Of a stretch of DNA of 64,000 bases, positions 1 to 64,000 are shown one piece after another (position 1 is the stretch's first letter; each line of letters starts with the position of its first letter). The notes beneath the pieces were generated by a model. The model did not search any database, was not told where the DNA came from, and saw only the letters and a program-made list of their open reading frames with translations. The translations under genes and the position numbers were made by a program. The DNA lies in NCBI GenBank assembly GCA_964187785.1, contig OZ076415.1, positions 60,760,001 through 60,824,000 on the forward strand. The letters run 5' to 3'. The DNA is from Amphiscolops sp. MND2022 (Eukaryota).

Positions 1-717
1 TGGTTGTATTCAGATGAAGTTTGCTTTTTAGCAAGTGGATTCAGTGTCAGTTTTGCATGGGTTTTTGTGACGACAAAAACCATTTCCCAATAACAAACAA
101 AAATATTACTTCAACCAAATCGGTAATGCAATAAAACCAAAATGCAATAAAACGGTAATCCAGTAATATTTACCGAACCAGAACCACGTTACGCCCGACC
201 CCTTAGGTCCTCCTGACAATTCGTTGGCTTCGCCTTGTCTTAGAAAAGAACTTAGGAGTTAGCGGCAAAATTTTGAACCACATTTCTAGACTACGTTACC
301 CTAACAAAAGGAACTCAACCTAACGATAGTTACTTGCAGTCACCAGTAGTAAAATGACACATTCAGTACATGCAAAAAGACAGTAAGAACCGCCTAACAC
401 ATGCAATTTGTGTGATCACAACATGAACCCGAGCCTACATCTGTTGCGTAATGAGCCTCCTTAAAACAACGATTCAGCTAACGCAAATTTCAATTCAAGA
501 AGCGTCCAAACAAGAATCTCAATTCCAAAAACATCTGCGTATTTACCAAAGTCAACGGGTATAAGTATTAGCCATACATCATCAAAATCAAACAGCAATC
601 AACAAGATAAAAAATAATACTGCCAGAAAACAAAGTGAAAACTAAAATCAATCAACTTCAAAAATCTAAAGCTAAAAAGCGAAAAGTTCACTTTGAAAAG
701 TCCAACAACAGGTGAAA

Positions 718-3700
718 CTACACTATAAGTTTTCGGGGACAATACTCTTCGGATGACTTGGATTGAGCCGTTTGCGCAAATAACGCACTATCAGCTGAGT
801 CATTATCCATGATAGCGAAAGCCGGACGCCCTCCTTCTCCACTTGGCCCCACAGCAGACCCGGTATCTGCACTCGAACTCGCAACTTTTTTCGGCTTCGT
901 TGGTACACCACCAGATCTCTGCCCTCTGTTCCTTCCCAATTGAGCAGTCCGAGTAGGTTGTTTCCGCTTAGGAGTGATTTTTGCTGGAATATCACTACTT
1001 ATTCCCACCGATGCTTGAGTCCGAGGGCCCCGTCCATCAACCGCCTTAACACTCGTTCCTTGACCAGATATCTTCTTCGTCGGACTTTTGACTGCAACAG
1101 CATTCGCCTCCAGCGTCCTTAATTGCTCGCACACAGTCGATCGATACTCGTCCACAACTGGAACATCCGGGAGCCCACTAGATGATCCAAGCGCAACAGA
1201 ACAACGATCATACAAATCATCGATTTCCACCTTCAGCAGTTGTTCCCAGGGAACACAGTGAGATTCATCTTGCAACCGTGACGTTTGCATGTCCGTTGTC
1301 TGACAGTGACGCGTAAAACCAGTCATAGAGCATCGAGACTGCCCTACGAATCCACTGGACATCCAACTCCAAACAGGATGCAAACTGGAAAACATTACTC
1401 CGTCATCGATGACTGTTACTCCCAGGTCTCTGAAATCGGTCTTATAGCATCCGTGTATCATTCCACCAAACACAACTTGAATAACTACCAGCAAAGCTTG
1501 ACATCGCGACCAGTTAGGATATGACATCCACATCGCCACAATATCATCAATCACATGCATCCCAGTTGCCCACCGTCGCTTGAAATACTCCATCACTTCA
1601 CGGTATTGCCGGAGAATGATCCCTCCGTTGTCTGACTCGCACAGATCACTGAACCTCAACACTGAGACAGTTGCTACCAGTCGGTCCACTAAGCGGTCCA
1701 TCGATCCGTTAAACAGCAAAGTTGGGTCAAATGGCATTAGACTCAAATGCCGTATCCAGCCCTGCTCAAACTCGTCCACAAACTGACCACAGATGCTCTT
1801 CAAGAACTTCTGGACATCCCGGTAGAAATAGGGACGCTGCTGACTCACGTCGAACCGGAAATATTGTCCGAACAAAGCCTGATATCGTGCTTCGTCGATC
1901 GTTCCACACTCTCTTCCGCGGTAGCTCAGCAGTCCTTGCACATCGAACTCCACAGGTAGATCGTCCGACCCATACACTAGAGTCCACAGAGCCCACAAGA
2001 ATAGAGCCAACTCACGCTCGAAACAGAACACCCGATCTCGGCCTGAACTGCACAATCGAGGGCACTGAGCTACAACTAAAACAAAAACACACCAATTAAG
2101 CCTATAAAACAACCGACATACGATACACTACCCAACCCAAAGCTCTACCAAAACACCCTCCCAAGTACCAAGCGGAACTAAGCTACGAAACAACATACTC
2201 ACCGGTTTCGAGTATGAACTTGAGGACGGCGAAGCGCGGTCGTGCCATCGCATCTTTGAAAACTTGTGTTTCCATGGAGGTTATGTTCCTCGTCTCCAGA
2301 CCGCCGACTGCCCGGTGGACCCCGAAATACACACCCAGGTCATCCCATCGTTCTACCAATTCCGCACACAAGCTAGCAAGATCCGGGATCCGCGCCACTT
2401 CCCCAGCAACAAACTAAAATACACGATAAGGAAATATCGAACATGAACACTTGCATACTTTTAGCCCAGTCACAAAAAACAAAATAAATAAAATAACACA
2501 AAAGAAACAAATAACTAGTAAACGACACGATACTCACTCTTTGTAACATCGGCATTTGGTCGAAAGCACTGTCTGAGATGACCGCGGACAAACGGTACCG
2601 GAAACACTCCAGCACTCTAAAGGGCTCGAGCCCACTGAATTCCTTTAGAAACTGCCGCGAGATGACTTCTCGCATCCAATCCAGATCGAACGGTTTGCCG
2701 ACCACGGGCACCACAGGGTGCGACACTGTAGCTAAAGCCCGCCCCAAGCGAATGTTGTCTGAGACACACACAAAGGACAAGCCTCTGACACATGCGAGGA
2801 CGGACAAAGTATTCCGCAACAATTTTTGTTCCCAATTATGACCAGCAGGAACCACAGCCAGAACAAAGGACTTGACTGTCAGACCGTCGAACACATGACA
2901 GTCCAAGCGACGCAAACTCCCGTCTCGCATTTAGTGAAATCCAAAACGTGCCCCAGTGGCCAACATGGCGTCGAACTTCTCAATTACATATGGATAAACA
3001 CCATAAAGCACCAGACTCTCAACACAAACCAACCCACAAAGTTAACGCAGGGCACAACAAGTCCAAACACCTCCCTAATGATCCCCCCATCAACACTCAA
3101 ACACACCAAAACGAAGTATACATAGTTTTCACAAAACCACAGACACTTCACCTAGAAAAACAACGAACGACGACAATTACCTGACATCCACTGTGAGCCA
3201 GCGAACGCACAGCAAGTCGAACTTCACCACGAAGATTGTCTGCCCATCTCTCCATGAAGTTAACTATGGATCCAAATCCAGTCATTGACACGAAACAGTT
3301 TATGAAATTACACAACCACACATAGGCAGCACTCTCATCAGACAACTTCGGCTTTTCCGCTGACTCTGCCTCCGCAACTTCAATGGCAATGCGCTCTTCA
3401 ACAGTCAACCCCAATGCAGATTCCAGATACACAGGGGGTTCGAACATTTGCTCCATTCGAATTCTCTGATCTTCCTCCTTTGAAACGGGACGGACATGAC
3501 CGGTCCAGCAGAGGCTTATTCATCATAATTCGGTACTTCTGTTCTAAGCGAGTGTGTTCCCGCCCTCTCCAGTGGTCCCACAAGTTAAGCAATCCTCGTC
3601 CCGCTATGCTCAGGTCTACCTTACATAACAAAGAGCGAGCGAAGCCATCGATGACCCTCTTGCTTCTAGGGAATCCAACAAAAGTCCCGACGACACCAGA

Positions 3701-4941
3701 CACAAAAAAAGATGGCTTCAAAGTCTTGATAGGTCTTTTGCGCACTAAACCAAAACAAAACTACAAAAAAAAACAGTTTTATCTACGCTAGTTTACGTTA
3801 AGTTACGCCCTTAAGCTTAACTGACCACTTGATCACACCATTCCAACTAAAACCCCTCACGTGATCTTTGGAGATTCTTACCAGGTTTTGCCGATGACGG
3901 GGGAATGCCGACACCAGATACTGAAGTGTCATCACCACCGTGCCCAAACTCAGACAGCACCACGGATGACTCCGAGGGACTTCGTCGTGACGTCCCAGCA
4001 AGACTCCCAGCCACACACCTCGAACGGGATACACTGGGCATGGACGGCAACTCTGCATTAGGCTCAACCAGCGGACGTCCTGACTCCTGCAATGCTGTTT
4101 TCATCTTGGCCCAGAAATCTTCTGCTGCCAAAACACCCACAGTCCCGAGGTGCCCCAACGTTGACTCAACAGCAGCCTTTACCCACTGATTCAGCTCGTG
4201 CTCTATCCGATTGGATTGAACAACTCCGATAATCGCCCAACGGCGACTTCAGCACGCACTCCAGCATCTGCAAATAACAACAAACAACCAAATCTATAAT
4301 TCCCCATCGGAACCCGTTACTAGATGGACGTACACAACCCAAACCCCCAGACAGAGAGCATCCAGTTCAGGTGACTGTTATTTAGCAACGACACAACACA
4401 TGATTCACTAACCGAGATGCGACGCCAGAAAGGCATCCAATCTGCGGAAAAGCGCTGCAGTCCCGACTTCTCCACTATCGCCGCTTCCAGACGCAACAGA
4501 ACGACGGAACCGTCGCATCTAACTGATGAGCTCAGGCATGGTAACATCAGCTGAAACAACGCCAGAGTATTTCCAAACACCCTTTCTTATGAATGCTAAC
4601 TTCCCGGCAAGCACACGGAACAAACGTGCCCTTAACCGACACTGCAGACATACTGACACAAGCTATATGACTGCCACGGACAGACCCAACAAGGAACGGG
4701 AAAAATGCCACAAAAATCAAAAGCACTCACCGAATTTTTGAGATCCAGCGACATTCGATGCAGTAACACGCGTGGATAACTGACAACATTGACTGGCCTC
4801 CAACATAAAATCGGGCAGATTTAATCCAACGCCACTCTCCTCGAACGTAGGGGCATCCACCCCTGCCATTTGGTTCGCCACTTCTGACACTAAATCAGAC
4901 AACGAAGCACCAAAGGCTAGGGCATCTTCGTTCTCAGACAT
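718..4941 (-). pseudogene. Spliced, decaying gene with a BED-like zinc finger and a hAT-transposase-like body
   Basis: Frame-preserving junctions 3181/3017, 2538/2413 and 2203/2075 (donors GTAATT, GTGAGT, GTGAGT). Motifs: LCKVDLSIAGRGLLNLWDHWRGREH (3554-3643), VSDN, LCAELVERWDDLGVYF, FYRDVQKFL..LSLMPFDP, DDIVAMW. There is an in-frame TAA at 2931-2933 and apparent frameshifts further 5'. Confidence 0.55.
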
Positions 4942-5797
4942 AAGGAGGACAGATTAACGATAACCAAATAAACACTGAACATCACGATCGATGACGACTA
5001 CAGTAGCTCATTTCTCCATCACAAATTGAGATAAGCTGATCAATGATTTCACATTTGTTATGATGGAACCCACACCCTAGCCAAACAGGTCTACCCAAAT
5101 TGACCTCCAGCAGCGGTTCTTATACTAATTATAGCCCAAACGTTAAAGGCATCTGTACATGCCGATCAAAATGTAGCGGAGCTTCGGATCACGATATCAA
5201 TAAAAAACAAAAAAAAGAGTGCGATCCCCCAACGAAGAAATATGATGGTCACAACACAACACCACGGCTACCTTAGCACCCACTCGCAAAAAACATCAGC
5301 TGAATGAAACCAAAAAAGTCGTCGGTAGGGAAATGAGCAGCGCAGTTACTTTGCAAAGGAAGTAAGAATGAACAACTATAATGTAAGGACAATGAACGGG
5401 AACAATTTACAGCAACTGATTACAACTCGACTGATTTTCAAGCTCTAGCATTCTCCAATCATTTAACTGCCGACGAATGATACGAAATTGCCTGAGTAAA
5501 CAAATACCACAAGACGCACAACGGGACGACGTGGCTATCCAAATGCTTAAACAAACAACATACTATTCTTCACTCTTGTTTCCCGCCATTGCCATTAATG
5601 AAAGTTGTTCACGCTTCCGAGTACACACTCGCTTGCAAAAATCTACATGGATGATTCTTAAAATCCATCGCGACTACCATTTGCCAAATGACTCATATTG
5701 GACGGCTACTCTTCCCCGCCCCAACCTGGAATTTAACACCACAACATTCCCGTACGTTTCTGTCCTCTATCCCTACACTCTGCTCTCTCTCTCTCTC

Positions 5798-5811
5798 AAG
5801 AAAGGAGGGAA
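5798..5811 (+). promoter_or_regulatory. Polypurine tract (PPT) abutting a TG LTR start
   Basis: 14 purines directly before TGTAAT. Confidence 0.55.
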
Positions 5812-6413
5812 TGTAATGCCCGAACAGCATGAAGGAAGGAGTGAGAAATCAAAAACTGTTTCATTTAAATAAATGCACTGAATTCCAAGTTATCACGTAC
5901 TGTTAAAAGCCATAATTCATTTGCTAATCAGTGCTGTTAAACAAATGACGACTGGCTTAACCAGTCGTCAAATTCATATTTACTAGCGCAACGACCACCG
6001 CTTTAGTTCATTACATGCAAACATGACTGAAATATTCAGTCGTCGAATTCACTCACCACTATTATGATGTCCCTAATTACGGTGCATCTATATATTGATA
6101 AAATATTCACTGGGATTGTCAGTCATCAATGAGTACCTGTACCATCATCAATGTCTATTATCCCGATTTGTCTAAATAAACATAGCCATGACTGAAGTTA
6201 TCAGTCGTCAACAACATATTTCATCAGTTCAATGCATTAAATCTCATATTTGACCAAGTATCCACACATGTAGGACTGAAATACTCAGTCATCATACCCA
6301 TTATTTTAAACGTGATTATGTACTTTATTAGACTTCAACATGTACACATTCATTTCATTAGTACAAGGTAACCATGACAACCATACAATGCAGTTTTACT
6401 CTCTGGGCTAGAT

Positions 6414-6800
6414 TGGTAACTACCATAATTGAGTGCTATGATGACTAAGAGGCGCGGTCATACACAATACGTTGTTGCTATAATTGGATCAAACGAAACA
6501 AAACGGTTGCTATAACGACTGAAACGACCGGTCGTACATTATATTCATATTCGGCATTGATGCTAATTAACACCTGCTAGTGAGCGCAATACGATTGGTT
6601 AATACAAAAGGTGTCAAGACGCCGGGACCAGTAAAGCGTCGACACCAGAGAGGTCACAACAACGGTGATATCCATACTGCATAGTTGACTACCTTGACTT
6701 GTTGAATTGCACTTAGAATTATTAACCTTTTCGTGATTACAAACATTGTTACACAATAAACCTTCAAAACTCCATCATTTTGTTTATCTGGTAACTACCA
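6414..6800 (+). mobile_element. Putative second LTR (~387 bp)
   Basis: TGGTAACTACCA at both ends (TGGTA...TACCA inverted termini), AATAAA near 6755, followed by a gag-like ORF start. Confidence 0.45.
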
Positions 6801-6840
6801 GGTCACAGAGCAGTAGAAGGTTCCAAACTGGAAATATAAA

Positions 6841-7114
6841 TATGGATCGAACAAGCGACAATGAAAGCGAAGCGAGTTTTCCAGACGTCTTATCTAGAGA
6901 ACAAATGACGGAACTAGATAGTGACAATCTCCTAAACGACCGAAATAACATTGAAAGGAACATGATCGATCAGAGATTCTACGAGATGAATAGACAAATT
7001 GTAGAACTGACCGACTTAGTTCTCGCTCTGACACAACAAATATCCTCTAATCATAGAGAAGGGAATGGACTTAATATGGCAAAGTCTAGTGCCAATGGTC
7101 ATTCCGACAGATAG
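6841..7114 (+). pseudogene. Truncated gag-like N-terminus
   Basis: MDRTSDNESEASFPD...MNRQIVELTDLVLALTQQI coiled-coil just after the putative LTR, cut off where LINE sequence begins. Confidence 0.35.
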
Positions 7115-9630
7115 TGCCGAAAAACAAGCTTTAAGATCGCCGAACGTTTTCTTGATGCCGAAAACATTAAAAGTCAAACAGGTACCCATTGACCAAACGA
7201 AAATTGTATAGGAAAAAGTGGCACCGTGTCGAAAAAAAAACCGTATTTCTTTTCCACAATCATTGAGAAAACTCGTCAGTTCCACAGGATCAGAACCTAT
7301 GGAAAAAATCTCGGTTCCGAAAAACGTAAAAGAAGGGAACCATTGGGTTTTTTATCATCCAGTTTGTTGCATAAAATCAAAATAACCAATGATGGGCCTT
7401 TTAAAACATCAAGACAAAACAACCTTGAAAAGATAGGAGAGACTATTATGCTTTGTGTAGAATTATTCACACCAATGAAAGAATTAACAGAGACAAAAGT
7501 GTAAAATGACTGGATCAACAAAAAATTGAAGAACGAAGTGTTTTAAAGTTGGATAAAATATACAACTGAGTAAAACAAAGTATATACAAAAACCAAAGGA
7601 ACATGGTGACAACACTGATAAAAAATGCCAAACGCCGACGCAATTATGATAAACCTGGAAAAAATCCAAGAGCAAAATTTCTTTATCGCAACTTGAAAAG
7701 TTATAGAAGACAACTGTAAACGTTTCTGAACTGGAAAAAACTAACCAATTTTTCACAACCATTGGACCAAAATTGGCCTCGTCTATTCATCCTGCTAAAC
7801 ACAAGTTTTAAATTGTTAAACTTGAGAAGTCAATGGTATTGAAAGACGCGAACGAATTGGAAGTTTCTAAGATAGTTGTTCGTTTGAAAAACAAAAAAGC
7901 AGTGGACACGATAGCATCAGTAACGAAATTTTAAAAAGTTGTTCTCCAGTAATTGAAAAATATTTGGCGGGAAGTTTTAATTACTGCATTGAGAAATTTT
8001 TTAAGGTGTTACCTTTATTCAAAAAGGATGACGAAAGTCTACCATGTGACTACCATCCAATAAGCTTTTTGAGCTCCCTTGGTAAAGTTTTTGAGAAACT
8101 TCTGTACAAGCGAATGGTCAAGTTTTTTAAACAAAAACAGTCTCTTTACCTCATCGAAGTATGGTTGCAGACCAAAAGATTTTTTCGCTCATACAATTGC
8201 CGAAATAACTGACTTCAAAAGAGGTGAAATTGATGAAAATTGAATAACAAGTTTTCCTGATTTCCAGAAAGCTTTCGAATCGTTAGGTCACTGAATACGG
8301 TTAGCAAAACAGTATTTATGGATTCAGAGGACCGATTTGTTAAGTAATGGTTGACTACCTTTCATGCAGATCAAAGTATGTATTTGTGAATGGCAATCGG
8401 GGTGATTTTGCCCAAATTACTACGCGAGTTCCCCAAGGGTCAGTTTGCGGTCGGTTGTTGTTTCTGGTATACATCAATGATTTTCCCCAGACCTTTCAAA
8501 ATGATAATAAATTTGCACTTTTCACAGATGACACATCCAATATAAAAACTGGAAGTAAAGTGTAACATGCAAATCGACTTAGGTGAAGTTTATGATTGGT
8601 TCATTTGTAACAAATTGTCTACAAACTGTGAAACTATGTCATTCGGTAGCAACCACCAAATTACGCTAACAGTTCATAACGAAGTCATTTTACGAAACAC
8701 ATGCTGTAAGTATTTGGGTGTGTAAATTGACTCGAATTTAACATTCAGAGACCATGTTAATTACGTAGTAAAAAAGCTCAATAAGTTTTGCGGCCTGATC
8801 TATAGAACTCGGGATATTCATCCAAGAAAATGTTTAATATCGTTCTACAATGCGTATGCTAGGTCGGTGGTTTTGCTATGGCCTTTTGATTTATGGGAGT
8901 GCGGCAAAAACAAACCTTTAAAAATCGAAATGACACAAAGACGAAATATTAGAGTCATCTTATTCAAGAAAAATATGACAGTTTACAAGATATTCCGCGC
9001 CAAACCGAGCTGAAAACAGTTTTTGAAATGTTCATTGCGGATGTATTCGAGAAATCTTTAATCAGCTGAGATCTAACGGAACAACGAAATTTTCAAAACT
9101 CGTTGTTGAAACGAAACATCTAAAAACGAGGGGATCGAAAAAAGGGATCTTGCAAATACCCTATAGCCGAACAAAAAGTAAATCAAAATCGGTTGAACAT
9201 ACACTGATCAAATGATATAATTGGTTGCTGAAAATTAACTTAATAACTGATAGTATCAAAACCATGTCACAGGGTTAAATCAAAACATACCTGAAAACCC
9301 TAAATAGGCTTTTTGTATAAGACAATAGTGACCTTTTTGCATTTTTTTCCAAGAAAAAAGGGTCATCGTTCTTAAGATACTACTGGATCTTTAACATTAA
9401 CCAAAGAATAAATAATGAAAATTTTACTGTGTACAAACTAGTGATTCTGAATAATATGTAATTCACTTTGAGTTGGTCTGAATTTGGTTCTCTAGTATTC
9501 AGGGCAGGAACTCGAAGAGCTGATTATGCTCCTTTTCTGTCCTGCTTGAGCGTTTTTTCCCTCATGTTTTGATAATTGTCATGTTGTATTATGTATACGT
9601 TCAAGAAAAATACAACTTTCAACTTTCAAC
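7114..9630 (+). mobile_element. 5'-truncated decayed LINE (CR1/L2-like), reverse transcriptase remnant
   Basis: VLPLFKK...YHPISFLSSLGKVFEKLL, VPQGSVCG.LLFLVYIND, ALFTDDT, KYLGV remnants; (TTTCAAC)n-like tail near 9614-9630. Confidence 0.85.
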
Positions 9631-12300
9631 CATCCATTTTGAGTTTCAATTTCTTGAAAGTTCTTTCACGGCATTATCGGAATACGATTCCACCGTAACT
9701 GGCGTTTTCAAATTTTGTTACTGATCTGAGTCAGCGAAATATACTTTTAAATAAGTGTGCGCTGATTCAAGTGGCGGAAACTAGCTTCTGTTAGGGACTT
9801 CCAACGTTTTGGGATGCACTCGAGATTTCAACGTATACAGGATAGCTGATTTGATTTGTTCGAACTAGCTCGAACGGCTAAATTTTCTGCCCGGCAAAAT
9901 AACCAGAAGTGAGAGCGCTAGTAAATGGAAAAACAGAGCAAAAAAGGTGTCCGTTTTTTTCATTGGTAGCAGCTCACAAACGAATTATTAGGGATACGTT
10001 TCCAAACAGGGAAGAAGATGAAATGATGACACAATAGGAAAATCGAGAAAATGTTCAAAATATACAAAACCGGACTATAGATAAAATTAGGTTCTTCGTC
10101 AGAAAACAGATTCAAGGAAAATTTTGCCCCAATTTTAGTTTGCCTTGAAGATTTGGCTGCATAAGGTGGCTGTGGTGATGAGACAGGGTTTTAAAATGAA
10201 GCAATTTATCCAAAATACGAACAATTTGAGAATAGAAGCGAGACTTTGTGTCAATCCAAAGGAAAATGCACAAGAAAAAATACTATTGGCGATTGCAAGT
10301 TATCGCAGAAGTGCCTTTCTTCATTAAAATATACAAGAGGAACAAGACACTGTTTCTCTCCGATTTTGCCTCTGGTCTCTCGTTACAATGTACTTTGCCA
10401 GTTATTTGAGGGGAAAACAGTTTCTACCCAAAACACACCAGAAAATGCTAAAATGAATTTTACGAAATTATTCGAAAAAATTATTTGCTTTAAAAGAATT
10501 CATTCTGATTCGCTCAGAGGTTTATAACAAGAAAAACGCAATTTCTAGATAAAACGAGTACAAAGATAATGAAATCAAGAAAATGGACCCACCCGGTCAA
10601 AAACTCTCAAGACAAGATGCAAACAATTTTTTTCTTCTCAGGAAGCGAACATTAAAAAAACGGAAAATAATTCAAGCTAATCCACAAGCATTATTCGAAA
10701 ATGATCCATTTCCAAGAATGGGACATGAATGACGTCAAAGGCAGAATCTGGATTATTACGGAAGTAATATTATAGTAACTGTTGGTAGATTTCCTTTCGA
10801 TGAGACCACAATATTCGCTTCAGGCTTGTTTTAAATTGAATGCTGCTTTCGAATAAGTGTCAAACTGATTCATGTTTGGATCTGAACTGAACCTGATACT
10901 CGATGTTAAGTCATTTTATTTTTAATTTAAAAGATATAATGATCGTGTAAATAAAGTTAGGATGACTAGACTTTCTTCGGAGATTTTGAAAAGTAGGTCG
11001 TTTTAGTATAAGATGAAAGGAGCTTCGGGTGATGGCGCCATCTACCGGTGGGAAACAGTGTCTGGTCAGATGTTGAATGACGTAGAGAGGAAACGACCGT
11101 TGACAGTACCTAGCTTCGCAGAACCACTGCCCAAATTCAATCACAAGTACCAGGTTCGTCAACCCATCAGCAACTGAGCACTTAGTATTAAGAAAATAAT
11201 GAAAAAAAATTCGCTGCCGTTTGAAACATCGGTGTGCATTATTGTTTACGATAGTCCGATCAAAAATGAAAATTGGACTGTTGAAAACAAGAAAATTCTT
11301 TCTAATTGTATTCCATGTGAATTTAAGTTATCTGGCGTATCTGGAAATAATCAAAAATTTCGAAAAAGTTTTACACTTTTTTGCCAAAGATCTAAAGAGC
11401 GTCCAACGCTAACAAAGCATCCTCCCTTGAAAATGTCACATCTGTATTTGATATACAATGCTGTTGAGACCAAAATATCCCCTTTTGCAATTTTTGGCAC
11501 TAATTTTTGTCCTCCATTTGGTTTTTCTCATCTTTTTAGTGAGAAAAAGGTCATTTATGTGCGTCCAAAGAGTTCTTCTTTTAGAAAAACTTTTTTTTGA
11601 AAACCGTACCTGAGAGTAATTGGAAGGATCTGTGCTCTTTGAGCCATGAGCGGGGCACCGACTTATTCCTGGCTTGTTACAGTAGACATGAAAGCTTTAG
11701 GTGTAACCATTTTTATGAAAATTGCCGATATACGAGCAAAGATTTCAGACTTGGCTGGATTTTGTTTCAGAGCAACTTTGCTGAGCAGAACAAGTTCTCT
11801 GACCATGACAATAGAAATAGCACGCAGAACTTCGGAGAGTATTTTGGAAGGGTACGTTCTCATTTCTTTTCATCAAAGTCACGTGTTTGAACCAAGCATG
11901 CATTGGTTGTTTGTTACACTTGATCAACTCAAGGAAGAAAGCATCTACAACAAGAATGCAAAAGCACATAAAGTTGCCCACCAAAGTTGCTTTGCCGTGG
12001 AGAATCAAATTCCAGAAAACCCAATTTTTCAAACATTCAAATAGACGCAAACAAAGTATATCGCAACTGCGTTTCTCTGCTAATGAAACATGAAAAATTA
12101 TTCACCTTCTTTTTGGTGCCAAAATAGAATTAAAAGCAGAAATCAACTATCTGATCCTTTTTGATTAAACACTAGTAAACGGTAATAGATAATAGATGAA
12201 TTCCCATGTTCTTTTCAAGTGTTGAAAAATATGTTGTTTTACTAATAACATCATTTGAACTTTCTTTTAACAACAATATGGTTCTTGTCCTCCCAACAAC

Positions 12301-12555
12301 AGTATGGTTCTATTATCCAGGGTCTAGGCAGGAAACTGTACCCTGACATAGACGCACACCGGTCCCAAGTGGACCCCGCCTTCTGGTACTCGACGTCAGT
12401 AGGGAGACGAGAGAGGATAGACACGGTACAGAGGAGATCGTACAGACACAGACCCAGCAATCTCAGAGCCCTCACCCATTCTGGCACCCAGGAGGAGAGT
12501 CCTAGACCTTGGACCACGGCCATACCCCCTGAGAGCAACTTCAACGTGCCCGCAG
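12301..12555 (+). CDS. Penultimate exon of an uncharacterised host gene
   Basis: GC-rich island in AT-rich DNA; caacag acceptor; open frame YGSIIQGLGRKLYPD...NFNVPA(G); a phase-1 GC donor matches the next exon. Confidence 0.6.
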
Positions 12556-12919
12556 GCAGGGTCCCCTAAATAATTTATTCTAATTACATTACATTGAATC
12601 GTTATATAAACAGATACTTGAGTATTTTCACCGGGCGCAGTTTCAAAGTCAGCTGAACTTTTGTGAATTAATCAAAAAACCACAACATCACACCAATGCG
12701 CAAACTTTTGAACGTTTTGTGTACGAATAGTTGCCTGAATGATTTGCAACTTGAAAACTAATTTTTCCTGGCTAAAAAGCTAAAGAGCAGATTTCTTGCT
12801 CCAAGTTTCAGCAACTTGATCATAATCCATACATATTATTTATGTACAACCAAAGTATAAGAGTTCAACAACCATCCAATGTTTTTCACATATCGACTAT
12901 AGCTGTACCCTTTCTGCAG

Positions 12920-13131
12920 GTGTGATTAATCAACGCCACCTACAATCCAAGATGTTTCATCGCTTCCCTAGGAAACATGGGGAGCCCAAGAAGGGGCTGC
13001 AGAAGATACCCACAGACATAGCCTACCCCAACGAGCCTTTCAGGACTTACCTCCAAACTCTGTGTTCTTCCCAGGAACCTTTCGCCAAACACAATTCTTG
13101 GAAATACTCTTACCACGATGTTAAAATTTAA
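12920..13131 (+). CDS. Terminal exon of the same uncharacterised gene
   Basis: tttctgcag acceptor; VINQRHLQSKMFHRFP...YLQTLCSSQEPFAKHNSWKYSYHDVKI*. Confidence 0.62.
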
Positions 13132-13389
13132 ATTGTTTCCACCCAACAAAAGCTTGTGAGAAAATGAATATGGGTAACGAGATGAGTTTAGTGTTTATGA
13201 GAAGACAACTTTTTTGTTCTCGACAGACGCTGTTAGGGTACATTCCTCTTGCATGAAATTTTATTTACTGCTTGCTTGTCGTAGAGATGCACTAAAAACG
13301 CCAGCTTAAAAATTTGAACAAAAAAAGATCAGGATCTCATATCAGGATCTGGAAAATTCCAAAATAATGACAAAAAAAAACAAAATTGC

Positions 13390-14320
13390 AGCCCCGAAAC
13401 GTTTACGATGCGATGTATACATGCTCCAATGAGCTCTTAACCAAAAAATACTTTACTACAAAAAGTAATTTTCCAGTCGATTTAGCCCAAAAACCCATCT
13501 TTCTCGAAGGAAAACCTTTAGGAAACAGAAAATTGAGGAAAGAAATTTTTCGGAAAAGATTTTTGATGAAGGGCTCCGGTAAGTCGCATAGTGCCGAAAA
13601 CATTGAGGAGTCCTTTACGCTCGCAAAGCGTTTCGTTTCATGTATAAATTGAGGAGGGGCTTCGGTGAAAACAAAAATTTCAAGAAAAGTCGCATAGAAA
13701 AAACACCTCTTTTTTTTAAAAAAAAAACAAAAATCGAATATAACGTGCTGCGCCTGAGAAAACGTAATATTAAAACGAAAGTTATTCCTTTTGAAAAATC
13801 TCACAATGCCGAAAACTCTAAAATGGGGCCCTTTGAGATTTTTAACATCCATTTTGTTGCAAAATTTCAAAAAAAATTGAAGGGGGACCCTATGGAGTCT
13901 TTAAAAAATTTTCGAAACAAAACATGGGAAATTTTAACAGTCTCACAGCGCCGAAAAACTGAAAAAAGGGACCCTTTGGATTTTTCAACATTCGTTCTGT
14001 TGCAAAAAATCAAACAAATTGAAGGGAGGACCCTTTTAGGACATTAAAAAATATTCGAAAAAAAGTATCACAAAGCCGAAAAAAGGGGGAAGTCTCATAG
14101 TGCCAAAAAAAGTGAGAACCATCTGCTTCGGAATACTTGTAAAAAAATTAGCGCATACGCCCGGGTTCGAACACGAACCCTCTGGGTTAAAAAGCAAACA
14201 TCTTACCACTAGACCACGAACGCCTGAACTATGCGACTCGCGGGCTGAAACGAGAGAGTTGTCGCCCGGAAAAAAGTACCCTCATTTTCACATAACACTT
14301 GCTTATCGCAAGTGTTATAA
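13390..14320. mobile_element. Modular non-autonomous repeat, copy 1 (internal subrepeats, tRNA-like segment, terminal hairpin)
   Basis: Recurrent modules (tctcacaatgccgaaaa, gggaccc) shared with 14733-16150 and 51850-52470; hairpin TAACACTTGC-TTATC-GCAAGTGTTA at 14293-14317. Confidence 0.7.
14151..14224 (-). pseudogene. tRNA-derived segment (Glu-like) inside the repeat
   Basis: A box TGGTCTAGTGG and B box GTTCGAACC; stems poorly paired. Confidence 0.6.
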
Positions 14321-14732
14321 AAGACGTTACCTTTAGGACTCGAAAAACAGTTTACCAGAAAACGTGAAAAAAACGAAGATTGTGTGTGACAGTTGACATC
14401 ACTCATATTTAATTACCTTATATGCAATGACAGCGTAGTATCTGTCCACTACTTCATAAGCTCAAATGAAAGCTTGACGTATTTTTTACGTATTGCAGAC
14501 ATCTCATAGTTATATCTCTTCAGTATTGCTGGTATACAACAACATTGTGTAAAAAAATTGCTGTTTTTTTTCAAAAAACTCTTCGATAAATTGCTAGTGC
14601 CAAAAACTTTAAGGATCGCAAACGCTTTGTGTTTGCTAAAATGGAAGGAGGACTTCAGTAAAAAAATTCAAATAGTTGCATTATTCTGAAAAACCTAAAG
14701 TGGATCTTTTTGTCTTTCCCCTACCCTTGCAA

Positions 14733-16150
14733 GCAAAAACAAGCCGGTAACGGCCCAAGTCGGCGCCCCGCTAAGGCTCAAAAAATTAATTTTTTTTTAA
14801 AATATGCAAAGTACATTTATATTTAAATTTCATCAAATTTACAGTGCCAAAAATACTTCGAGAGATACGCAAAGGACTCGAAAATCACCTCTTCCCCAAC
14901 TGCAAACAACAAAAAATCTTACCCAACCGAAAACCTGTAACAAAAAATTGAAAAAAATCGAATTTTGAATCAAACCCTAAGGAGGGGCCCCATTGGGGTT
15001 TTTCAACATCCCTTTTGTTGCCAACTATCAAAAAATTGAAAAATGGACCCTTTGGTGACTTCAAAAAATTTTCGAAGAAATCTCACTAAACCGAAACTTT
15101 GATAAAACGTTATATCCGAACTTTGAAAACGTTACGCTCGAACTTTGGAAATGTTAGATTCGAACTTTCAGTGTCAAAAATTTAACACAAAGGCGAAGCC
15201 GTGCTTCGCAAACACTTGCGAACTTTTGAAGAAAACCAAATAAGCAATATCATACGGGGAACCAAGGGTAAAAGGACATTAAAATTCCATCAATTTTACA
15301 GCGCCAAAAAATACCCGAAGGGATACGCATAAGTCTCGAAAACCATTTTTCCCCAACTGAAAGCAGCAAAAAACCCATCTTTGTTAACGAAAAACCTCTA
15401 AAAAACAGAAAACTGAGGGAAAAAATTTTCGGAAATGTTTTTGATGGTCCCCGGTAAGTCGCATAGCGCCGAAAACCTTGATGAGTCCTTAACTCTCGCA
15501 AAACGTTTTGTTTCTGGCAAAAATTGAGGAAGGGCTTCGGTGAAACAAATTTTGAAAAAGTCGCATATAAAATACACCGGTCTTTTTAAAAGAAAATAAA
15601 ATCGGATATAGTGTGCTGGGCCTGAAAAAACCTATTTTAACACGAAAATTATTCCTTTTGAAATCTCACAATGCCGGAAACTGTGAAAGAGGGGGCCCTT
15701 TGAGATTTTTAACATCCATTCTGCTGGAAAATTTCAAAAAATTGAAGGGGGACTCTTTGGAGTCTTTAAAAAACTTTCGAAAAAAAGGAGAAATTTTAAT
15801 GGCAGTCTGATAGTGATGAAAATTCTGAAAAAAGGGACCCTTTGGGATTTTTTAACATTCGTTCTGTTGCAAAATATGCATTCGTTCTTTGGAGACATTA
15901 GAAAAATTTCGAAAAAAAAGTCACAAAGCCAAAAGTCTCAATGCCGAAAGTGAGAACCTTCTGCTTCGGAATACTTGTAAAAAAATTAGCGCATACCCAC
16001 GGGTTCAAACACGAAACCTCTGGGTTGAAAAGCAAGCATCTTACCACTAGACCACGAACGTGTGAAATGTGCAACTTGCCGCATGAAATGAGTTGTCGCG
16101 CGGAAAAAAACCCCGCACTTACCCATAACACTTGCTTATCGCAAGTGTAA
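14733..16150. mobile_element. Modular repeat, copy 2, with a small nested repeat at ~15095-15235
   Basis: Starts aacaagccggtaacggcccaagtcggcg (also at ~19146); same body; hairpin at 16128-16148. Confidence 0.7.
15989..16062 (-). pseudogene. tRNA-derived segment (Glu-like) inside the repeat
   Basis: TGGTCTAGTGGTAAGAT...CTTTTCAACC; degenerate B box. Confidence 0.6.
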
Positions 16151-18118
16151 AAACACTAATATAGTGTAGATCAAATTCTAAGAATCTTTTTCTGTTTTTT
16201 TTTCAAATTGTTCAGTCAAAACGACTAACTCAAGCTCAAAGCCGACCGGGGATGATTCTTTGATGACAGTACTGTTTCGTCAAGCAATTCTAATGACGTT
16301 TTTTGCGTAAATATGTTCAACTACATGGAAGGAAAAACAACCTCGATTGCGTTATTTTCCAAATTTTGTCATGTTCTTGCACAAAACGAGAGATTTGTAG
16401 CATATGAATGCAGACGAGAGACTTGAATGTGTTGCTACTTGAATAATTCAGGGAGTTTTGACCGGTGGTCTTGTCATTACTGGTTTTTTTCTGAGTAAGT
16501 TAAAATGAGATATATTGATTGAACACAAAGTTGAAGTAAAAAGGACGCAAGACTCAAGGCCGAACTTCACAGGAGTGCATCAGCACTTTCTAAGAATACT
16601 GTGAATGACTATTTTGACTAAAAGTATAATTTTCATGTAGTTTCAGATTCAATGTTTGCGTAGCCGGGAAAAAATATATTGGAAATCCGCTCGTTTTTTC
16701 AAACAGCTCAGCTTCTAAAATCTGTCACTTCGTCGGTCAATCTGTCACTTCGTCGGAGAGCACGTTATTTTTAAATTTAAATGATTTTCGAGAGACGTTT
16801 AAGAAATGTGTCAGAAGGTAGGAGTCTTTAGAAATTCTGTAAAAAGTGGAGCTTTCAGTGTGATGTGTGGTTTGGCGAGCGGTTGTCAATCTCGGTGCCT
16901 ATAAAATCTCACAAATATAGTCGAGGTCATAGAATCGAATATAATACAGCCTACACACTTCCATTTGTTTCTCTTTAGAAAGTTTCTTCATTCAAGTTAA
17001 CGAAACATGCAAAATGATTCTCCCTTGAAATTTTCTAGTGATCTTTGAAATATCTGATGAGTTTCCCTATGAGCACATGTGCAACCTCATGGGACCGAAA
17101 AAGCCCAAATCCTTCCGATTTTCAATGTCAATGAGAATTAATGTAACCTTTGAAGAACAGCCCCTGGGCTAATTTGAAGGGCTTCAGCGCAATTAGAGCC
17201 TCAAGGAGGGCACCGCATGCAGCAGTTTTTTACTTTTTTTACATAGATCTTGTTTTGAATACAACCGGTGTTCCACATTGACGCGTAACTGGTACACCTC
17301 TATTCGTACAACCCCGCCAATAATGAATTTTCTCTTTTCGCGGAGCAAATATAAAGCAAAACAAATCAACATCAATTAACAATAAATTATTCTCCAATTT
17401 AAATTATTCATTCTTCAATCTGTTTTTACTCTATTCACAATCAAGTAACACGGCCAGTCTATGATATACATTGTTTACAAGAAAATACTAATTTCAATAG
17501 GAATGATAAAAGGTCGGCAGAAGCTCAGTGGTTGTTTGGAAACAGGAAGATGCTCATTATAGCTCATAATACTACGAGAAAAATCATGAAAACAACAAAA
17601 CTTAGCAAAACAATCATTGGGTGTGAATTCAACTTCTCCAATATGGCGTAGGTGCATGACGACACCATGACGTAATCAGGAAAAACTTGAACAAGTTACA
17701 ACTTATTCCAATGGGTACTTCCGGTTTTTCAGAGATAAGAGTCCAAAGCTCTAAAATCGACATAACATCTAGAAGTTGCAACCCAAATTGCAACTGAAAT
17801 TCGAACGCAGTGAATTTCACAAAAATTGTTTTCGCTACGAGTTGTTAGCTAACTGAGCAATCGAATGAGTCGCCAGAACCTTTTTGAGTCGAGCCAACAA
17901 TCAAATACCATCATCATTGCCACTCTTTTAGCACTAAACAGGGCTCAAAATATTTCGAAGTTTTGAAAAAAAAACGGCACATATAGAAACTGAACCGAAA
18001 AATCGAACTCAAAATCTGCGAAAAAAACTTACTTCTATAATTTAAGACATGCGAGTAATTTCAACAAATTTTGACACAAATAAATACTCTATGAGATACA
18101 GAATAATACATACAAATT

Positions 18119-18601
18119 TTATGATACGTATTCAGCCGAAAGAGAAATGTATAATGCAAATATTATTGCGAGCAATGCCAATAGCAGTGGAATGAAGTAC
18201 GCTCTCTTGTAGAACGAGACGGGTTTGTTCTGGCCGGTGGGTCCCGCGGAGACACCTTTGCCCTTCCTGGAATTATTCGCACCTTTTGTAGATTGATTTG
18301 CACTCTGATTATCATCGCCTTGCGCGGAGGATCTGTTATTACTGTTATAGTTATTATCATTAGTGGAAGATGCTGCCCCGTTGTTATTGGGGCCTTGATT
18401 TTGCTTCTGTTGGCTTTTCGTCGATTTCTGGTTTCGAGAAGATGAAGAGGTCATGGCGGATGGTGGTTGTGATGAGTTGTTGCGATTTGATTGACGCTGG
18501 AATAAAGAAGCCATTCTTGATGATGTATTCTGATTGAAATCGTTCGACATTTCTTCAGTGTAGCTCGAGTCATTCTGAGGTGAATTGCTCCTCTTCTCTT
18601 T
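18119..18601 (-). CDS. NFXL1: NFXL1 terminal exon (Asn/Gln/Ser-rich linker plus C-terminal TM helix)
   Basis: Strong tttattttcag acceptor in phase 0; ends [27 protein letters not shown], consistent with the C-terminal membrane anchor of NFXL1 proteins. Confidence 0.82.
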   Translation of the reverse strand, partial: KEKRSNSPQNDSSYTEEMSNDFNQNTSSRMASLFQRQSNRNNSSQPPSAMTSSSSRNQKSTKSQQKQNQGPNNNGAASSTNDNNYNSNNRSSAQGDDNQSANQSTKGANNSRKGKGVSAGPTGQNKPVSFYKRAYFIPLLLALLAIIFALYISLSAEYVS

Positions 18602-21600
18602 CTGAAAATAAATAAAAAAGTTACCTATAGGGTCAAAAGTCAAATCTACAGCAAAGCTTTTTTCGAAAGGGTATTGGTAATTTTGATAGGCAAATTTGAC
18701 AAGATCAATAATGCTAGTTTATAATTGTAAATATGCATCGGGATAGGTCTAAGTTAAAAAATACTTATAAGTATACCTACTTATAGTAACATACTTACAT
18801 ACTTATACCTAATACAGTAAGAGTCAGTCAATGAGATTAATGGCGGCCATAATGAATTTCATTCTGCTTGATTCAATCAAAATATAAAATGAAACACTGT
18901 CGAATCTTACTCAAAGAAAGCAAAATGATCGAGATCAAATTGAACAACGGCTTTTATAGAACAAAATTGGCCATCCAAGGAGTTTCTACCGTTACTTTCT
19001 GTTTTCACATTAATATCAAAAATAATGAGTCAATTACCTGCTGAAAGCATCTCCATGTGCCAGGTAAAAACTTACATATAAGAACTCAGAAGAAAATTTT
19101 CCAATCGTTTCCAAAATATATGATGAATTATTCCAATAAATGGCAAAACAAGCCGGGAACGGCCCAAGTCGGCGTCCCACTCAAGGTTCAAAAAGTAAAG
19201 TATCTTAAATATGCAAGGACACTCTTTTCAAAATTTAATCACATTTTTAGTGCCAAACAACTTTCTCCTCAACTGGAGGCTCTCAAAAAAAGGAAAATTG
19301 AAGAAAAAAATTCTCAGATCCCAAACCTCCGATTTTGATGCACATATAGGACTCTAATATGGTGTAGAATGACTGAACAAAATTTCGTTCGAATCGTATA
19401 GACAGTTTTACAGAAAAATGAAAAAGTCCAAGAATGGCTATTTTTGGTCAATTCCGGGCTAAATTTGGCTGTTTCTCAGATCCCAGAAACACGCTTTTGA
19501 TGCCATTGCGCACTCATGAGCACCTTTGGGTGTAGAATGATTATGCAAAATTTTATGGAAATGGTAAGGACAGTTTGAGAAATTTGAAATTTTAATTAAA
19601 AGGTCGGGAGAAAAACGTCAGAATTGCATCAGTAGTCCGACAAAATTTTTTTTCCGACTCGTAAAGAAATAGAAACAAATTGAAGGGTGACCTTTGGAGA
19701 CATTAAAAAACTTTCGGAAGTCTCAAAAAGCCCGTTAGTCTCGTCTGGTTTTGCAAATGCACGAAAACATGATTGTCGCGATTGACTTTGTTTTTGGGAG
19801 ACCAAAAGTGATTAGTCTGATGACTTTTATTTTTAGTAGAGTTACAGCAACTGAACAGTGTGAAGAAAGAAGAAAGGAATGATTCAGATTACATGAGTGA
19901 ATAAATTTACAACATCAATGAGAAGCACGTGTCTTTAGTTGTTGCGATATCTTAATCAATGAACTCGATATTAGAATTTTTGAATACAAAACGTTTTTCA
20001 GTATCTGGCGCGTCAACATTCCGCTCCCCTTGAAGCAAGTGGCTTCAATGAAAAAAAAATTTCAGAAACTGCCATGAATCTTCTTGGTGGGGAGAAGTGT
20101 TGACGGTGAGTCTGCGTCGCAATTTGTTGTAGCTGAAAATGATATAGAAGATATTTTCTTTGAGGCTGAGGAAAATGATGTCAGAAATTGGAAAGCTCGG
20201 GGAATACTTCCTGTTTTGGTGCTTTTCAATGCTCTGAATTGGGCGAGTGATTTTCCAAGCATTCCAACTCGTCCGTGGACCTCTTGCTGACACTCTGTGC
20301 GTCTTGAGTCCTCAAGTTGAAGCTTTCTGGAATCATGGCCATGTTTTGTTCGAATCATTCGAGAATAGATTTGATGCTGTTGTCCACGCTACCAGTTCAG
20401 GTTTGGATAACAAAGGTTTTGAAGGTAGTCGAACAGTCTCGTTCGAACTTAGCGATGACTGTGTACGCGTCGACGTGCCTTCTTGCATTTCAGTTGATTC
20501 CAAGGCTCTTTTAGCAATAAAGGGTCCTTGGTTCACCAGTGGCCATATAGAAAGCGCAGGGGCCGAAAGTGTTGCTAAGCTGGAGTCCGGGCGAAAACTC
20601 TGGCTCATTGCTTCCAATATTGAATCTTTTCGTTTTCTATATGGGATACAAACATTCAAAGACTTTCATCATTTATTAATGGACCGAGCAAAGTATGGTA
20701 TTGATGGAAAGCTTTGTCGTGATCTCAGTTATCATTTGACGAAACCTGGTGACCTTCTGATTCAACCTCGTTTTGCACATTGTGTTCTGACTGGTCGCAC
20801 ATCGGCTGTCGATGGAAGCACTAGTTGGCCTCTTGTGCATGAATGGGAGGGTTTGAACGTGTCTGACCATCTTCGTGGAAGTTTGGTAATAGATCGGTTT
20901 TGCAGCGGCGTCAAACGGGGCTTCATTCTGCAGTGGCTTGAGCAGATGTCCTTGGGTCGTCTGATTAAGCTTCTCAATAAAGTACTGGAGAAAAGCGTTG
21001 TCTGATTGGAAGAAATATGTGCAGGAAAAATCGTCTGAAACGTCTGCAGTCTGTTCGGAATCCAAGACTGTCAGGGCATTCCTTGTTAGAAACGAGATGG
21101 TGGAGCACCTTGAAGCCTTCCATCGCTATGAATATAACTTAAAGGAGAGTTTGAACTCGATCAAACGCTTGAAAAGAAAGTCCTTGAAGAATCGACGGTT
21201 GGCTAATTTTGGTCCATCAGTATCAGAAAGCGGACGTTAAGATTGTCCAACGTTGACTGATCTCGATTCTGATGATGAAGAACTCCCTAATGCTGCTTGG
21301 ATAGAAATATGGAATGCCACCAGCGAGTAACTAAATGATAATTTCTTTTTACTGGAACTTTTTTTAATGATTAAGCAAAATTTGATCTTCAGAAATTACA
21401 ATCGTTCATTGAATAACGTTTGATTTTTTGATTACCATAGCAATCAACAGTGTGCCAGCTCACGTGAATTAATCGAATGACTGAGTGAATTGCAGTAAGG
21501 TATTTAGACATTGAACAAAATCTTAATGGAATAGTACGTTGTCGACGCATGAACTACCTGATTCATTCGAACCAGTACGTTGCGGTTTATCAATTGATTC

Positions 21601-24600
21601 AATCTTTTTGCTGCCGAGTCATTCACAGTGTTAGTCACGCTCCCTTCTGTTTCAGGTTGATTTCTGTTACGTTTGTTCGTTTATATGACCTCTTCAATGA
21701 CTTTAAAACATGAAAATAATTTTGTAGCTGCTCAATAGTAGTGAAGATAGGGTAATAGGTGATAACTTCGAGGGTTCAGAAAATGAGATAAAATCCGAAA
21801 TTAAAAATTCGGTTTCCGAGAAGTTGTAGCAGAGAGTCTCCTGTACAATTCAAAATAAGTCCCAGACCGCTGCTATGGATAATCTCAAAAGGGGATGCGA
21901 AAAACTTCGGTCAACTTTTTGTCGATAGAACGACAAATACCAATGAATGCGATTATTAGTGTTTCAAGATACGATTTGCTTCAAGAAACCATATCAGGGC
22001 TCAATAGGAAGCTTCCTGAGCTTGACTACAGGTCTTATGATTTGACCAAATGAAGTTTTGAGTTTCGCAACTCTGTTTATGTAATCATTGCCAGAGTACA
22101 ACTGCTCAATTCTTGCCATTTTCCATCGCAAGGGGGGCATGTTGTCTTCTGCCACTAAGACAAGATCACCTTGTTGGAAGCTAGGGCCCGGATGAAGCCA
22201 TCTTTTGCGTATCTGAAGGATTACCAGGTAATCTCGATACCATGATTTCCAAAATGACCGCTTAGATACTTCGAGTAACTTGAATCTCTGTCCAAAATTG
22301 ATTTTCGCATTACGTTCAGGAACTGTAGTTAAATCTTTTGCCGATTTACCTAGAAAAAAATGTGCTGGGGTAATCGGCTGAAGGTCGTTTGGGTCACTGG
22401 ACATTGCAGACAAAGGTCGAGAATTTAGAATTCCTTCTATTCCAATTACCAATGTGTTCAGCTCTTCAAATGAAAGGACTTGAAGACCTACAACTCTGCG
22501 GAGGTGACGCTTCATACTTTTCACTGAAGCTTCCCATAATCCTCCGAAATGCGGTGACCTGGGCGGAATCATTTCCCATTCAATTGTTTCTTGCGCCATG
22601 AAACTTCCAACTGATTTTTTGTTGTTTTCCACTGCGAGAATTTCTTGTATTTTCATGATATCATTCCTAGCTCCAACAAAGTTCTTTCCATTGTCACTGA
22701 GAATTTTTCTAGGTATGCCGCGTCTGGAAATGAATCTCCGAATAGCCAAAACACATGAACCCTTCGTTAGATCTGTTACTAACTCAATGTGAACTGCTTT
22801 GATAACGAAGCAAACAAAAATAGCTATGTACGTTTTTACTCCTGGTTTAGTGTATATTGGCCCTGCCAAATCCAAACCACATATTTCGAAGGGTTTTGCC
22901 GGTGTTATCCTTTCAGCCGGCAAGTCGGCCGTGAGTTGAAAAGGTATTTTGTTTTCGAAACGACTGCACTTGCCGCATTCTCTGATCACTTTTTTCACCA
23001 GGACCTTGGAATTTGGAATCCAAAATTCTTCTCGACTGGAGTTCACAGTCAGCTCCGCCCCACAATGAAGCGTAGCTTCATGAAAATGTTGAAAAATGAG
23101 AACTGCAAGTTTTGAATCTTGTTCACAGGTTCTCAGAATTCTAACGTCGAAAGAACGCAACTTGTCGCCACTCACTGCTGACAAAGTCAATGTCCCGGGT
23201 TGAGGCCCTCAGAATCGCTTGAAGGCGTGGAAAAACTTTTCTGGTTCAAACGTTCACCTATCAAAAAGCGGAACGCCTCGCGTTTGAAACAGCAAGAGTC
23301 ACTCTTCAATTGTCTTTTTGTGGACGGCACAGGTTACATTGTTAAAATTTGATCTAACCAACTTGTTACCTTCAAAAAATACAGCCACAAAATCACGGCA
23401 ACTGAATAGCAAATCAAGTTTCATATTGTCACTGTCCGGTAAAGATTTGCAACATGTTTGGCATTTTCGACAGTTTGTCGTGCAATACTTCAGCGAAGTT
23501 GAGCCTAGAAATTTTGCTCGCTTGAGCCATTTGCTTCTCATTGTGGCAATCTGGGACCGAGTTGAATGTTACCAAAGATTTTTTCTTTGTTGAAATCGTT
23601 TGAAACTGTTGGCCTTGTAGATGACAGTTCCAACGTTTCGAGAGAAGTTTTCTGAATATTGAAGCGGAATCTTCTCAAGCAATTGAAGTTTTCTCCTGGA
23701 TCTATTAGGTATGTAGAGCAAAACCTAGACGCGGAACTCCTCTCGGAAGGCTTGTTTCTGAAAAAAAAATTTAAGGTTTAATGGAACCCCATTGATATTC
23801 GACAGTCAGTTGGATCTGTTGGTGTCTGACGAGTGTGTCCACGCGTAGCTCAAACTCAAACAGACTTTACAAGGCGCATCAACCTCTTGCTCGAATCGTC
23901 CGGCATCTGACGTCATTTCGAATACGAGTGTGTGTAATCCGATTTGTTGGATACCGTAGTAGGGACACTTTTACCGTTCTCTATAGAAAAAAACATCCTA
24001 GTGCTTCTAGTATGGCTTCGAGAGAGGTGGAGAAACTGGTTTGTCGTCCTTCGAAATGAAATTTCTGAAATAAAATCAACTTTTGTTCATTCAAGAACTT
24101 TCAATGATATCAGCCGAAAAATCGTTGGGAACTGATCTCGTTTTTCAATTTTTGTCGGATAGAAAACTCCTTTTGACGGCCGCCTCGTCGTTGCAACAGC
24201 TGACATTAGGCAACCACCTCCGCCGAAGGGCACTTTTTCATTGCTTCAGGAAAATCGTTAGAATGGAACAGGGCAGCGACTCTTGAAAATCGCAATTGTC
24301 GAAGTCGGAAATTGATACAATATTAAAGGAAGAATGCGTTTTTGCCAACAGTTGAAAGATGTGCCTGTAAATACAATTCGAATTGTCGAGAGGCGGAGCA
24401 AGAGGCCATCACTGAGAAACATGAAGTTGAAAGAGAAAGATGCAAGTTTTCACTTCTGTAGCTAAGGATGAGGTTGCCTCTTCTGTAGTGAATGAGTGGC
24501 AAAAAACAAGTGCAGCCGTTACCAGAAAACTGAATAGGCTAGTCAATGAGCCTGAAAAAGTAACTGTTTTTGAACGGCTTTGTTACGCTTCAATTGCAAT

Positions 24601-27600
24601 ATACATCGACACCGCGTGTCACAGGGCCAACTGTGTTGCGAAACGATTGCATTTCGATTCCTCGGACAATTTGCAAACCATTAATGTCAGAGTGATGCCT
24701 CCAGGTGTATGTGGCTTTTAAACTTCCTAGAGTGGAACTCTTTCGTAGAGGCCGGTTATTTGTCAGCCGTATTACTGGAATAATACGTTTCGTATGCCGA
24801 ACTCAATTTCCGCAAAGTTCCACGCAGGAGCGACTGTCCATAAATCAATGGGTTCCACAATAGCTACATTAGGTACTATCTTGGGGCAGAAAGATAAGGA
24901 TTACCGACTCTGGAGTAAAGCTGAGCTGTATGTTCTTTTCAGTCGCGTACAGCGTCTTTGAAATATTCACCAGTTTCTTCCCATTATACTATGGATGCAA
25001 CTATCCGAGAAGTTTTGGGAAAAATCAGATGATCAATTATGATCAATTCCTGGAGGAAGTGCTTCGTTTCATTCAAAATGATGGTCTACTTAGGGTAACT
25101 ATCAATCAATTCAACATTTCGCCTCTTTTCCCACGTTGTTCCAAGGTTCCGACTTCCGCTGTTGGTTTTGTGTTCATTTTTAGGAGTTTAGAAATATCAC
25201 ATGTGAGAAACTGGACACAAAACCGCGATTAAGCAACACAAATCCGTTCAAGAGTCTGAAAGGACGAATAAATACAGTAATCGATATTGGGGATTGGCCC
25301 TCTTGAGCAACTTCAACAAGAATCTAAATTTACTATCTCGAAAGGCTGTTCCATTGAAGCTGCATCATGAAATGTAAAAAAAAAATCAATTAACAACCAA
25401 ACAATGGACTATGTCAAAAACATCGTGAATAGTAAGCACGAAAACAGTTGGAGTATCCATACTCTAAGAAATTCCAGTAAAGATTAAATTGTTCATTATA
25501 GACCCAGTGATTCGTCACGACCTCAGTCTCACCGTCGTTCTGTGTATGAAATAATCAATAATCTAAATCCAATAATTTAAGAACGGAGGTAAGATAATTC
25601 ATCTTTCATTCATCTTAAGAGACATGAATCAAGTCACTCATTCAACATCTACTTTCAACCCAAATTTGTGTTTGCATTTTCCCTGACAACAATCACTAGA
25701 GAGTCAACAAGTGAGTAAAATTGACATTTACACTTCAACGAGCCTTGTTAAACGGGGAGATTACATTTGACGTATTTTTTGAACGGTGGCTGTTTCTTCA
25801 CAGTGAACCGTGTTTTTTTCGAGTCGTTGCTTTGTCCATTCATAGTAACTTGAATAAAAATTTTTCATTACTTTGTTTTTTTGCACATATTTAATCGTGT
25901 AAATGGAAAATTTCAATCTGTATTGGCCACATACTGAGTTATCTCTTCAAGTGTTTCACAACTTGACATTCGACAGCTGTTAATATGTATATACTGAAAA
26001 ATTCAATGTGAACAGACTTTTGAATGCATTGGCATTTGATAGTCTGTTCCACTTTCGTACTGCAAAGTCAAGATCTGGACGGATTTCGGAAGAAAGTGTT
26101 ACCAAAAGCACTATTTTTATTTTTGGAATCTGATATTTTTAAGTTAATATTGTATACAAACGATATTTTTTTCCTGAAGGACTGTCAAAGTATTTTACCT
26201 GCTCTGAAGGGTCAACATTTTTTGTTAAGAGTACGTCTCACGGTATCTCATAATTTTGGAGCGAGTATCTTTTTGCTTTGGCAATCTAGGCTATGGATTT
26301 TCCTTGATAGTATTATGCGAACTCTAGATGAAATTCTGACTTCTTTGAACAGGAAGTGTGGGTCTTACTTGTTCCGAGGGAGGTAATGAAACAATAGCGA
26401 ATACGGAATACGTTTGACGTGTTTCATGTCAAAAAAGTTCTGGAGTTTTTGTTCTTGGCATCCTACAGTCGTCACATTGTAAGTTATTTTAAATCATATA
26501 TCATAACACATCAAGCTTAGATTGCATAGGATTATAAAAATAACTCCCAGTAGCTAAAACTAATCTATTTGTCTCGTCTAAAGAAGGTTTTGTCGCTTTT
26601 TGTTGTAAAATTTGTTTGCAATCTTACAACTGAAGTTTAATTTTCTTCTACAGAATCATCCGTTTCAGCGTTGCCCAGCATGGATGTAACAAAAGTTTGG
26701 CTCCAGTTCAGCAAAAGAAGGAAACAGCTCGAACGAAGTTGTGAAGATTTTGAATACTTCTTAGTTTAGAGCCCTCGCTGCATTATATTACAGATTGTCT
26801 AACAATTTTTGAATCTCATGACTGGTTTGGGTAACTTGAATTTAGTTACCGTTTTTGGAACGGAGTCGGAAATTAGGTGTTTTATAGGAAAAATGGTAAA
26901 TGGCATCTAACGTTATGTCAAAATTTTGGCAACTAACAGTAAAAATTTTTCAGGCGTCAAAATTTTCTTTTATTGGCCTTATAGTATCACTGTGAAACCA
27001 CTGTTTCTCCAGGATCGATGTTTGAGGAGTCTTCATCAGCGAAACGCCAGAAGAATCGTGTTGAGAACGTTTTTTATAATGTTTACCAGGTGGTGTAATT
27101 GTTGTTTTTCAATTTCGTTGATTTTGTGGATCGTAAGCAAAAATAATCAGGATTGTGATACTGCTGTTAGCAGTGCGGAATTTCGGCATGCCGTACATGA
27201 AGTCTTTCGCGCTAGTGTCGAAGAATGTGTGATTGAACGGTATCAGCATCAATGAGGGATGAATAAACCACCATATGAGGCTCCCCCAAAAAAGTTAAGT
27301 TTTCAATATATTATGAGGGTTTTCAAAAAAATGCTTTAAACGTTTGTAAGGGTCTCAAAAGATCAATTACAGTACAGCAGAAACTCAAATCGACCTGCAT
27401 CAGGTTGTATCACACGATTATTTGAGAAAGTTTCACGGAAAAAACCTTTGTGCGCGGGCGAACTGTTAAGCTTTTAGACAAAGTTCCAGCAATATCAGGG
27501 ACGTGGAGCTCTCGAGTAGAAATTCGGTAACTATAATCACTTGATATTGATTGGCGATGAGAGCTCGCGAATGTGCTGCGTTATCTCCAAATATGCAAGG

Positions 27601-30600
27601 GAGTCCAACGAGCTCTTTCAGGATTAAACTTTGAGCCTTTTGGTGGATGTATTGGAACCGCAATATTTGAAAACTTACTTGGGACAGGATGAAAACAACC
27701 CGATTTTAACAACTTCAAAGCCGCTGTGGAGTGTTCAAAATGAAGCTGAGAACCTACCAGCAATCGAGGTCCGAGAAGATCTGAACATTAGTGTGATGTT
27801 GCACTTTCCCATAAAAGGTGTGTTCCTTGTCATTTCTAGTGTTTACACAGTACAAGATAAAATTTTTGTTTCCCAGGAAAGCGACTCATCTTCGCCATTC
27901 CTCATCATTTTCACCCGCAATGGTTTTTTCGCGATCGTTTCGTCAAGTCCAGCGTCTGTGCATGTATAAATAAAGATGCAACAGAAAGCTAAGTTTTGAG
28001 CTGTATTTTGCTTCCAGAAAATGAGGACGACCCGCATGCAGAATGATACCCCATTTAAAGATTACGAGGTCTTCGTATGAGCACGTTTTTCCTCGGTAAT
28101 GAGGTTTTGGACCAGCCAGCGAGGGTTTTTTCTGAAGATGACATTCGTAACAGTGTCGAAGTCAAGATCATGTAAATGATAATGGCGGTTGGTATTTAGC
28201 TGGCTATCACAAATGCGGATCAAACAATCCGACTACGGCAGACAACAAAACTGTCAAAGAACGTACCAGGCTCCGGTTAAAAAAATGGATTTGCATGAAA
28301 TGCAGTACCATTTGGAACGAACTTCTTCAATTTAGAACTTCGAACAGAGTAATTTTGTTCGTTTGACGAACAGTGTTCATAGAAAACTGCATCTCTTCAA
28401 TGTTTTTTAAATGGCAACAAAACACGTTTGACGTGTTCGTCATTTTTGTTTTGGTTCCAAAAAGTTGTTTCTCTATTCAATTGACTCAGTTATATTTCAA
28501 AAATTAAACGTTTAATAGAAGTCTCCTTAAAAGGATTGTTCAATACAATTTCCGGAACTGGTATTTGCTTCCCGTCCCAAAGGATCAAATGATCTATTCT
28601 GGTGAATCATATTGATTCACTAAGCCAAGGCATATGGTAGGTAGTGTTGTTCTGTCGCAGTTTGCGTTCTAGACATTTGTTTTTGCTGTTTCATGAATGT
28701 TATAGTTATTTGAAAATTGACGGTCAGTGAAGTTACTTTCTCAAAGGCGTTTCTCTTTAATGAGAACATTTCACTTACTTCAAAAATATTTTGAAACGAT
28801 AACAAAGAAAATATCCTACGTTAGTCCATTAGGTAACCTGTGAAAAGATTTCGTTGCCTAAGTTCCGTTTCCATTCAGTTTGTACAGTTTGGTAAGTCTT
28901 CCGCTGAGTCCTGACAACAATTTCGATGCGCAAAATATAAAATAAGGATCCTTAAGGTAATTGTGATTGAAGAAACATATCTGATCAATGAAATAGCAAT
29001 AAAGTTTTTCAATCTATCGCGAAATGACATGTTAGAAATGACATTTCATGTCAACTTTATGAGTTGAAAATGTTGCATTTGTACATGAAAGCGTTTCAGT
29101 TTTATTGAAAAGTGTTATCAACGTTTTTCTTCAGGCATGTAGCTTTAAATATGCATCATCTGAAAATATTTTTAAAATATTTTACTTTTTTACACATACT
29201 GTACAGTAAAACATTCAAATTTACTCGCCAGTGCCATAGGCAATGACGAATTTAGGTTCATTAATTTCAACTGTAAATGAACACCCTCACTCCTTACGCA
29301 TGCCTTTCGACGACTCGTGCCAAATACAATCTACTGGCGCAACCACTTCACCCCCTAATCCGATAACAAGTAGAAGTTACAAGTTAGTAAGCAACAGCTT
29401 ATAAATCTGTCAGTTCGTTGGTCTTAAAAAAGTCACTACTATAGTCTGCTCTTTCTACGAAAGCACCGACTATTAACATTCACGAAACTACCTATTTTCC
29501 AACGAACAATTTTTCAGGCGTCAATATTTTCTCTTTTATTGGCCTTATAGTATCACTGTGAAACCACTGTTTCTCCAGGATCGATGTTTGAGGAGTCTTC
29601 ATCAGCGAAACGCCAGAAGAATCGTGTTGAGAACGTTTTTTATAATGTTTACCAGGTGGTGTAATTGTTGTTTTTCAATTTCGTTGATTTTGTGGATCGT
29701 AAGCAAAAATGTTCAGGATTGTGATACTGCTGTTAGCAGTGCGGAATTTCGGCATGCCGTACATGAAGTCTTTCGCGCTAATGTCGAAGAATGTGTGATT
29801 GAACGGTATCAGCATCAATGAGAGATGAATAAACCACCATATGAGGCTCCTCCAAAAAAAGATAAGTTTTCAATATAATATGACGGTTTTCATAATAAGT
29901 TGCTTTAAACGTTTGTAAGGGTCTCAAAAGATCAATTACAGTACAGCAGAAACTCAAATCGATCTGCATCAGGTTGTATCACACGATTATTTGAGAAAGT
30001 TTCACGGAAAAAACCTTTGTGCGCGGGCGAACTGTTGTTAAGCTTTTCGACAAAGTTCCAGCAATATATCAGGGACGTGGAGCTCTCGAGTAGAAATTCG
30101 GTAACTATGATCGCTTGATATTGATTGGCGATGAGAGCTCGCGAATGTGCTGCGTTATCTCCAAATATGCAAGGGAGTGCAACAAGCTCTTCAGGATTAA
30201 ACTTTGAGCCTTTTGGTGGATGTATTGGAACTGCAATATTTGAGAGCTTACTTGGGACAGGATGAAAACAACCCGATTGTAACAACTTCAAACCCGCTGT
30301 GAAGTGTTCAAAATGAAGCTGAGAACCTACCAGCAATCGAGGTCCGAGAAGATCTGAACATTAGTGTGATGTTGCACTTTCTCATAAAAGGTGTGTTCCT
30401 TGTCATTTCTAGTGTTTACACAGTACTCAGATAAAATTTTTTGTTTCCCAGGAAAGCGACTCATCTTCGCCATTCCTCATCATTTTCACCCGCAATGGTT
30501 TTTTCGCGATCGTTTCGTCAAGTCCAGCGTCTGTGCATGTATAAATAAAGATGCTACAGAAAGCTAGCTTTTGAGCTGTATTTTGCTTCCAGAAAATGAG

Positions 30601-33600
30601 GACGACCAGCATGCAAAATGACACCCCATTTAAAGATTACAAGGTCTTCGTATAAGCACGTTTTTCCTCGGTGGTGAGGTTTTGGACCAGCCAGCGAGTG
30701 TTTTTTTCTGAAGATGACATTCGTAATAGTATCGAAGTCAAGATCATGTGAATGATAATGGCTGTTGGTATTTAGCTGGCTATCACAAATGCGGATCAAA
30801 CAATCCGACTACGGCCGACAACAAGACTGTCAAAGAACGTACCAGGCTCCGGTTAAATAAATGGATTTTCATGAAATGCAGTACCATTTGGAACGAACTC
30901 CTTCAATTTAGAACTTCGAACAGAGTAAACTTGTTCGTTTGACGAACAGTGTTAATAGAAAACTGCATCTCTTCAATGTTCTTTAGATGTCAACAAAACA
31001 CGTTTGACGTGTTCGTCATTTTTGTTTTGGTTCCAAAAAGTTGTTTCTCTATTCAATTGACTCAGTTATTTGTCAAAAATTAAACGTTTAATAGAAGTCT
31101 CCTTAAAAGGATTGTTCAATACAATTTCCGGAACTGGTACTTGCTTCCCGTCCCAATGGATCAAATGATCTATTCTGGCGAATCATACTGATTCACTAAG
31201 CCAAGGCATATGGTAGGTAGTGTTTTTCTGTCGCAGTTTGCGTTCTAGACATTTGTTTTTGCTGTCATGAATGTTATAGTTATATGAAATTTGACGGTCA
31301 GTGAAGTTACTTTCTGAAAGGCGTTTCTCTTTAATGAGAACATTTCACTTACTTTCAAAATATTTTGAAACGATAACAATGAAAATATCCTAAAATAGTC
31401 CATTAGGTAACCTGTGAAAAGATTTCGTTGCCTAAGTTCCGTTTCCATTCAGTTTGTACAGTTTGGTAAGTCTTCCGGTGAGTCCTGACAACAATTTTGA
31501 TGCGCAAAATAAAAAATGATCCTTAAAGTAATTGTGATTGAAGAAACATATCTGATCAATCAAAGAGCACTAAAGTTTTTCAATCTATCGCGAAATACTC
31601 ATGTTAGAAATGACATTTCATGTCGACTTTATGAGTTGAAATTGTTGCAGTTGTACATGAGAGGGTTTCAGTTTTAATGAAGTGTTATCAACAATTTTCT
31701 TCAGGCATGTAGCTTTAAATATGCATCATCTAAAAATATTTTTAAAATATTTTACTTTTTTACACATACTGTACAGTAAAACATTCAAATTTACTCGCCA
31801 GTGCCATAGGCAATGACGAATTTAAGTTCATTAATTTCAACTGTAAATGAACACCCTCACTCCTTAGGCATGCCTTTCGACGACTCGTGCCAATACAATC
31901 TACTGGTGCAACCACTTCACCCCCTAATCCGATAAGTAAAAGTTACAAGTTAGTAAGCAACAGCTTATAAATCTGTCAGTTCGTTGGTCTTAAAAAAGTC
32001 ACTACGAAAGCGCCGACTATTAACATTCACGAAACTACCTATTTTCCAACGAACAATTTTTCAGGCGTCAATATTTTCTCTTTTATTGGCCTTATAGTAT
32101 CACTGTGAAACCACTGTTTCTCCAGGATCGATGTTTGAGGAGTCTTCATCAGCGAAACGCCAGAAGAATCGTGTTGAGAACGTTTTTATAATGTTTACCA
32201 GGTGGTGTAATTGTTGTTTTTCAATTTCGTTGATTTTGTGGATCGTAAGCAAAAATGTTCAGGATTGTGATACTGCTGTTAGCAGTGCGGAATTTCGGCA
32301 TGCCGTACATGAAGTCTTTCGCGCTAATGTCGAAGAATGTGTGATTGTTAAGTTAATAAGAAATCTGTCAGTCGTTGGTCTTAAAAAATCGCGACCATAG
32401 TCTGCTCTTTCTACGAAAGCGCCGACTAATAACATTCACGAAACTCTACCTATTTTCCAACGAACAATGAAGTGCGAACTAAGACTGGGAACTGAAATGT
32501 ATCTCGTTTGCACTCTTAAGACGACTCGGACTGACCTGTCTTCGTTTCTTCTCAATGCGCTCCTCGCAGATTCGATCGCAAGGTATTCTGGGCGTGTGGG
32601 GCACGTTCTTGCACAAGATGTCCTGCTTGATGCGGCCACAGCCACAGCGCACAGTGGCCCTCTTGGTGCACTCCTCTGCAGCCAGACACTTGCCGGGCGG
32701 GTGACAAGCCAGAGGACACGCGTGGCCACAGTCCATCTGCAGGGGGCACGGGTGACTCCCGTTCAGCAGCTGCTGACGCTCTTCCTCATTGGCATCCGTC
32801 CATACGCTGAAATGTGCCAAACTCCCATGACGTAATATGCGCACATTATTGTGATTAAGAGATAGTCTCCTATAACGTTCCCAGCAATTGAAATTGTTTA
32901 TTTGCTATTTCAATTTTATTTCGCTCATCAGGTGAAATTTATCTAAATTGAAGAAATTTTACCATTTGGGCCTAATATTTTAAAAATGGTTGATCATTTG
33001 AAAACTGTGGATAAAGCAGTCAAAAATTGGTAATACGACAAAAAGGTCCAATTTTGCTCAAAATCAGCTCTTTGTAACATTCTCAATTTTTGTCACCGAA
33101 ATTTTGAAAAATACTGATGTAAACTAGATGAAATTCTAAGACACGTTTACTCAAGTTTTTCAAAATTTTCAACCGATTTCGAGAAAATCGAGCCTGAGAT
33201 CGCCCGGGGATGATTTCTTAATCATACTACTGTATTTTGCACAAAAGTCCTAAATTTTCGAGATCAAAGATGGCTTAATTTTCCAAACATGTCTTTTGGC
33301 TCCTAGGAGGATTATGGTTAAAGTTAAAGCAAGTAATCTTCATTACTAGATACATACATAGCGTCTTTACAGTATCTTTTGTTTCCGCAGAAAATCAATT
33401 TTCCAAGCAACATAAAATGCAGTAGTAGCCAGATCAAACATCACACGAATCACAGTCGAGTCTTTTCAGCCCACAAGTGCCATATACACGCGATGTGCAG
33501 TAGGGGGGCTACTTACTAGCAGTGTATCAGAAGAGTGAGGTGTCCACAGAGACACTTCTTGGAGACCTTGACGTTGCAGGGGGGACAGGGCGCCAGATGG

Positions 33601-36600
33601 CAGGGTAAGCAGCAGAAGTGGTTGCAGCCCAGAGGTCTCTCCAGCTCACAGCCCCTCTCACACACGTCACAGTCTGCACCTGCCTGTTAACACGTCACAA
33701 TACATCTTCACCAAATATTACATGGAGAGGCATTGAAAACTCATTTCCCCAATATTTGTCATAGAAGTTTCAAATAAACACGAATGTGAACTAGATTGAT
33801 TTCCGAGAAATTTTTATCAAAGGCATTTCTCTTGAATATCAATAGTTTCCGAGATATGGGCAGAGAAAAGAGGTGTTCCAAACATTACTATCAATTAGGG
33901 GTTCCATTCTTTTATCACAGGACTGTTCATCATCTGGGGCAGGCACATACTACCAAACTGCCACAAAATAACTTTGAATCCCATTTCGTGACATTTAACG
34001 ATAGCGTTCAAATTTTTTTGTCTGTAAAGTATCCATCAAAATAGGAACTCCTGGAAAAATCGAATTATACATTTGATTCGGTATATTTGTTTTCTAAACA
34101 GAGATAGAAAAGTCGCCTTATATCACAAAATTAAACCCACTTTGAAAAAGTTCAATAAAACAAGGAGAATTCCAAATTATTGGAATCTTTAACAATAAAA
34201 CAAGAAGTATTCCAATATATTGGAATCTTTGTTTTTGGACATTCTGCAAATTAATAAGAGCCCTATATGAGTTCTTATTGACAATAACTACGGAAGATTT
34301 GTAACATATTGGCTTAAAAAGTATTAAACGTAAAACTGCCCTTGCTTTAGAAATGAAATGCTTTAAAAATTGATGAAATTTCACAAAACTTTTCAATTTT
34401 TGGTACCACTCCTCCTGAACGTATTATATCACTACTAAGACATATTAAACCCTTGGATATAAAAACTAGCTTCATCTTGTTGAAAACTAGCATTGAAAAG
34501 CGGATTTGTCAAAAGATCGGAAGACGCGACGTGATGAGTTTCATTAATCTATTATTATCTTAGTTAGCCCTGAAAACAAATGTTCAGCATTAGAATTTAT
34601 TTGGAAGATTAGTGTGTGATTGCAGGAGCCCCGGGTTATAACCCTTTGTGTATAAGTTCATTGAATGGGTTGACTTGAATGAGAAACGTTCGATCTTTAC
34701 AAAATGGTTTTACAGAATTGTTTTTAGTTTAGAATTACAAGCTGAAATGGTACATTGGAATCGATTTTCTCAAATCCAACAAATTCAATCTGTACCACAA
34801 GCAAACAAGAACCCAACCCCGTATAATGAGGAACTTCAATCAACTTAGAAGATCATCTCATTCAAAAGTCATTATTAGTTTCAAAATATGATATCAAGCG
34901 TTAAAAGACAATAACAGAAAAACATGGGAAACTTACAGTTCTTGAAACCTGAAATTGAAGTCTGAGTTAGTGAAAGAATGACAAGAACTGAAGAACAATA
35001 GGTAACTTATTTTATTGTGCTTACTGGCCTCATGAAGTGAAAGCTCACTAAAAAAGACTAATCTGGTAATCTCTGGTATAGACGATGACGTAAATTGAAA
35101 GAAACGTTAAATGCTCAAAAACTCTATTGCAGACTGATAGTCTCGAAAATAATGCGAAGTTCCCAATGAGTGGAGAGAAACCTCTTCAAAACTTTACAAG
35201 TAGTTCCATTAATTGTAAGACTTTTATAGACTGAAGTTTCGTTAAGTAGTTTTTATCTCAAGAAGTACAAAAACCAATAAGAACGACTCTTATTTTTCAA
35301 CTAGTAGCAATTAGCAGTAGAAAAGATCTCTAACCGTGGACTCGTCGGGCGCAGTGTGGACTACGTGACATATACGTTCACAAGTGTGATTTCCGCATGA
35401 GAGTTGTCTACCACAAGGTACTCCACACGAGTAGGGCTTTCCCTTTGCGCACTGGATGTTGATCGTCTCGTGCTGACCGAAGCAAGAGATCTCCACCTGA
35501 GTTCGACAGGGGGGACATGGCTGCTCCACTTGCTTGAACTGTACACTCTCGTTATTCAGCAATGTCTGAAAGAGCAGACGTCATCAGAGAAATGTACATT
35601 TGAATTGAAAAACTTGGTCTCAAACTGAAATAAGAAAAAAGCGACTTTAAATTCTGCTTGAAAATCAGAGTCAACATGCCAAAGTTGACATACACTGCGC
35701 GAAACGGATGCCAACGAGCAGATGAAAACTGACAGGGAAGACAAAGAATAGGTTGAATGTCAGAACTTCGGTAATGGGCAAGAAAGGATACCAATCAATT
35801 GAATGACAATGTGAAACTGAAGTCAACAAAAAGAACTTCTCAGAACGGTTGTAATCATTGACTGAAGGAGACACAAGGGTTCACCCATTGCTGGGAGGTG
35901 ACTCGAAACAGCCTCGTTCAAACGTAAGCATCACTTGAAAAACAGGCAACAGAGGACACCAACCAAAGAACAGACATTGCGAAACTAACGAAAGGAAACA
36001 AGAACTCAGAACTGTGGTGATCATTGACTAAAGGAGACACCAGGGTTCACCCATTGCCGGGAGGGGACTCGAAACAGCCCCCTTCAAACGTAAGCATCAC
36101 TTGAATAACAGGCAACAGAGGACACCAATCAATGAACAGACATTGCGAAACTAACGAAAGTAAACAAGAACTCCTCAGAACAGTTTTAATCATTGACTGA
36201 AAGAGACACCAGGGTTCACCCATTGCTGGGAGGTGACTCGAAACAGCCTCGTTCAAACGTAAGCATCACTTGAATAACAGTCAACAGAGGACACCAACCA
36301 AAGCGACATTGCGAAACTAACGAAAGTCAACAAGAAGAACTCCTCAGAACAGTTTCAATTAATGACTGAAAGACACACCAGGGTTCAACCATTGCTGGGA
36401 GGTGACTCGAAACAGCCTCGTTCAAACGTAAGCATCACTTGATTAACAGGAAACAGAGGACACCATTCAATGACCATTGCGAAATTAACGAAAGTAAACA
36501 AAAAGAACTTCTCAGAACGGTTGTAATCATTGACTGAAGGAGACACCAGGGTTCACCCATTGCTGGGAGGTGACTCGAAACAGCCTCATTCAAACGTAAG

Positions 36601-39600
36601 CATCACTTGAACAACAGGCAACAGAGGACACCAATCAAAGAACAGACATCGCGAAACTAACGAAAGTAAACAACAACTCCTCAGAACTGTTGTAATCATT
36701 GACTAAAGGAGACACCAGGGTTCACCCATTGCCGGGAGGGGACTCGAAACAGCCTCGTTCAAACGTAAGCATCACTTGAACAACAGGCAACAGAGGACAC
36801 CAACCAAAGAAGAGACATTGCGAAACTAACGAAAGTAAACAAAAATTCCTCAGAACTGTTGTAATCATTGACTGAAGGAGACACCAGGGTTCAACCATTG
36901 CTGGGAGGTGACTCGAAACAGCCTCGTTCAAACGTAAGCATCACTTGATTAACAGGAAACAGAGGACACCATTCAATGACCATTGCGAAATTAACGAAAG
37001 TAAACAAAAAGAACTTCTCAGAACGGTTGTAATCATTGACTGAAGGAGACACCAGGGTTCACCCATTGCTGGGAGGTGACTCGAAACAGCCTCATTCAAA
37101 CGTAAGCATCACTTGAACAACAGGCAACAGAGGACACCAATCAAAGAACAGACATCGCGAAACTAACGAAAGTAAACAACAACTCCTCAGAACTGTTGTA
37201 ATCATTGACTAAAGGAGACACCAGGGTTCACCCATTGCCGGGAGGGGACTCGAAACAGCCTCGTTCAAACGTAAGCATCACTTGAACAACAGGCAACAGA
37301 GGACACCAACCAAAGAAGAGACATTGCGAAACTAACGAAAGTAAACAAAAATTCCTCAGAACTGTTGTAATCATTGACTGAAGGAGACACCAGGGTTCAC
37401 CCATTGCTGGGAGGTGACTCGAAACAGCCTCGTTCAAACGTAAGCATCACTTGATTAACAGAAAACAGAGGACACCAATCGATGACCATTGCGAAATTAA
37501 CGAAAGTAAACAAAAAGAACTTCTCAGAAGGGTTGTACTCATTGACTGAAGGAGACACCAGGGTTCACCCATTGCTGGGAGGTGACTCGAAACAGCCTCG
37601 TTCAAACGTAAGCATCACTTGAAAAACAGGCAATAGAGGACACAAACCAAAGAGAGACATTGCGAAACTAACGAAAGTAAACAAGAAGAACTCCTCAGAA
37701 CAGTTTCAATCATTGACTGAAAGACACACCAGGCTTCACCCATTGCTGGGAGGTGACTTGAAACAGCCTCGTTCAAACGTAAGCATTACTTGATTAACAG
37801 AAAACAGAGGACACCAATCGATGACCATTGCGAAATTAACGAAAGTAAACAAAAAGAACTTCTCAGAAGGGTTGTACTCATTGACTGAAGGAGACACCAG
37901 GGTTCACCCATTGCTGGGAGGTGACTCGAAACAGCCTCGTTCAAACGTAAGCATCACGAACAACAGGCAACAGAGGACACCAACCAAAGAACAGACATTG
38001 CGAAACTAACGAAAGTAAACAAGAACTCCTCAGAACTGTTGTAATCATTGACTGAAAGAAACACCAGGGTTCACCCATTGCTGGGAGGTGACTCGAAACA
38101 CCCTCGTTCAAACGTAAGCATTACTTGATTAACAGGAAACAGAGGACACCAATCGATGACCATTGCGAAATTAACGGAAGTAAACAAAAAGAGCTTCTCA
38201 GAACGGTTGTAATCATTGACTGAAAGAGACACCAGGGTTCACCCATTTCTGGGAGGTGACTCGAAACAGCCTCGTTCAAAAGTAAGCATCACTTGATTAA
38301 CAGGAAACAGAGGACACCAATCAATGACCATTGCGAAATTAACGAAAGTAAACAAAGAGAACTTCTCAGAACGGTTGTAATCATTGACTGAAGGACACAC
38401 CAGGGTTCACCCATTGCTGGGAGGTGACTCGAAACAGCCTCGTTTAAACGTAAGCATCACTTGAATAACAGGCAACAGAGGACACCAACCAAAGAAGAGA
38501 CATTGCGAAACTAACGAAAGTCAACAAAAATTCCTCAGAACTGTTGTAATCATTGACTGAAGGAGACACCAGGGTTCACCCATTGCTGGGAGGTGACTCG
38601 AAACAGCCTCGTTCAAACGTAAGCATCACTTGATTAACAGGAAACAGAGGACATCAATCATTGACCTTTGCGAAAATAACGAAAGTAAACAAAGAGAACT
38701 TCTCAGAACGGTTGTAATCATTGACTGAAAGACACACCAGGGTTCACCCATTGCTGGGAGGTGACTCGAAACAGCCTCGTTCAAACGTAAGCATCACTTG
38801 ATTAACAGGAAACAGAGGACACCAATCGATGACCATTGCGAAACTAACGAAAGTAAACAAGAAGAACTCCTCAGAACAGTTTCAATCATTGACTGAAAGA
38901 CACACCAGGCTTCACCCATTGCTGGGAGGTGACTTGAAACAGCCTCGTTCAAACGTAAGCATCACTTGATTAACAGAAAACAGAGGACACCAATCGATGA
39001 CCATTGCGAAATTAACGAAAGTAAACAAAAAGAACTTCTCAGAAGGGTTGTACTCATTGACTGAAGGAGACACCAGGGTTCACCCATTGCTGGGAGGTGA
39101 CTCGAAAGAGCCTCGTTCAAACGTAAGCATCACGAACAACAGGCAACAGAGGACACCAACCAAAGAACAGACATTGCGAAACTAACGAAAGTAAACAAGA
39201 ACTCCTCAGAACTGTTGTAATCATTGACTGAAAGACACACCAGGGTTCACCCATTGCTGGGAGGTGACTCGAAACACCCTCGTTCAAACGTAAGCATTAC
39301 TTGATTAACAGGAAACAGAGGACACCAATCGATGACCATTGCGAAATTAACGGAAGTAAACAAAAAGAACTCCTCAGAACAGTTTCAATCATTGACTGAA
39401 AGACACACCAGGCTTCACCCATTGCTGGGAGGTGACTTGAAACAGCCTCGTTCAAACGTAAGCATCACTTGATTAACAGAAAACAGAGGACACCAATCGA
39501 TGACCATTGCGAAATTAACGAAAGTAAACAAAAAGAACTTCTCAGAAGGGTTGTACTCATTGACTGAAGGAGACACCAGGGTTCACCCATTGCTGGGAGG

Positions 39601-42600
39601 TGACTCGAAAGAGCCTCGTTCAAACGTAAGCATCACGAACAACAGGCAACAGAGGACACCAACCAAAGAACAGACATTGCGAAACTAACGAAAGTAAACA
39701 AGAACTCCTCAGAACTGTTGTAATCATTGACTGAAAGACACACCAGGGTTCACCCATTGCTGGGAGGTGACTCGAAACACCCTCGTTCAAACGTAAGCAT
39801 TACTTGATTAACAGGAAACAGAGGACACCAATCGATGACCATTGCGAAATTAACGGAAGTAAACAAAAAGAGCTTCTCAGAACGGTTGTAATCATTGACT
39901 GAAGGAGACACCAGGGTTCACCCATTGCTGGGAGGTGACTCGAAGCAGCCTCGTTCAAACGTAAGCATCACTTGATTAACAGGAAACAGAGGACACCAAT
40001 CGATGACCATTGCGAAACTAACGAAAGTAAACAAGAAGAACTCCTCAGAACAGTTTCAATCATTGACTGAAAGACACACCAGGCTTCACCCATTGCTGGG
40101 AGGTGACTTGAAACAGCCTCGTTCAAACGTAAGCATCACTTGATTAACAGAAAACAGAGGACACCAATCGATGACCATTGCGAAATTAACGAAAGTAAAC
40201 AAAAAGAACTTCTCAGAAGGGTTGTACTCATTGACTGAAGGAGACACCAGGGTTCACCCATTGCTGGGAGGTGACTCGAAACAGCCTCGTTCAAACGTAA
40301 GCATCACGAACAACAGGCAACAGAGGACACCAACCAAAGAACAGACATTGCGAAACTAACGAAAGTAAAGAACTCCTCAGAACTGTTGTAATCATTGACT
40401 GAAAGACACACCAGGGTTCACCCATTGCTGGGAGGTGACTCGAAACACCCTCGTTCAAACGTAAGCATTACTTGATTAACAGGAAACAGAGGACACCATT
40501 CGATGACCATTGCGAAATTAACGAAAGTAAACAAAAAGAGCTTCTCAGAACGGTTGTAATCATTGACTGAAGGAGACACCAGGGTTCACCCATTGCTGGG
40601 AGGTGACTCGAAACTGCCTCGTTCAAACGTAAGCATCACTTGATTAACAGGAAACAGAGGACACCAATCAATGACCATTGCGAAATTACCGAAAGTAAAC
40701 AAAGAGAACTTCTCAGAACGGTTGTAATCTATGACTGAAAGACACACCAGGGTTCACCCATTGCTGGGAGGTGACTCGAAACAGCCTCGTTCAAACGTAA
40801 GCATCACTTGAATAACAGGCAACAGAGGACACCAACCAAAGAAGAGACATTGCGAAACTAACGAAAGTAAACAAAAATTCCTCAGAACTGTTGTAATCAT
40901 TGACTGAAGGAGACACCAGGGTTCACCCATTGCTGGGAGGTGACTTGAAACAGCCTCGTTCAAACGTAAGCATCACTTGATTAACAGGAAACAGAGGACA
41001 CCAATCATTGACCTTTGCGAAATTAACGAAAGTAAACAAAGATAACTTCTCAGAACGGTTGTAATCATTGACTGAAAGACACACCAGGGTTCACCCATTG
41101 CTGGGAGGTGACTCGAAACAGCCTCGTTCAAACGTAAGCATCACTTGATTAACAGGAAACAGAGGACACCAATCGATGACCATTGCGAAATTAACGAAAG
41201 TAAACAAAAAGAACTTCTCAGAAGGGTTGTACTCATTGACTGAAGGAGACACCAGGGTTCACCCATTGCTGGGAGGTGACTCGAAACAGCCTCGTTCAAA
41301 CGTAAGCATCACGAACAACAGGCAACAGAGGACACCAACCAAAGAACAGACATTGCGAAACTAACGAAAGTAAACAAGAACTCCTCAGAACTGTTGTAAT
41401 CATTGACTGAAAGACACACCAGGGTTCACCCATTGCTGGGAGGTGACTCGAAACACCCTCGTTCAAACGTACGCATTACTTGATTAACAGGAAACAGAGG
41501 ACACCAATCGATGACCATTGCGAAATTAACGAAAGTAAACAAAAAGAGCTTCTCAGAACGGTTGTAATCATTGACTGAAGGAGACACCAGGGTTCACCCA
41601 TTGCTGGGAGGTGACTCGAAACTGCCTCGTTCAAACGTAAGCATCACTTGATTAACAGGAAACAGAGGACACCAATCATTGACCTTTGCGAAATTAACGA
41701 AAGTAAACAAAGAACTTCTCAGAACGGTTGTAATCATTGACTGAAAGACACACCAGGGTTCATCCATTGCTGGGAGGTGACTCGAAACAGCCTCGTTCAA
41801 ACGTAAGCATCACTTGATTAACAGGAAACAGAGGACACCGATCGATGACCATTGCGAAACTAACGAAAGTAAACAAGAAGAACTCCTCAGAACAGTTTCA
41901 ATCATTGACTGAAAGACACACCAGGCTTCACCCATTGCTGGGAGGTGACTTGAAACAGCCTCGTTCAAACGTAAGCATCACTTGATTAACAGAAAACAGA
42001 GGACACCAATCGATGACCATTGCGAAATTAACGAAAGTAAACAAAAAGAACTTCTCAGAAGGGTTGTACTCATTGACTGAAGGAGACACCAGGGTTCACC
42101 CATTGCTGGGAGGTGACTCGAAACAGCCTCGTTCAAACGTAAGCATCACGAACAACAGGCAACAGAGGACACCAACCAAAGAACAGACATTGCGAAACTA
42201 ACGAAAGTAAACAAGAACTCCTCAGAACTGTTGTAATCATTGACTGAAAGACACACCAGGGTTCACCCATTGCTGGGAGGTGACTCGAAACACGCTCGTT
42301 CAAACGTAAGCATTACTTGATTAACAGGAAACAGAGGACACCAATCGATGACCATTGCGAAATTAACGAAAGTAAACAAAAAGAGCTTCTCAGAACGGTT
42401 GTAATCATTGACTGAAGGAGACACCAGGGTTCACCCATTGCTGGGAGGTGACTCGAAACAGCCTCGTTCAAACGTAAGCATCACTTGATTAACAGGAAAC
42501 AGAGGACACCAATCAATGACCATTGCGAAATTAACGAAAGTAAACAAAGAGAACTTCTCAGAACGGTTGTAATCATTGACTGAAAGACACACCAGGGTTC

Positions 42601-45600
42601 ACCCATTGCTGGGAGGTGACTCGAAACAGCCTCGTTCAAACGTAAGCATCACTTGAATAACAGGCAACAGAGGACACCAACCAAAGAAGACATTGCGAAA
42701 CTAACGAAAGTAAACAAGAACTCCTCAGAACTGTTGTAATCATTGACTGAAGGAGACACCAGGGTTCACCCATTGTTGGGAGGTGACTCAAAACAGCCTC
42801 GTTCAAACGTAAGCATCACTTGATTAACAGGAAACAGAGGACACCAATCGATGACCATTGCGAAATTAACGAAAGTTAACAAAAAAAACTTCTCAGAACG
42901 GTTGTAATCATTGACTGAAGGAGACACAAGTGTTCACCCATTGCTGGGAGGTGACTCGAAACAGCCTCGTTCAAACGTAAGCATCACGAACAACAGGCAA
43001 CAGAGGACACCAACCAAAGAACAGACATTGCGAAACTAACGAAAGTAAACAAGAACTCCTCAGAACTGTTGTAATCATTGACTGAAAGACACACCAGGGT
43101 TCACCCATTGCTGGGAGGTGACTCGAAACACCCGCGTTCAAACGTAAGCATTACTTGATTAACAGGAAACAGAGGACACCAATCGATGACCATTGCGAAA
43201 TTAACAAAAGTAAACAAAAAGAACTTCTCAGAACGGTTGTAATCATTGACTGAAGGAGACACCAGGGGTCACCCATTGCTGGGAGGTGACTCGAAACAGC
43301 CTCGTTCAAACGTAAGCATCACTTGATTAACAGGAAACAGAGGACACCAATCATTGACCTTTGCGAAATTAACGAAAGTAAACAAAGAGAACTTCTCAGA
43401 ACGGTTGTAATCATTGACTGAAAGACACACCAGGGTTCACCCATTGCTGGGAGGTGACTCGAAACAGCCTCGTTCAAACGTAAGCATCACTTGATTAACA
43501 GGAAACAGAGGACACCAATCGATGACCATTGCGAAATAAACGAAAATTAGCAAAAAGAACTTCTCAGAACGGTTGTATTTATTGACCGAAGGAGACACCA
43601 GGGTTCACCTATTGCTGGGAGGTGACTAGAAACAGCCTCGTTCAAACGGAAGCATCACTTGAATAACAGGCAACAGAGGACACCAACCAAAGAAGAGATT
43701 GCGAAACTAACGAGAGTAAACAAGAACTCCTCAGAACTGTTGTAATCATTGACTGAAGGAGACACCCGGGTTTACCCATTGCTGGGAGGTGACTCAAAAC
43801 AGCCTCGTTCAAACGTAAGCATCACTTGATTAACAGGAAACAGAGGACACCAATCGATGACCATTGCGAAATTAACGAAAGTTAACAAAAAGAACTTCTC
43901 AGAACGGTTGTAATCATTGACTGAAGGAGACACAAGGGTTCACCCATTGCTGGGAGGTGACTCGAAACAGCCTCGTTCAAACGTAAGCATCACTTGAATA
44001 AGAGGAAACAGAGGACACCAATCATTGACCTTTGCGAAATTAACGAAAGTAAACAAAGAGAACTTCTCAGAACGGTTGTAATCATTGACTGAAAGACACA
44101 CCAGGGTTCACCCATTGCTGGGAGGTGACTCGAAACAGCCTCGTTCAAACGTAAGCATCACTTGATTAACAGGAAACAGAGGACACCAATCGATGACCAT
44201 TGCGAAATTAACGAAAATTAGCAAAAAGAACTTCTCAGAACGGTTGTATTCATTGACTGAAGGAGACACCAGGGTTCACCTATTGCTGGGAGGTGACTCG
44301 AAACAGCCTCGTTCAAACGGAAGCATCACTTGAATAACAGGCAACAGAGGACACCAACCAAAGAGATTGCGAAACTAACGAAAGTAAACAAGAACTCCTC
44401 AGAACTGTTGTAATCATTGACTGAAGGAGACACCCGGGTTTACCCATTGCTGGGAGGTGACTCAAAACAGCCTCGTTCAAACGTAAGCATCACTTGATTA
44501 ACAGGAAACAGAGGACACCAATCGATGACCATTGCGAAATTAACGAAAGTTAACAAAAAGAACTTATCAGAACGGTTGTAATCATTGACTGAAGGAGACA
44601 CAAGGGTTCACCCATTGCTGGGAGGTGACTCGAAACAGCCTCGTTCAAACGTAAGCATCACTTGAATAACAGGCAACAGAGGACACCAACCAAAGAAGAG
44701 ACATTGCGAAACTAACGAAAGTAAACAAGAACTCCTCAGAACTGTTGTAGTCATTGACTGAAGGAGACACCAGGGTTCACCCATTGCTGGGAGGTGGCTC
44801 AAAACAGCCTCGTTCAAACGTAAGCATCACTTGATTAACAGGAAACAGAGGACACCAATCAATGACCATTGCGAAATTAACGAAAGTTAACAAAAAGAAC
44901 TTCTCAGAACGGTTGTAATCATTGACTGAAGGAGACACCAGGGTTCACCCATTGCTGGGAGGTGACTCAAAACAGCCTCGTTCAAACGTAAGCATAACTT
45001 GAATAACAGGCAACAGAGGACACCAACCAGAGAAGAGACATTGCGAAACTAATGAAAGTAAACAAGAACTCCTCAGAACTGTTGTAATCATTGACTGAAG
45101 GAGACACCAGGGTTCACCCATTGCTGGGAGGTGACTCAAAACAGCCTCGTTCAAACGTAAGCATCACTCGATTAACAGGAAACAGGACACCAATCAATGA
45201 CCATTGCGAAATTAACGTAAGTAAACAAAAAGAACTTCTCAGAACGGTTGTAATCATTGACTGAAAGACACACCAGGGTTCACCCATTGCTGGGAGGTGA
45301 CTCGAAACACCCTCGTTCAAACGTAAGCATTACTTGATTAACAGGAAACAGGACATCAATCGATGACCATTGCGAAATTAACGAAAATTAGCAAAAAGAA
45401 CTTCTCAGAACGGTTGTAATCATTGACTGAAAGACACACCAGGGTTCACCCATTGCTGGGAGGTGACTCAAAACAGCCTCGTTCAAACGTAAGCATAACT
45501 TGAATAACAGGCAACAGAGGACACCAACCAGAGAAGAGACATTGCGAAACTAATGAAAGTAAACAAGAACTCCTCAGAACTGTTGTAATCATTGACTGAA

Positions 45601-48600
45601 GGAGACACCAGGGTTCACCCATTGCTGGGAGGTGACTCAAAACAGCCTCGTTCAAACGTAAGCATCACTCGATTAACAGGAAACAGGACACCAATCAATG
45701 ACCATTGCGAAACTAACGAAAGTAAACAAGAACTCCTCAGAACTGTTGTAGTCATTGACTGAAGGAGACACCAGGGTTCACCCATTGCTGGGAGGTGGCT
45801 CAAAACAGCCTCGTTCAAACGTAAGCATCACTTGATTAACAGGAAACAGAGGACACCAATCAATGACCATTGCGAAATTAACGAAAGTTAACAAAAAGAA
45901 CTTCTCAGAACGGTTGTAATCATTGACTGAAGGAGACACCAGGGTTCACCCATTGCTGGGAGGTGACTCAAAACAGCCTCGTTCAAACGTAAGCATAACT
46001 TGAATAACAGGCAACAGAGGACACCAACCAGAGAAGAGACATTGCGAAACTAATGAAAGTAAACAAGAACTCCTCAGAACTGTTGTAATCATTGACTGAA
46101 GGAGACACCAGGGTTCACCCATTGCTGGGAGGTGACTCAAAACAGCCTCGTTCAAACGTAAGCATCACTCGATTAACAGGAAACAGGACACCAATCAATG
46201 ACCATTGCGAAATTAACGTAAGTAAACAAAAAGAACTTCTCAGAACGGTTGTAATCATTGACTGAAAGACACACCAGGGTTCACCCATTGCTGGGAGGTG
46301 ACTCGAAACACCCTCGTTCAAACGTAAGCATTACTTGATTAACAGGAAACAGGACATCAATCGATGACCATTGCGAAATTAACGAAAATTAGCAAAAAGA
46401 ACTTCTCAGAACGGTTGTAATCATTGACTGAAAGACACACCAGGGTTCACCCATTGCTGGGAGGTGACTCAAAACAGCCTCGTTCAAACGTAAGCATAAC
46501 TTGAATAACAGGCAACAGAGGACACCAACCAGAGAAGAGACATTGCGAAACTAATGAAAGTAAACAAGAACTCCTCAGAACTGTTGTAATCATTGACTGA
46601 AGGAGACACCAGGGTTCACCCAGTGCTGGGAGGTGACTCAAAACAGCCTCGTTCAAACGCAAGCATCACTTGATTAACAGGAAACAGGACACCAATCAAT
46701 GACCATTGCGAAATTAACGTAAGTAAACAAAAAGAACTTCTCAGAACGGTTGTAATCATTGACTGAAAGACACACCAGGGTTCACCCATTGCTGGGAGGT
46801 GACTCGAAACACCCTCGTTCAAACGTAAGCATTACTTGATTAACAGGAAACAGGACATCAATCGATGACCATTGCGAAATTAACGAAAATTAGCAAAAAG
46901 AACTTCTCAGAACGGTTGTATTCATTGACTGAAGGAGACACCAGGGTTCACCCATTGCTGGGAGGTGACTCGAAACAGCCTCGTTCAAACGGAAGCATCA
47001 CTTGAATAACAGGCAACAGAGGACACCAACCAAAGAAGAGATTGCGAAACTAACGAAAGTAAACAAGAACTCCTCAGAACTGTTGTAATCATTGACTGAA
47101 GGAGACACCAGGGTTTACCCATTGCTGGGAGGTGACTCAAAACAGCCTCGTTCAAACGTAAGCATCACTTGATTAACAGGAAACAGAGGACACCAATCAA
47201 TGACCATTGCGAAATTAACGAAAGTAAACAAAGAGAACTTCTCAGAACGGTTGTAATCATTGACTGAAAGACACACCAGGGTTCACCCATTGCTGGGAGG
47301 TGACTCGAAACAGCCTCGTTCAAACGTAAGCATCACTTGAATAACAGGCAACAGAGGACACCAACCAGAGAAGAGACATTGCGAAACTAATGAAAGTAAA
47401 CAAGAACTCCTCAGAACTGTTGTAATCATTGACTGAAGGAGACACCAGAGTTCACCCATTGCTGGGAGGTGACTCAAAACAGCCTCGTTGAAACGTAAGC
47501 ATCACTTGATTAACAGGAAACAGGACACCAATCAATGACCATTGCGAAATTAACGAAAGTAAACAAAAAGAACTTCTCAGAACGGTTGTAATCATTGACT
47601 GAAAGACACACCAGGGTTCACCCATTGCTGGGAGGTGACTCGAAACACCCTCGATCAAACGTAAGCATTACTTGATTAACAGGAAACAGAGGACACCAAT
47701 CGATGACCATTGCGAAATTAACGAAAATTAGCATAAGAACTTCTCAGAACGGTTGTAATCATTGACTGAAGGAGACACAAGGGTTCACCCATTGCTGGGA
47801 GGTGACTCGAAACAGCCTCGTTCAAACGTAAGCATCACTTGAATAACAGGCAACAGAGGACAGCAACCAAAGAAGAGACATTGCGAAACTAACGAAAGTA
47901 AACAAGAACTCCCAGAACTGTTGTAATCATTGACTGAAGGAGACACCAGGGTTCACCCATTGCTGGGAGGTGGCTCAAAACAGCCTCGTTCAAACGTAAG
48001 CATCACTTGATTAACAGGAAACAGAGGACACCAATCAATGACCATTGCGAAATTAACGAAAGTTAACAAAAAGAACTTTTCAGAACGGTTGTAATCATTG
48101 ACTGAAGGAGACACCAGGGTTCACCCATTGCTGGGAGGTGACTCGAAACAGCCTCGTTCAAACGTAAGCATACCTTGAATAACAGGCAACAGAGGACACC
48201 AACCAGAGAAGAGACATTGCGAAACTAATGAAAGTAAACAAGAACTCCTCAGAACTGTTGTAATCATTGACTGAAGGAGACACCAGGGTTCACCCATTGC
48301 TGGGAGGTGACTCAAAACAGCCTCGTTCAAACGTAAGCATCACTTGATTAACAGGAAACAGGACACCAATCAATGACCATTGCGAAATTAACGAAAGTAA
48401 ACAAAAAGAACTTCTCAGAACGGTTGTAATCATTGACTGAAAGACACACCAGGGTTCACCCATTGCTGGGAGGTGACTCGAAACACCCTCGTTCAAACGT
48501 AAGCATTACTTGATTAACAGGAAACAGAGGATACCAATCGATGACCATTGCGAAATTAACGAAAGTAAACAAAAAGAACTTCTCAGAACGGTTGTAATCA

Positions 48601-51600
48601 TTGACTGAAGGAGACACCAAGGTTCACCCATTGCCGGGAGGGGACTCGAAACAGCCCCGTTCAAACGTAAGCATCTCTTGAATAACAGGCAACAGAGGGC
48701 ACTAATCAATGAACAGACATTGCGAAACACGAAAGGAAACAAGAAGAACTCATCAGAACGATTGTAATCATTGACTGAATGAGACACCAGGGTTCACCCA
48801 TTGCTGGAACGTGACTCGAAACAGCCTCGTTCAGATAACTTGAATAAAAGGCAACACAATACTTAAATCAATGGACAGACATTGCGAAACTAACGCATTG
48901 CGAAAAGACATTTGAAACTTTTCTGAACGTTTGTAATCATTGACTGAATGAGACACCAGGGTTCAATCGTCAACAACACACAAGACAGTTATGAATACTA
49001 TCAATAAGGTACGCAAACGCGAGGGATTGTCCCAAAGGTACGAATCGGAGAAAAGACTAGTGACTTCAAGGGCAAAAAATTACAATAAATACACGTGAAT
49101 GGTAACGCATTTCGAGCTAATCAATGCATGTTAAGAGGTGAAGTTGCAACGTTCTAAATTACAAACAATGCATATATGTTATTTACTTATTCGTCAATCG
49201 CCTTAAACTTTGCATACTCTGTGATTGGCCTAGAAACAAACCTTTGGTTTTATCTTTGTCCATACCGCGGAGTGACACTTAGCGAGACATTTGTGTCCAC
49301 ATTTATCGATGATCATCTCGCACACTTTGTCACAGGGTGGGCAGTAGCCAGAATGGCATTTATGGGGCTTGGCAGTCGGGTGATGACACGAAGGAGGCCT
49401 CCTGTGAATCAAAACACATCAGTCACTTTGGAGCAAAATATCTCCATAGTAAACGTTGAAATCAAATATTCAAATATTTTTTCGTAGCCTTGTTGAAACA
49501 AGGGACACCTCAGGACATTTTTGCTCAAAAATTTGCTCAAAAATTGATAATCGTAGTTGAAAATGCTGTTCACATCCTAGAATTCAAGTTATGAGATTTC
49601 AAATGAAGTTCAAAATGCTTCACGACCGTAACATTATCAGATGAAGTTTTTAATAGCAGCTTTCGGTGAAAAGCTTCGGTGGGGATGCCTGGCTTCAAAC
49701 GTACGTGCCAAAATTGGCTGTTTTTAGGAAAAAAACTCACGTACTTCAGTTGTGGATCGTTAATTGAATTTGGTCAAACGACAACATTCGAATGAGTTCA
49801 AACAACGGTCACAGTTTCACATAGAAAAACCCGGTGAAGCACTTTGTCAGTGCTTTGAGTAAAAGCTACTATTGGCTGCTAATACATGCAGAAAAATATA
49901 CAATTACTTGTCTAGAGTATTTATATTTTAAAAAAATTCGGGGGAAAATTTCTTCAGGGGTCAATAGGTCAGGTTAGAGATGATATCTCACATGCAGCTC
50001 TTCTGGCAGTTGGGTCTTTTGACGACCTTTTCGCGGCCACATGGCACTTCTATGGAGGTGGCTCCACACGGACAGGACAGTACCTTGGTCTGCTGACAGG
50101 GGTAGCAGGGTCCAGCGTGGCATCTCTGCTGGCACCGGTGGTTGGCACATGGCAAGTTCTTCAGACACACTTGATCGCACGGTGCACAGTCCCCCACACA
50201 ACACTTCTTCTTACACTGAAACACATCCACATTAATCGTGGTTGGCTTTCATTTGGATTGAAATTATTGATTGAAAACCACAAGGCAAAAAACCAATTAT
50301 TCAACGATAAATTGAGTAATTTCATCTCAGAGCAAGTTTTTGGATGTTTCGGTTCCGAGTCGGTTTATAGTCTTCGATATAGCTTGGTTGGAGGTGCTGA
50401 AAACGCGCTCCAATTGTCTTCAGTTCGGAGGAAAAGGCAATCGGCTGGACAATAGAGATGAATGGAGATTGGGACATCTCCCACAGAAATTCAGCGGACA
50501 AAAATAATGAGGGAAAAGCTTTTGAAAAAACGAGAAAATCGGCTGCATCTCTAATTCTAATTGTTTTTCGAAAAACTTTTGCAGAAAGCCGGGAAACGAT
50601 TTCCTAACAGTAGCAAATTTCTTCAACATATTTTTATGTTGACAAAAACTGCTATTTCAAAATACTCATTCAGGAAATTTTTTTCGGTTGTTTGAAAAAC
50701 ATTGCCAGCACTCATGATTGTCGTCGACGCAGTTTGAATTACATGTACCTGATGTCTGCCACAGTTGCGATAGTTGCCACATTTCAGATCGCAAGTGAAG
50801 TTTTGGGAGCACTGGATGAGTCTGGTTTTCCTAGTGCAGGGACACTGCTTCCTCACTGGCTCCTTACAGGAACCACAGTCCCCCGAGTGACACCTCTCGC
50901 TGCAGAAGTGGTCCCCACAGGCCAGCAGTTTGCCACACTCATTGTCACACGTGGCAGCAACGTCGGTGCACTCCAGTCTGGAGTAGGTCACTGAGCCACA
51001 GGGACACGTTCTATTGGCAAGCAGGGGTCACCCTTTATATTACAATACCAATATATTGCAACTCATCAGCGATTGCGCTATTAATAACTAACTCCGATAG
51101 TTTAGAAAATAGCTAAAGCAACAAATTTTGTGCTTCGTTCTCAGTCGATGACACTGTCATAGTCAAAATCACTCAGCAATGTCACTATTCAGATCTTGAG
51201 TAAATCAACTGTATACAAGCATAGTAGGACAAACATTGTTTCTACCATTTTTATGCATCAAAATGAAGTTTCCTCCAAGCGCGGGTACAAAACGTCTTCA
51301 CCACTTGAAAATGAAACGTTTCTCTACAGTTTCAGTACAAATTAAATACCTTGGAAGGATTGAATTGCTTTCATTTTTGTGTTCAAAAATGGCATTGGCT
51401 ACTGACTGGCAAAACAAAAACCAGCGTTTAATGGAGTTACACCAGTGACTACAAGTAGGGGAACCCTGCCTATTGCCGCTATTGGGGCACTGGCCACAAC
51501 CATCGGGCGAGGACACGTGGCAGGTAGCTTTGCATGTATGCTGGCCACAATCGAACAACTTGCCACACACAGTCTCACACTTCCATTGGACACTGGAGCA

Positions 51601-54600
51601 CAACGTGAGTCTCTCCTTGGCCCCACACTCGCACTTCTCAACAGCTGTTAGTTTGCACTGACCGCAGTCTCCTGGGTGACACAGGTCGGCACAATAGTGT
51701 TTGCCACAGTTGAGTAGTTTGCCACACTTGTTACTGCACATCCAGATCTGCGCACTGCAGCGCCTCGGAACTGGACTCGAGGAGCCGCATTGGCATTTGA
51801 CCTGTACCAGTGAATTGTAAACTACATACAATAAGTAGACGGAAGAGGAAAATTGGAAAAAAAGTTTTTGATGGAGGTCTCCCGTAAGCCGCATAGTGAT
51901 GAAAACCATCAGGCGTCCTTTATGCTCGCAAAACGTTTCGTTACTAGTAAAAATTGCTTCGATGAAAACAAATCAGAAAAGTCGCATAGAAAAAACGCCG
52001 GTCTTAAAAAACAAAATTCAGATATTTTGAAAATCTCAATGCTGAAAACTGTAAAAAAGGGAAAATTTTCAAAACAAAAATTAGAATTTTGAGAAGTCTC
52101 AGTGCTGAAAAATCGGAAAGAGGGGACCCTTCGGGATTTTTGAACAACCATTCTATTGCAAAATATCAAAAAATTGAAGGGGCCCTCTGGGGACATTAAA
52201 AAATTTCGGGGGAAAATCTCACAAGGCCGAAGAAAGGGGAAGTCTCACAGTGCCGAAAACAGTGCGAAAGGGGACCCTTCTGCTGTGGAATGCTTGTAAA
52301 AAAATATTGGCGCATACGCACCGGTTTGAACACGAAACTTCTGGGTTGAAAAGCAGGCATCTTACCACTAGACCATGAACGCCTAAACTGCGACTTGCCG
52401 ACTGAAACGAGTTGTCGCGCGGAAAAAAGCATCCGCACTTTCCCATAACACTTGCTTATTGCAAGTGTAATAAATCCTAGATTCGATTTTTGATTGAACA
52501 GAAACGCTGCTCTTAACTCGAAATTTTCAAAAAACATGTCGAATTTCAAACACTACTCATCAAATGAGGATAGATTTGGTACAATTCACTGACCTGCACT
52601 GTCTGGGGGCAAGGAGGACAGGGTCCGGGATGGCACAGAAGGGTGCATCGATGGCCACAGGGTTCATGGTCACTGGGTGAGATGAGAGGCTTGTCGCACG
52701 ATTGGCCACAAGCGTGGGGCACAAGCCAAGGATCGAACTCGGGATCACAGGTTTTGCCACAGAAACAAAAGTAGTATTCGGGAATGGAATCAACGGAGTA
52801 CTCGTATCGGCACTTAGGGCTACAACAAAAGATTCAAACAATGATATCAAATGAAAACCAAGAGTCAAAAATTTTTGACTCGAACGTTATATAAAAGGAT
52901 TATATCAGAAAAGTCAAAAGATCGGTTTTTCAGCTTTAGCACAGGTCAAATTAAAAATGCCGGTAAGTCCACTACCTACCAGATGACATTGCGATACAAG
53001 ATGTGACTACTAACCAATCCCATGTGAGGTTCGTAGAATGCATGTCATGTCGCGATGTGTCGCCATGTGCTTCTAAACGCATCTTGGTTTGCTCAATACT
53101 GTCTCTGGCCCACTTCTGAATACACTGCAAGTGGTACATGCAAGAACACCTCTCACAACTCCACACAGGCTGCGTTCTCTTCACCGAGGAGATGCAGATC
53201 AGACAAGACACTGCTCCACTTTGACACACTTCCAGCAGCAACTTCGAGATCCTCCCGGCATCCTCGGTTGTACCTAACATTTCAAATTAAAGTTATTTTC
53301 CGACCCCACATTTTATAAATGGGGGAGGAGAATCATGATCTGTGATGCGTTTTTTTTCCAAATTCTGCCAAAAGTCCACTTGACTATCCATCCACTTGAC
53401 GACTATCTCCTCTATCGCTAAGAAGGGGAGAAGCTAGCTTAGAAGGGGAATATTATCTAAAGTTAAAAAGGGAATAAGATCTCAAAGGAATAAGATCTAA
53501 AATCACTGAATTTTAGATCTTATTCTTTAGATCCTATTCCCCCTCCCAAAAAAGCTATGGCTTAGTCGGTGAAGGCGAAAAGGGCGGAAAATATCCCGGT
53601 GCTTAGCGGGCGTCTTGTTGGTAATAGTCACGAAAATAATACAAAAGAGATGCAACAAATGATCTCAAGGCCCGAAAATTAGCCTCTAATTACACTTCAT
53701 ATCACGTCTTTGTTTTCATTGTTCTTGCCTGAACTTCGAGGCATTTAATTTGGCATAAATTTCGACCACCCCATCAGAGTAACCGTGTAATATTCTACTT
53801 GTTAGAAACTGAGCAGTGTTTTTCGTAGTGATTTAACTTCATGAGCTTAGTATTTGAAAAAAGTAGAAAAAGACTTGAATGACATTTTAGTCTCAGATAG
53901 TTCAGTAAAAAGATAGCCCCGGAAAGTTATTTTCATCAAATTAAAATGTAAAACCTTTTCCGAATAATCTTGAAGAAAGTATTATAAATATACTTTGATC
54001 GGTCGTTCATTACATGGTTACTATAACATGATCGCGATTACCTGTTCGGAATGATTGAGATTGTATCGACTTACTTTCTGACTCATACTTTTCGAAAGTA
54101 GCGCTTATGATGCTTTGATAATGGGACCCATTTTCCGAATCATCGTCTTCATCATCGTCTGATGACTGGTACTCGATGACAGAGGGGTTGACATGAGTGC
54201 CTCGGTTGTTGTTATTGGAACCTCTTTTGACATTGATCACTTCCTCCGTAGACTCAGTTGACCCAGCCGGTGACACTTGTGATGGCGAAGGAGAGTTGGA
54301 ATTGTTGTCATCACAGCCTACATCAGTCGTTATTCCATATCCAGAACCCACCTCTGTCAATAGATAGGACTGCCCTCCTCGACCACTGCTGTGAGCCCCA
54401 ACACCGTTATTCGACATATGAGCTCGCATTGGGGAGCTCACGGTATATTCAACATAAGTGGGAGGCGGGTAGAAACTCATCTGAGTCGGGTGATTCGAAG
54501 CATGTCCAGAGGAGTATACATAGTCGCCGTATGGAGCAACAGTTTGAATTGGCATCATTGGACTGTACACTCTGAAATCCCCGCCTGTAAAAAGCACCAC

Positions 54601-56102
54601 TTTAACAACCAGTAAAATATCAAGTAGAATTTGGCTGTTTTCCGATTTGAATTTTTGAGTTTGTCCTAACATTTAAATCAAAAAGTGCAGGCAAGTAAAA
54701 TGGTTCATTATACAACGAAAATTCAAAAATGTACACCGTAAAAACTTTTCGATTATGAAAATCATCGTCGCTGCAGAGCATAAAATGGAAGCACAACAGA
54801 GTCCAAACCACATGAGAAATAGAAATTGACAGTGATGAGGATGAAACAGTCAGACAAGGAAGTATTGGGGTGGTCAGGGTTGGAAATAAAATGCATATTG
54901 TGAAGTGGGCGATTTGTAATCCTCTTACAAGGGCGGCTTCGTGTGTTTTATGTCTATAACTTTCAGTGGCCATAGTCATTGAAGTTTATTTTCAATTTTC
55001 AAATTGAATCATACTAGTAATTGCTTCTGACGCATGAAAGTATGACTAGTATGACGCATGAAACCTAAAAGTCCCAGGATGTAAAATGCAATTCTGGCAC
55101 CCGATATTCAGACTCTTCATGAAAATTTATCTCGACTCATCACATATATAATTGAGCCAGTTGAGAAAAAATTCACCACAGTTTTCTCTCAAGGTTTTCA
55201 TTTTGCGTTTCTCAAACAAAAAATCGTTTCAACACGATGATAGGCACTAGAAGCGCTGGAAATTACTTTCCACTTGACCTAGCAGTTAACACGGATTTTT
55301 ATGCCTAGTACATGGGAAGCAGTACATGGGTTCGAGTCCTGCACTGGGCCAGATATTTTAAGGCATGTAAATCGTTTAGGGGAGACCAAAGGCCCCATCT
55401 TTGGGATTTTTTGGCACTTTTAAGAGAAGAAAAAGCCTTTTATGCCCTGAAAAAGCTCCTTGAAAATTTCTCCTCCTTATACTTTTTGGAAATTGTTTCT
55501 CACCACATAGTTCCCGAGCGTGGGAGTTACCAGCAAACTCGTGCCGAGCTTCTGTAGTTCTTTATTATATTTATTCATTTCGACAATATTATTGACATTT
55601 TCTCGTCTATCGATCTCATACATACGTGAAAACGTTACAAAAACTGAACTCCCGTCTTCCTGAAAAACCAACGCTGTAATAACTAGGCCAATGGTTGCAT
55701 TTCGGATCAATATTGACGTTTGTTGTTTCATTCCGTCATCCATATAAAATTCCGCCCATTATACTTACCAGAATATACGAAATTATGCGGGGGATGGGGA
55801 AAATGCTGTGGAGTATTCCAAGAGCCCCAAGCACCACCTGCTAAACTCCATTGTTGTTCTAAAGCATGTTGACTAGTACCACCCGGATGTCTATCAGAAT
55901 TAGAAGAATGAATACCGTCATGTCTTTCATGTCTCCATGAGCCATCTGACTGCCCAGCTGCTGACGTACTTGAATTGTTCTGTCGTTGGCTACCACCTCC
56001 ACCTCTTTGTCTATGCCGAGGGGCTGACTGCGAGGGTCGGCAACTACCATTCTGTGACCCATTTGAACGACACCCTGAACTACCGCTCCTTGAACTCTGC
56101 AT
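18119..56102 (-). CDS. NFXL1: NF-X1-type zinc finger protein NFXL1-like, 12 coding exons, 1163 aa
   Basis: Exons 55769-56102, 54042-54584, 53015-53273, 52594-52819, 51470-51801, 50749-51010, 49992-50215, 49242-49401, 35335-35565, 33517-33683, 32536-32806 and 18119-18601 join in frame (3492 nt). The protein has a RING-like [33 protein letters not shown]...CPKCR motif, tandem CGxHxCxxxCHxGxC fingers and a C-terminal hydrophobic helix. The start codon and the absence of further small exons are inferred. Confidence 0.93.
19145..19770. mobile_element. Fragments of the same modular repeat family plus another repeat
   Basis: aacaagccgggaacggcccaagtcggcg start; ttgaagggtgacctttggagacattaaaaaa module near 19680. 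Confidence 0.55.
20084..21240 (+). pseudogene. JmjC-domain (Fe/2OG dioxygenase) ORF broken into three frames; core 20247-21005 open
   Basis: WFTSGHIE (T..HxE), [17 protein letters not shown] (2OG-binding Lys), [18 protein letters not shown] (distal His). The spacing resembles KDM2/KDM7-type JmjC domains. Intronless. Confidence 0.72.
21994..23190 (-). CDS. BEL/Pao LTR-retrotransposon integrase ORF
   Basis: HHCC finger (HFHEATLH...CGKC), [26 protein letters not shown], and the C-terminal [21 protein letters not shown] typical of BEL/Pao. Confidence 0.93.
   Translation of the reverse strand: MTLSAVSGDKLRSFDVRILRTCEQDSKLAVLIFQHFHEATLHCGAELTVNSSREEFWIPNSKVLVKKVIRECGKCSRFENKIPFQLTADLPAERITPAKPFEICGLDLAGPIYTKPGVKTYIAIFVCFVIKAVHIELVTDLTKGSCVLAIRRFISRRGIPRKILSDNGKNFVGARNDIMKIQEILAVENNKKSVGSFMAQETIEWEMIPPRSPHFGGLWEASVKSMKRHLRRVVGLQVLSFEELNTLVIGIEGILNSRPLSAMSSDPNDLQPITPAHFFLGKSAKDLTTVPERNAKINFGQRFKLLEVSKRSFWKSWYRDYLVILQIRKRWLHPGPSFQQGDLVLVAEDNMPPLRWKMARIEQLYSGNDYINRVAKLKTSFGQIIRPVVKLRKLPIEP
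21994..23790 (-). mobile_element. BEL/Pao fragment (decayed gag-like part abutting integrase)
   Basis: Integrase as above; upstream Cys/His-rich remnants (GLNPGH near 23200); no RT motifs or LTRs recognised. Confidence 0.55.
24083..25310 (+). pseudogene. PIF1-family helicase remnant followed by a GIY-YIG-like nuclease remnant (Helitron-like element)
   Basis: [11 protein letters not shown] (Walker B), [18 protein letters not shown] (motif III), ENVRM-like segment, [10 protein letters not shown] and [10 protein letters not shown] (motifs V/VI); GFVFIFRSL...IKQHKS near 25165-25260. Confidence 0.75.
26946..32467. repeat. Tandem duplication/triplication of a ~2.55-kb unit
   Basis: ttttcaggcgtcaa anchors at ~26951, 29515 and 32062 (periods 2564 and 2547); the third copy is truncated near 32346 and jumps to the unit end. 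Confidence 0.9.
32536..32806 (-). CDS. NFXL1: NFXL1 exon 11
   Basis: [14 protein letters not shown]...[15 protein letters not shown]...[14 protein letters not shown]...[15 protein letters not shown]; GTCAGT donor. Confidence 0.9.
33517..33683 (-). CDS. NFXL1: NFXL1 exon 10 (not in the ORF track)
   Basis: Manual translation [55 protein letters not shown]; cag acceptor, GTAAGT donor. Confidence 0.92.
35335..35565 (-). CDS. NFXL1: NFXL1 exon 9
   Basis: TLLNN...PCPPC...SCFGQHE...[17 protein letters not shown]; phase 0/0. Confidence 0.92.
35765..48965. repeat. Intronic satellite array, ~165-170-bp monomer, about 78-80 copies (length/168 estimate)
   Basis: Continuous head-to-tail copies of ...gaacggttgtaatcattgactgaaggagacaccagggttcacccattgctgggaggtgactcgaaacagcctcgttcaaacgtaagcatcacttga...; degenerate at both edges. 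Confidence 0.98.
49242..49401 (-). CDS. NFXL1: NFXL1 exon 8
   Basis: RPPSCHHP...[15 protein letters not shown]...[12 protein letters not shown]; phase 2/0. Confidence 0.92.
49992..50215 (-). CDS. NFXL1: NFXL1 exon 7
   Basis: [40 protein letters not shown]; GTGAGA donor. Confidence 0.92.
50749..51010 (-). CDS. NFXL1: NFXL1 exon 6
   Basis: TCPCG...[18 protein letters not shown]...NCGRHQ; canonical sites. Confidence 0.92.
51019..51469. mobile_element. Probable degenerate TIR element forming NFXL1 intron 5
   Basis: GCAGGGGTCACCCT (51021-51034) vs the reverse complement of the other end, GCAGGGTTCCCCT; direct repeat ctattggc (51011-51018) / ctattgcc (51470-51477). Confidence 0.55.
51470..51801 (-). 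CDS. NFXL1: NFXL1 exon 5 (NF-X1 fingers; GC donor)
   Basis: VKCQCG...[15 protein letters not shown]...[11 protein letters not shown]...CPNSGNR; only the AG|GC donor keeps frame with exon 6. Confidence 0.9.
51850..52470. mobile_element. Modular repeat, copy 3, nested inside NFXL1 intron 4
   Basis: Same modules, tRNA-like segment and hairpin at 52448-52468. Confidence 0.7.
52310..52383 (-). pseudogene. tRNA-derived segment (Glu-like) inside the repeat
   Basis: Homologous to 14151-14224. Confidence 0.6.
52594..52819 (-). CDS. NFXL1: NFXL1 exon 4
   Basis: Manual translation CPKCRYEY...[26 protein letters not shown]...[22 protein letters not shown]; the ORF track shows a different frame here. 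Confidence 0.93.
53015..53273 (-). CDS. NFXL1: NFXL1 exon 3 (RING-like domain)
   Basis: [37 protein letters not shown]; AG/GT sites in phase. Confidence 0.93.
53470..53541. repeat. Palindrome built of AGATCT motifs
   Basis: Perfect 16-bp arms gaataagatctaaaat (53488-53503) / attttagatcttattc (53510-53525), plus outer imperfect arms. Confidence 0.8.
54042..54584 (-). CDS. NFXL1: NFXL1 exon 2 (low-complexity and acidic region)
   Basis: ttttacag acceptor, GTAATC donor, phase 1/1, open frame GDFRVYSP...[11 protein letters not shown]...FRTG. Confidence 0.8.
55271..55349 (+). pseudogene. tRNA-derived relic with a long variable arm (Leu/Ser-like) in intron 1
   Basis: A-box-like TGACCTAGCAGTTAA, B box GGTTCGAGTCC; acceptor and anticodon stems broken. 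Confidence 0.45.
55769..56102 (-). CDS. NFXL1: NFXL1 exon 1 (Gly/Ser/Arg-rich N-terminus; putative ATG at 56102)
   Basis: [12 protein letters not shown]...[14 protein letters not shown] donor, phase 1 matches exon 2; an AG acceptor 9 nt upstream suggests a further 5' UTR exon. Confidence 0.7.
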
Positions 56103-56353
56103 GTAACAAACCTAAAACGTAATAATTCAGTTGTAGCGGGCTGGTGATACATATCAATGTATTTCAAATAGGATCTTGATGGAACCTCTGACATTTGACC
56201 GATCAAGTCAATGAGGGTATCATGATGATTGTACTATCATCATATAGACTCAGCCAGAATGACAAGGAAAAAGGTACAACAAGAAAACTGGGATGCAGAA
56301 CATCAGAATTCATGATGTCAAAGACTTTCTTTATCCTCTCGCATATGACATAC

Positions 56354-56607
56354 AGTGACTTCCCATAGCTCCGAATATTCATGGCTCCGAAAATTACTTT
56401 TAATTATTTAGGTAAATAATAAATCGCAGTCCCAAAGTGCTTAATCAAAGAAATCATTGCGGCAACTAGAGGCATTGACAGTTCGGGGAAAGACGAACAA
56501 CTTGTCAATATTTTGTCAACATGCGCGGATTTTACGAGTGAAAATATTACGTTTGAATTTTCGGAGCTATGGCACTAGATTTTGAATTCGGAGCTATGAA
56601 TAGTCAC
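56354..56607. mobile_element. MITE-like inverted repeat upstream of NFXL1
   Basis: gtgact..catagctccgaa occurs twice on the left and its inverse ttcggagctatg..agtcac twice on the right. Confidence 0.6.
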
Positions 56608-57370
56608 CATGACATAGATCGTCGTCATTAATCTAGTGCTACGGTGGTGCGAAAATTGGAGGATCGCAGTCAATGGCGACGTCAATAATCTACCTCAACA
56701 CGGAGAACACGCACGCCCCGAAGCTTTTCGGCGAAGCCTGCAAGGTCACAAGAAACACAAAAATCCTGGGTTTGATTGGGGACAACAAAATGAATTTCAA
56801 CGAACATCTACAGAAAGTAGAAGGAAAAGTTGTTAAACAGCTGAACATTTTAAAAAGTTTTGCGGCTCTAATTGGTGTCTAATCATATTCTGACTCTAGC
56901 AACCTCGACTGTTGGGTGGACATAAATCTTTTCTCTGATCACTATCCTATTCATTTTTCACTCGAGTGCACGAATACCGAAACACCTATTGTATTTTCCT
57001 ACTTACAATCGTCTTCCGATAAATCAACTTGAATCAATCTCTATCTCCTCTATATGATCTGATTTGTTTCATGCAACCCTCCATTGTCTATGACTTGGTA
57101 GCTGAATGGTATTCACTTTATCTTCTTCGTTATCCATTCTCTATTCGACAAAAGAGAAAACGTCGTCGGAATTTTCCCATCTACTACTCGTCCCATACGA
57201 TTCATCTTCTGAATGAAAAGTTTACAAACATTTGCAAAATGTTCCGATTCTGGTCACTTCAATAAGCTCTCAACCAACGTGAATTAGATCTAACGCCATC
57301 CCAATCGTTCGAATAGATAAACTTGTCTTCCAGGATAGAGTCAACTTATCTTCTTCAACCGAGTGCTTTC

Positions 57371-57719
57371 GGGTGGGCGGAAGTAGGTCGAAGGAACGGG
57401 ATCGAAAATCAGAGTTAGTCCTCAGGTCGACAAACCAAATTTTTGAATGGGATCGAAACAACTCGGATCGAAATTTTTATAACGTAGTCAGATATGTTCA
57501 CATACCCCTAGTGCCCTGAATGCAGGAGCGAAGCGAAGCAGAGCGACGTGCCATATATCCATGCCTCAATGTTGCTACTTGGCGAAGGGAGCGAAGCGAC
57601 CGAGCCATACAACAAATACGATGAAATTCGACCGCATTCCATTCGATCCCTGCAATTCGATCAGAAGGTTCGACCTCTGTCTTTTCGACCAGAAAAATTC
57701 GACCTATTTACAGCCACCC
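57371..57719. mobile_element. MITE with 9-bp TSD (Mutator-like), TCGA-rich arms
   Basis: TSD agtgctttc (57362-57370; 57720-57728); imperfect TIR gggtgg...taggtcgaa. Confidence 0.78.
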
Positions 57720-58494
57720 AGTGCTTTCGTATGCTTCGAAAATTGGGCTTTTGCAATCGTATTACTTCTGTTATGTATAACAACAATCAAAAATAATGCA
57801 CTGACAGTGATATTGCAAATGCCTTGAACGAATACCTTGGTTCAATGTTTTCAAAAGTTGACTTTGTCTCAGACTCAGAAACTAAAACTGTACCATGTTT
57901 TTTTAAATGATCAGCAACTCTCACTTATTGAAGTGGAAACGCTTCTGCTGAAATGTGATGATTCGATTTTTAGGGGTCTAAATCAAGTGCCTCCGTTTGT
58001 TCTTCGGAACGCATCAAATATACTGGTTCCACTTGTTGTCGAACTATTCACATGTATACTAAAAGATCGAACGTGGCCTCTTGTTTGGAAAGTTTCGCCC
58101 ATAACATCACTGCATGAAAAAGGCCCGAAACCTTCCAATGAGAATTATTGCTCAATCAGTATTCTTTGCAAACTCTCACTCATTCTGGAGCGGAATATTT
58201 TCAACTATTTGTTTCCAAAAGTTTTCAAGCTTATTCACAAAAAACAACAAGGTTTCATGAAAGCTCGAAGCACTGTAACTCAAATGATAACATGTTTAGA
58301 CCTCGTCTACCGCCATGGATTCCAATACTCCCACTTTGTTTATTGATTTTGATATGCAAAAGGCATTCAATTCAGAACCTCATCATTTGCTATTATCGAA
58401 CCTCAATCGTTTCAGTTTATGTGCTGGTTTCATGAAACTGATGGATTTTTACCTTGCAAACAGGTTTCAAATTGTCAAAGTAAGAGAAAGTCTC

Positions 58495-58962
58495 AGAGGG
58501 GGCACAACTGAGATCTAAATAAATTGATCTAAAAAATCAGGTCTAAAAATCTGTTCTAATTTGATCTAATTGGAGAAAAAAAATAAGTCAATTAGGATCT
58601 AACACAAAAAAGTGATATAAAGTATAAAACGTGCCTCGGATATGTCCCCATTTCCTCTAGTGCCCCGCGGCCCCTTGGGGCCGCTTATTTTCCCATCTTG
58701 CTAAGCGACGTCGAACAGGAGCAAAGACCTAGCGGGAACGGAGATCGCGAAGCGATCGTGGTGGGAGCTGGTCTTTGCGACGGTGAAGGCGAGCGTGCAT
58801 ACATCGCATATGCCCCACATTATATTTTCGCTTTCAGATTACATATTAGATTATAAAGGGGTTAGACCTAAGTATTTTAGATAAAATTAGATCTGAACGT
58901 TAGACCTAACAGTTAGATCTAATTCCATTAGACCCAAGCAATTAGATCAAAGGCCTACACTC
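58495..58962. mobile_element. MITE-like insertion with AGATCT-rich arms and a conserved ~200-bp core
   Basis: Interrupts LINE RT just before PSGVTQG; core 58620-58822 matches 61806-62005. Confidence 0.7.
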
Positions 58963-61294
58963 CCTTCAGGTGTTACTCAAGGAAATGTTTTCGGACCATT
59001 GTTATTCACTCTGTTTATCAACGATATGGAGGATTCTATTGAACATGGATGCCCATTTACTTTTGCTGATGATTTGAAAATTTATTTTGACTGAATCTTC
59101 CAAATCTTTCAAAGCGATTTTGATGCTCTTCTACATTGGTCTGTTTTGATTGGTCTGAATTTTCGTCCCTCGAAATGTAAATGTTATTCATTCTCTAACG
59201 TAATGCTTTATTATATGATGAATCTTGGATCAAATGAATTGCTTATTGATAAGACCATTGAAGTCCGTGGGTTTACAGTCACATCTAGCCTCGACTGGAC
59301 GAATCATATTGAAACGAAACTCGCCAAATGCAACAGAGTCTTTAATTTCACGCGTCGAAAAATCCCTTTTTCTACCTCCAATCCCAGAAAAAATTACTTC
59401 AGAACTCTCTGGTTGTATCTATTCTGCTATATGAATCTGCTGTATGGGCGCCTTTAGTTACTTACGTCAAAAAGTTAGAAACGTTTCAAATGCGAGCTTT
59501 TAAATGGATTTGTTCGGATAAAAAGTATAAGCCACTGTTTTGAGCCATTCCTCTTTATCCTTGTGATTTCAGCTTGCGGAAAACGACCTCATACAGCTAT
59601 GAAAACTACACAACCGCTGCCTAGATGTCAATTACAATCTTGCTACGAGTACCCTGAATTCAAGATCATCCACTCTAGGGCTTTTTGATGTTCCAAAAAC
59701 AAAACAATTGGCTCTGAAAGCAACTTCTTTGTCAGATCTACTACAACAGCAAATGCACTAACTATTCTAAAAGTGCTCGATTTCATTATGTCGCTTCAAC
59801 ATTTCAAACTCGTGCTACGTAACTTTCTGTCAAAGATCTCAATTTTTGAAATTTCGAACTCCTGTTCACTCTTTATTAAATGTCACTGTTCGTTTTGTCG
59901 CTCATAATCTTTCGGTTTTTCGTATTATTCATAACATGTACGTCTTTTATAACTACTAATAGTACTACTACCAAAGCAAGCAACCCCCATAAAGCTTCAC
60001 AAAACTCTAGTGCTCCGCCGACTTCTGTACACGGCCTCTGTGTGGGCGAGGAAACACGTTCAAGCACTTAGCCGACTGCAATACACCGCGCTCAAATTTA
60101 TTTTAGTTAAAAGTACGAAATTCGACCAGTTGGTAGCAGAAATGCTGTGCGGTCTCCCGCCTATGCAATTACAAATTGACATTAACACTATTAAATTTGG
60201 AATCATGCGTTCTCAACAGCAGGACATTTTGTGGAAACTGTATCGGAAATGTCAATTGGCAGAATTAAAAAGTGATAAAATTGACGATTTCTCTAAAGTC
60301 GCAAGTGCAACAAATTGTTACACGGTGTCAACTTGCCATGAGTACCTGAGAAGTAATGGAACAGAATATTCAAGAAGTCGCTCACGACTACCCCTCTGGA
60401 ATGGTCGATCACTCAAATTGAATTGGAAGATTGCCTATCCAAAAATGACAAACAGACACCTAGAAAGACTTATCTACAAGCTCTTTTTGATTTTCAACGT
60501 GGAACTGGCAGAATATGCGTACAAAACTTGGAGAGCGGAGACTCCGCTCTGCCCTTGTCGAGTAGATACAGAATCAGTCCTGCACTACTTATTTTTTGCC
60601 CCCTGAACAAGCAGTTTCGTGCGCTCGAACTTGCCACAGGAAATATCTATTCACTTGCCTGGACCACGAATCTAATAAACTTCATCATTGATTCTGGAGG
60701 TTTCAAAGTAGAACAGGAAGAATACGGCACTTTCAAGAGAATACCCTACTACTGAAGACTGATGATTTCTCAGGCTATGACTAACAGACCTTCAACTTTT
60801 ACTTTATTCACACAGAACTGATACCACTTGCCTAAAACAAAGTTGTTAGGTTAAGCCGCAATATATAATCTAGTGACGTGCAGGTTTTGTCATGTAAGCA
60901 GGAAAAACACGCACCCGTGGTCTGCAACCGAGAGGAAACGAAATAAACGATGAAGCACTGCTACTACTCATGCCAGCAACTATCCCTGTCGACCGATACG
61001 AGTATTTCGAGTTCTCAGCTGGCTCTGGCCGCTGAAATGGGTGGTCGTGGTGTTTAATCCGCATCATTATTAGCACTTCCGGCCTTTTTAGCTCCAGCTT
61101 TTGGTGCGAGTGACTTTCTCATGACGATTTTCTCGGAAACATTCGAAGCTGTTTTGTTTACAAAAGCGCTCGAGAAAGCGTTGAGTTTGACGAATGAACA
61201 GAAAGGTCCTCCCGATGGAACCCAGAAAAACTGGATACAACCAGTATACGTCAAAACGGTCCAATAATTGATTTCAAGAATGGATGACAAACGT

Positions 61295-62610
61295 TCGAAT
61301 GTTTTCAACGCTCATCAAGACAAATTTTGGTCTCAATGTCTGAACATCGTTCCTTGCATAAACTTACGCCTGAAACTTGATGATCAGCAGCTTCGGATTT
61401 AAATTGGTTTACGTCTCAGAGCCAACATCTGTGTTGCGCATACGTGCCGCTGTGGTAAAAGAGTTGAGCGGAAGAGTTTACACGGTCTTTATTGCACCAA
61501 GAAAACTGGTCGCTTCTCACGTCATGCTCTTCTCGATTCTCTCATAAAGCAGACGTTGGGATCTCTCGACTTACCTTCAATGCTGGAACTGCGTGTACTG
61601 TACCGGGTGACACGAAAGGGGTCGAAAACTTTTGGTCGAATTTCAAGCGATAAACTGGAGTCGAAATAACGGAATCGAAGTAAAATCATCGCATCCTCGT
61701 ATCGAATCCTCGCATCGAAAAGTCAAAATTAGCAATCTACGTCGAAACAACTTGGATCAACACATGGCTGTCAACACGGAACCTCGCGATTTGGAATTGA
61801 TTTAGAGTATAAAACGTGCCTCGGATATGTCCCCATTTCCTCTAGTGCCCCGCGGCCCCTTGGGGCCACTTATGCTCCCATCTTGCTAAGCGAGGTCGAA
61901 CAGCAGCAAAATCTTAGCGGGAACGGAGATAGCGAAGCAATCGTAGTGGGAGCTGGTCTTTTCGACAGTGAGGGGGAGCGTGCACACACCGTGTATGACC
62001 CCCATTTTATTTCCGATCATTTTCGCAAAATTTTACATATTCGACCTAGTTATGTCGATCGAAAACTATCGCCCTTCAATTTTGACCTTTCCTTGTCGCC
62101 CATTTCCGACCTGAGGTTTTCGACCAAAAATGTTCGACTTGGTTATATGTCAACGACTGTACCGAATTGAAGACAAACACCCAGACGGTGTTACCATGAT
62201 TCTCTGGGAAATGGGTAAAAAGCTGGGATGGGTTGTTACGGTTTTGGATGCTCTTGCATCGCCTGAATCACCGGTCGCCTGAATCAAGGCTCCTTATGCA
62301 ACTCGGGACACACCGCCACCGAGGCTGAAGCGGATAAAATTGAGAAGTATCGCAAATTGATAGACAATGGAAACACTTTTCAATCGGTGGCCTTGGAAGC
62401 ACTGGGTCCTTTGGTCGAGAGCAGTGAAACTTTCATCACGCGTCTCTGCAAAATGCTCTGTTGTTCGCATGACGATCAACGAACTGGCACCTCTTTGATG
62501 CAACAGATTTGAATGGGTCTTCAGATCGGTAATTCGGCCTGTGTTCTAGGAACTGTCAGCGACAGAAAGGCGTTCGAAGACATTTACTACATCTATTTTT
62601 CCTAAAAAAC
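61295..62610 (+). mobile_element. 5'-truncated non-LTR retrotransposon with restriction-like endonuclease (CRE/R2 superclade)
   Basis: CRCG...HGLYC...RFSRHALLDSLIK zinc knuckle; KHPDGVTMILWEMGKKLGWVVTV; DKIEKY; VALEALG; LQIGNSACVLGT. Confidence 0.8.
61606..62155. mobile_element. MITE with 8-9-bp TSD, TCGA-rich arms and the same core
   Basis: TSD actgtaccg (61597-61605; 62156-62164); removing it restores LYR-IEDKHPDG of the host element. Confidence 0.8.
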
Positions 62611-63615
62611 CTCTATGTCATTGCAGCTTTTTAAAAAAGTCTACCGGTCGACTGGTATAGAGGCTGGTATGAGTAGTTTGCTGCCTGTTTTTTTTGTTAC
62701 TGGTCTTTTGGGATAGTGGGTGGTTTGGGGTTCCCTACTTTCGTTGCAGACCACGGGTATGTGTCTTCTCCCCCAAACATGATGAGGCACTTGATTGTAG
62801 ACCAAGAGAGCCAAAACAACAAGGGAAAAATCACAACCAACGCTGATCGTCGAGATGCAAAGATGACAGCCAGTGCCAACAGACATTACTATATGAAAAC
62901 ATGTCTTCAGAAACATGTCGCACACTGTTCCTAGAACACTCGCTGTCACGACCCGCTCCCGGTCGGGATTTCACTTGCTGCGGAGGAATACCGCAATTCA
63001 CGCGAGGAAAAGGACACGGCAGAGCTACGCAACATTAAGTAAATTTTGTTTAATGCCTTACCTTTTATCCGAACAGCAGCACGAATTAGGTTTAACGGAA
63101 GCGCAACGTAAACTATTCAAAAATGATTCAGACAAAAAGAAAATTTCCGGTTTAATGATTTCACATGCAATCGTTTCATCACTTCCGGTTTCAACTGATG
63201 AAAAGTCCATGCCAATCTAAATAATAAAAAGGAAACATCTTTAACACTGGGATTAATTTTTCTCTTCTCCACACTAAAATGAAAACACTAAAACAATATT
63301 TAATTCCGTAATCCCAACGGAACGCATGCAATCTAAAATGAAAAAACATACAAAGAAAATGGTGGAATTGTTTTCCAATGATTGAATAGTTGTGAATATC
63401 CACTTAAGAATGCAATCAAACAACTTAAGAGAATATTTACAACGTAATGGCAGCGTCACTAAGCCTGATTGAAAGATAGACGTTTCTATTTTTACGGACC
63501 AATAGCGTTGTCTTTCACCATCCCTAATCACCATAGCAACGCCAATTGAGCGAGAGAATAAGAATGAATTTGTCAATGCTGTCCGCTCTGTCTCCGCAAG
63601 CAAGCACCGCTCAGT

Positions 63616-63808
63616 TATACCTAATCTTAATACGTACGGAGCGCTTACGGAGCAAATTGTAATGCGAAGAAGCTATACCTAATCTTAATACGTACGGAGC
63701 GCTTACGGAGCAAATTGTAATGCGAAGAAGCTATACCTAATCTTAATACGTACGGAGCGTTTACGGGGCGAATTGTAAATCGACGAAGTTATACCTAATG
63801 TTAATACA
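63616..63808. repeat. 58-bp minisatellite, ~3.3 copies
   Basis: tatacctaat at 63616, 63674, 63732 and 63790. Confidence 0.92.
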
Positions 63809-64000
63809 TGTAAGACAAGCGTGGAAAATTCTAGAACACAGAAGCTATCCAAATACATTAGGATGATCCCGAGGTCATGTAGAATTATCCCAAGATATTT
63901 AAATTATCATAAGGTCTTATTTTTTCCACCCGAATTTTCTCCGTCTTAGTGATCGATTAAAAAGGTTCGTGCTGTTAATTAGGATAAAAGTGAATCCTTA

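What the first reader, a model, noticed from the sequence alone, without database searches (positions are those of the whole stretch)
51011..51477. Adjacent intron 5 is a GC-AG intron with TIR-like ends and a near-duplicated target site
Seen: only AATAG|GCAGGG keeps exons 5 and 6 in frame; nearby GT donors give frameshifts or a stop. The 5' end GCAGGGTTCCCCT is the approximate inverse of AGGGTGACCCCTGC near the 3' end. The intron's last 8 nt (GCCAATAG) nearly duplicate the exon's last 8 nt (GGCAATAG). The donor is far from the usual AG|GCAAGT of GC-AG introns. Inferred: a second introner family in which the TIR gives the GC donor and the TSD gives the AG acceptor. A 2-nt offset between TIR and TSD weakens the case.
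Basis: partly seen in the sequence, partly recalled or inferred. Interest (0 to 1): 0.72.

Follow-up and report, generated by a model that had tools for sequence, protein, structure and literature searches.

The report
Newly gained transposon-like GC-AG intron
A 459-base intron in an acoel worm's NFXL1 zinc-finger gene is missing from two related acoels, so it was gained recently; it looks like an inserted jumping-gene-like segment whose ends, together with the duplicated target site, supply unusual GC...AG splice signals.

Summary
The intron is real by comparative evidence. It spans window 51469-51011 on the minus strand (459 nt, GC...AG, phase 2).

- **Absent in relatives.** A related species carries exons 4, 5 and 6 as one open frame reading CPNSGNR|TCPCG, which is exactly the predicted junction. 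Symsagittifera roscoffensis also has one exon here.
- **New position.** Non-acoel animals have an old intron 23 nt further downstream instead. Intron 5 is therefore a lineage-specific gain.
Other in-frame splice pairs exist, but only GC-AG restores the conserved protein.
- **Imperfect end marks.** The inverted ends match 12/14 with one gap (p about 0.016). The 8-nt direct repeat matches 7/8. The two marks sit 2-4 nt out of register.
- **A class defined by its ends.** A second relative-absent GC-AG intron 39 kb away (12556-12919) starts with the same 13-14 nt. Two more introns elsewhere in the genome share this start, one with a clean 22-nt TIR and an abutting 8-bp TSD.
- **No sequence family.** The three introns tested, intron 5 among them, are single copy, and the four share no internal sequence.

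The scan has already noted hAT-made GC-AG introns elsewhere in this genome (s1-191865, s1-151654).

The parts
51470..51801 (-). Exon 5 of the NFXL1-like gene. It starts in phase 0 and ends two bases into an Arg codon (...CPNSGN + AG).
   Evidence: ORF and Pfam zf-NF-X1. 90% amino-acid identity to the relative's contiguous ORF. pN 0.057 against pS 0.88.
51011..51469 (-). Intron 5: 459 nt, GC...AG, phase 2. It is lineage-specific and single copy in the genome.
   Evidence: Absent from L013 and from S. roscoffensis. Own-genome searches find only the intron itself. No Rfam match.
51456..51468 (-). 5' terminal arm, CAGGGTTCCCCTA. Its first C is the second base of the GC donor. The same end is found on three other GC-AG introns.
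51021..51034 (-). 3' inverted arm, AGGGTGACCCCTGC. It also forms part of the pyrimidine-rich tract before the acceptor.
   Evidence: 12/14 with one gap. It pairs with the 5' arm in both the MFE and the centroid fold, z = -2.3.
51470..51477 (-). Exonic copy of the putative target-site duplication, GGCAATAG. The alternative register is GCAATAGG at 51469-51476.
   Evidence: The relative's uninterrupted site reads GGTAACAGG.
51011..51018 (-). Intronic copy of the putative target-site duplication, GCCAATAG. It carries the AG acceptor.
   Evidence: 7/8 identical to the exonic copy. It shares this genome's synonymous states (C, T) where the relative has T, C.
50749..51010 (-). Exon 6. Its first base completes the Arg codon, then TCPCGSV... 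follows. It ends before GTACAT.
12556..12919 (+). A second GC-AG intron (364 nt, phase 1) in an unrelated gene. It starts GCAGGGTCCCCTA and is also absent from the relative.
   Evidence: P0171 is a contiguous ORF reading ...NFDVPAG|VINQR.... The relative's uninterrupted site is CCTGCAGG.
51802..52594 (-). Intron 4 (context only). It is a GT-AG intron, also absent from both relatives, and its inner part is a high-copy repeat.

Best explanation
Intron 5 is a young, lineage-specific spliceosomal intron. It arose when a roughly 450-nt DNA segment with hAT-like ends inserted into the coding sequence of the NFXL1-like gene, at a site ending ...AATAGG.

How the splice signals arise:
- The insertion duplicated about 8 bp of target.
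- The last G of the left duplicate and the first C of the insert (CAGGGTTCCCC...) form a GC donor.
- The AG inside the right duplicate is the acceptor.
- The spliceosome therefore removes 'insert plus one duplicate' and restores the original reading frame (...CPNSGNR|TCPCG...).
- The inverted ends can pair in the pre-mRNA and bring the two splice sites together.

Shown here: the intron is absent in relatives, the position is new, the junction is the predicted one, the ends are shared with other introns, the intron is single copy, and the flanking exons are under purifying selection.

Inferred: the insertion was made by a transposase of hAT type, and the intron is actually spliced at GC/AG.
For: 1. 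Absence in relatives. A related species (ENA ERZ26859043, contig ctg78892) has exons 4-6 contiguous with the junction CPNSGNR|TCPCG, while it keeps the other introns. S. roscoffensis encodes residues 319-598 in one exon.
2. Polarity. S. roscoffensis is an outgroup: 56-61% identity against 86-90% between this genome and the relative.
3. New position. Glandiceps, Branchiostoma and Actinia have a conserved intron 8 codons downstream, not at this site.
4. The gene is single copy. Exons on both sides of the intron are under strong purifying selection, pN 0.06-0.07 against pS 0.84-0.88. The intron must therefore be removed precisely.
5. End marks. The direct repeat is 7/8 and the TIR is 12/14. The ends pair in the predicted fold.
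6. Shared 5' end. The 13-14-nt start occurs 11 times in 1.07 Gb. Two of those are in this window, and both are at the 5' end of relative-absent GC-AG introns.
7. Further members. The pattern AGGCAGGGT(N)CCC gives 30 hits, 7 of them at the end of ORFs of at least 100 codons (P 0.004-0.02).
   - L081 has a 22-nt TIR abutting the TSD ATTTCAGG/ATTGCAGG.
   - L085 splits an iGluR gene between Pfam Lig_chan-Glu_bd and Lig_chan, with a 13/15 TIR.
8. hAT transposase genes are abundant in this genome.
9. Precedent. [quoted passage not shown]
Against:
- Intron 5 has no other copy in the genome, and neither do the L081 and L085 introns.
- The four introns share no internal sequence.
- The end motif is not enriched genome-wide: 30 against 27, and 11 against 5.
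- In intron 5 the 3' arm sits 3-4 nt from the right duplicate. Being pyrimidine-rich, it could be complementary to the G-rich donor by composition alone.
- None of 30 hAT transposase loci carries this end.
- The donor GCAGGG is weak compared with the usual GCAAGT.
Confidence: 0.62

Rival explanations
1. The intron is a real gain, but it was not made by a transposon. A staggered double-strand break in the exon was repaired with filler DNA, which duplicated a few bases. The 'TIR' is either chance or a by-product of a G-rich donor facing a pyrimidine tract.
For: - Single copy, with no family.
- The TIR is weak, and TIR and duplication are out of register.
- No genome-wide enrichment of the end motif.
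- Short direct repeats at new introns are known from Daphnia (own knowledge: Li et al. 2009).
Against: - Random filler would not give the same 13-14-nt 5' end in a second gained intron 39 kb away.
- It would also not give the same 10-12-nt 5' end in L081 and L085, which have clear TIRs.
Confidence: 0.17
2. The intron is old, and it was lost independently in the relative and in S. roscoffensis, for example by cDNA-mediated removal of the adjacent introns 4 and 5.
For: Introns 4 and 5 are adjacent and both are missing in both relatives. This is the pattern expected from reverse-transcriptase-mediated loss.
Against: - It needs two independent double losses.
- No non-acoel outgroup has an intron at this position. 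They have one 23 nt downstream.
- A loss scenario does not explain the direct repeat, the shared ends, or the transposon marks on intron 4.
Confidence: 0.05
3. The segment is not removed at GC 51469 / AG 51011. Another in-frame pair is used, the intron is retained, or the insertion is an assembly or haplotype artefact.
For: - Other stop-free pairs exist, for example GT 51490 / AG 51011.
- There is no RNA evidence.
- The donor is weak.
Against: - Every alternative deletes or replaces residues that are invariant in all orthologs, namely the CPNSGNRTCPCG block.
- Read-through meets a stop codon 57 codons into the intron.
- The downstream exons remain under strong constraint.
- The second intron with the same donor also needs GC-AG to match the relative's ORF.
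Confidence: 0.06

Closest known systems
Introner-like elements of the dinoflagellate Polarella glacialis, class 12 (bioRxiv 10.1101/2020.10.14.339549)
   Same: - The 3' splice site is taken from the target-site duplication.
- The 5' splice site is built from the terminal G of an ...AGG duplication plus the initial C of the element, which gives a GC donor.
- The intron equals the element plus one duplicate.
   Different: - Those elements have a 5-nt duplication and hundreds of sequence-similar copies, and the host is a protist that commonly uses GC/GA donors.
- Here the duplication is about 8 nt, the ends are hAT-like, the host is an animal, and there are no similar copies.
Introners of Micromonas and Aureococcus (Huff et al. 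2016, as summarised in PMC11282704; surveys PMC9860276 and PMC12130899)
   Same: Short non-autonomous DNA transposons with TIRs and a TSD. One splice site is carried by the element and the other is created in the duplicated target.
   Different: - Introners are defined by many near-identical copies, which this intron lacks (tested and not met).
- They use GT donors and a 3-nt TSD in Micromonas.
- Neither survey paper mentions acoels or hAT.
MITE-derived non-canonical introns of the tunicate Fritillaria borealis (Henriet et al. 2019, via PMC11282704)
   Same: - An animal host.
- Species-specific intron positions.
- Ends with inverted repeats and TSD-like repeats.
- Non-GT donors.
   Different: - Fritillaria uses AG-AC/AG-AT ends and has an altered spliceosome.
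- Here the ends are GC-AG, which an ordinary U2 spliceosome accepts.
Maize Ac/Ds (hAT) insertions in exons that are spliced out of the pre-mRNA (own knowledge: Wessler and co-workers, 1987-1991)
   Same: A hAT element starting CAGGG with an 8-bp TSD sits in an exon and is removed by splicing, using sites at or near its ends.
   Different: - Ds splicing is usually imprecise and uses cryptic sites.
- Here removal would be exact, and the insertion is fixed in a conserved gene.

Membership tests
Introner / introner-like element (transposon-made spliceosomal intron) | The intron sits at a lineage-specific position and is absent from close relatives. | tested here: met
   - Absent in the relative and in S. 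roscoffensis.
- Non-acoel outgroups have an intron 8 codons away instead.
Introner / introner-like element (transposon-made spliceosomal intron) | Many sequence-similar copies sit in unrelated genes. | tested here: not met
   - Whole-intron and end-fragment searches of the intron's own genome find only the intron itself.
- As a positive control, intron 4's inner repeat gave more than 5800 candidates.
- Only 10-14 nt of the ends are shared with three other introns.
Introner / introner-like element (transposon-made spliceosomal intron) | Terminal inverted repeats. | tested here: inconclusive
   - 12/14 with one gap, p about 0.016 against shuffles.
- The 3' arm overlaps the pyrimidine tract and lies 3-4 nt from the duplicate.
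- The TIR is clear in the look-alikes L081 (22 nt) and L085 (13/15).
Introner / introner-like element (transposon-made spliceosomal intron) | A target-site duplication, with one copy inside the intron. | tested here: met
   - GGCAATAG against GCCAATAG, 7/8.
- The relative's uninterrupted site has a single copy.
- Chance is about 0.005-0.011 given that both copies end in AG.
Introner / introner-like element (transposon-made spliceosomal intron) | The intron is removed from RNA at the predicted sites. | not testable with these tools
- Indirect support only: the conserved protein is restored and the downstream exons are constrained.
hAT-superfamily non-autonomous element | An 8-bp target-site duplication directly flanking the TIRs. 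| tested here: inconclusive
   - Intron 5 has an 8-nt repeat, but it is 2-4 nt out of register with the 3' arm.
- L081 fits exactly: ATTTCAGG / ATTGCAGG abut the TIRs.
- L085 is off by 1 nt.
hAT-superfamily non-autonomous element | TIRs beginning with CAG/TAG-type ends (YARNG; own knowledge). | tested here: met
   Both arms of intron 5 begin CAGGG. The same holds for L081 and for the 5' arm of L085, whose 3' arm begins CAGTG.
hAT-superfamily non-autonomous element | An autonomous partner with matching TIRs is present in the genome. | tested here: inconclusive
   - hAT dimerisation domains are abundant: 2215 candidates, with open frames up to 697 aa.
- None of the 30 sampled loci (plus or minus 1.5 kb) carries the end.
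- The sample is small and may not reach the element ends.
U2-type GC-AG intron | GC at +1/+2, AG at the 3' end, a pyrimidine tract, and otherwise a strong donor consensus (AG|GCAAGT; own knowledge). | tested here: inconclusive
   - GC, AG and the tract CCCCTGCTTGCC are present.
- The donor GCAGGG matches the consensus only at +1, +2, +3 and +5. The usual compensation for a GC donor is therefore missing.

The most novel reading that the evidence does not exclude
This acoel lineage went through a burst of intron creation by hAT-type miniature elements whose ends double as GC...AG splice signals.
- What survives is a class of 'fossil introners' that can be recognised only by their conserved ends (G|CAGGGTTCCC ... 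GGRAACCCTG-N7, ending AG|G).
- Selection for splicing has kept those ends, while the insides and all non-intronic copies have decayed.
- Alternatively, some process places such ends on unrelated DNA.
- Either way, this would offer a traceable origin for a share of animal GC-AG introns.
Probability: 0.3. Interest if true: 0.75.

Novelty: new member of a known kind. Interest (0 to 1): 0.55.

Why it matters
Clear cases of intron birth in animals are scarce. Here the uninterrupted site is preserved in a sister species and in an outgroup, so the event can be read base by base. It shows how an insertion into an ...AGG site can become an exact GC-AG intron at once.

Four such introns share their ends but not their insides. 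If a genome-wide count confirms this class, acoels would join the few animal lineages with transposon-driven intron gain. It would also give a concrete source for non-GT donors.

The work gives the exon 5/6 junction of the NFXL1-like gene by comparison with orthologs. RNA confirmation is still needed.

Tried and rejected
- **Copies of intron 5.** The whole intron and each 120-nt end found only themselves in the genome.
- **Enrichment of the end motif.** None was convincing: 11 against 5, 783 against 497, 30 against 27 and 51 against 32.
- **Autonomous hAT partner.** None of 30 transposase loci carries the end.
- **Structured RNA hosted in the intron.** Rfam gave no match.
- **Coding status of other candidates.** Pfam on the upstream ORFs of eight more motif hits gave nothing, so they remain unconfirmed.
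- **Convolutriloba macropyga gene structure.** The record could not be retrieved. The window is not that species, since exon identities are 35-81%.
- **Rejected: a U12-type or sliding version of the ancient intron.** The ends do not fit, and the position is 23 nt and one phase away.
- **Rejected: a retrogene in the relative.** It keeps the other introns.
- **Left out: joining exons 5 and 6 for a search.** I used the relative's natural contiguous ORF instead.

Full report
**What is there**

The window lies in a 1.07 Gb genome (contig C7). On the minus strand it carries an NFX1/NFXL1-type zinc-finger gene. Exon translations hit Pfam zf-NF-X1 and a RING/PHD-like finger, and the best named relatives are NFXL1-like proteins of acoels.

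- Exon 5 is 51801-51470 and ends ...CCC AAT AGC GGC AAT AG.
- The next 459 nt (51469-51011) begin GCAGGGTTCCCCT and end ...AGGGTGACCCCTGCTTGCCAATAG.
- Exon 6 (51010-50749) starts A ACG TGT CCC.
- Splicing GC 51469 to AG 51011 gives ...CPNSGNR|TCPCGSV..., a phase-2 intron in an Arg codon.

**Is the junction right?**

Comparative evidence replaces it.

- A word search with exon 5 found one protein, P0001. It is a single uninterrupted 180-aa ORF on a 66-kb contig of ENA assembly ERZ26859043.
- Aligning that contig (L013) to the window shows that exons 4, 5 and 6 are contiguous there (L013 2771-3598). The other introns of the gene are kept, so it is not a retrocopy.
- At the site it reads AAT AGT GGT AAC AGG ACT TGT, which is PNSGNR-TCP with no gap.
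- The block CP.SG.R.CPCG has the same spacing in S. roscoffensis, Glandiceps, Littorina, Branchiostoma and Actinia.

One search lists 24 stop-free pairs near the site, for example GT 51490 / AG 51011. All of the alternatives delete or replace invariant residues.

Read-through of the intron reaches a stop codon 57 codons in. The gene is single copy. Exons 5 and 6 are both under strong purifying selection against the relative (pN 0.057 and 0.071, with synonymous sites saturated at pS 0.88 and 0.84). Precise removal at GC/AG is therefore the only reading that keeps this conserved gene working, but it remains an inference.

**Gain or loss?**

- S. roscoffensis NFXL1-like (P0153) maps to its genomic locus with residues 319-598 in one exon. 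That exon covers the equivalents of our exons 4-6.
- It is an outgroup. This genome and the relative are 86-90% identical in exons 5 and 6, while either is only 56-61% identical to S. roscoffensis or C. macropyga.
- Glandiceps, Branchiostoma and Actinia share an old intron 8 codons downstream, phase 1 where I could read the boundaries. None has one at our site. All three acoels have lost that old intron.

The simplest history is a gain of intron 5 (and of intron 4) in this lineage after it split from the relative. Two independent double losses is the alternative, which I rate at about 5%.

**Marks of insertion in intron 5**

- The last 8 exonic bases (GGCAATAG) recur as the last 8 intronic bases (GCCAATAG), a 7/8 match. 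Given the shared AG, the chance is about 0.005-0.011.
- The intronic copy carries this genome's synonymous states (C and T) where the relative has T and C. That is what a duplication of this lineage's own exon would give.
- The ends are inverted repeats: GCAGGGTTC-CCCT against GCAGGGGTCACCCT, 12/14.
- Only 1.5-1.7% of shuffles or random window segments score as well. The 3' arm is also the pyrimidine tract, so this figure overstates the case.
- In the fold, the two arms pair in both the MFE and the centroid structure (z = -2.3).

**The wider class**

- At 12556-12919 (plus strand) an intron starts GCAGGGTCCCCTA.
- The same relative assembly has a contiguous ORF across it, P0171, reading ...NFDVPAG|VINQR.... 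The uninterrupted site is CCTGCAGG. Our two copies read CCCGCAGG and TCTGCAGG.
- The 13-14-mer occurs only 11 times in the whole genome (control 5). Two of those 11 are these donors, 39 kb apart.

The looser pattern AGGCAGGGT(N)CCC gives 30 hits against 27 for the control, so there is no bulk enrichment. However, 7 of the 30 sit exactly at the end of an ORF of at least 100 codons. The conservative background is 7-10% of AG sites, giving P = 0.004-0.02. Two hits are clean.

- **L081** is a 306-nt GC-AG intron. It has a 22-nt TIR, CAGGGTTCCCTATAAATTGCTT against CAGGGTTTCCT-TAAATGGTTT. The TIR directly abuts an 8-bp duplication, ATTTCAGG / ATTGCAGG. Long ORFs lie on both sides.
- **L085** is a 402-nt GC-AG intron splitting an ionotropic glutamate receptor gene. 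Pfam finds Lig_chan-Glu_bd upstream and Lig_chan downstream. The TIR is 13/15.

All have the same plan: [xxxxxAG|G][CAGGGTT...element...][xxxxxAG|G]. Ends beginning CAGGG with an 8-bp duplication are hAT hallmarks (own knowledge). hAT transposase genes are very numerous in this genome.

**What does not fit a normal transposon family**

- Intron 5, L081 and L085 are each single copy. The same search readily finds thousands of copies of the repeat nested in intron 4.
- The four introns share no internal similarity.
- None of the 30 sampled hAT loci has this end.

One possibility is that the burst is old. Synonymous sites between the two species are saturated, so there has been time. Under that reading only the ends were preserved, because they serve in splicing. 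The other possibility is that the elements never shared more than their ends. I could not decide between these. Two earlier notes on this genome (s1-191865 on CSN2, s1-151654 on Kv3) describe hAT-made GC-AG introns, one of them also single copy. I treat them as leads that agree with this picture, not as evidence.

**Comparison with known systems**

- A GC donor made from the terminal G of an ...AGG duplication and the initial C of the element, with the acceptor taken from the duplication, is described for class 12 introner-like elements of Polarella glacialis.
- Element-plus-TSD splicing is the Micromonas/Aureococcus introner model. MITE-derived non-canonical introns are known in the tunicate Fritillaria.
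- The two large introner surveys do not mention acoels or hAT. The one paper that holds both 'introner' and 'acoel' (once each) is a study of Copia retrotransposon diversity in metazoans.
- Intron 5 works like an introner but fails the defining multi-copy test. I therefore file it as a new member of the broader known kind, the transposon-derived intron, and not as an introner family.

**Verdict**

The coordinates should be 51011-51469, and the 'only in-frame' claim is overstated.
- Confidence that this is a lineage-specific gained intron is about 0.9.
- Confidence that a hAT-like insertion with a TSD made it is about 0.6-0.65.

No exon joining was done for any search. I used the relative's natural contiguous ORF instead.

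Noticed in passing
window 35820-48833: A 13-kb tandem array (168-nt unit, about 78 copies, 88% matches) fills the long NFXL1 intron between the exons at about 49237 and 35568. Pieces of the same satellite lie in the homologous intron of the relative (L013 8516-8951). The unit contains CCAGGGTTCACCC, which resembles the arms of intron 5.
   Followed up: partly
window 51860-52475 (inside intron 4): The inner 615 nt of intron 4 belong to a very abundant repeat: more than 5800 candidate copies, the best at 81-83% identity. The outer roughly 120 and 60 nt of the intron did not match. Intron 4 is also absent from the relative and from S. roscoffensis.
   Followed up: partly
window 50987-50989 region (8 codons after the Arg codon split by intron 5): An ancient intron is shared by a hemichordate, amphioxus and a sea anemone at this codon, phase 1 where the boundaries could be read. 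It has been lost in all three acoels compared. The new intron sits 23 nt upstream of it.
   Followed up: yes
whole genome (G000), e.g. L056, L058, L059: hAT transposase dimerisation domains are very numerous: 2215 candidates, 116 of them at E <= 1e-10. Several have open frames of 600-700 aa in equal-scoring copies, which suggests recently active hAT families.
   Followed up: partly
window 12255-13131 (+): A small gene of unknown function (no Pfam search was run on it) has a counterpart in the relative that is a single 151-aa ORF, P0171. In this genome it is split by the second GC-AG intron.
   Followed up: partly
window 57837-58346 (+): A 169-aa ORF whose sequence looks like a fragment of a non-LTR retrotransposon reverse transcriptase lies upstream of the NFXL1 gene. 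This was judged by eye only.
   Followed up: no

What the first reader, a model, noticed from the sequence alone, without database searches (positions are those of the whole stretch)
51800..52599. NFXL1 intron 4 is an introner: TIR element plus one TSD copy, with both splice sites supplied by the TSD
Seen: on the gene strand the junctions read GTGCAG|GT-CAGTGAATTGTA ... TACAATTCACTG-GTACAG|GT. The 784-bp element has perfect 12-bp TIRs starting CAGTG and sits between 8-bp repeats GT(G/A)CAGGT. The intron is 792 bp (784+8), so splicing removes the element plus one TSD and restores the frame exactly. Known: 8-bp TSDs are the hAT signature, and DNA-transposon-derived introner elements create introns this way. 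Inferred: this is a lineage-specific intron gain; without the nested repeat (51850-52470) the founder was only ~170 bp.
Basis: partly seen in the sequence, partly recalled or inferred. Interest (0 to 1): 0.85.

Follow-up and report, generated by a model that had tools for sequence, protein, structure and literature searches.

The report
Transposon insertion turned new intron
In an acoel worm's NFXL1 zinc-finger gene, a small cut-and-paste-type mobile element landed in an exon at a spot whose duplicated 8 letters supply GT and AG splice signals. It is most likely removed as a newly gained intron, a known but rarely documented route of intron birth in animals.

Summary
Window 51802-52593 (minus strand) is a 792-nt GT..AG, phase-0 interruption of an NFXL1-like gene. 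It consists of a 784-bp element with perfect 12-bp inverted ends plus one copy of a 7/8-matching 8-bp flanking repeat. Removing it restores the conserved reading frame.

The gain is supported. A related acoel contig (L011, 90% amino-acid identity) has one uninterrupted exon with an empty target site. The intron is also absent in Symsagittifera and in six non-acoel animals.

- Convolutriloba macropyga has a canonical intron at exactly the same position and phase, without inverted ends. On the gene tree this is best read as a parallel gain.
- No other copy of the founder (about 169 bp once an abundant nested repeat at 51860-52474 is removed) was found in the window or in four DNA runs at 80% likeness or more. 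A proliferating "introner" family is therefore not shown, and the hAT assignment rests only on TSD length and the CAGTG ends.

No RNA data exist to prove splicing.

The scan has noted similar transposon-derived introns elsewhere in this genome; I did not test those notes.

Verdict: a new member of a known kind, namely a transposon-derived intron.

The parts
52594..52819 (-). Exon D of the NFXL1-like gene; it ends ...CCC CAG ACA GTG CAG
   Evidence: tblastn to S. roscoffensis NFXL1-like; gene model; Pfam zf-NF-X1
52592..52599 (-). Upstream copy of the 8-bp target-site duplication (gene strand GTGCAG|GT). Its last two bases are the GT donor.
   Evidence: the empty site in relative L011 reads GTGCAAGC
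51802..52593 (-). Predicted intron 4: 792 nt, GT..AG, phase 0. It equals the element plus one TSD copy.
   Evidence: it sits at a point where the L011 and S. roscoffensis exons are continuous
52580..52591 (-). Terminal inverted repeat, 5' arm in gene orientation (CAGTGAATTGTA). Its first four bases form positions +3 to +6 of the donor site.
   Evidence: I6, 12/12
52475..52579 (-). Unique internal part of the founder element (single-copy depth)
   Evidence: read laying depth equals the flanks; no blastn hit elsewhere
51860..52474 (-). Nested, very abundant interspersed repeat (SINE-like, with A-box and B-box-like motifs on the minus strand judged by eye). It is a secondary insertion into the founder.
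   Evidence: summed contig depth 1e4-1e5 against 20-110 in the flanks, from thousands of contigs; copies at 13554-14321 and 15433-16153; not called as tRNA by ARAGORN or Rfam
51820..51859 (-). Unique internal part of the founder element, 3' side in gene orientation
51808..51819 (-). Terminal inverted repeat, 3' arm in gene orientation (TACAATTCACTG on the gene strand)
   Evidence: I6
51800..51807 (-). Downstream copy of the target-site duplication (gene strand GTACAG|GT). Bases 5-6 are the AG acceptor. It has one G-to-A difference from the upstream copy.
   Evidence: L011 bases 2997-3001 align to both sides of the intron
51470..51801 (-). Exon E of the NFXL1-like gene; it starts GTC AAA TGC (VKC...)
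   Evidence: Pfam zf-NF-X1

Best explanation
A small non-autonomous cut-and-paste DNA element of about 169 bp, with 12-bp perfect terminal inverted repeats beginning CAGTG, inserted into a formerly continuous exon of the NFXL1-like gene. This happened in the window species' lineage after it split from the species of contig L011. Integration duplicated the 8-bp target GTGCAGGT, which contains AG|GT. The upstream copy therefore offers GT, extended to GTCAGT by the first TIR bases. The downstream copy offers AG. Splicing from one to the other removes the element plus one target copy and restores the original codons Val-Gln|Val. Later an abundant SINE-like repeat inserted inside the element and lengthened the intron to 792 nt. 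Shown: the anatomy, the frame restoration, the empty orthologous site, presence of the insertion in all four DNA runs including a differing contig that looks like a second haplotype, and the nested repeat. Inferred: that transposition by a hAT-like transposase was the mechanism, and that the intron is actually spliced at these sites.
For: TIR 12/12 abutting a 7/8 8-bp direct repeat. This is the only such TIR+TSD pair in 64 kb, with 0 of 100 simulations producing one. Terminal repeats in 6 other window introns and 14 ortholog introns are 6 nt or shorter. Exact frame restoration, and stops on read-through. Relative L011 (90% amino-acid identity, sister to the window in the gene tree) has one continuous exon across the site, reading GTGCAAGC. 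Its bases 2997-3001 align to both intron flanks. The intron is absent in S. roscoffensis (278-aa exon) and in Glandiceps, Littorina, Mytilus, Branchiostoma, Actinia and Oscarella. These last six instead share a phase-1 intron 11 codons upstream. Contigs of four DNA runs carry both junctions; one X4 contig differs at 15 positions from the window, consistent with a second haplotype, with no change in the TIR or TSD. Flanking exons are under strong purifying selection (dN 0.05, dS saturated). Introners that take both splice sites from the insertion site are described in PMC9860276.
Against: No RNA-seq run could be found, so splicing is unproven. No second copy of the founder or its TIR was found in the window, the fetched loci, or four DNA runs at 80% likeness or more, which is unusual for a transposon family. 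Five of the 8 TSD letters are splice consensus. C. macropyga has an intron at the identical site, so shared ancestry has to be argued away by parsimony (2 steps against 3). No transposase partner is known, and the hAT target consensus nTnnnnAn is only half met.
Confidence: 0.75

Rival explanations
1. This is a new intron created by error-prone repair of a staggered double-strand break, as proposed for Daphnia neointrons. Unique filler DNA was captured, the 8-bp direct repeat came from fill-in of the staggered ends, and the inverted ends are chance or a by-product such as a hairpin. No transposon was involved.
For: The founder arms are single copy in four DNA runs. The adjacent intron 5 is also lineage-specific, single copy and flanked by a 7/8 8-bp repeat. 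A parallel gain at the same site occurred in C. macropyga. Daphnia neointrons show 4-12-bp exon-derived direct repeats and frequent parallel gains (PMC4202315).
Against: A perfect 12-bp inverted repeat that starts exactly where each direct-repeat copy ends is not predicted by break repair. It was reached in 0 of 300 shuffles and in none of 20 control introns. An 8-bp duplication plus CAGTG ends is the classic hAT pattern (established knowledge, not tested here).
Confidence: 0.12
2. The intron is ancestral to these acoels. It is retained in the window species and in C. macropyga and was lost in S. roscoffensis and in the L011 species. The inverted ends are chance or a selected stem that brings the splice sites together.
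For: Identical position and phase in C. macropyga. The ends form a 13-bp closing stem in the predicted fold. Acoels clearly lose introns, since both lack the metazoan phase-1 intron 11 codons upstream.
Against: It needs 3 events against 2 on the tree ((window, L011), (S. ros, C. mac)). No outgroup has the intron. The element fills the intron from +3 to -7 and the flanks duplicate exon sequence, which fits insertion into an intronless site. The C. macropyga intron ends show no similarity and no TIR. A stem covering +3 to +14 of the donor would be expected to hinder U1/U6 pairing (established knowledge).
Confidence: 0.06
3. The insertion is not spliced, or not spliced precisely. It disrupts the gene, giving a pseudogene or a truncated isoform.
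For: There is no transcript evidence of any kind. The 3' splice region has a weak pyrimidine tract.
Against: All downstream exons are intact and conserved through at least exon I. dN is much lower than dS against L011. The insertion is present in all four runs, including a differing contig that looks like a second haplotype. The donor CAG|GTCAGT is as good as those of the other introns of the gene. The geometry restores the frame exactly.
Confidence: 0.06

Closest known systems
Introners / introner-like elements (MITE-type, e.g. Micromonas, Aureococcus, Symbiodinium; the Florenciella type takes both splice sites from the insertion site): PMC9860276, PMC11282704
   Same: A short non-autonomous element with TIRs and a TSD. 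The intron equals the element plus one TSD copy, the splice dinucleotides are recruited from the duplicated target, and the mRNA length is unchanged. The intron is absent from orthologs.
   Different: Introners are defined as families with many near-identical intron copies, and only one copy was found here. The host is a bilaterian animal (an acoel); a full-text search for introner plus acoel returned only one paper, a Copia retrotransposon survey I did not open, with one mention of each word.
hAT-superfamily non-autonomous elements (Ac/Ds-like MITEs)
   Same: An 8-bp target duplication, and a TIR beginning CAGTG, which fits the YARNG start typical of hAT ends (from established knowledge).
   Different: No transposase partner and no family members were identified. 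The target matches the nTnnnnAn consensus at only one of its two positions.
Daphnia pulex neointrons (staggered-break repair): PMC4202315
   Same: A recent lineage-specific intron, a short direct repeat of exon sequence at the far end of the intron, unique intron sequence, and a parallel gain at a homologous site.
   Different: Here perfect terminal inverted repeats abut the direct repeats, which points to transposase-mediated integration.
MITE-derived non-canonical introns of the tunicate Fritillaria borealis (Henriet et al. 2019, as cited in PMC11282704; the MITE origin is from my own recollection of that paper, the passage read covers only the non-canonical borders)
   Same: An animal genome in which transposon insertions became introns.
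   Different: Those introns mostly have non-GT/AG borders and form families. This one is GT-AG and solitary.

Membership tests
Introner family (proliferating intron-generating transposon) | Many similar copies in the genome, a large share of them forming introns in unrelated genes | tested here: not met
   No second copy of the 117-bp or 52-bp founder arms at 80% likeness or more in Logan contigs of four DNA runs: depth over the arms equals the single-copy flanks. None in the 64-kb window or in 11 loci. Limits: more diverged copies, or copies sharing only the TIR, would be missed, and the full assembly could not be searched.
Introner family (proliferating intron-generating transposon) | TIRs and/or a TSD located at the intron boundaries | tested here: met
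   12/12 TIR at +3 and -7; 7/8 8-bp flank repeat
Introner family (proliferating intron-generating transposon) | Splicing removes the element plus one TSD copy so that the coding sequence is restored | tested here: inconclusive
   Met in silico: the frame and the conserved residues are restored. No RNA run is available to show the junction.
Introner family (proliferating intron-generating transposon) | The intron position is new, that is, absent in close relatives | tested here: met
   Absent in L011, S. roscoffensis and 6 outgroups. The same-site intron in C. macropyga is judged independent.
hAT superfamily (non-autonomous member) | 8-bp target-site duplication | tested here: met
   GTGCAGGT / GTACAGGT, and an empty site in L011 that overlaps both flanks
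hAT superfamily (non-autonomous member) | Short TIRs beginning YARNG | tested here: met
   CAGTG.... The consensus itself comes from established knowledge, not from a tool.
hAT superfamily (non-autonomous member) | Target consensus nTnnnnAn | tested here: inconclusive
   Read on either strand, only one of the two consensus positions is met.
hAT superfamily (non-autonomous member) | An autonomous partner encoding a hAT (BED/DDE/dimerisation) transposase with matching ends | not testable with these tools
   The rest of the genome cannot be searched by DNA here. Earlier scan notes mention hAT elements in this genome, but I did not test them.
Break-repair neointron (Daphnia type) | A direct repeat of terminal exon bases at the opposite intron end, and non-repetitive filler | tested here: met
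   However, this model does not explain the perfect TIRs.

The most novel reading that the evidence does not exclude
This acoel lineage is, or recently was, in a phase of genome-wide intron gain driven by hAT-like TIR elements that insert at 8-bp targets containing AG|GT. That would make it a bilaterian introner system. Two neighbouring introns of one gene were gained since the split from L011, and the same protosplice site was hit independently in another acoel, Convolutriloba.
Probability: 0.3. Interest if true: 0.8.

Novelty: new member of a known kind. Interest (0 to 1): 0.55.

Why it matters
How animals acquire new spliceosomal introns is a long-standing question, and cases where the mechanism can still be read from the sequence are rare. 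This locus preserves an unusually full record. It has an empty orthologous site, a target duplication that supplies both splice dinucleotides, intact inverted ends and a later nested repeat. A second lineage-specific intron lies 330 bp away, and another acoel has an independent intron at the identical site. If the pattern is genome-wide, as other untested notes of this scan suggest, acoels would offer an animal model for transposon-driven intron gain and for recurrent use of protosplice sites.

Tried and rejected
- RNA evidence: two run searches returned only four runs of one study. These runs hold intronic words and lay as continuous exon-intron contigs, so they are DNA, and no splice junction could be tested.
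- Family search: the TIR 12-mer with up to 2 mismatches in the window was at chance level. blastn-short of the founder arms against the window and 11 loci gave only 10-14-mers. A recurrent 11-mer in C. macropyga turned out to be an internal part of an unrelated Convolutriloba repeat. A look-up by sequence in the scan's notes was blank.
- A tRNA origin for the nested repeat is not confirmed: ARAGORN and Rfam found nothing.
- The full C. macropyga gene locus could not be fetched because the gene range is 144 kb. The two intron ends came from two contigs (L010, L008), so the intron's length and interior are unknown.
- Searches for further close relatives found only L011.
- Chance origin of the TIR was considered and rejected.
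- A transposon inserting into a pre-existing intron was rejected, because the element fills the intron from +3 to -7 and the flank repeat includes exon bases.

Full report
**Observation.** The + strand reads ACCTGTAC-CAGTGAATTGTA at 51800-51819 and TACAATTCACTG-ACCTGCAC at 52580-52599. The repeat finder reports the two 12-nt arms as 100% complementary (pair I6). On the minus strand this gives GTGCAG|GT-CAGTG...CACTG-GTACAG|GT. The interval 51802-52593 is 792 nt, begins GT and ends AG. Joining 52594 to 51801 gives ...CPPCPQTVQ|[11 protein letters not shown]... in one frame (phase 0). Read-through meets a stop after about 15 codons. Both flanking exons hit Pfam zf-NF-X1 above the gathering score.

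**Gene and organism.**
- A search with exon E found an NFXL1-like protein of the acoel Symsagittifera roscoffensis as the best named relative. A second acoel ortholog is from Convolutriloba macropyga.
- tblastn of the S. roscoffensis protein on the window lays out a minus-strand gene from about 55.9 kb to at least 32.5 kb.
- I modelled exons B-I with canonical junctions. The interruption is the fourth coding intron.
- The window protein is 62% identical to each of the two acoel proteins, which are 71% identical to each other.

**Nested repeat.**
- blastn and alignment show that 51860-52474 is a copy of a repeat also present at 13554-14321 and 15433-16153.
- I laid contigs of four DNA runs of the same organism on 50900-53100 at 80% likeness or more. 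Summed depth was 1e4-1e5 over that stretch against 20-110 in the flanks.
- The remaining arms of the element (51808-51859 and 52475-52591) have flank-level, single-copy depth.
- The founder was therefore about 169 bp, and the original intron about 177 nt.
- The repeat has A-box and B-box-like motifs by eye, but neither ARAGORN nor Rfam calls a tRNA.

**Is the end structure more than chance?**
- In the whole window, 33 perfect 12-nt inverted pairs lie within 50-3000 bp of each other. Only this pair has an 8-bp flank repeat matching at 7/8 or better, and none of 100 Markov simulations produced one.
- Among the seven modelled introns of this gene, only this one has a terminal inverted repeat above 6 nt, and 0 of 300 end-shuffles reach 12.
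- Fourteen introns of the two acoel orthologs have best values of 3-6 nt.
- I discount the flank repeat itself, because CAGGT is expected at any consensus donor and acceptor. Only the outer GT(G/A) is locus-specific.

**Intron positions in orthologs.** I mapped exact exon chains for seven orthologs on their own loci and projected the introns on a protein alignment.
- The phase-2 intron in the Cys of CPKC is shared by all species that cover the site.
- Six non-acoel animals (hemichordate, gastropod, bivalve, amphioxus, anemone, sponge) share a phase-1 intron at CHPG|PCPPC, 11 codons upstream of the window's intron 4. None has an intron at the window's site.
- S. roscoffensis has a single 278-codon exon across this whole region.

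**Nearest relative.** A search with the window's read-through ORF found one close homolog on an ENA contig (locus L011).
- It is 90% identical in amino acids over exons D-F. Synonymous sites are saturated and dN is 0.05. Its introns are unalignable with the window's.
- In a maximum-likelihood tree it is sister to the window sequence: ((window, L011), (Symsagittifera, Convolutriloba)), with the acoel clade at 100/100.
- L011 keeps the other introns but has one continuous exon across both the intron 4 and intron 5 sites.
- Its empty site reads ACA GTG CAA GCC (GTGCAAGC), against GTGCAGGT and GTACAGGT in the window.
- In blastn, L011 bases 2997-3001 align to both sides of intron 4, which is the footprint of a target duplication.

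**A complication.** In C. macropyga the annotated protein reads ...CAQTVM|VRCQCG.... Genomic contigs show ATG|GTAAGC at the end of the upstream exon (L010) and TTTTAAG|GTC at the start of the downstream exon (L008). That is a canonical phase-0 intron at exactly the window's site.
- It is longer than 2.9 kb and shows no inverted ends and no similarity to the window's intron.
- On the tree the presence pattern (window +, L011 -, Symsagittifera -, Convolutriloba +, outgroups -) needs two gains, or one gain plus two losses.
- Together with the duplicated exon bases in the window, which require an intronless site at the time of insertion, I read this as a parallel gain at a protosplice site (xxG|GTC).
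- Frequent parallel gains are documented in Daphnia (PMC4202315).

**Mechanism.**
- The target GTGCAGGT contains AG|GT. After duplication, the upstream copy ends in GT, extended by the first TIR bases to GTCAGT. The downstream copy contains AG.
- Splicing between them removes the element plus one target copy and restores Val-Gln|Val.
- This is the architecture described for introners that recruit both splice sites from the insertion site (PMC9860276).
- The 8-bp duplication and CAGTG ends fit hAT elements (established knowledge), but no partner or family member was available to test.
- All four runs carry both junctions. One X4 contig covering the 5' junction differs from the window at 15 of 657 positions, which looks like a second haplotype, and none of the listed differences lies in the TIR or TSD. 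The insertion is therefore not a private artefact of the assembly.
- The ends pair as a 13-bp closing stem in the predicted fold. I treat that as a consequence of the TIRs, not as a function.

**What is not shown.**
- No RNA run was available, so splicing is inferred from conservation and geometry.
- No other copy of the founder was found, so a proliferating introner family is not demonstrated and break-repair capture of unique DNA remains a rival.
- Earlier notes of this scan report similar hAT-derived introns elsewhere in this genome. These are untested leads that raise the prior for a genome-wide process but are not evidence here.

**Verdict.** This is a well-supported, lineage-specific intron gain that carries the footprint of a TIR-element insertion. 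It is a new member of a known kind, not a demonstrated introner family.

Noticed in passing
window 51011-51469 (minus strand): The next intron (intron 5, GC..AG, phase 2 in the Arg of SGNR|TCPCG) is also absent in L011, S. roscoffensis and all outgroups. It is flanked by a 7/8 8-bp repeat (GGCAATAG / GCCAATAG). It has imperfect inverted ends, GCAGGGTTC-CCCT against GCAGGGGTCACCCT, offset 10 nt from the acceptor. Its depth is single copy.
   Followed up: partly
L010:17329/17330 and L008:9802/9803 (Convolutriloba macropyga): There is a canonical intron at exactly the same codon boundary and phase as window intron 4, without TIRs. It is apparently a parallel gain. C. macropyga also has extra introns after codons 169 and 289 that S. 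roscoffensis lacks.
   Followed up: partly
window 35820-48833: A 13-kb tandem satellite (168-bp unit, 335-bp higher-order period, about 78 copies, 88-90% matches) fills most of the 13.7-kb intron between exons H and I of the same gene.
   Followed up: partly
window 13554-14321, 15433-16153, 51860-52474: A very abundant interspersed repeat of about 615-770 bp, with summed contig depth 1e5 in four DNA runs. It has internal GGGGACCCTT-type sub-repeats and a tRNA-like stretch with A-box and B-box-like motifs that tRNA finders do not call.
   Followed up: partly
alignment; window 50749/50215, L001 intron after codon 596: The three acoel genes mapped at this point (window, L011, S. roscoffensis) have a phase-0 intron at CGRH(Q/P)|CKKKCC, whereas the non-acoel animals have a phase-0 intron four codons downstream (KRKC|CD). 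This is either intron sliding or a loss plus a gain.
   Followed up: no
L008:9788-10207 and 13658-14077; L009:13450-18385: In C. macropyga the exon homologous to window exon E is tandemly duplicated with a 3870-bp period. A tandem array with a period of about 990 bp lies in an upstream intron. The annotated gene spans 144 kb.
   Followed up: no
window intron 5 donor; L001 intron after codon 725; L008:~10205: GC donors turn up repeatedly in these acoel NFXL1 genes (AG|GCAGGG, AAG|GCTAGT, AG|GCATGT), which suggests a raised GC-AG frequency in acoels.
   Followed up: no
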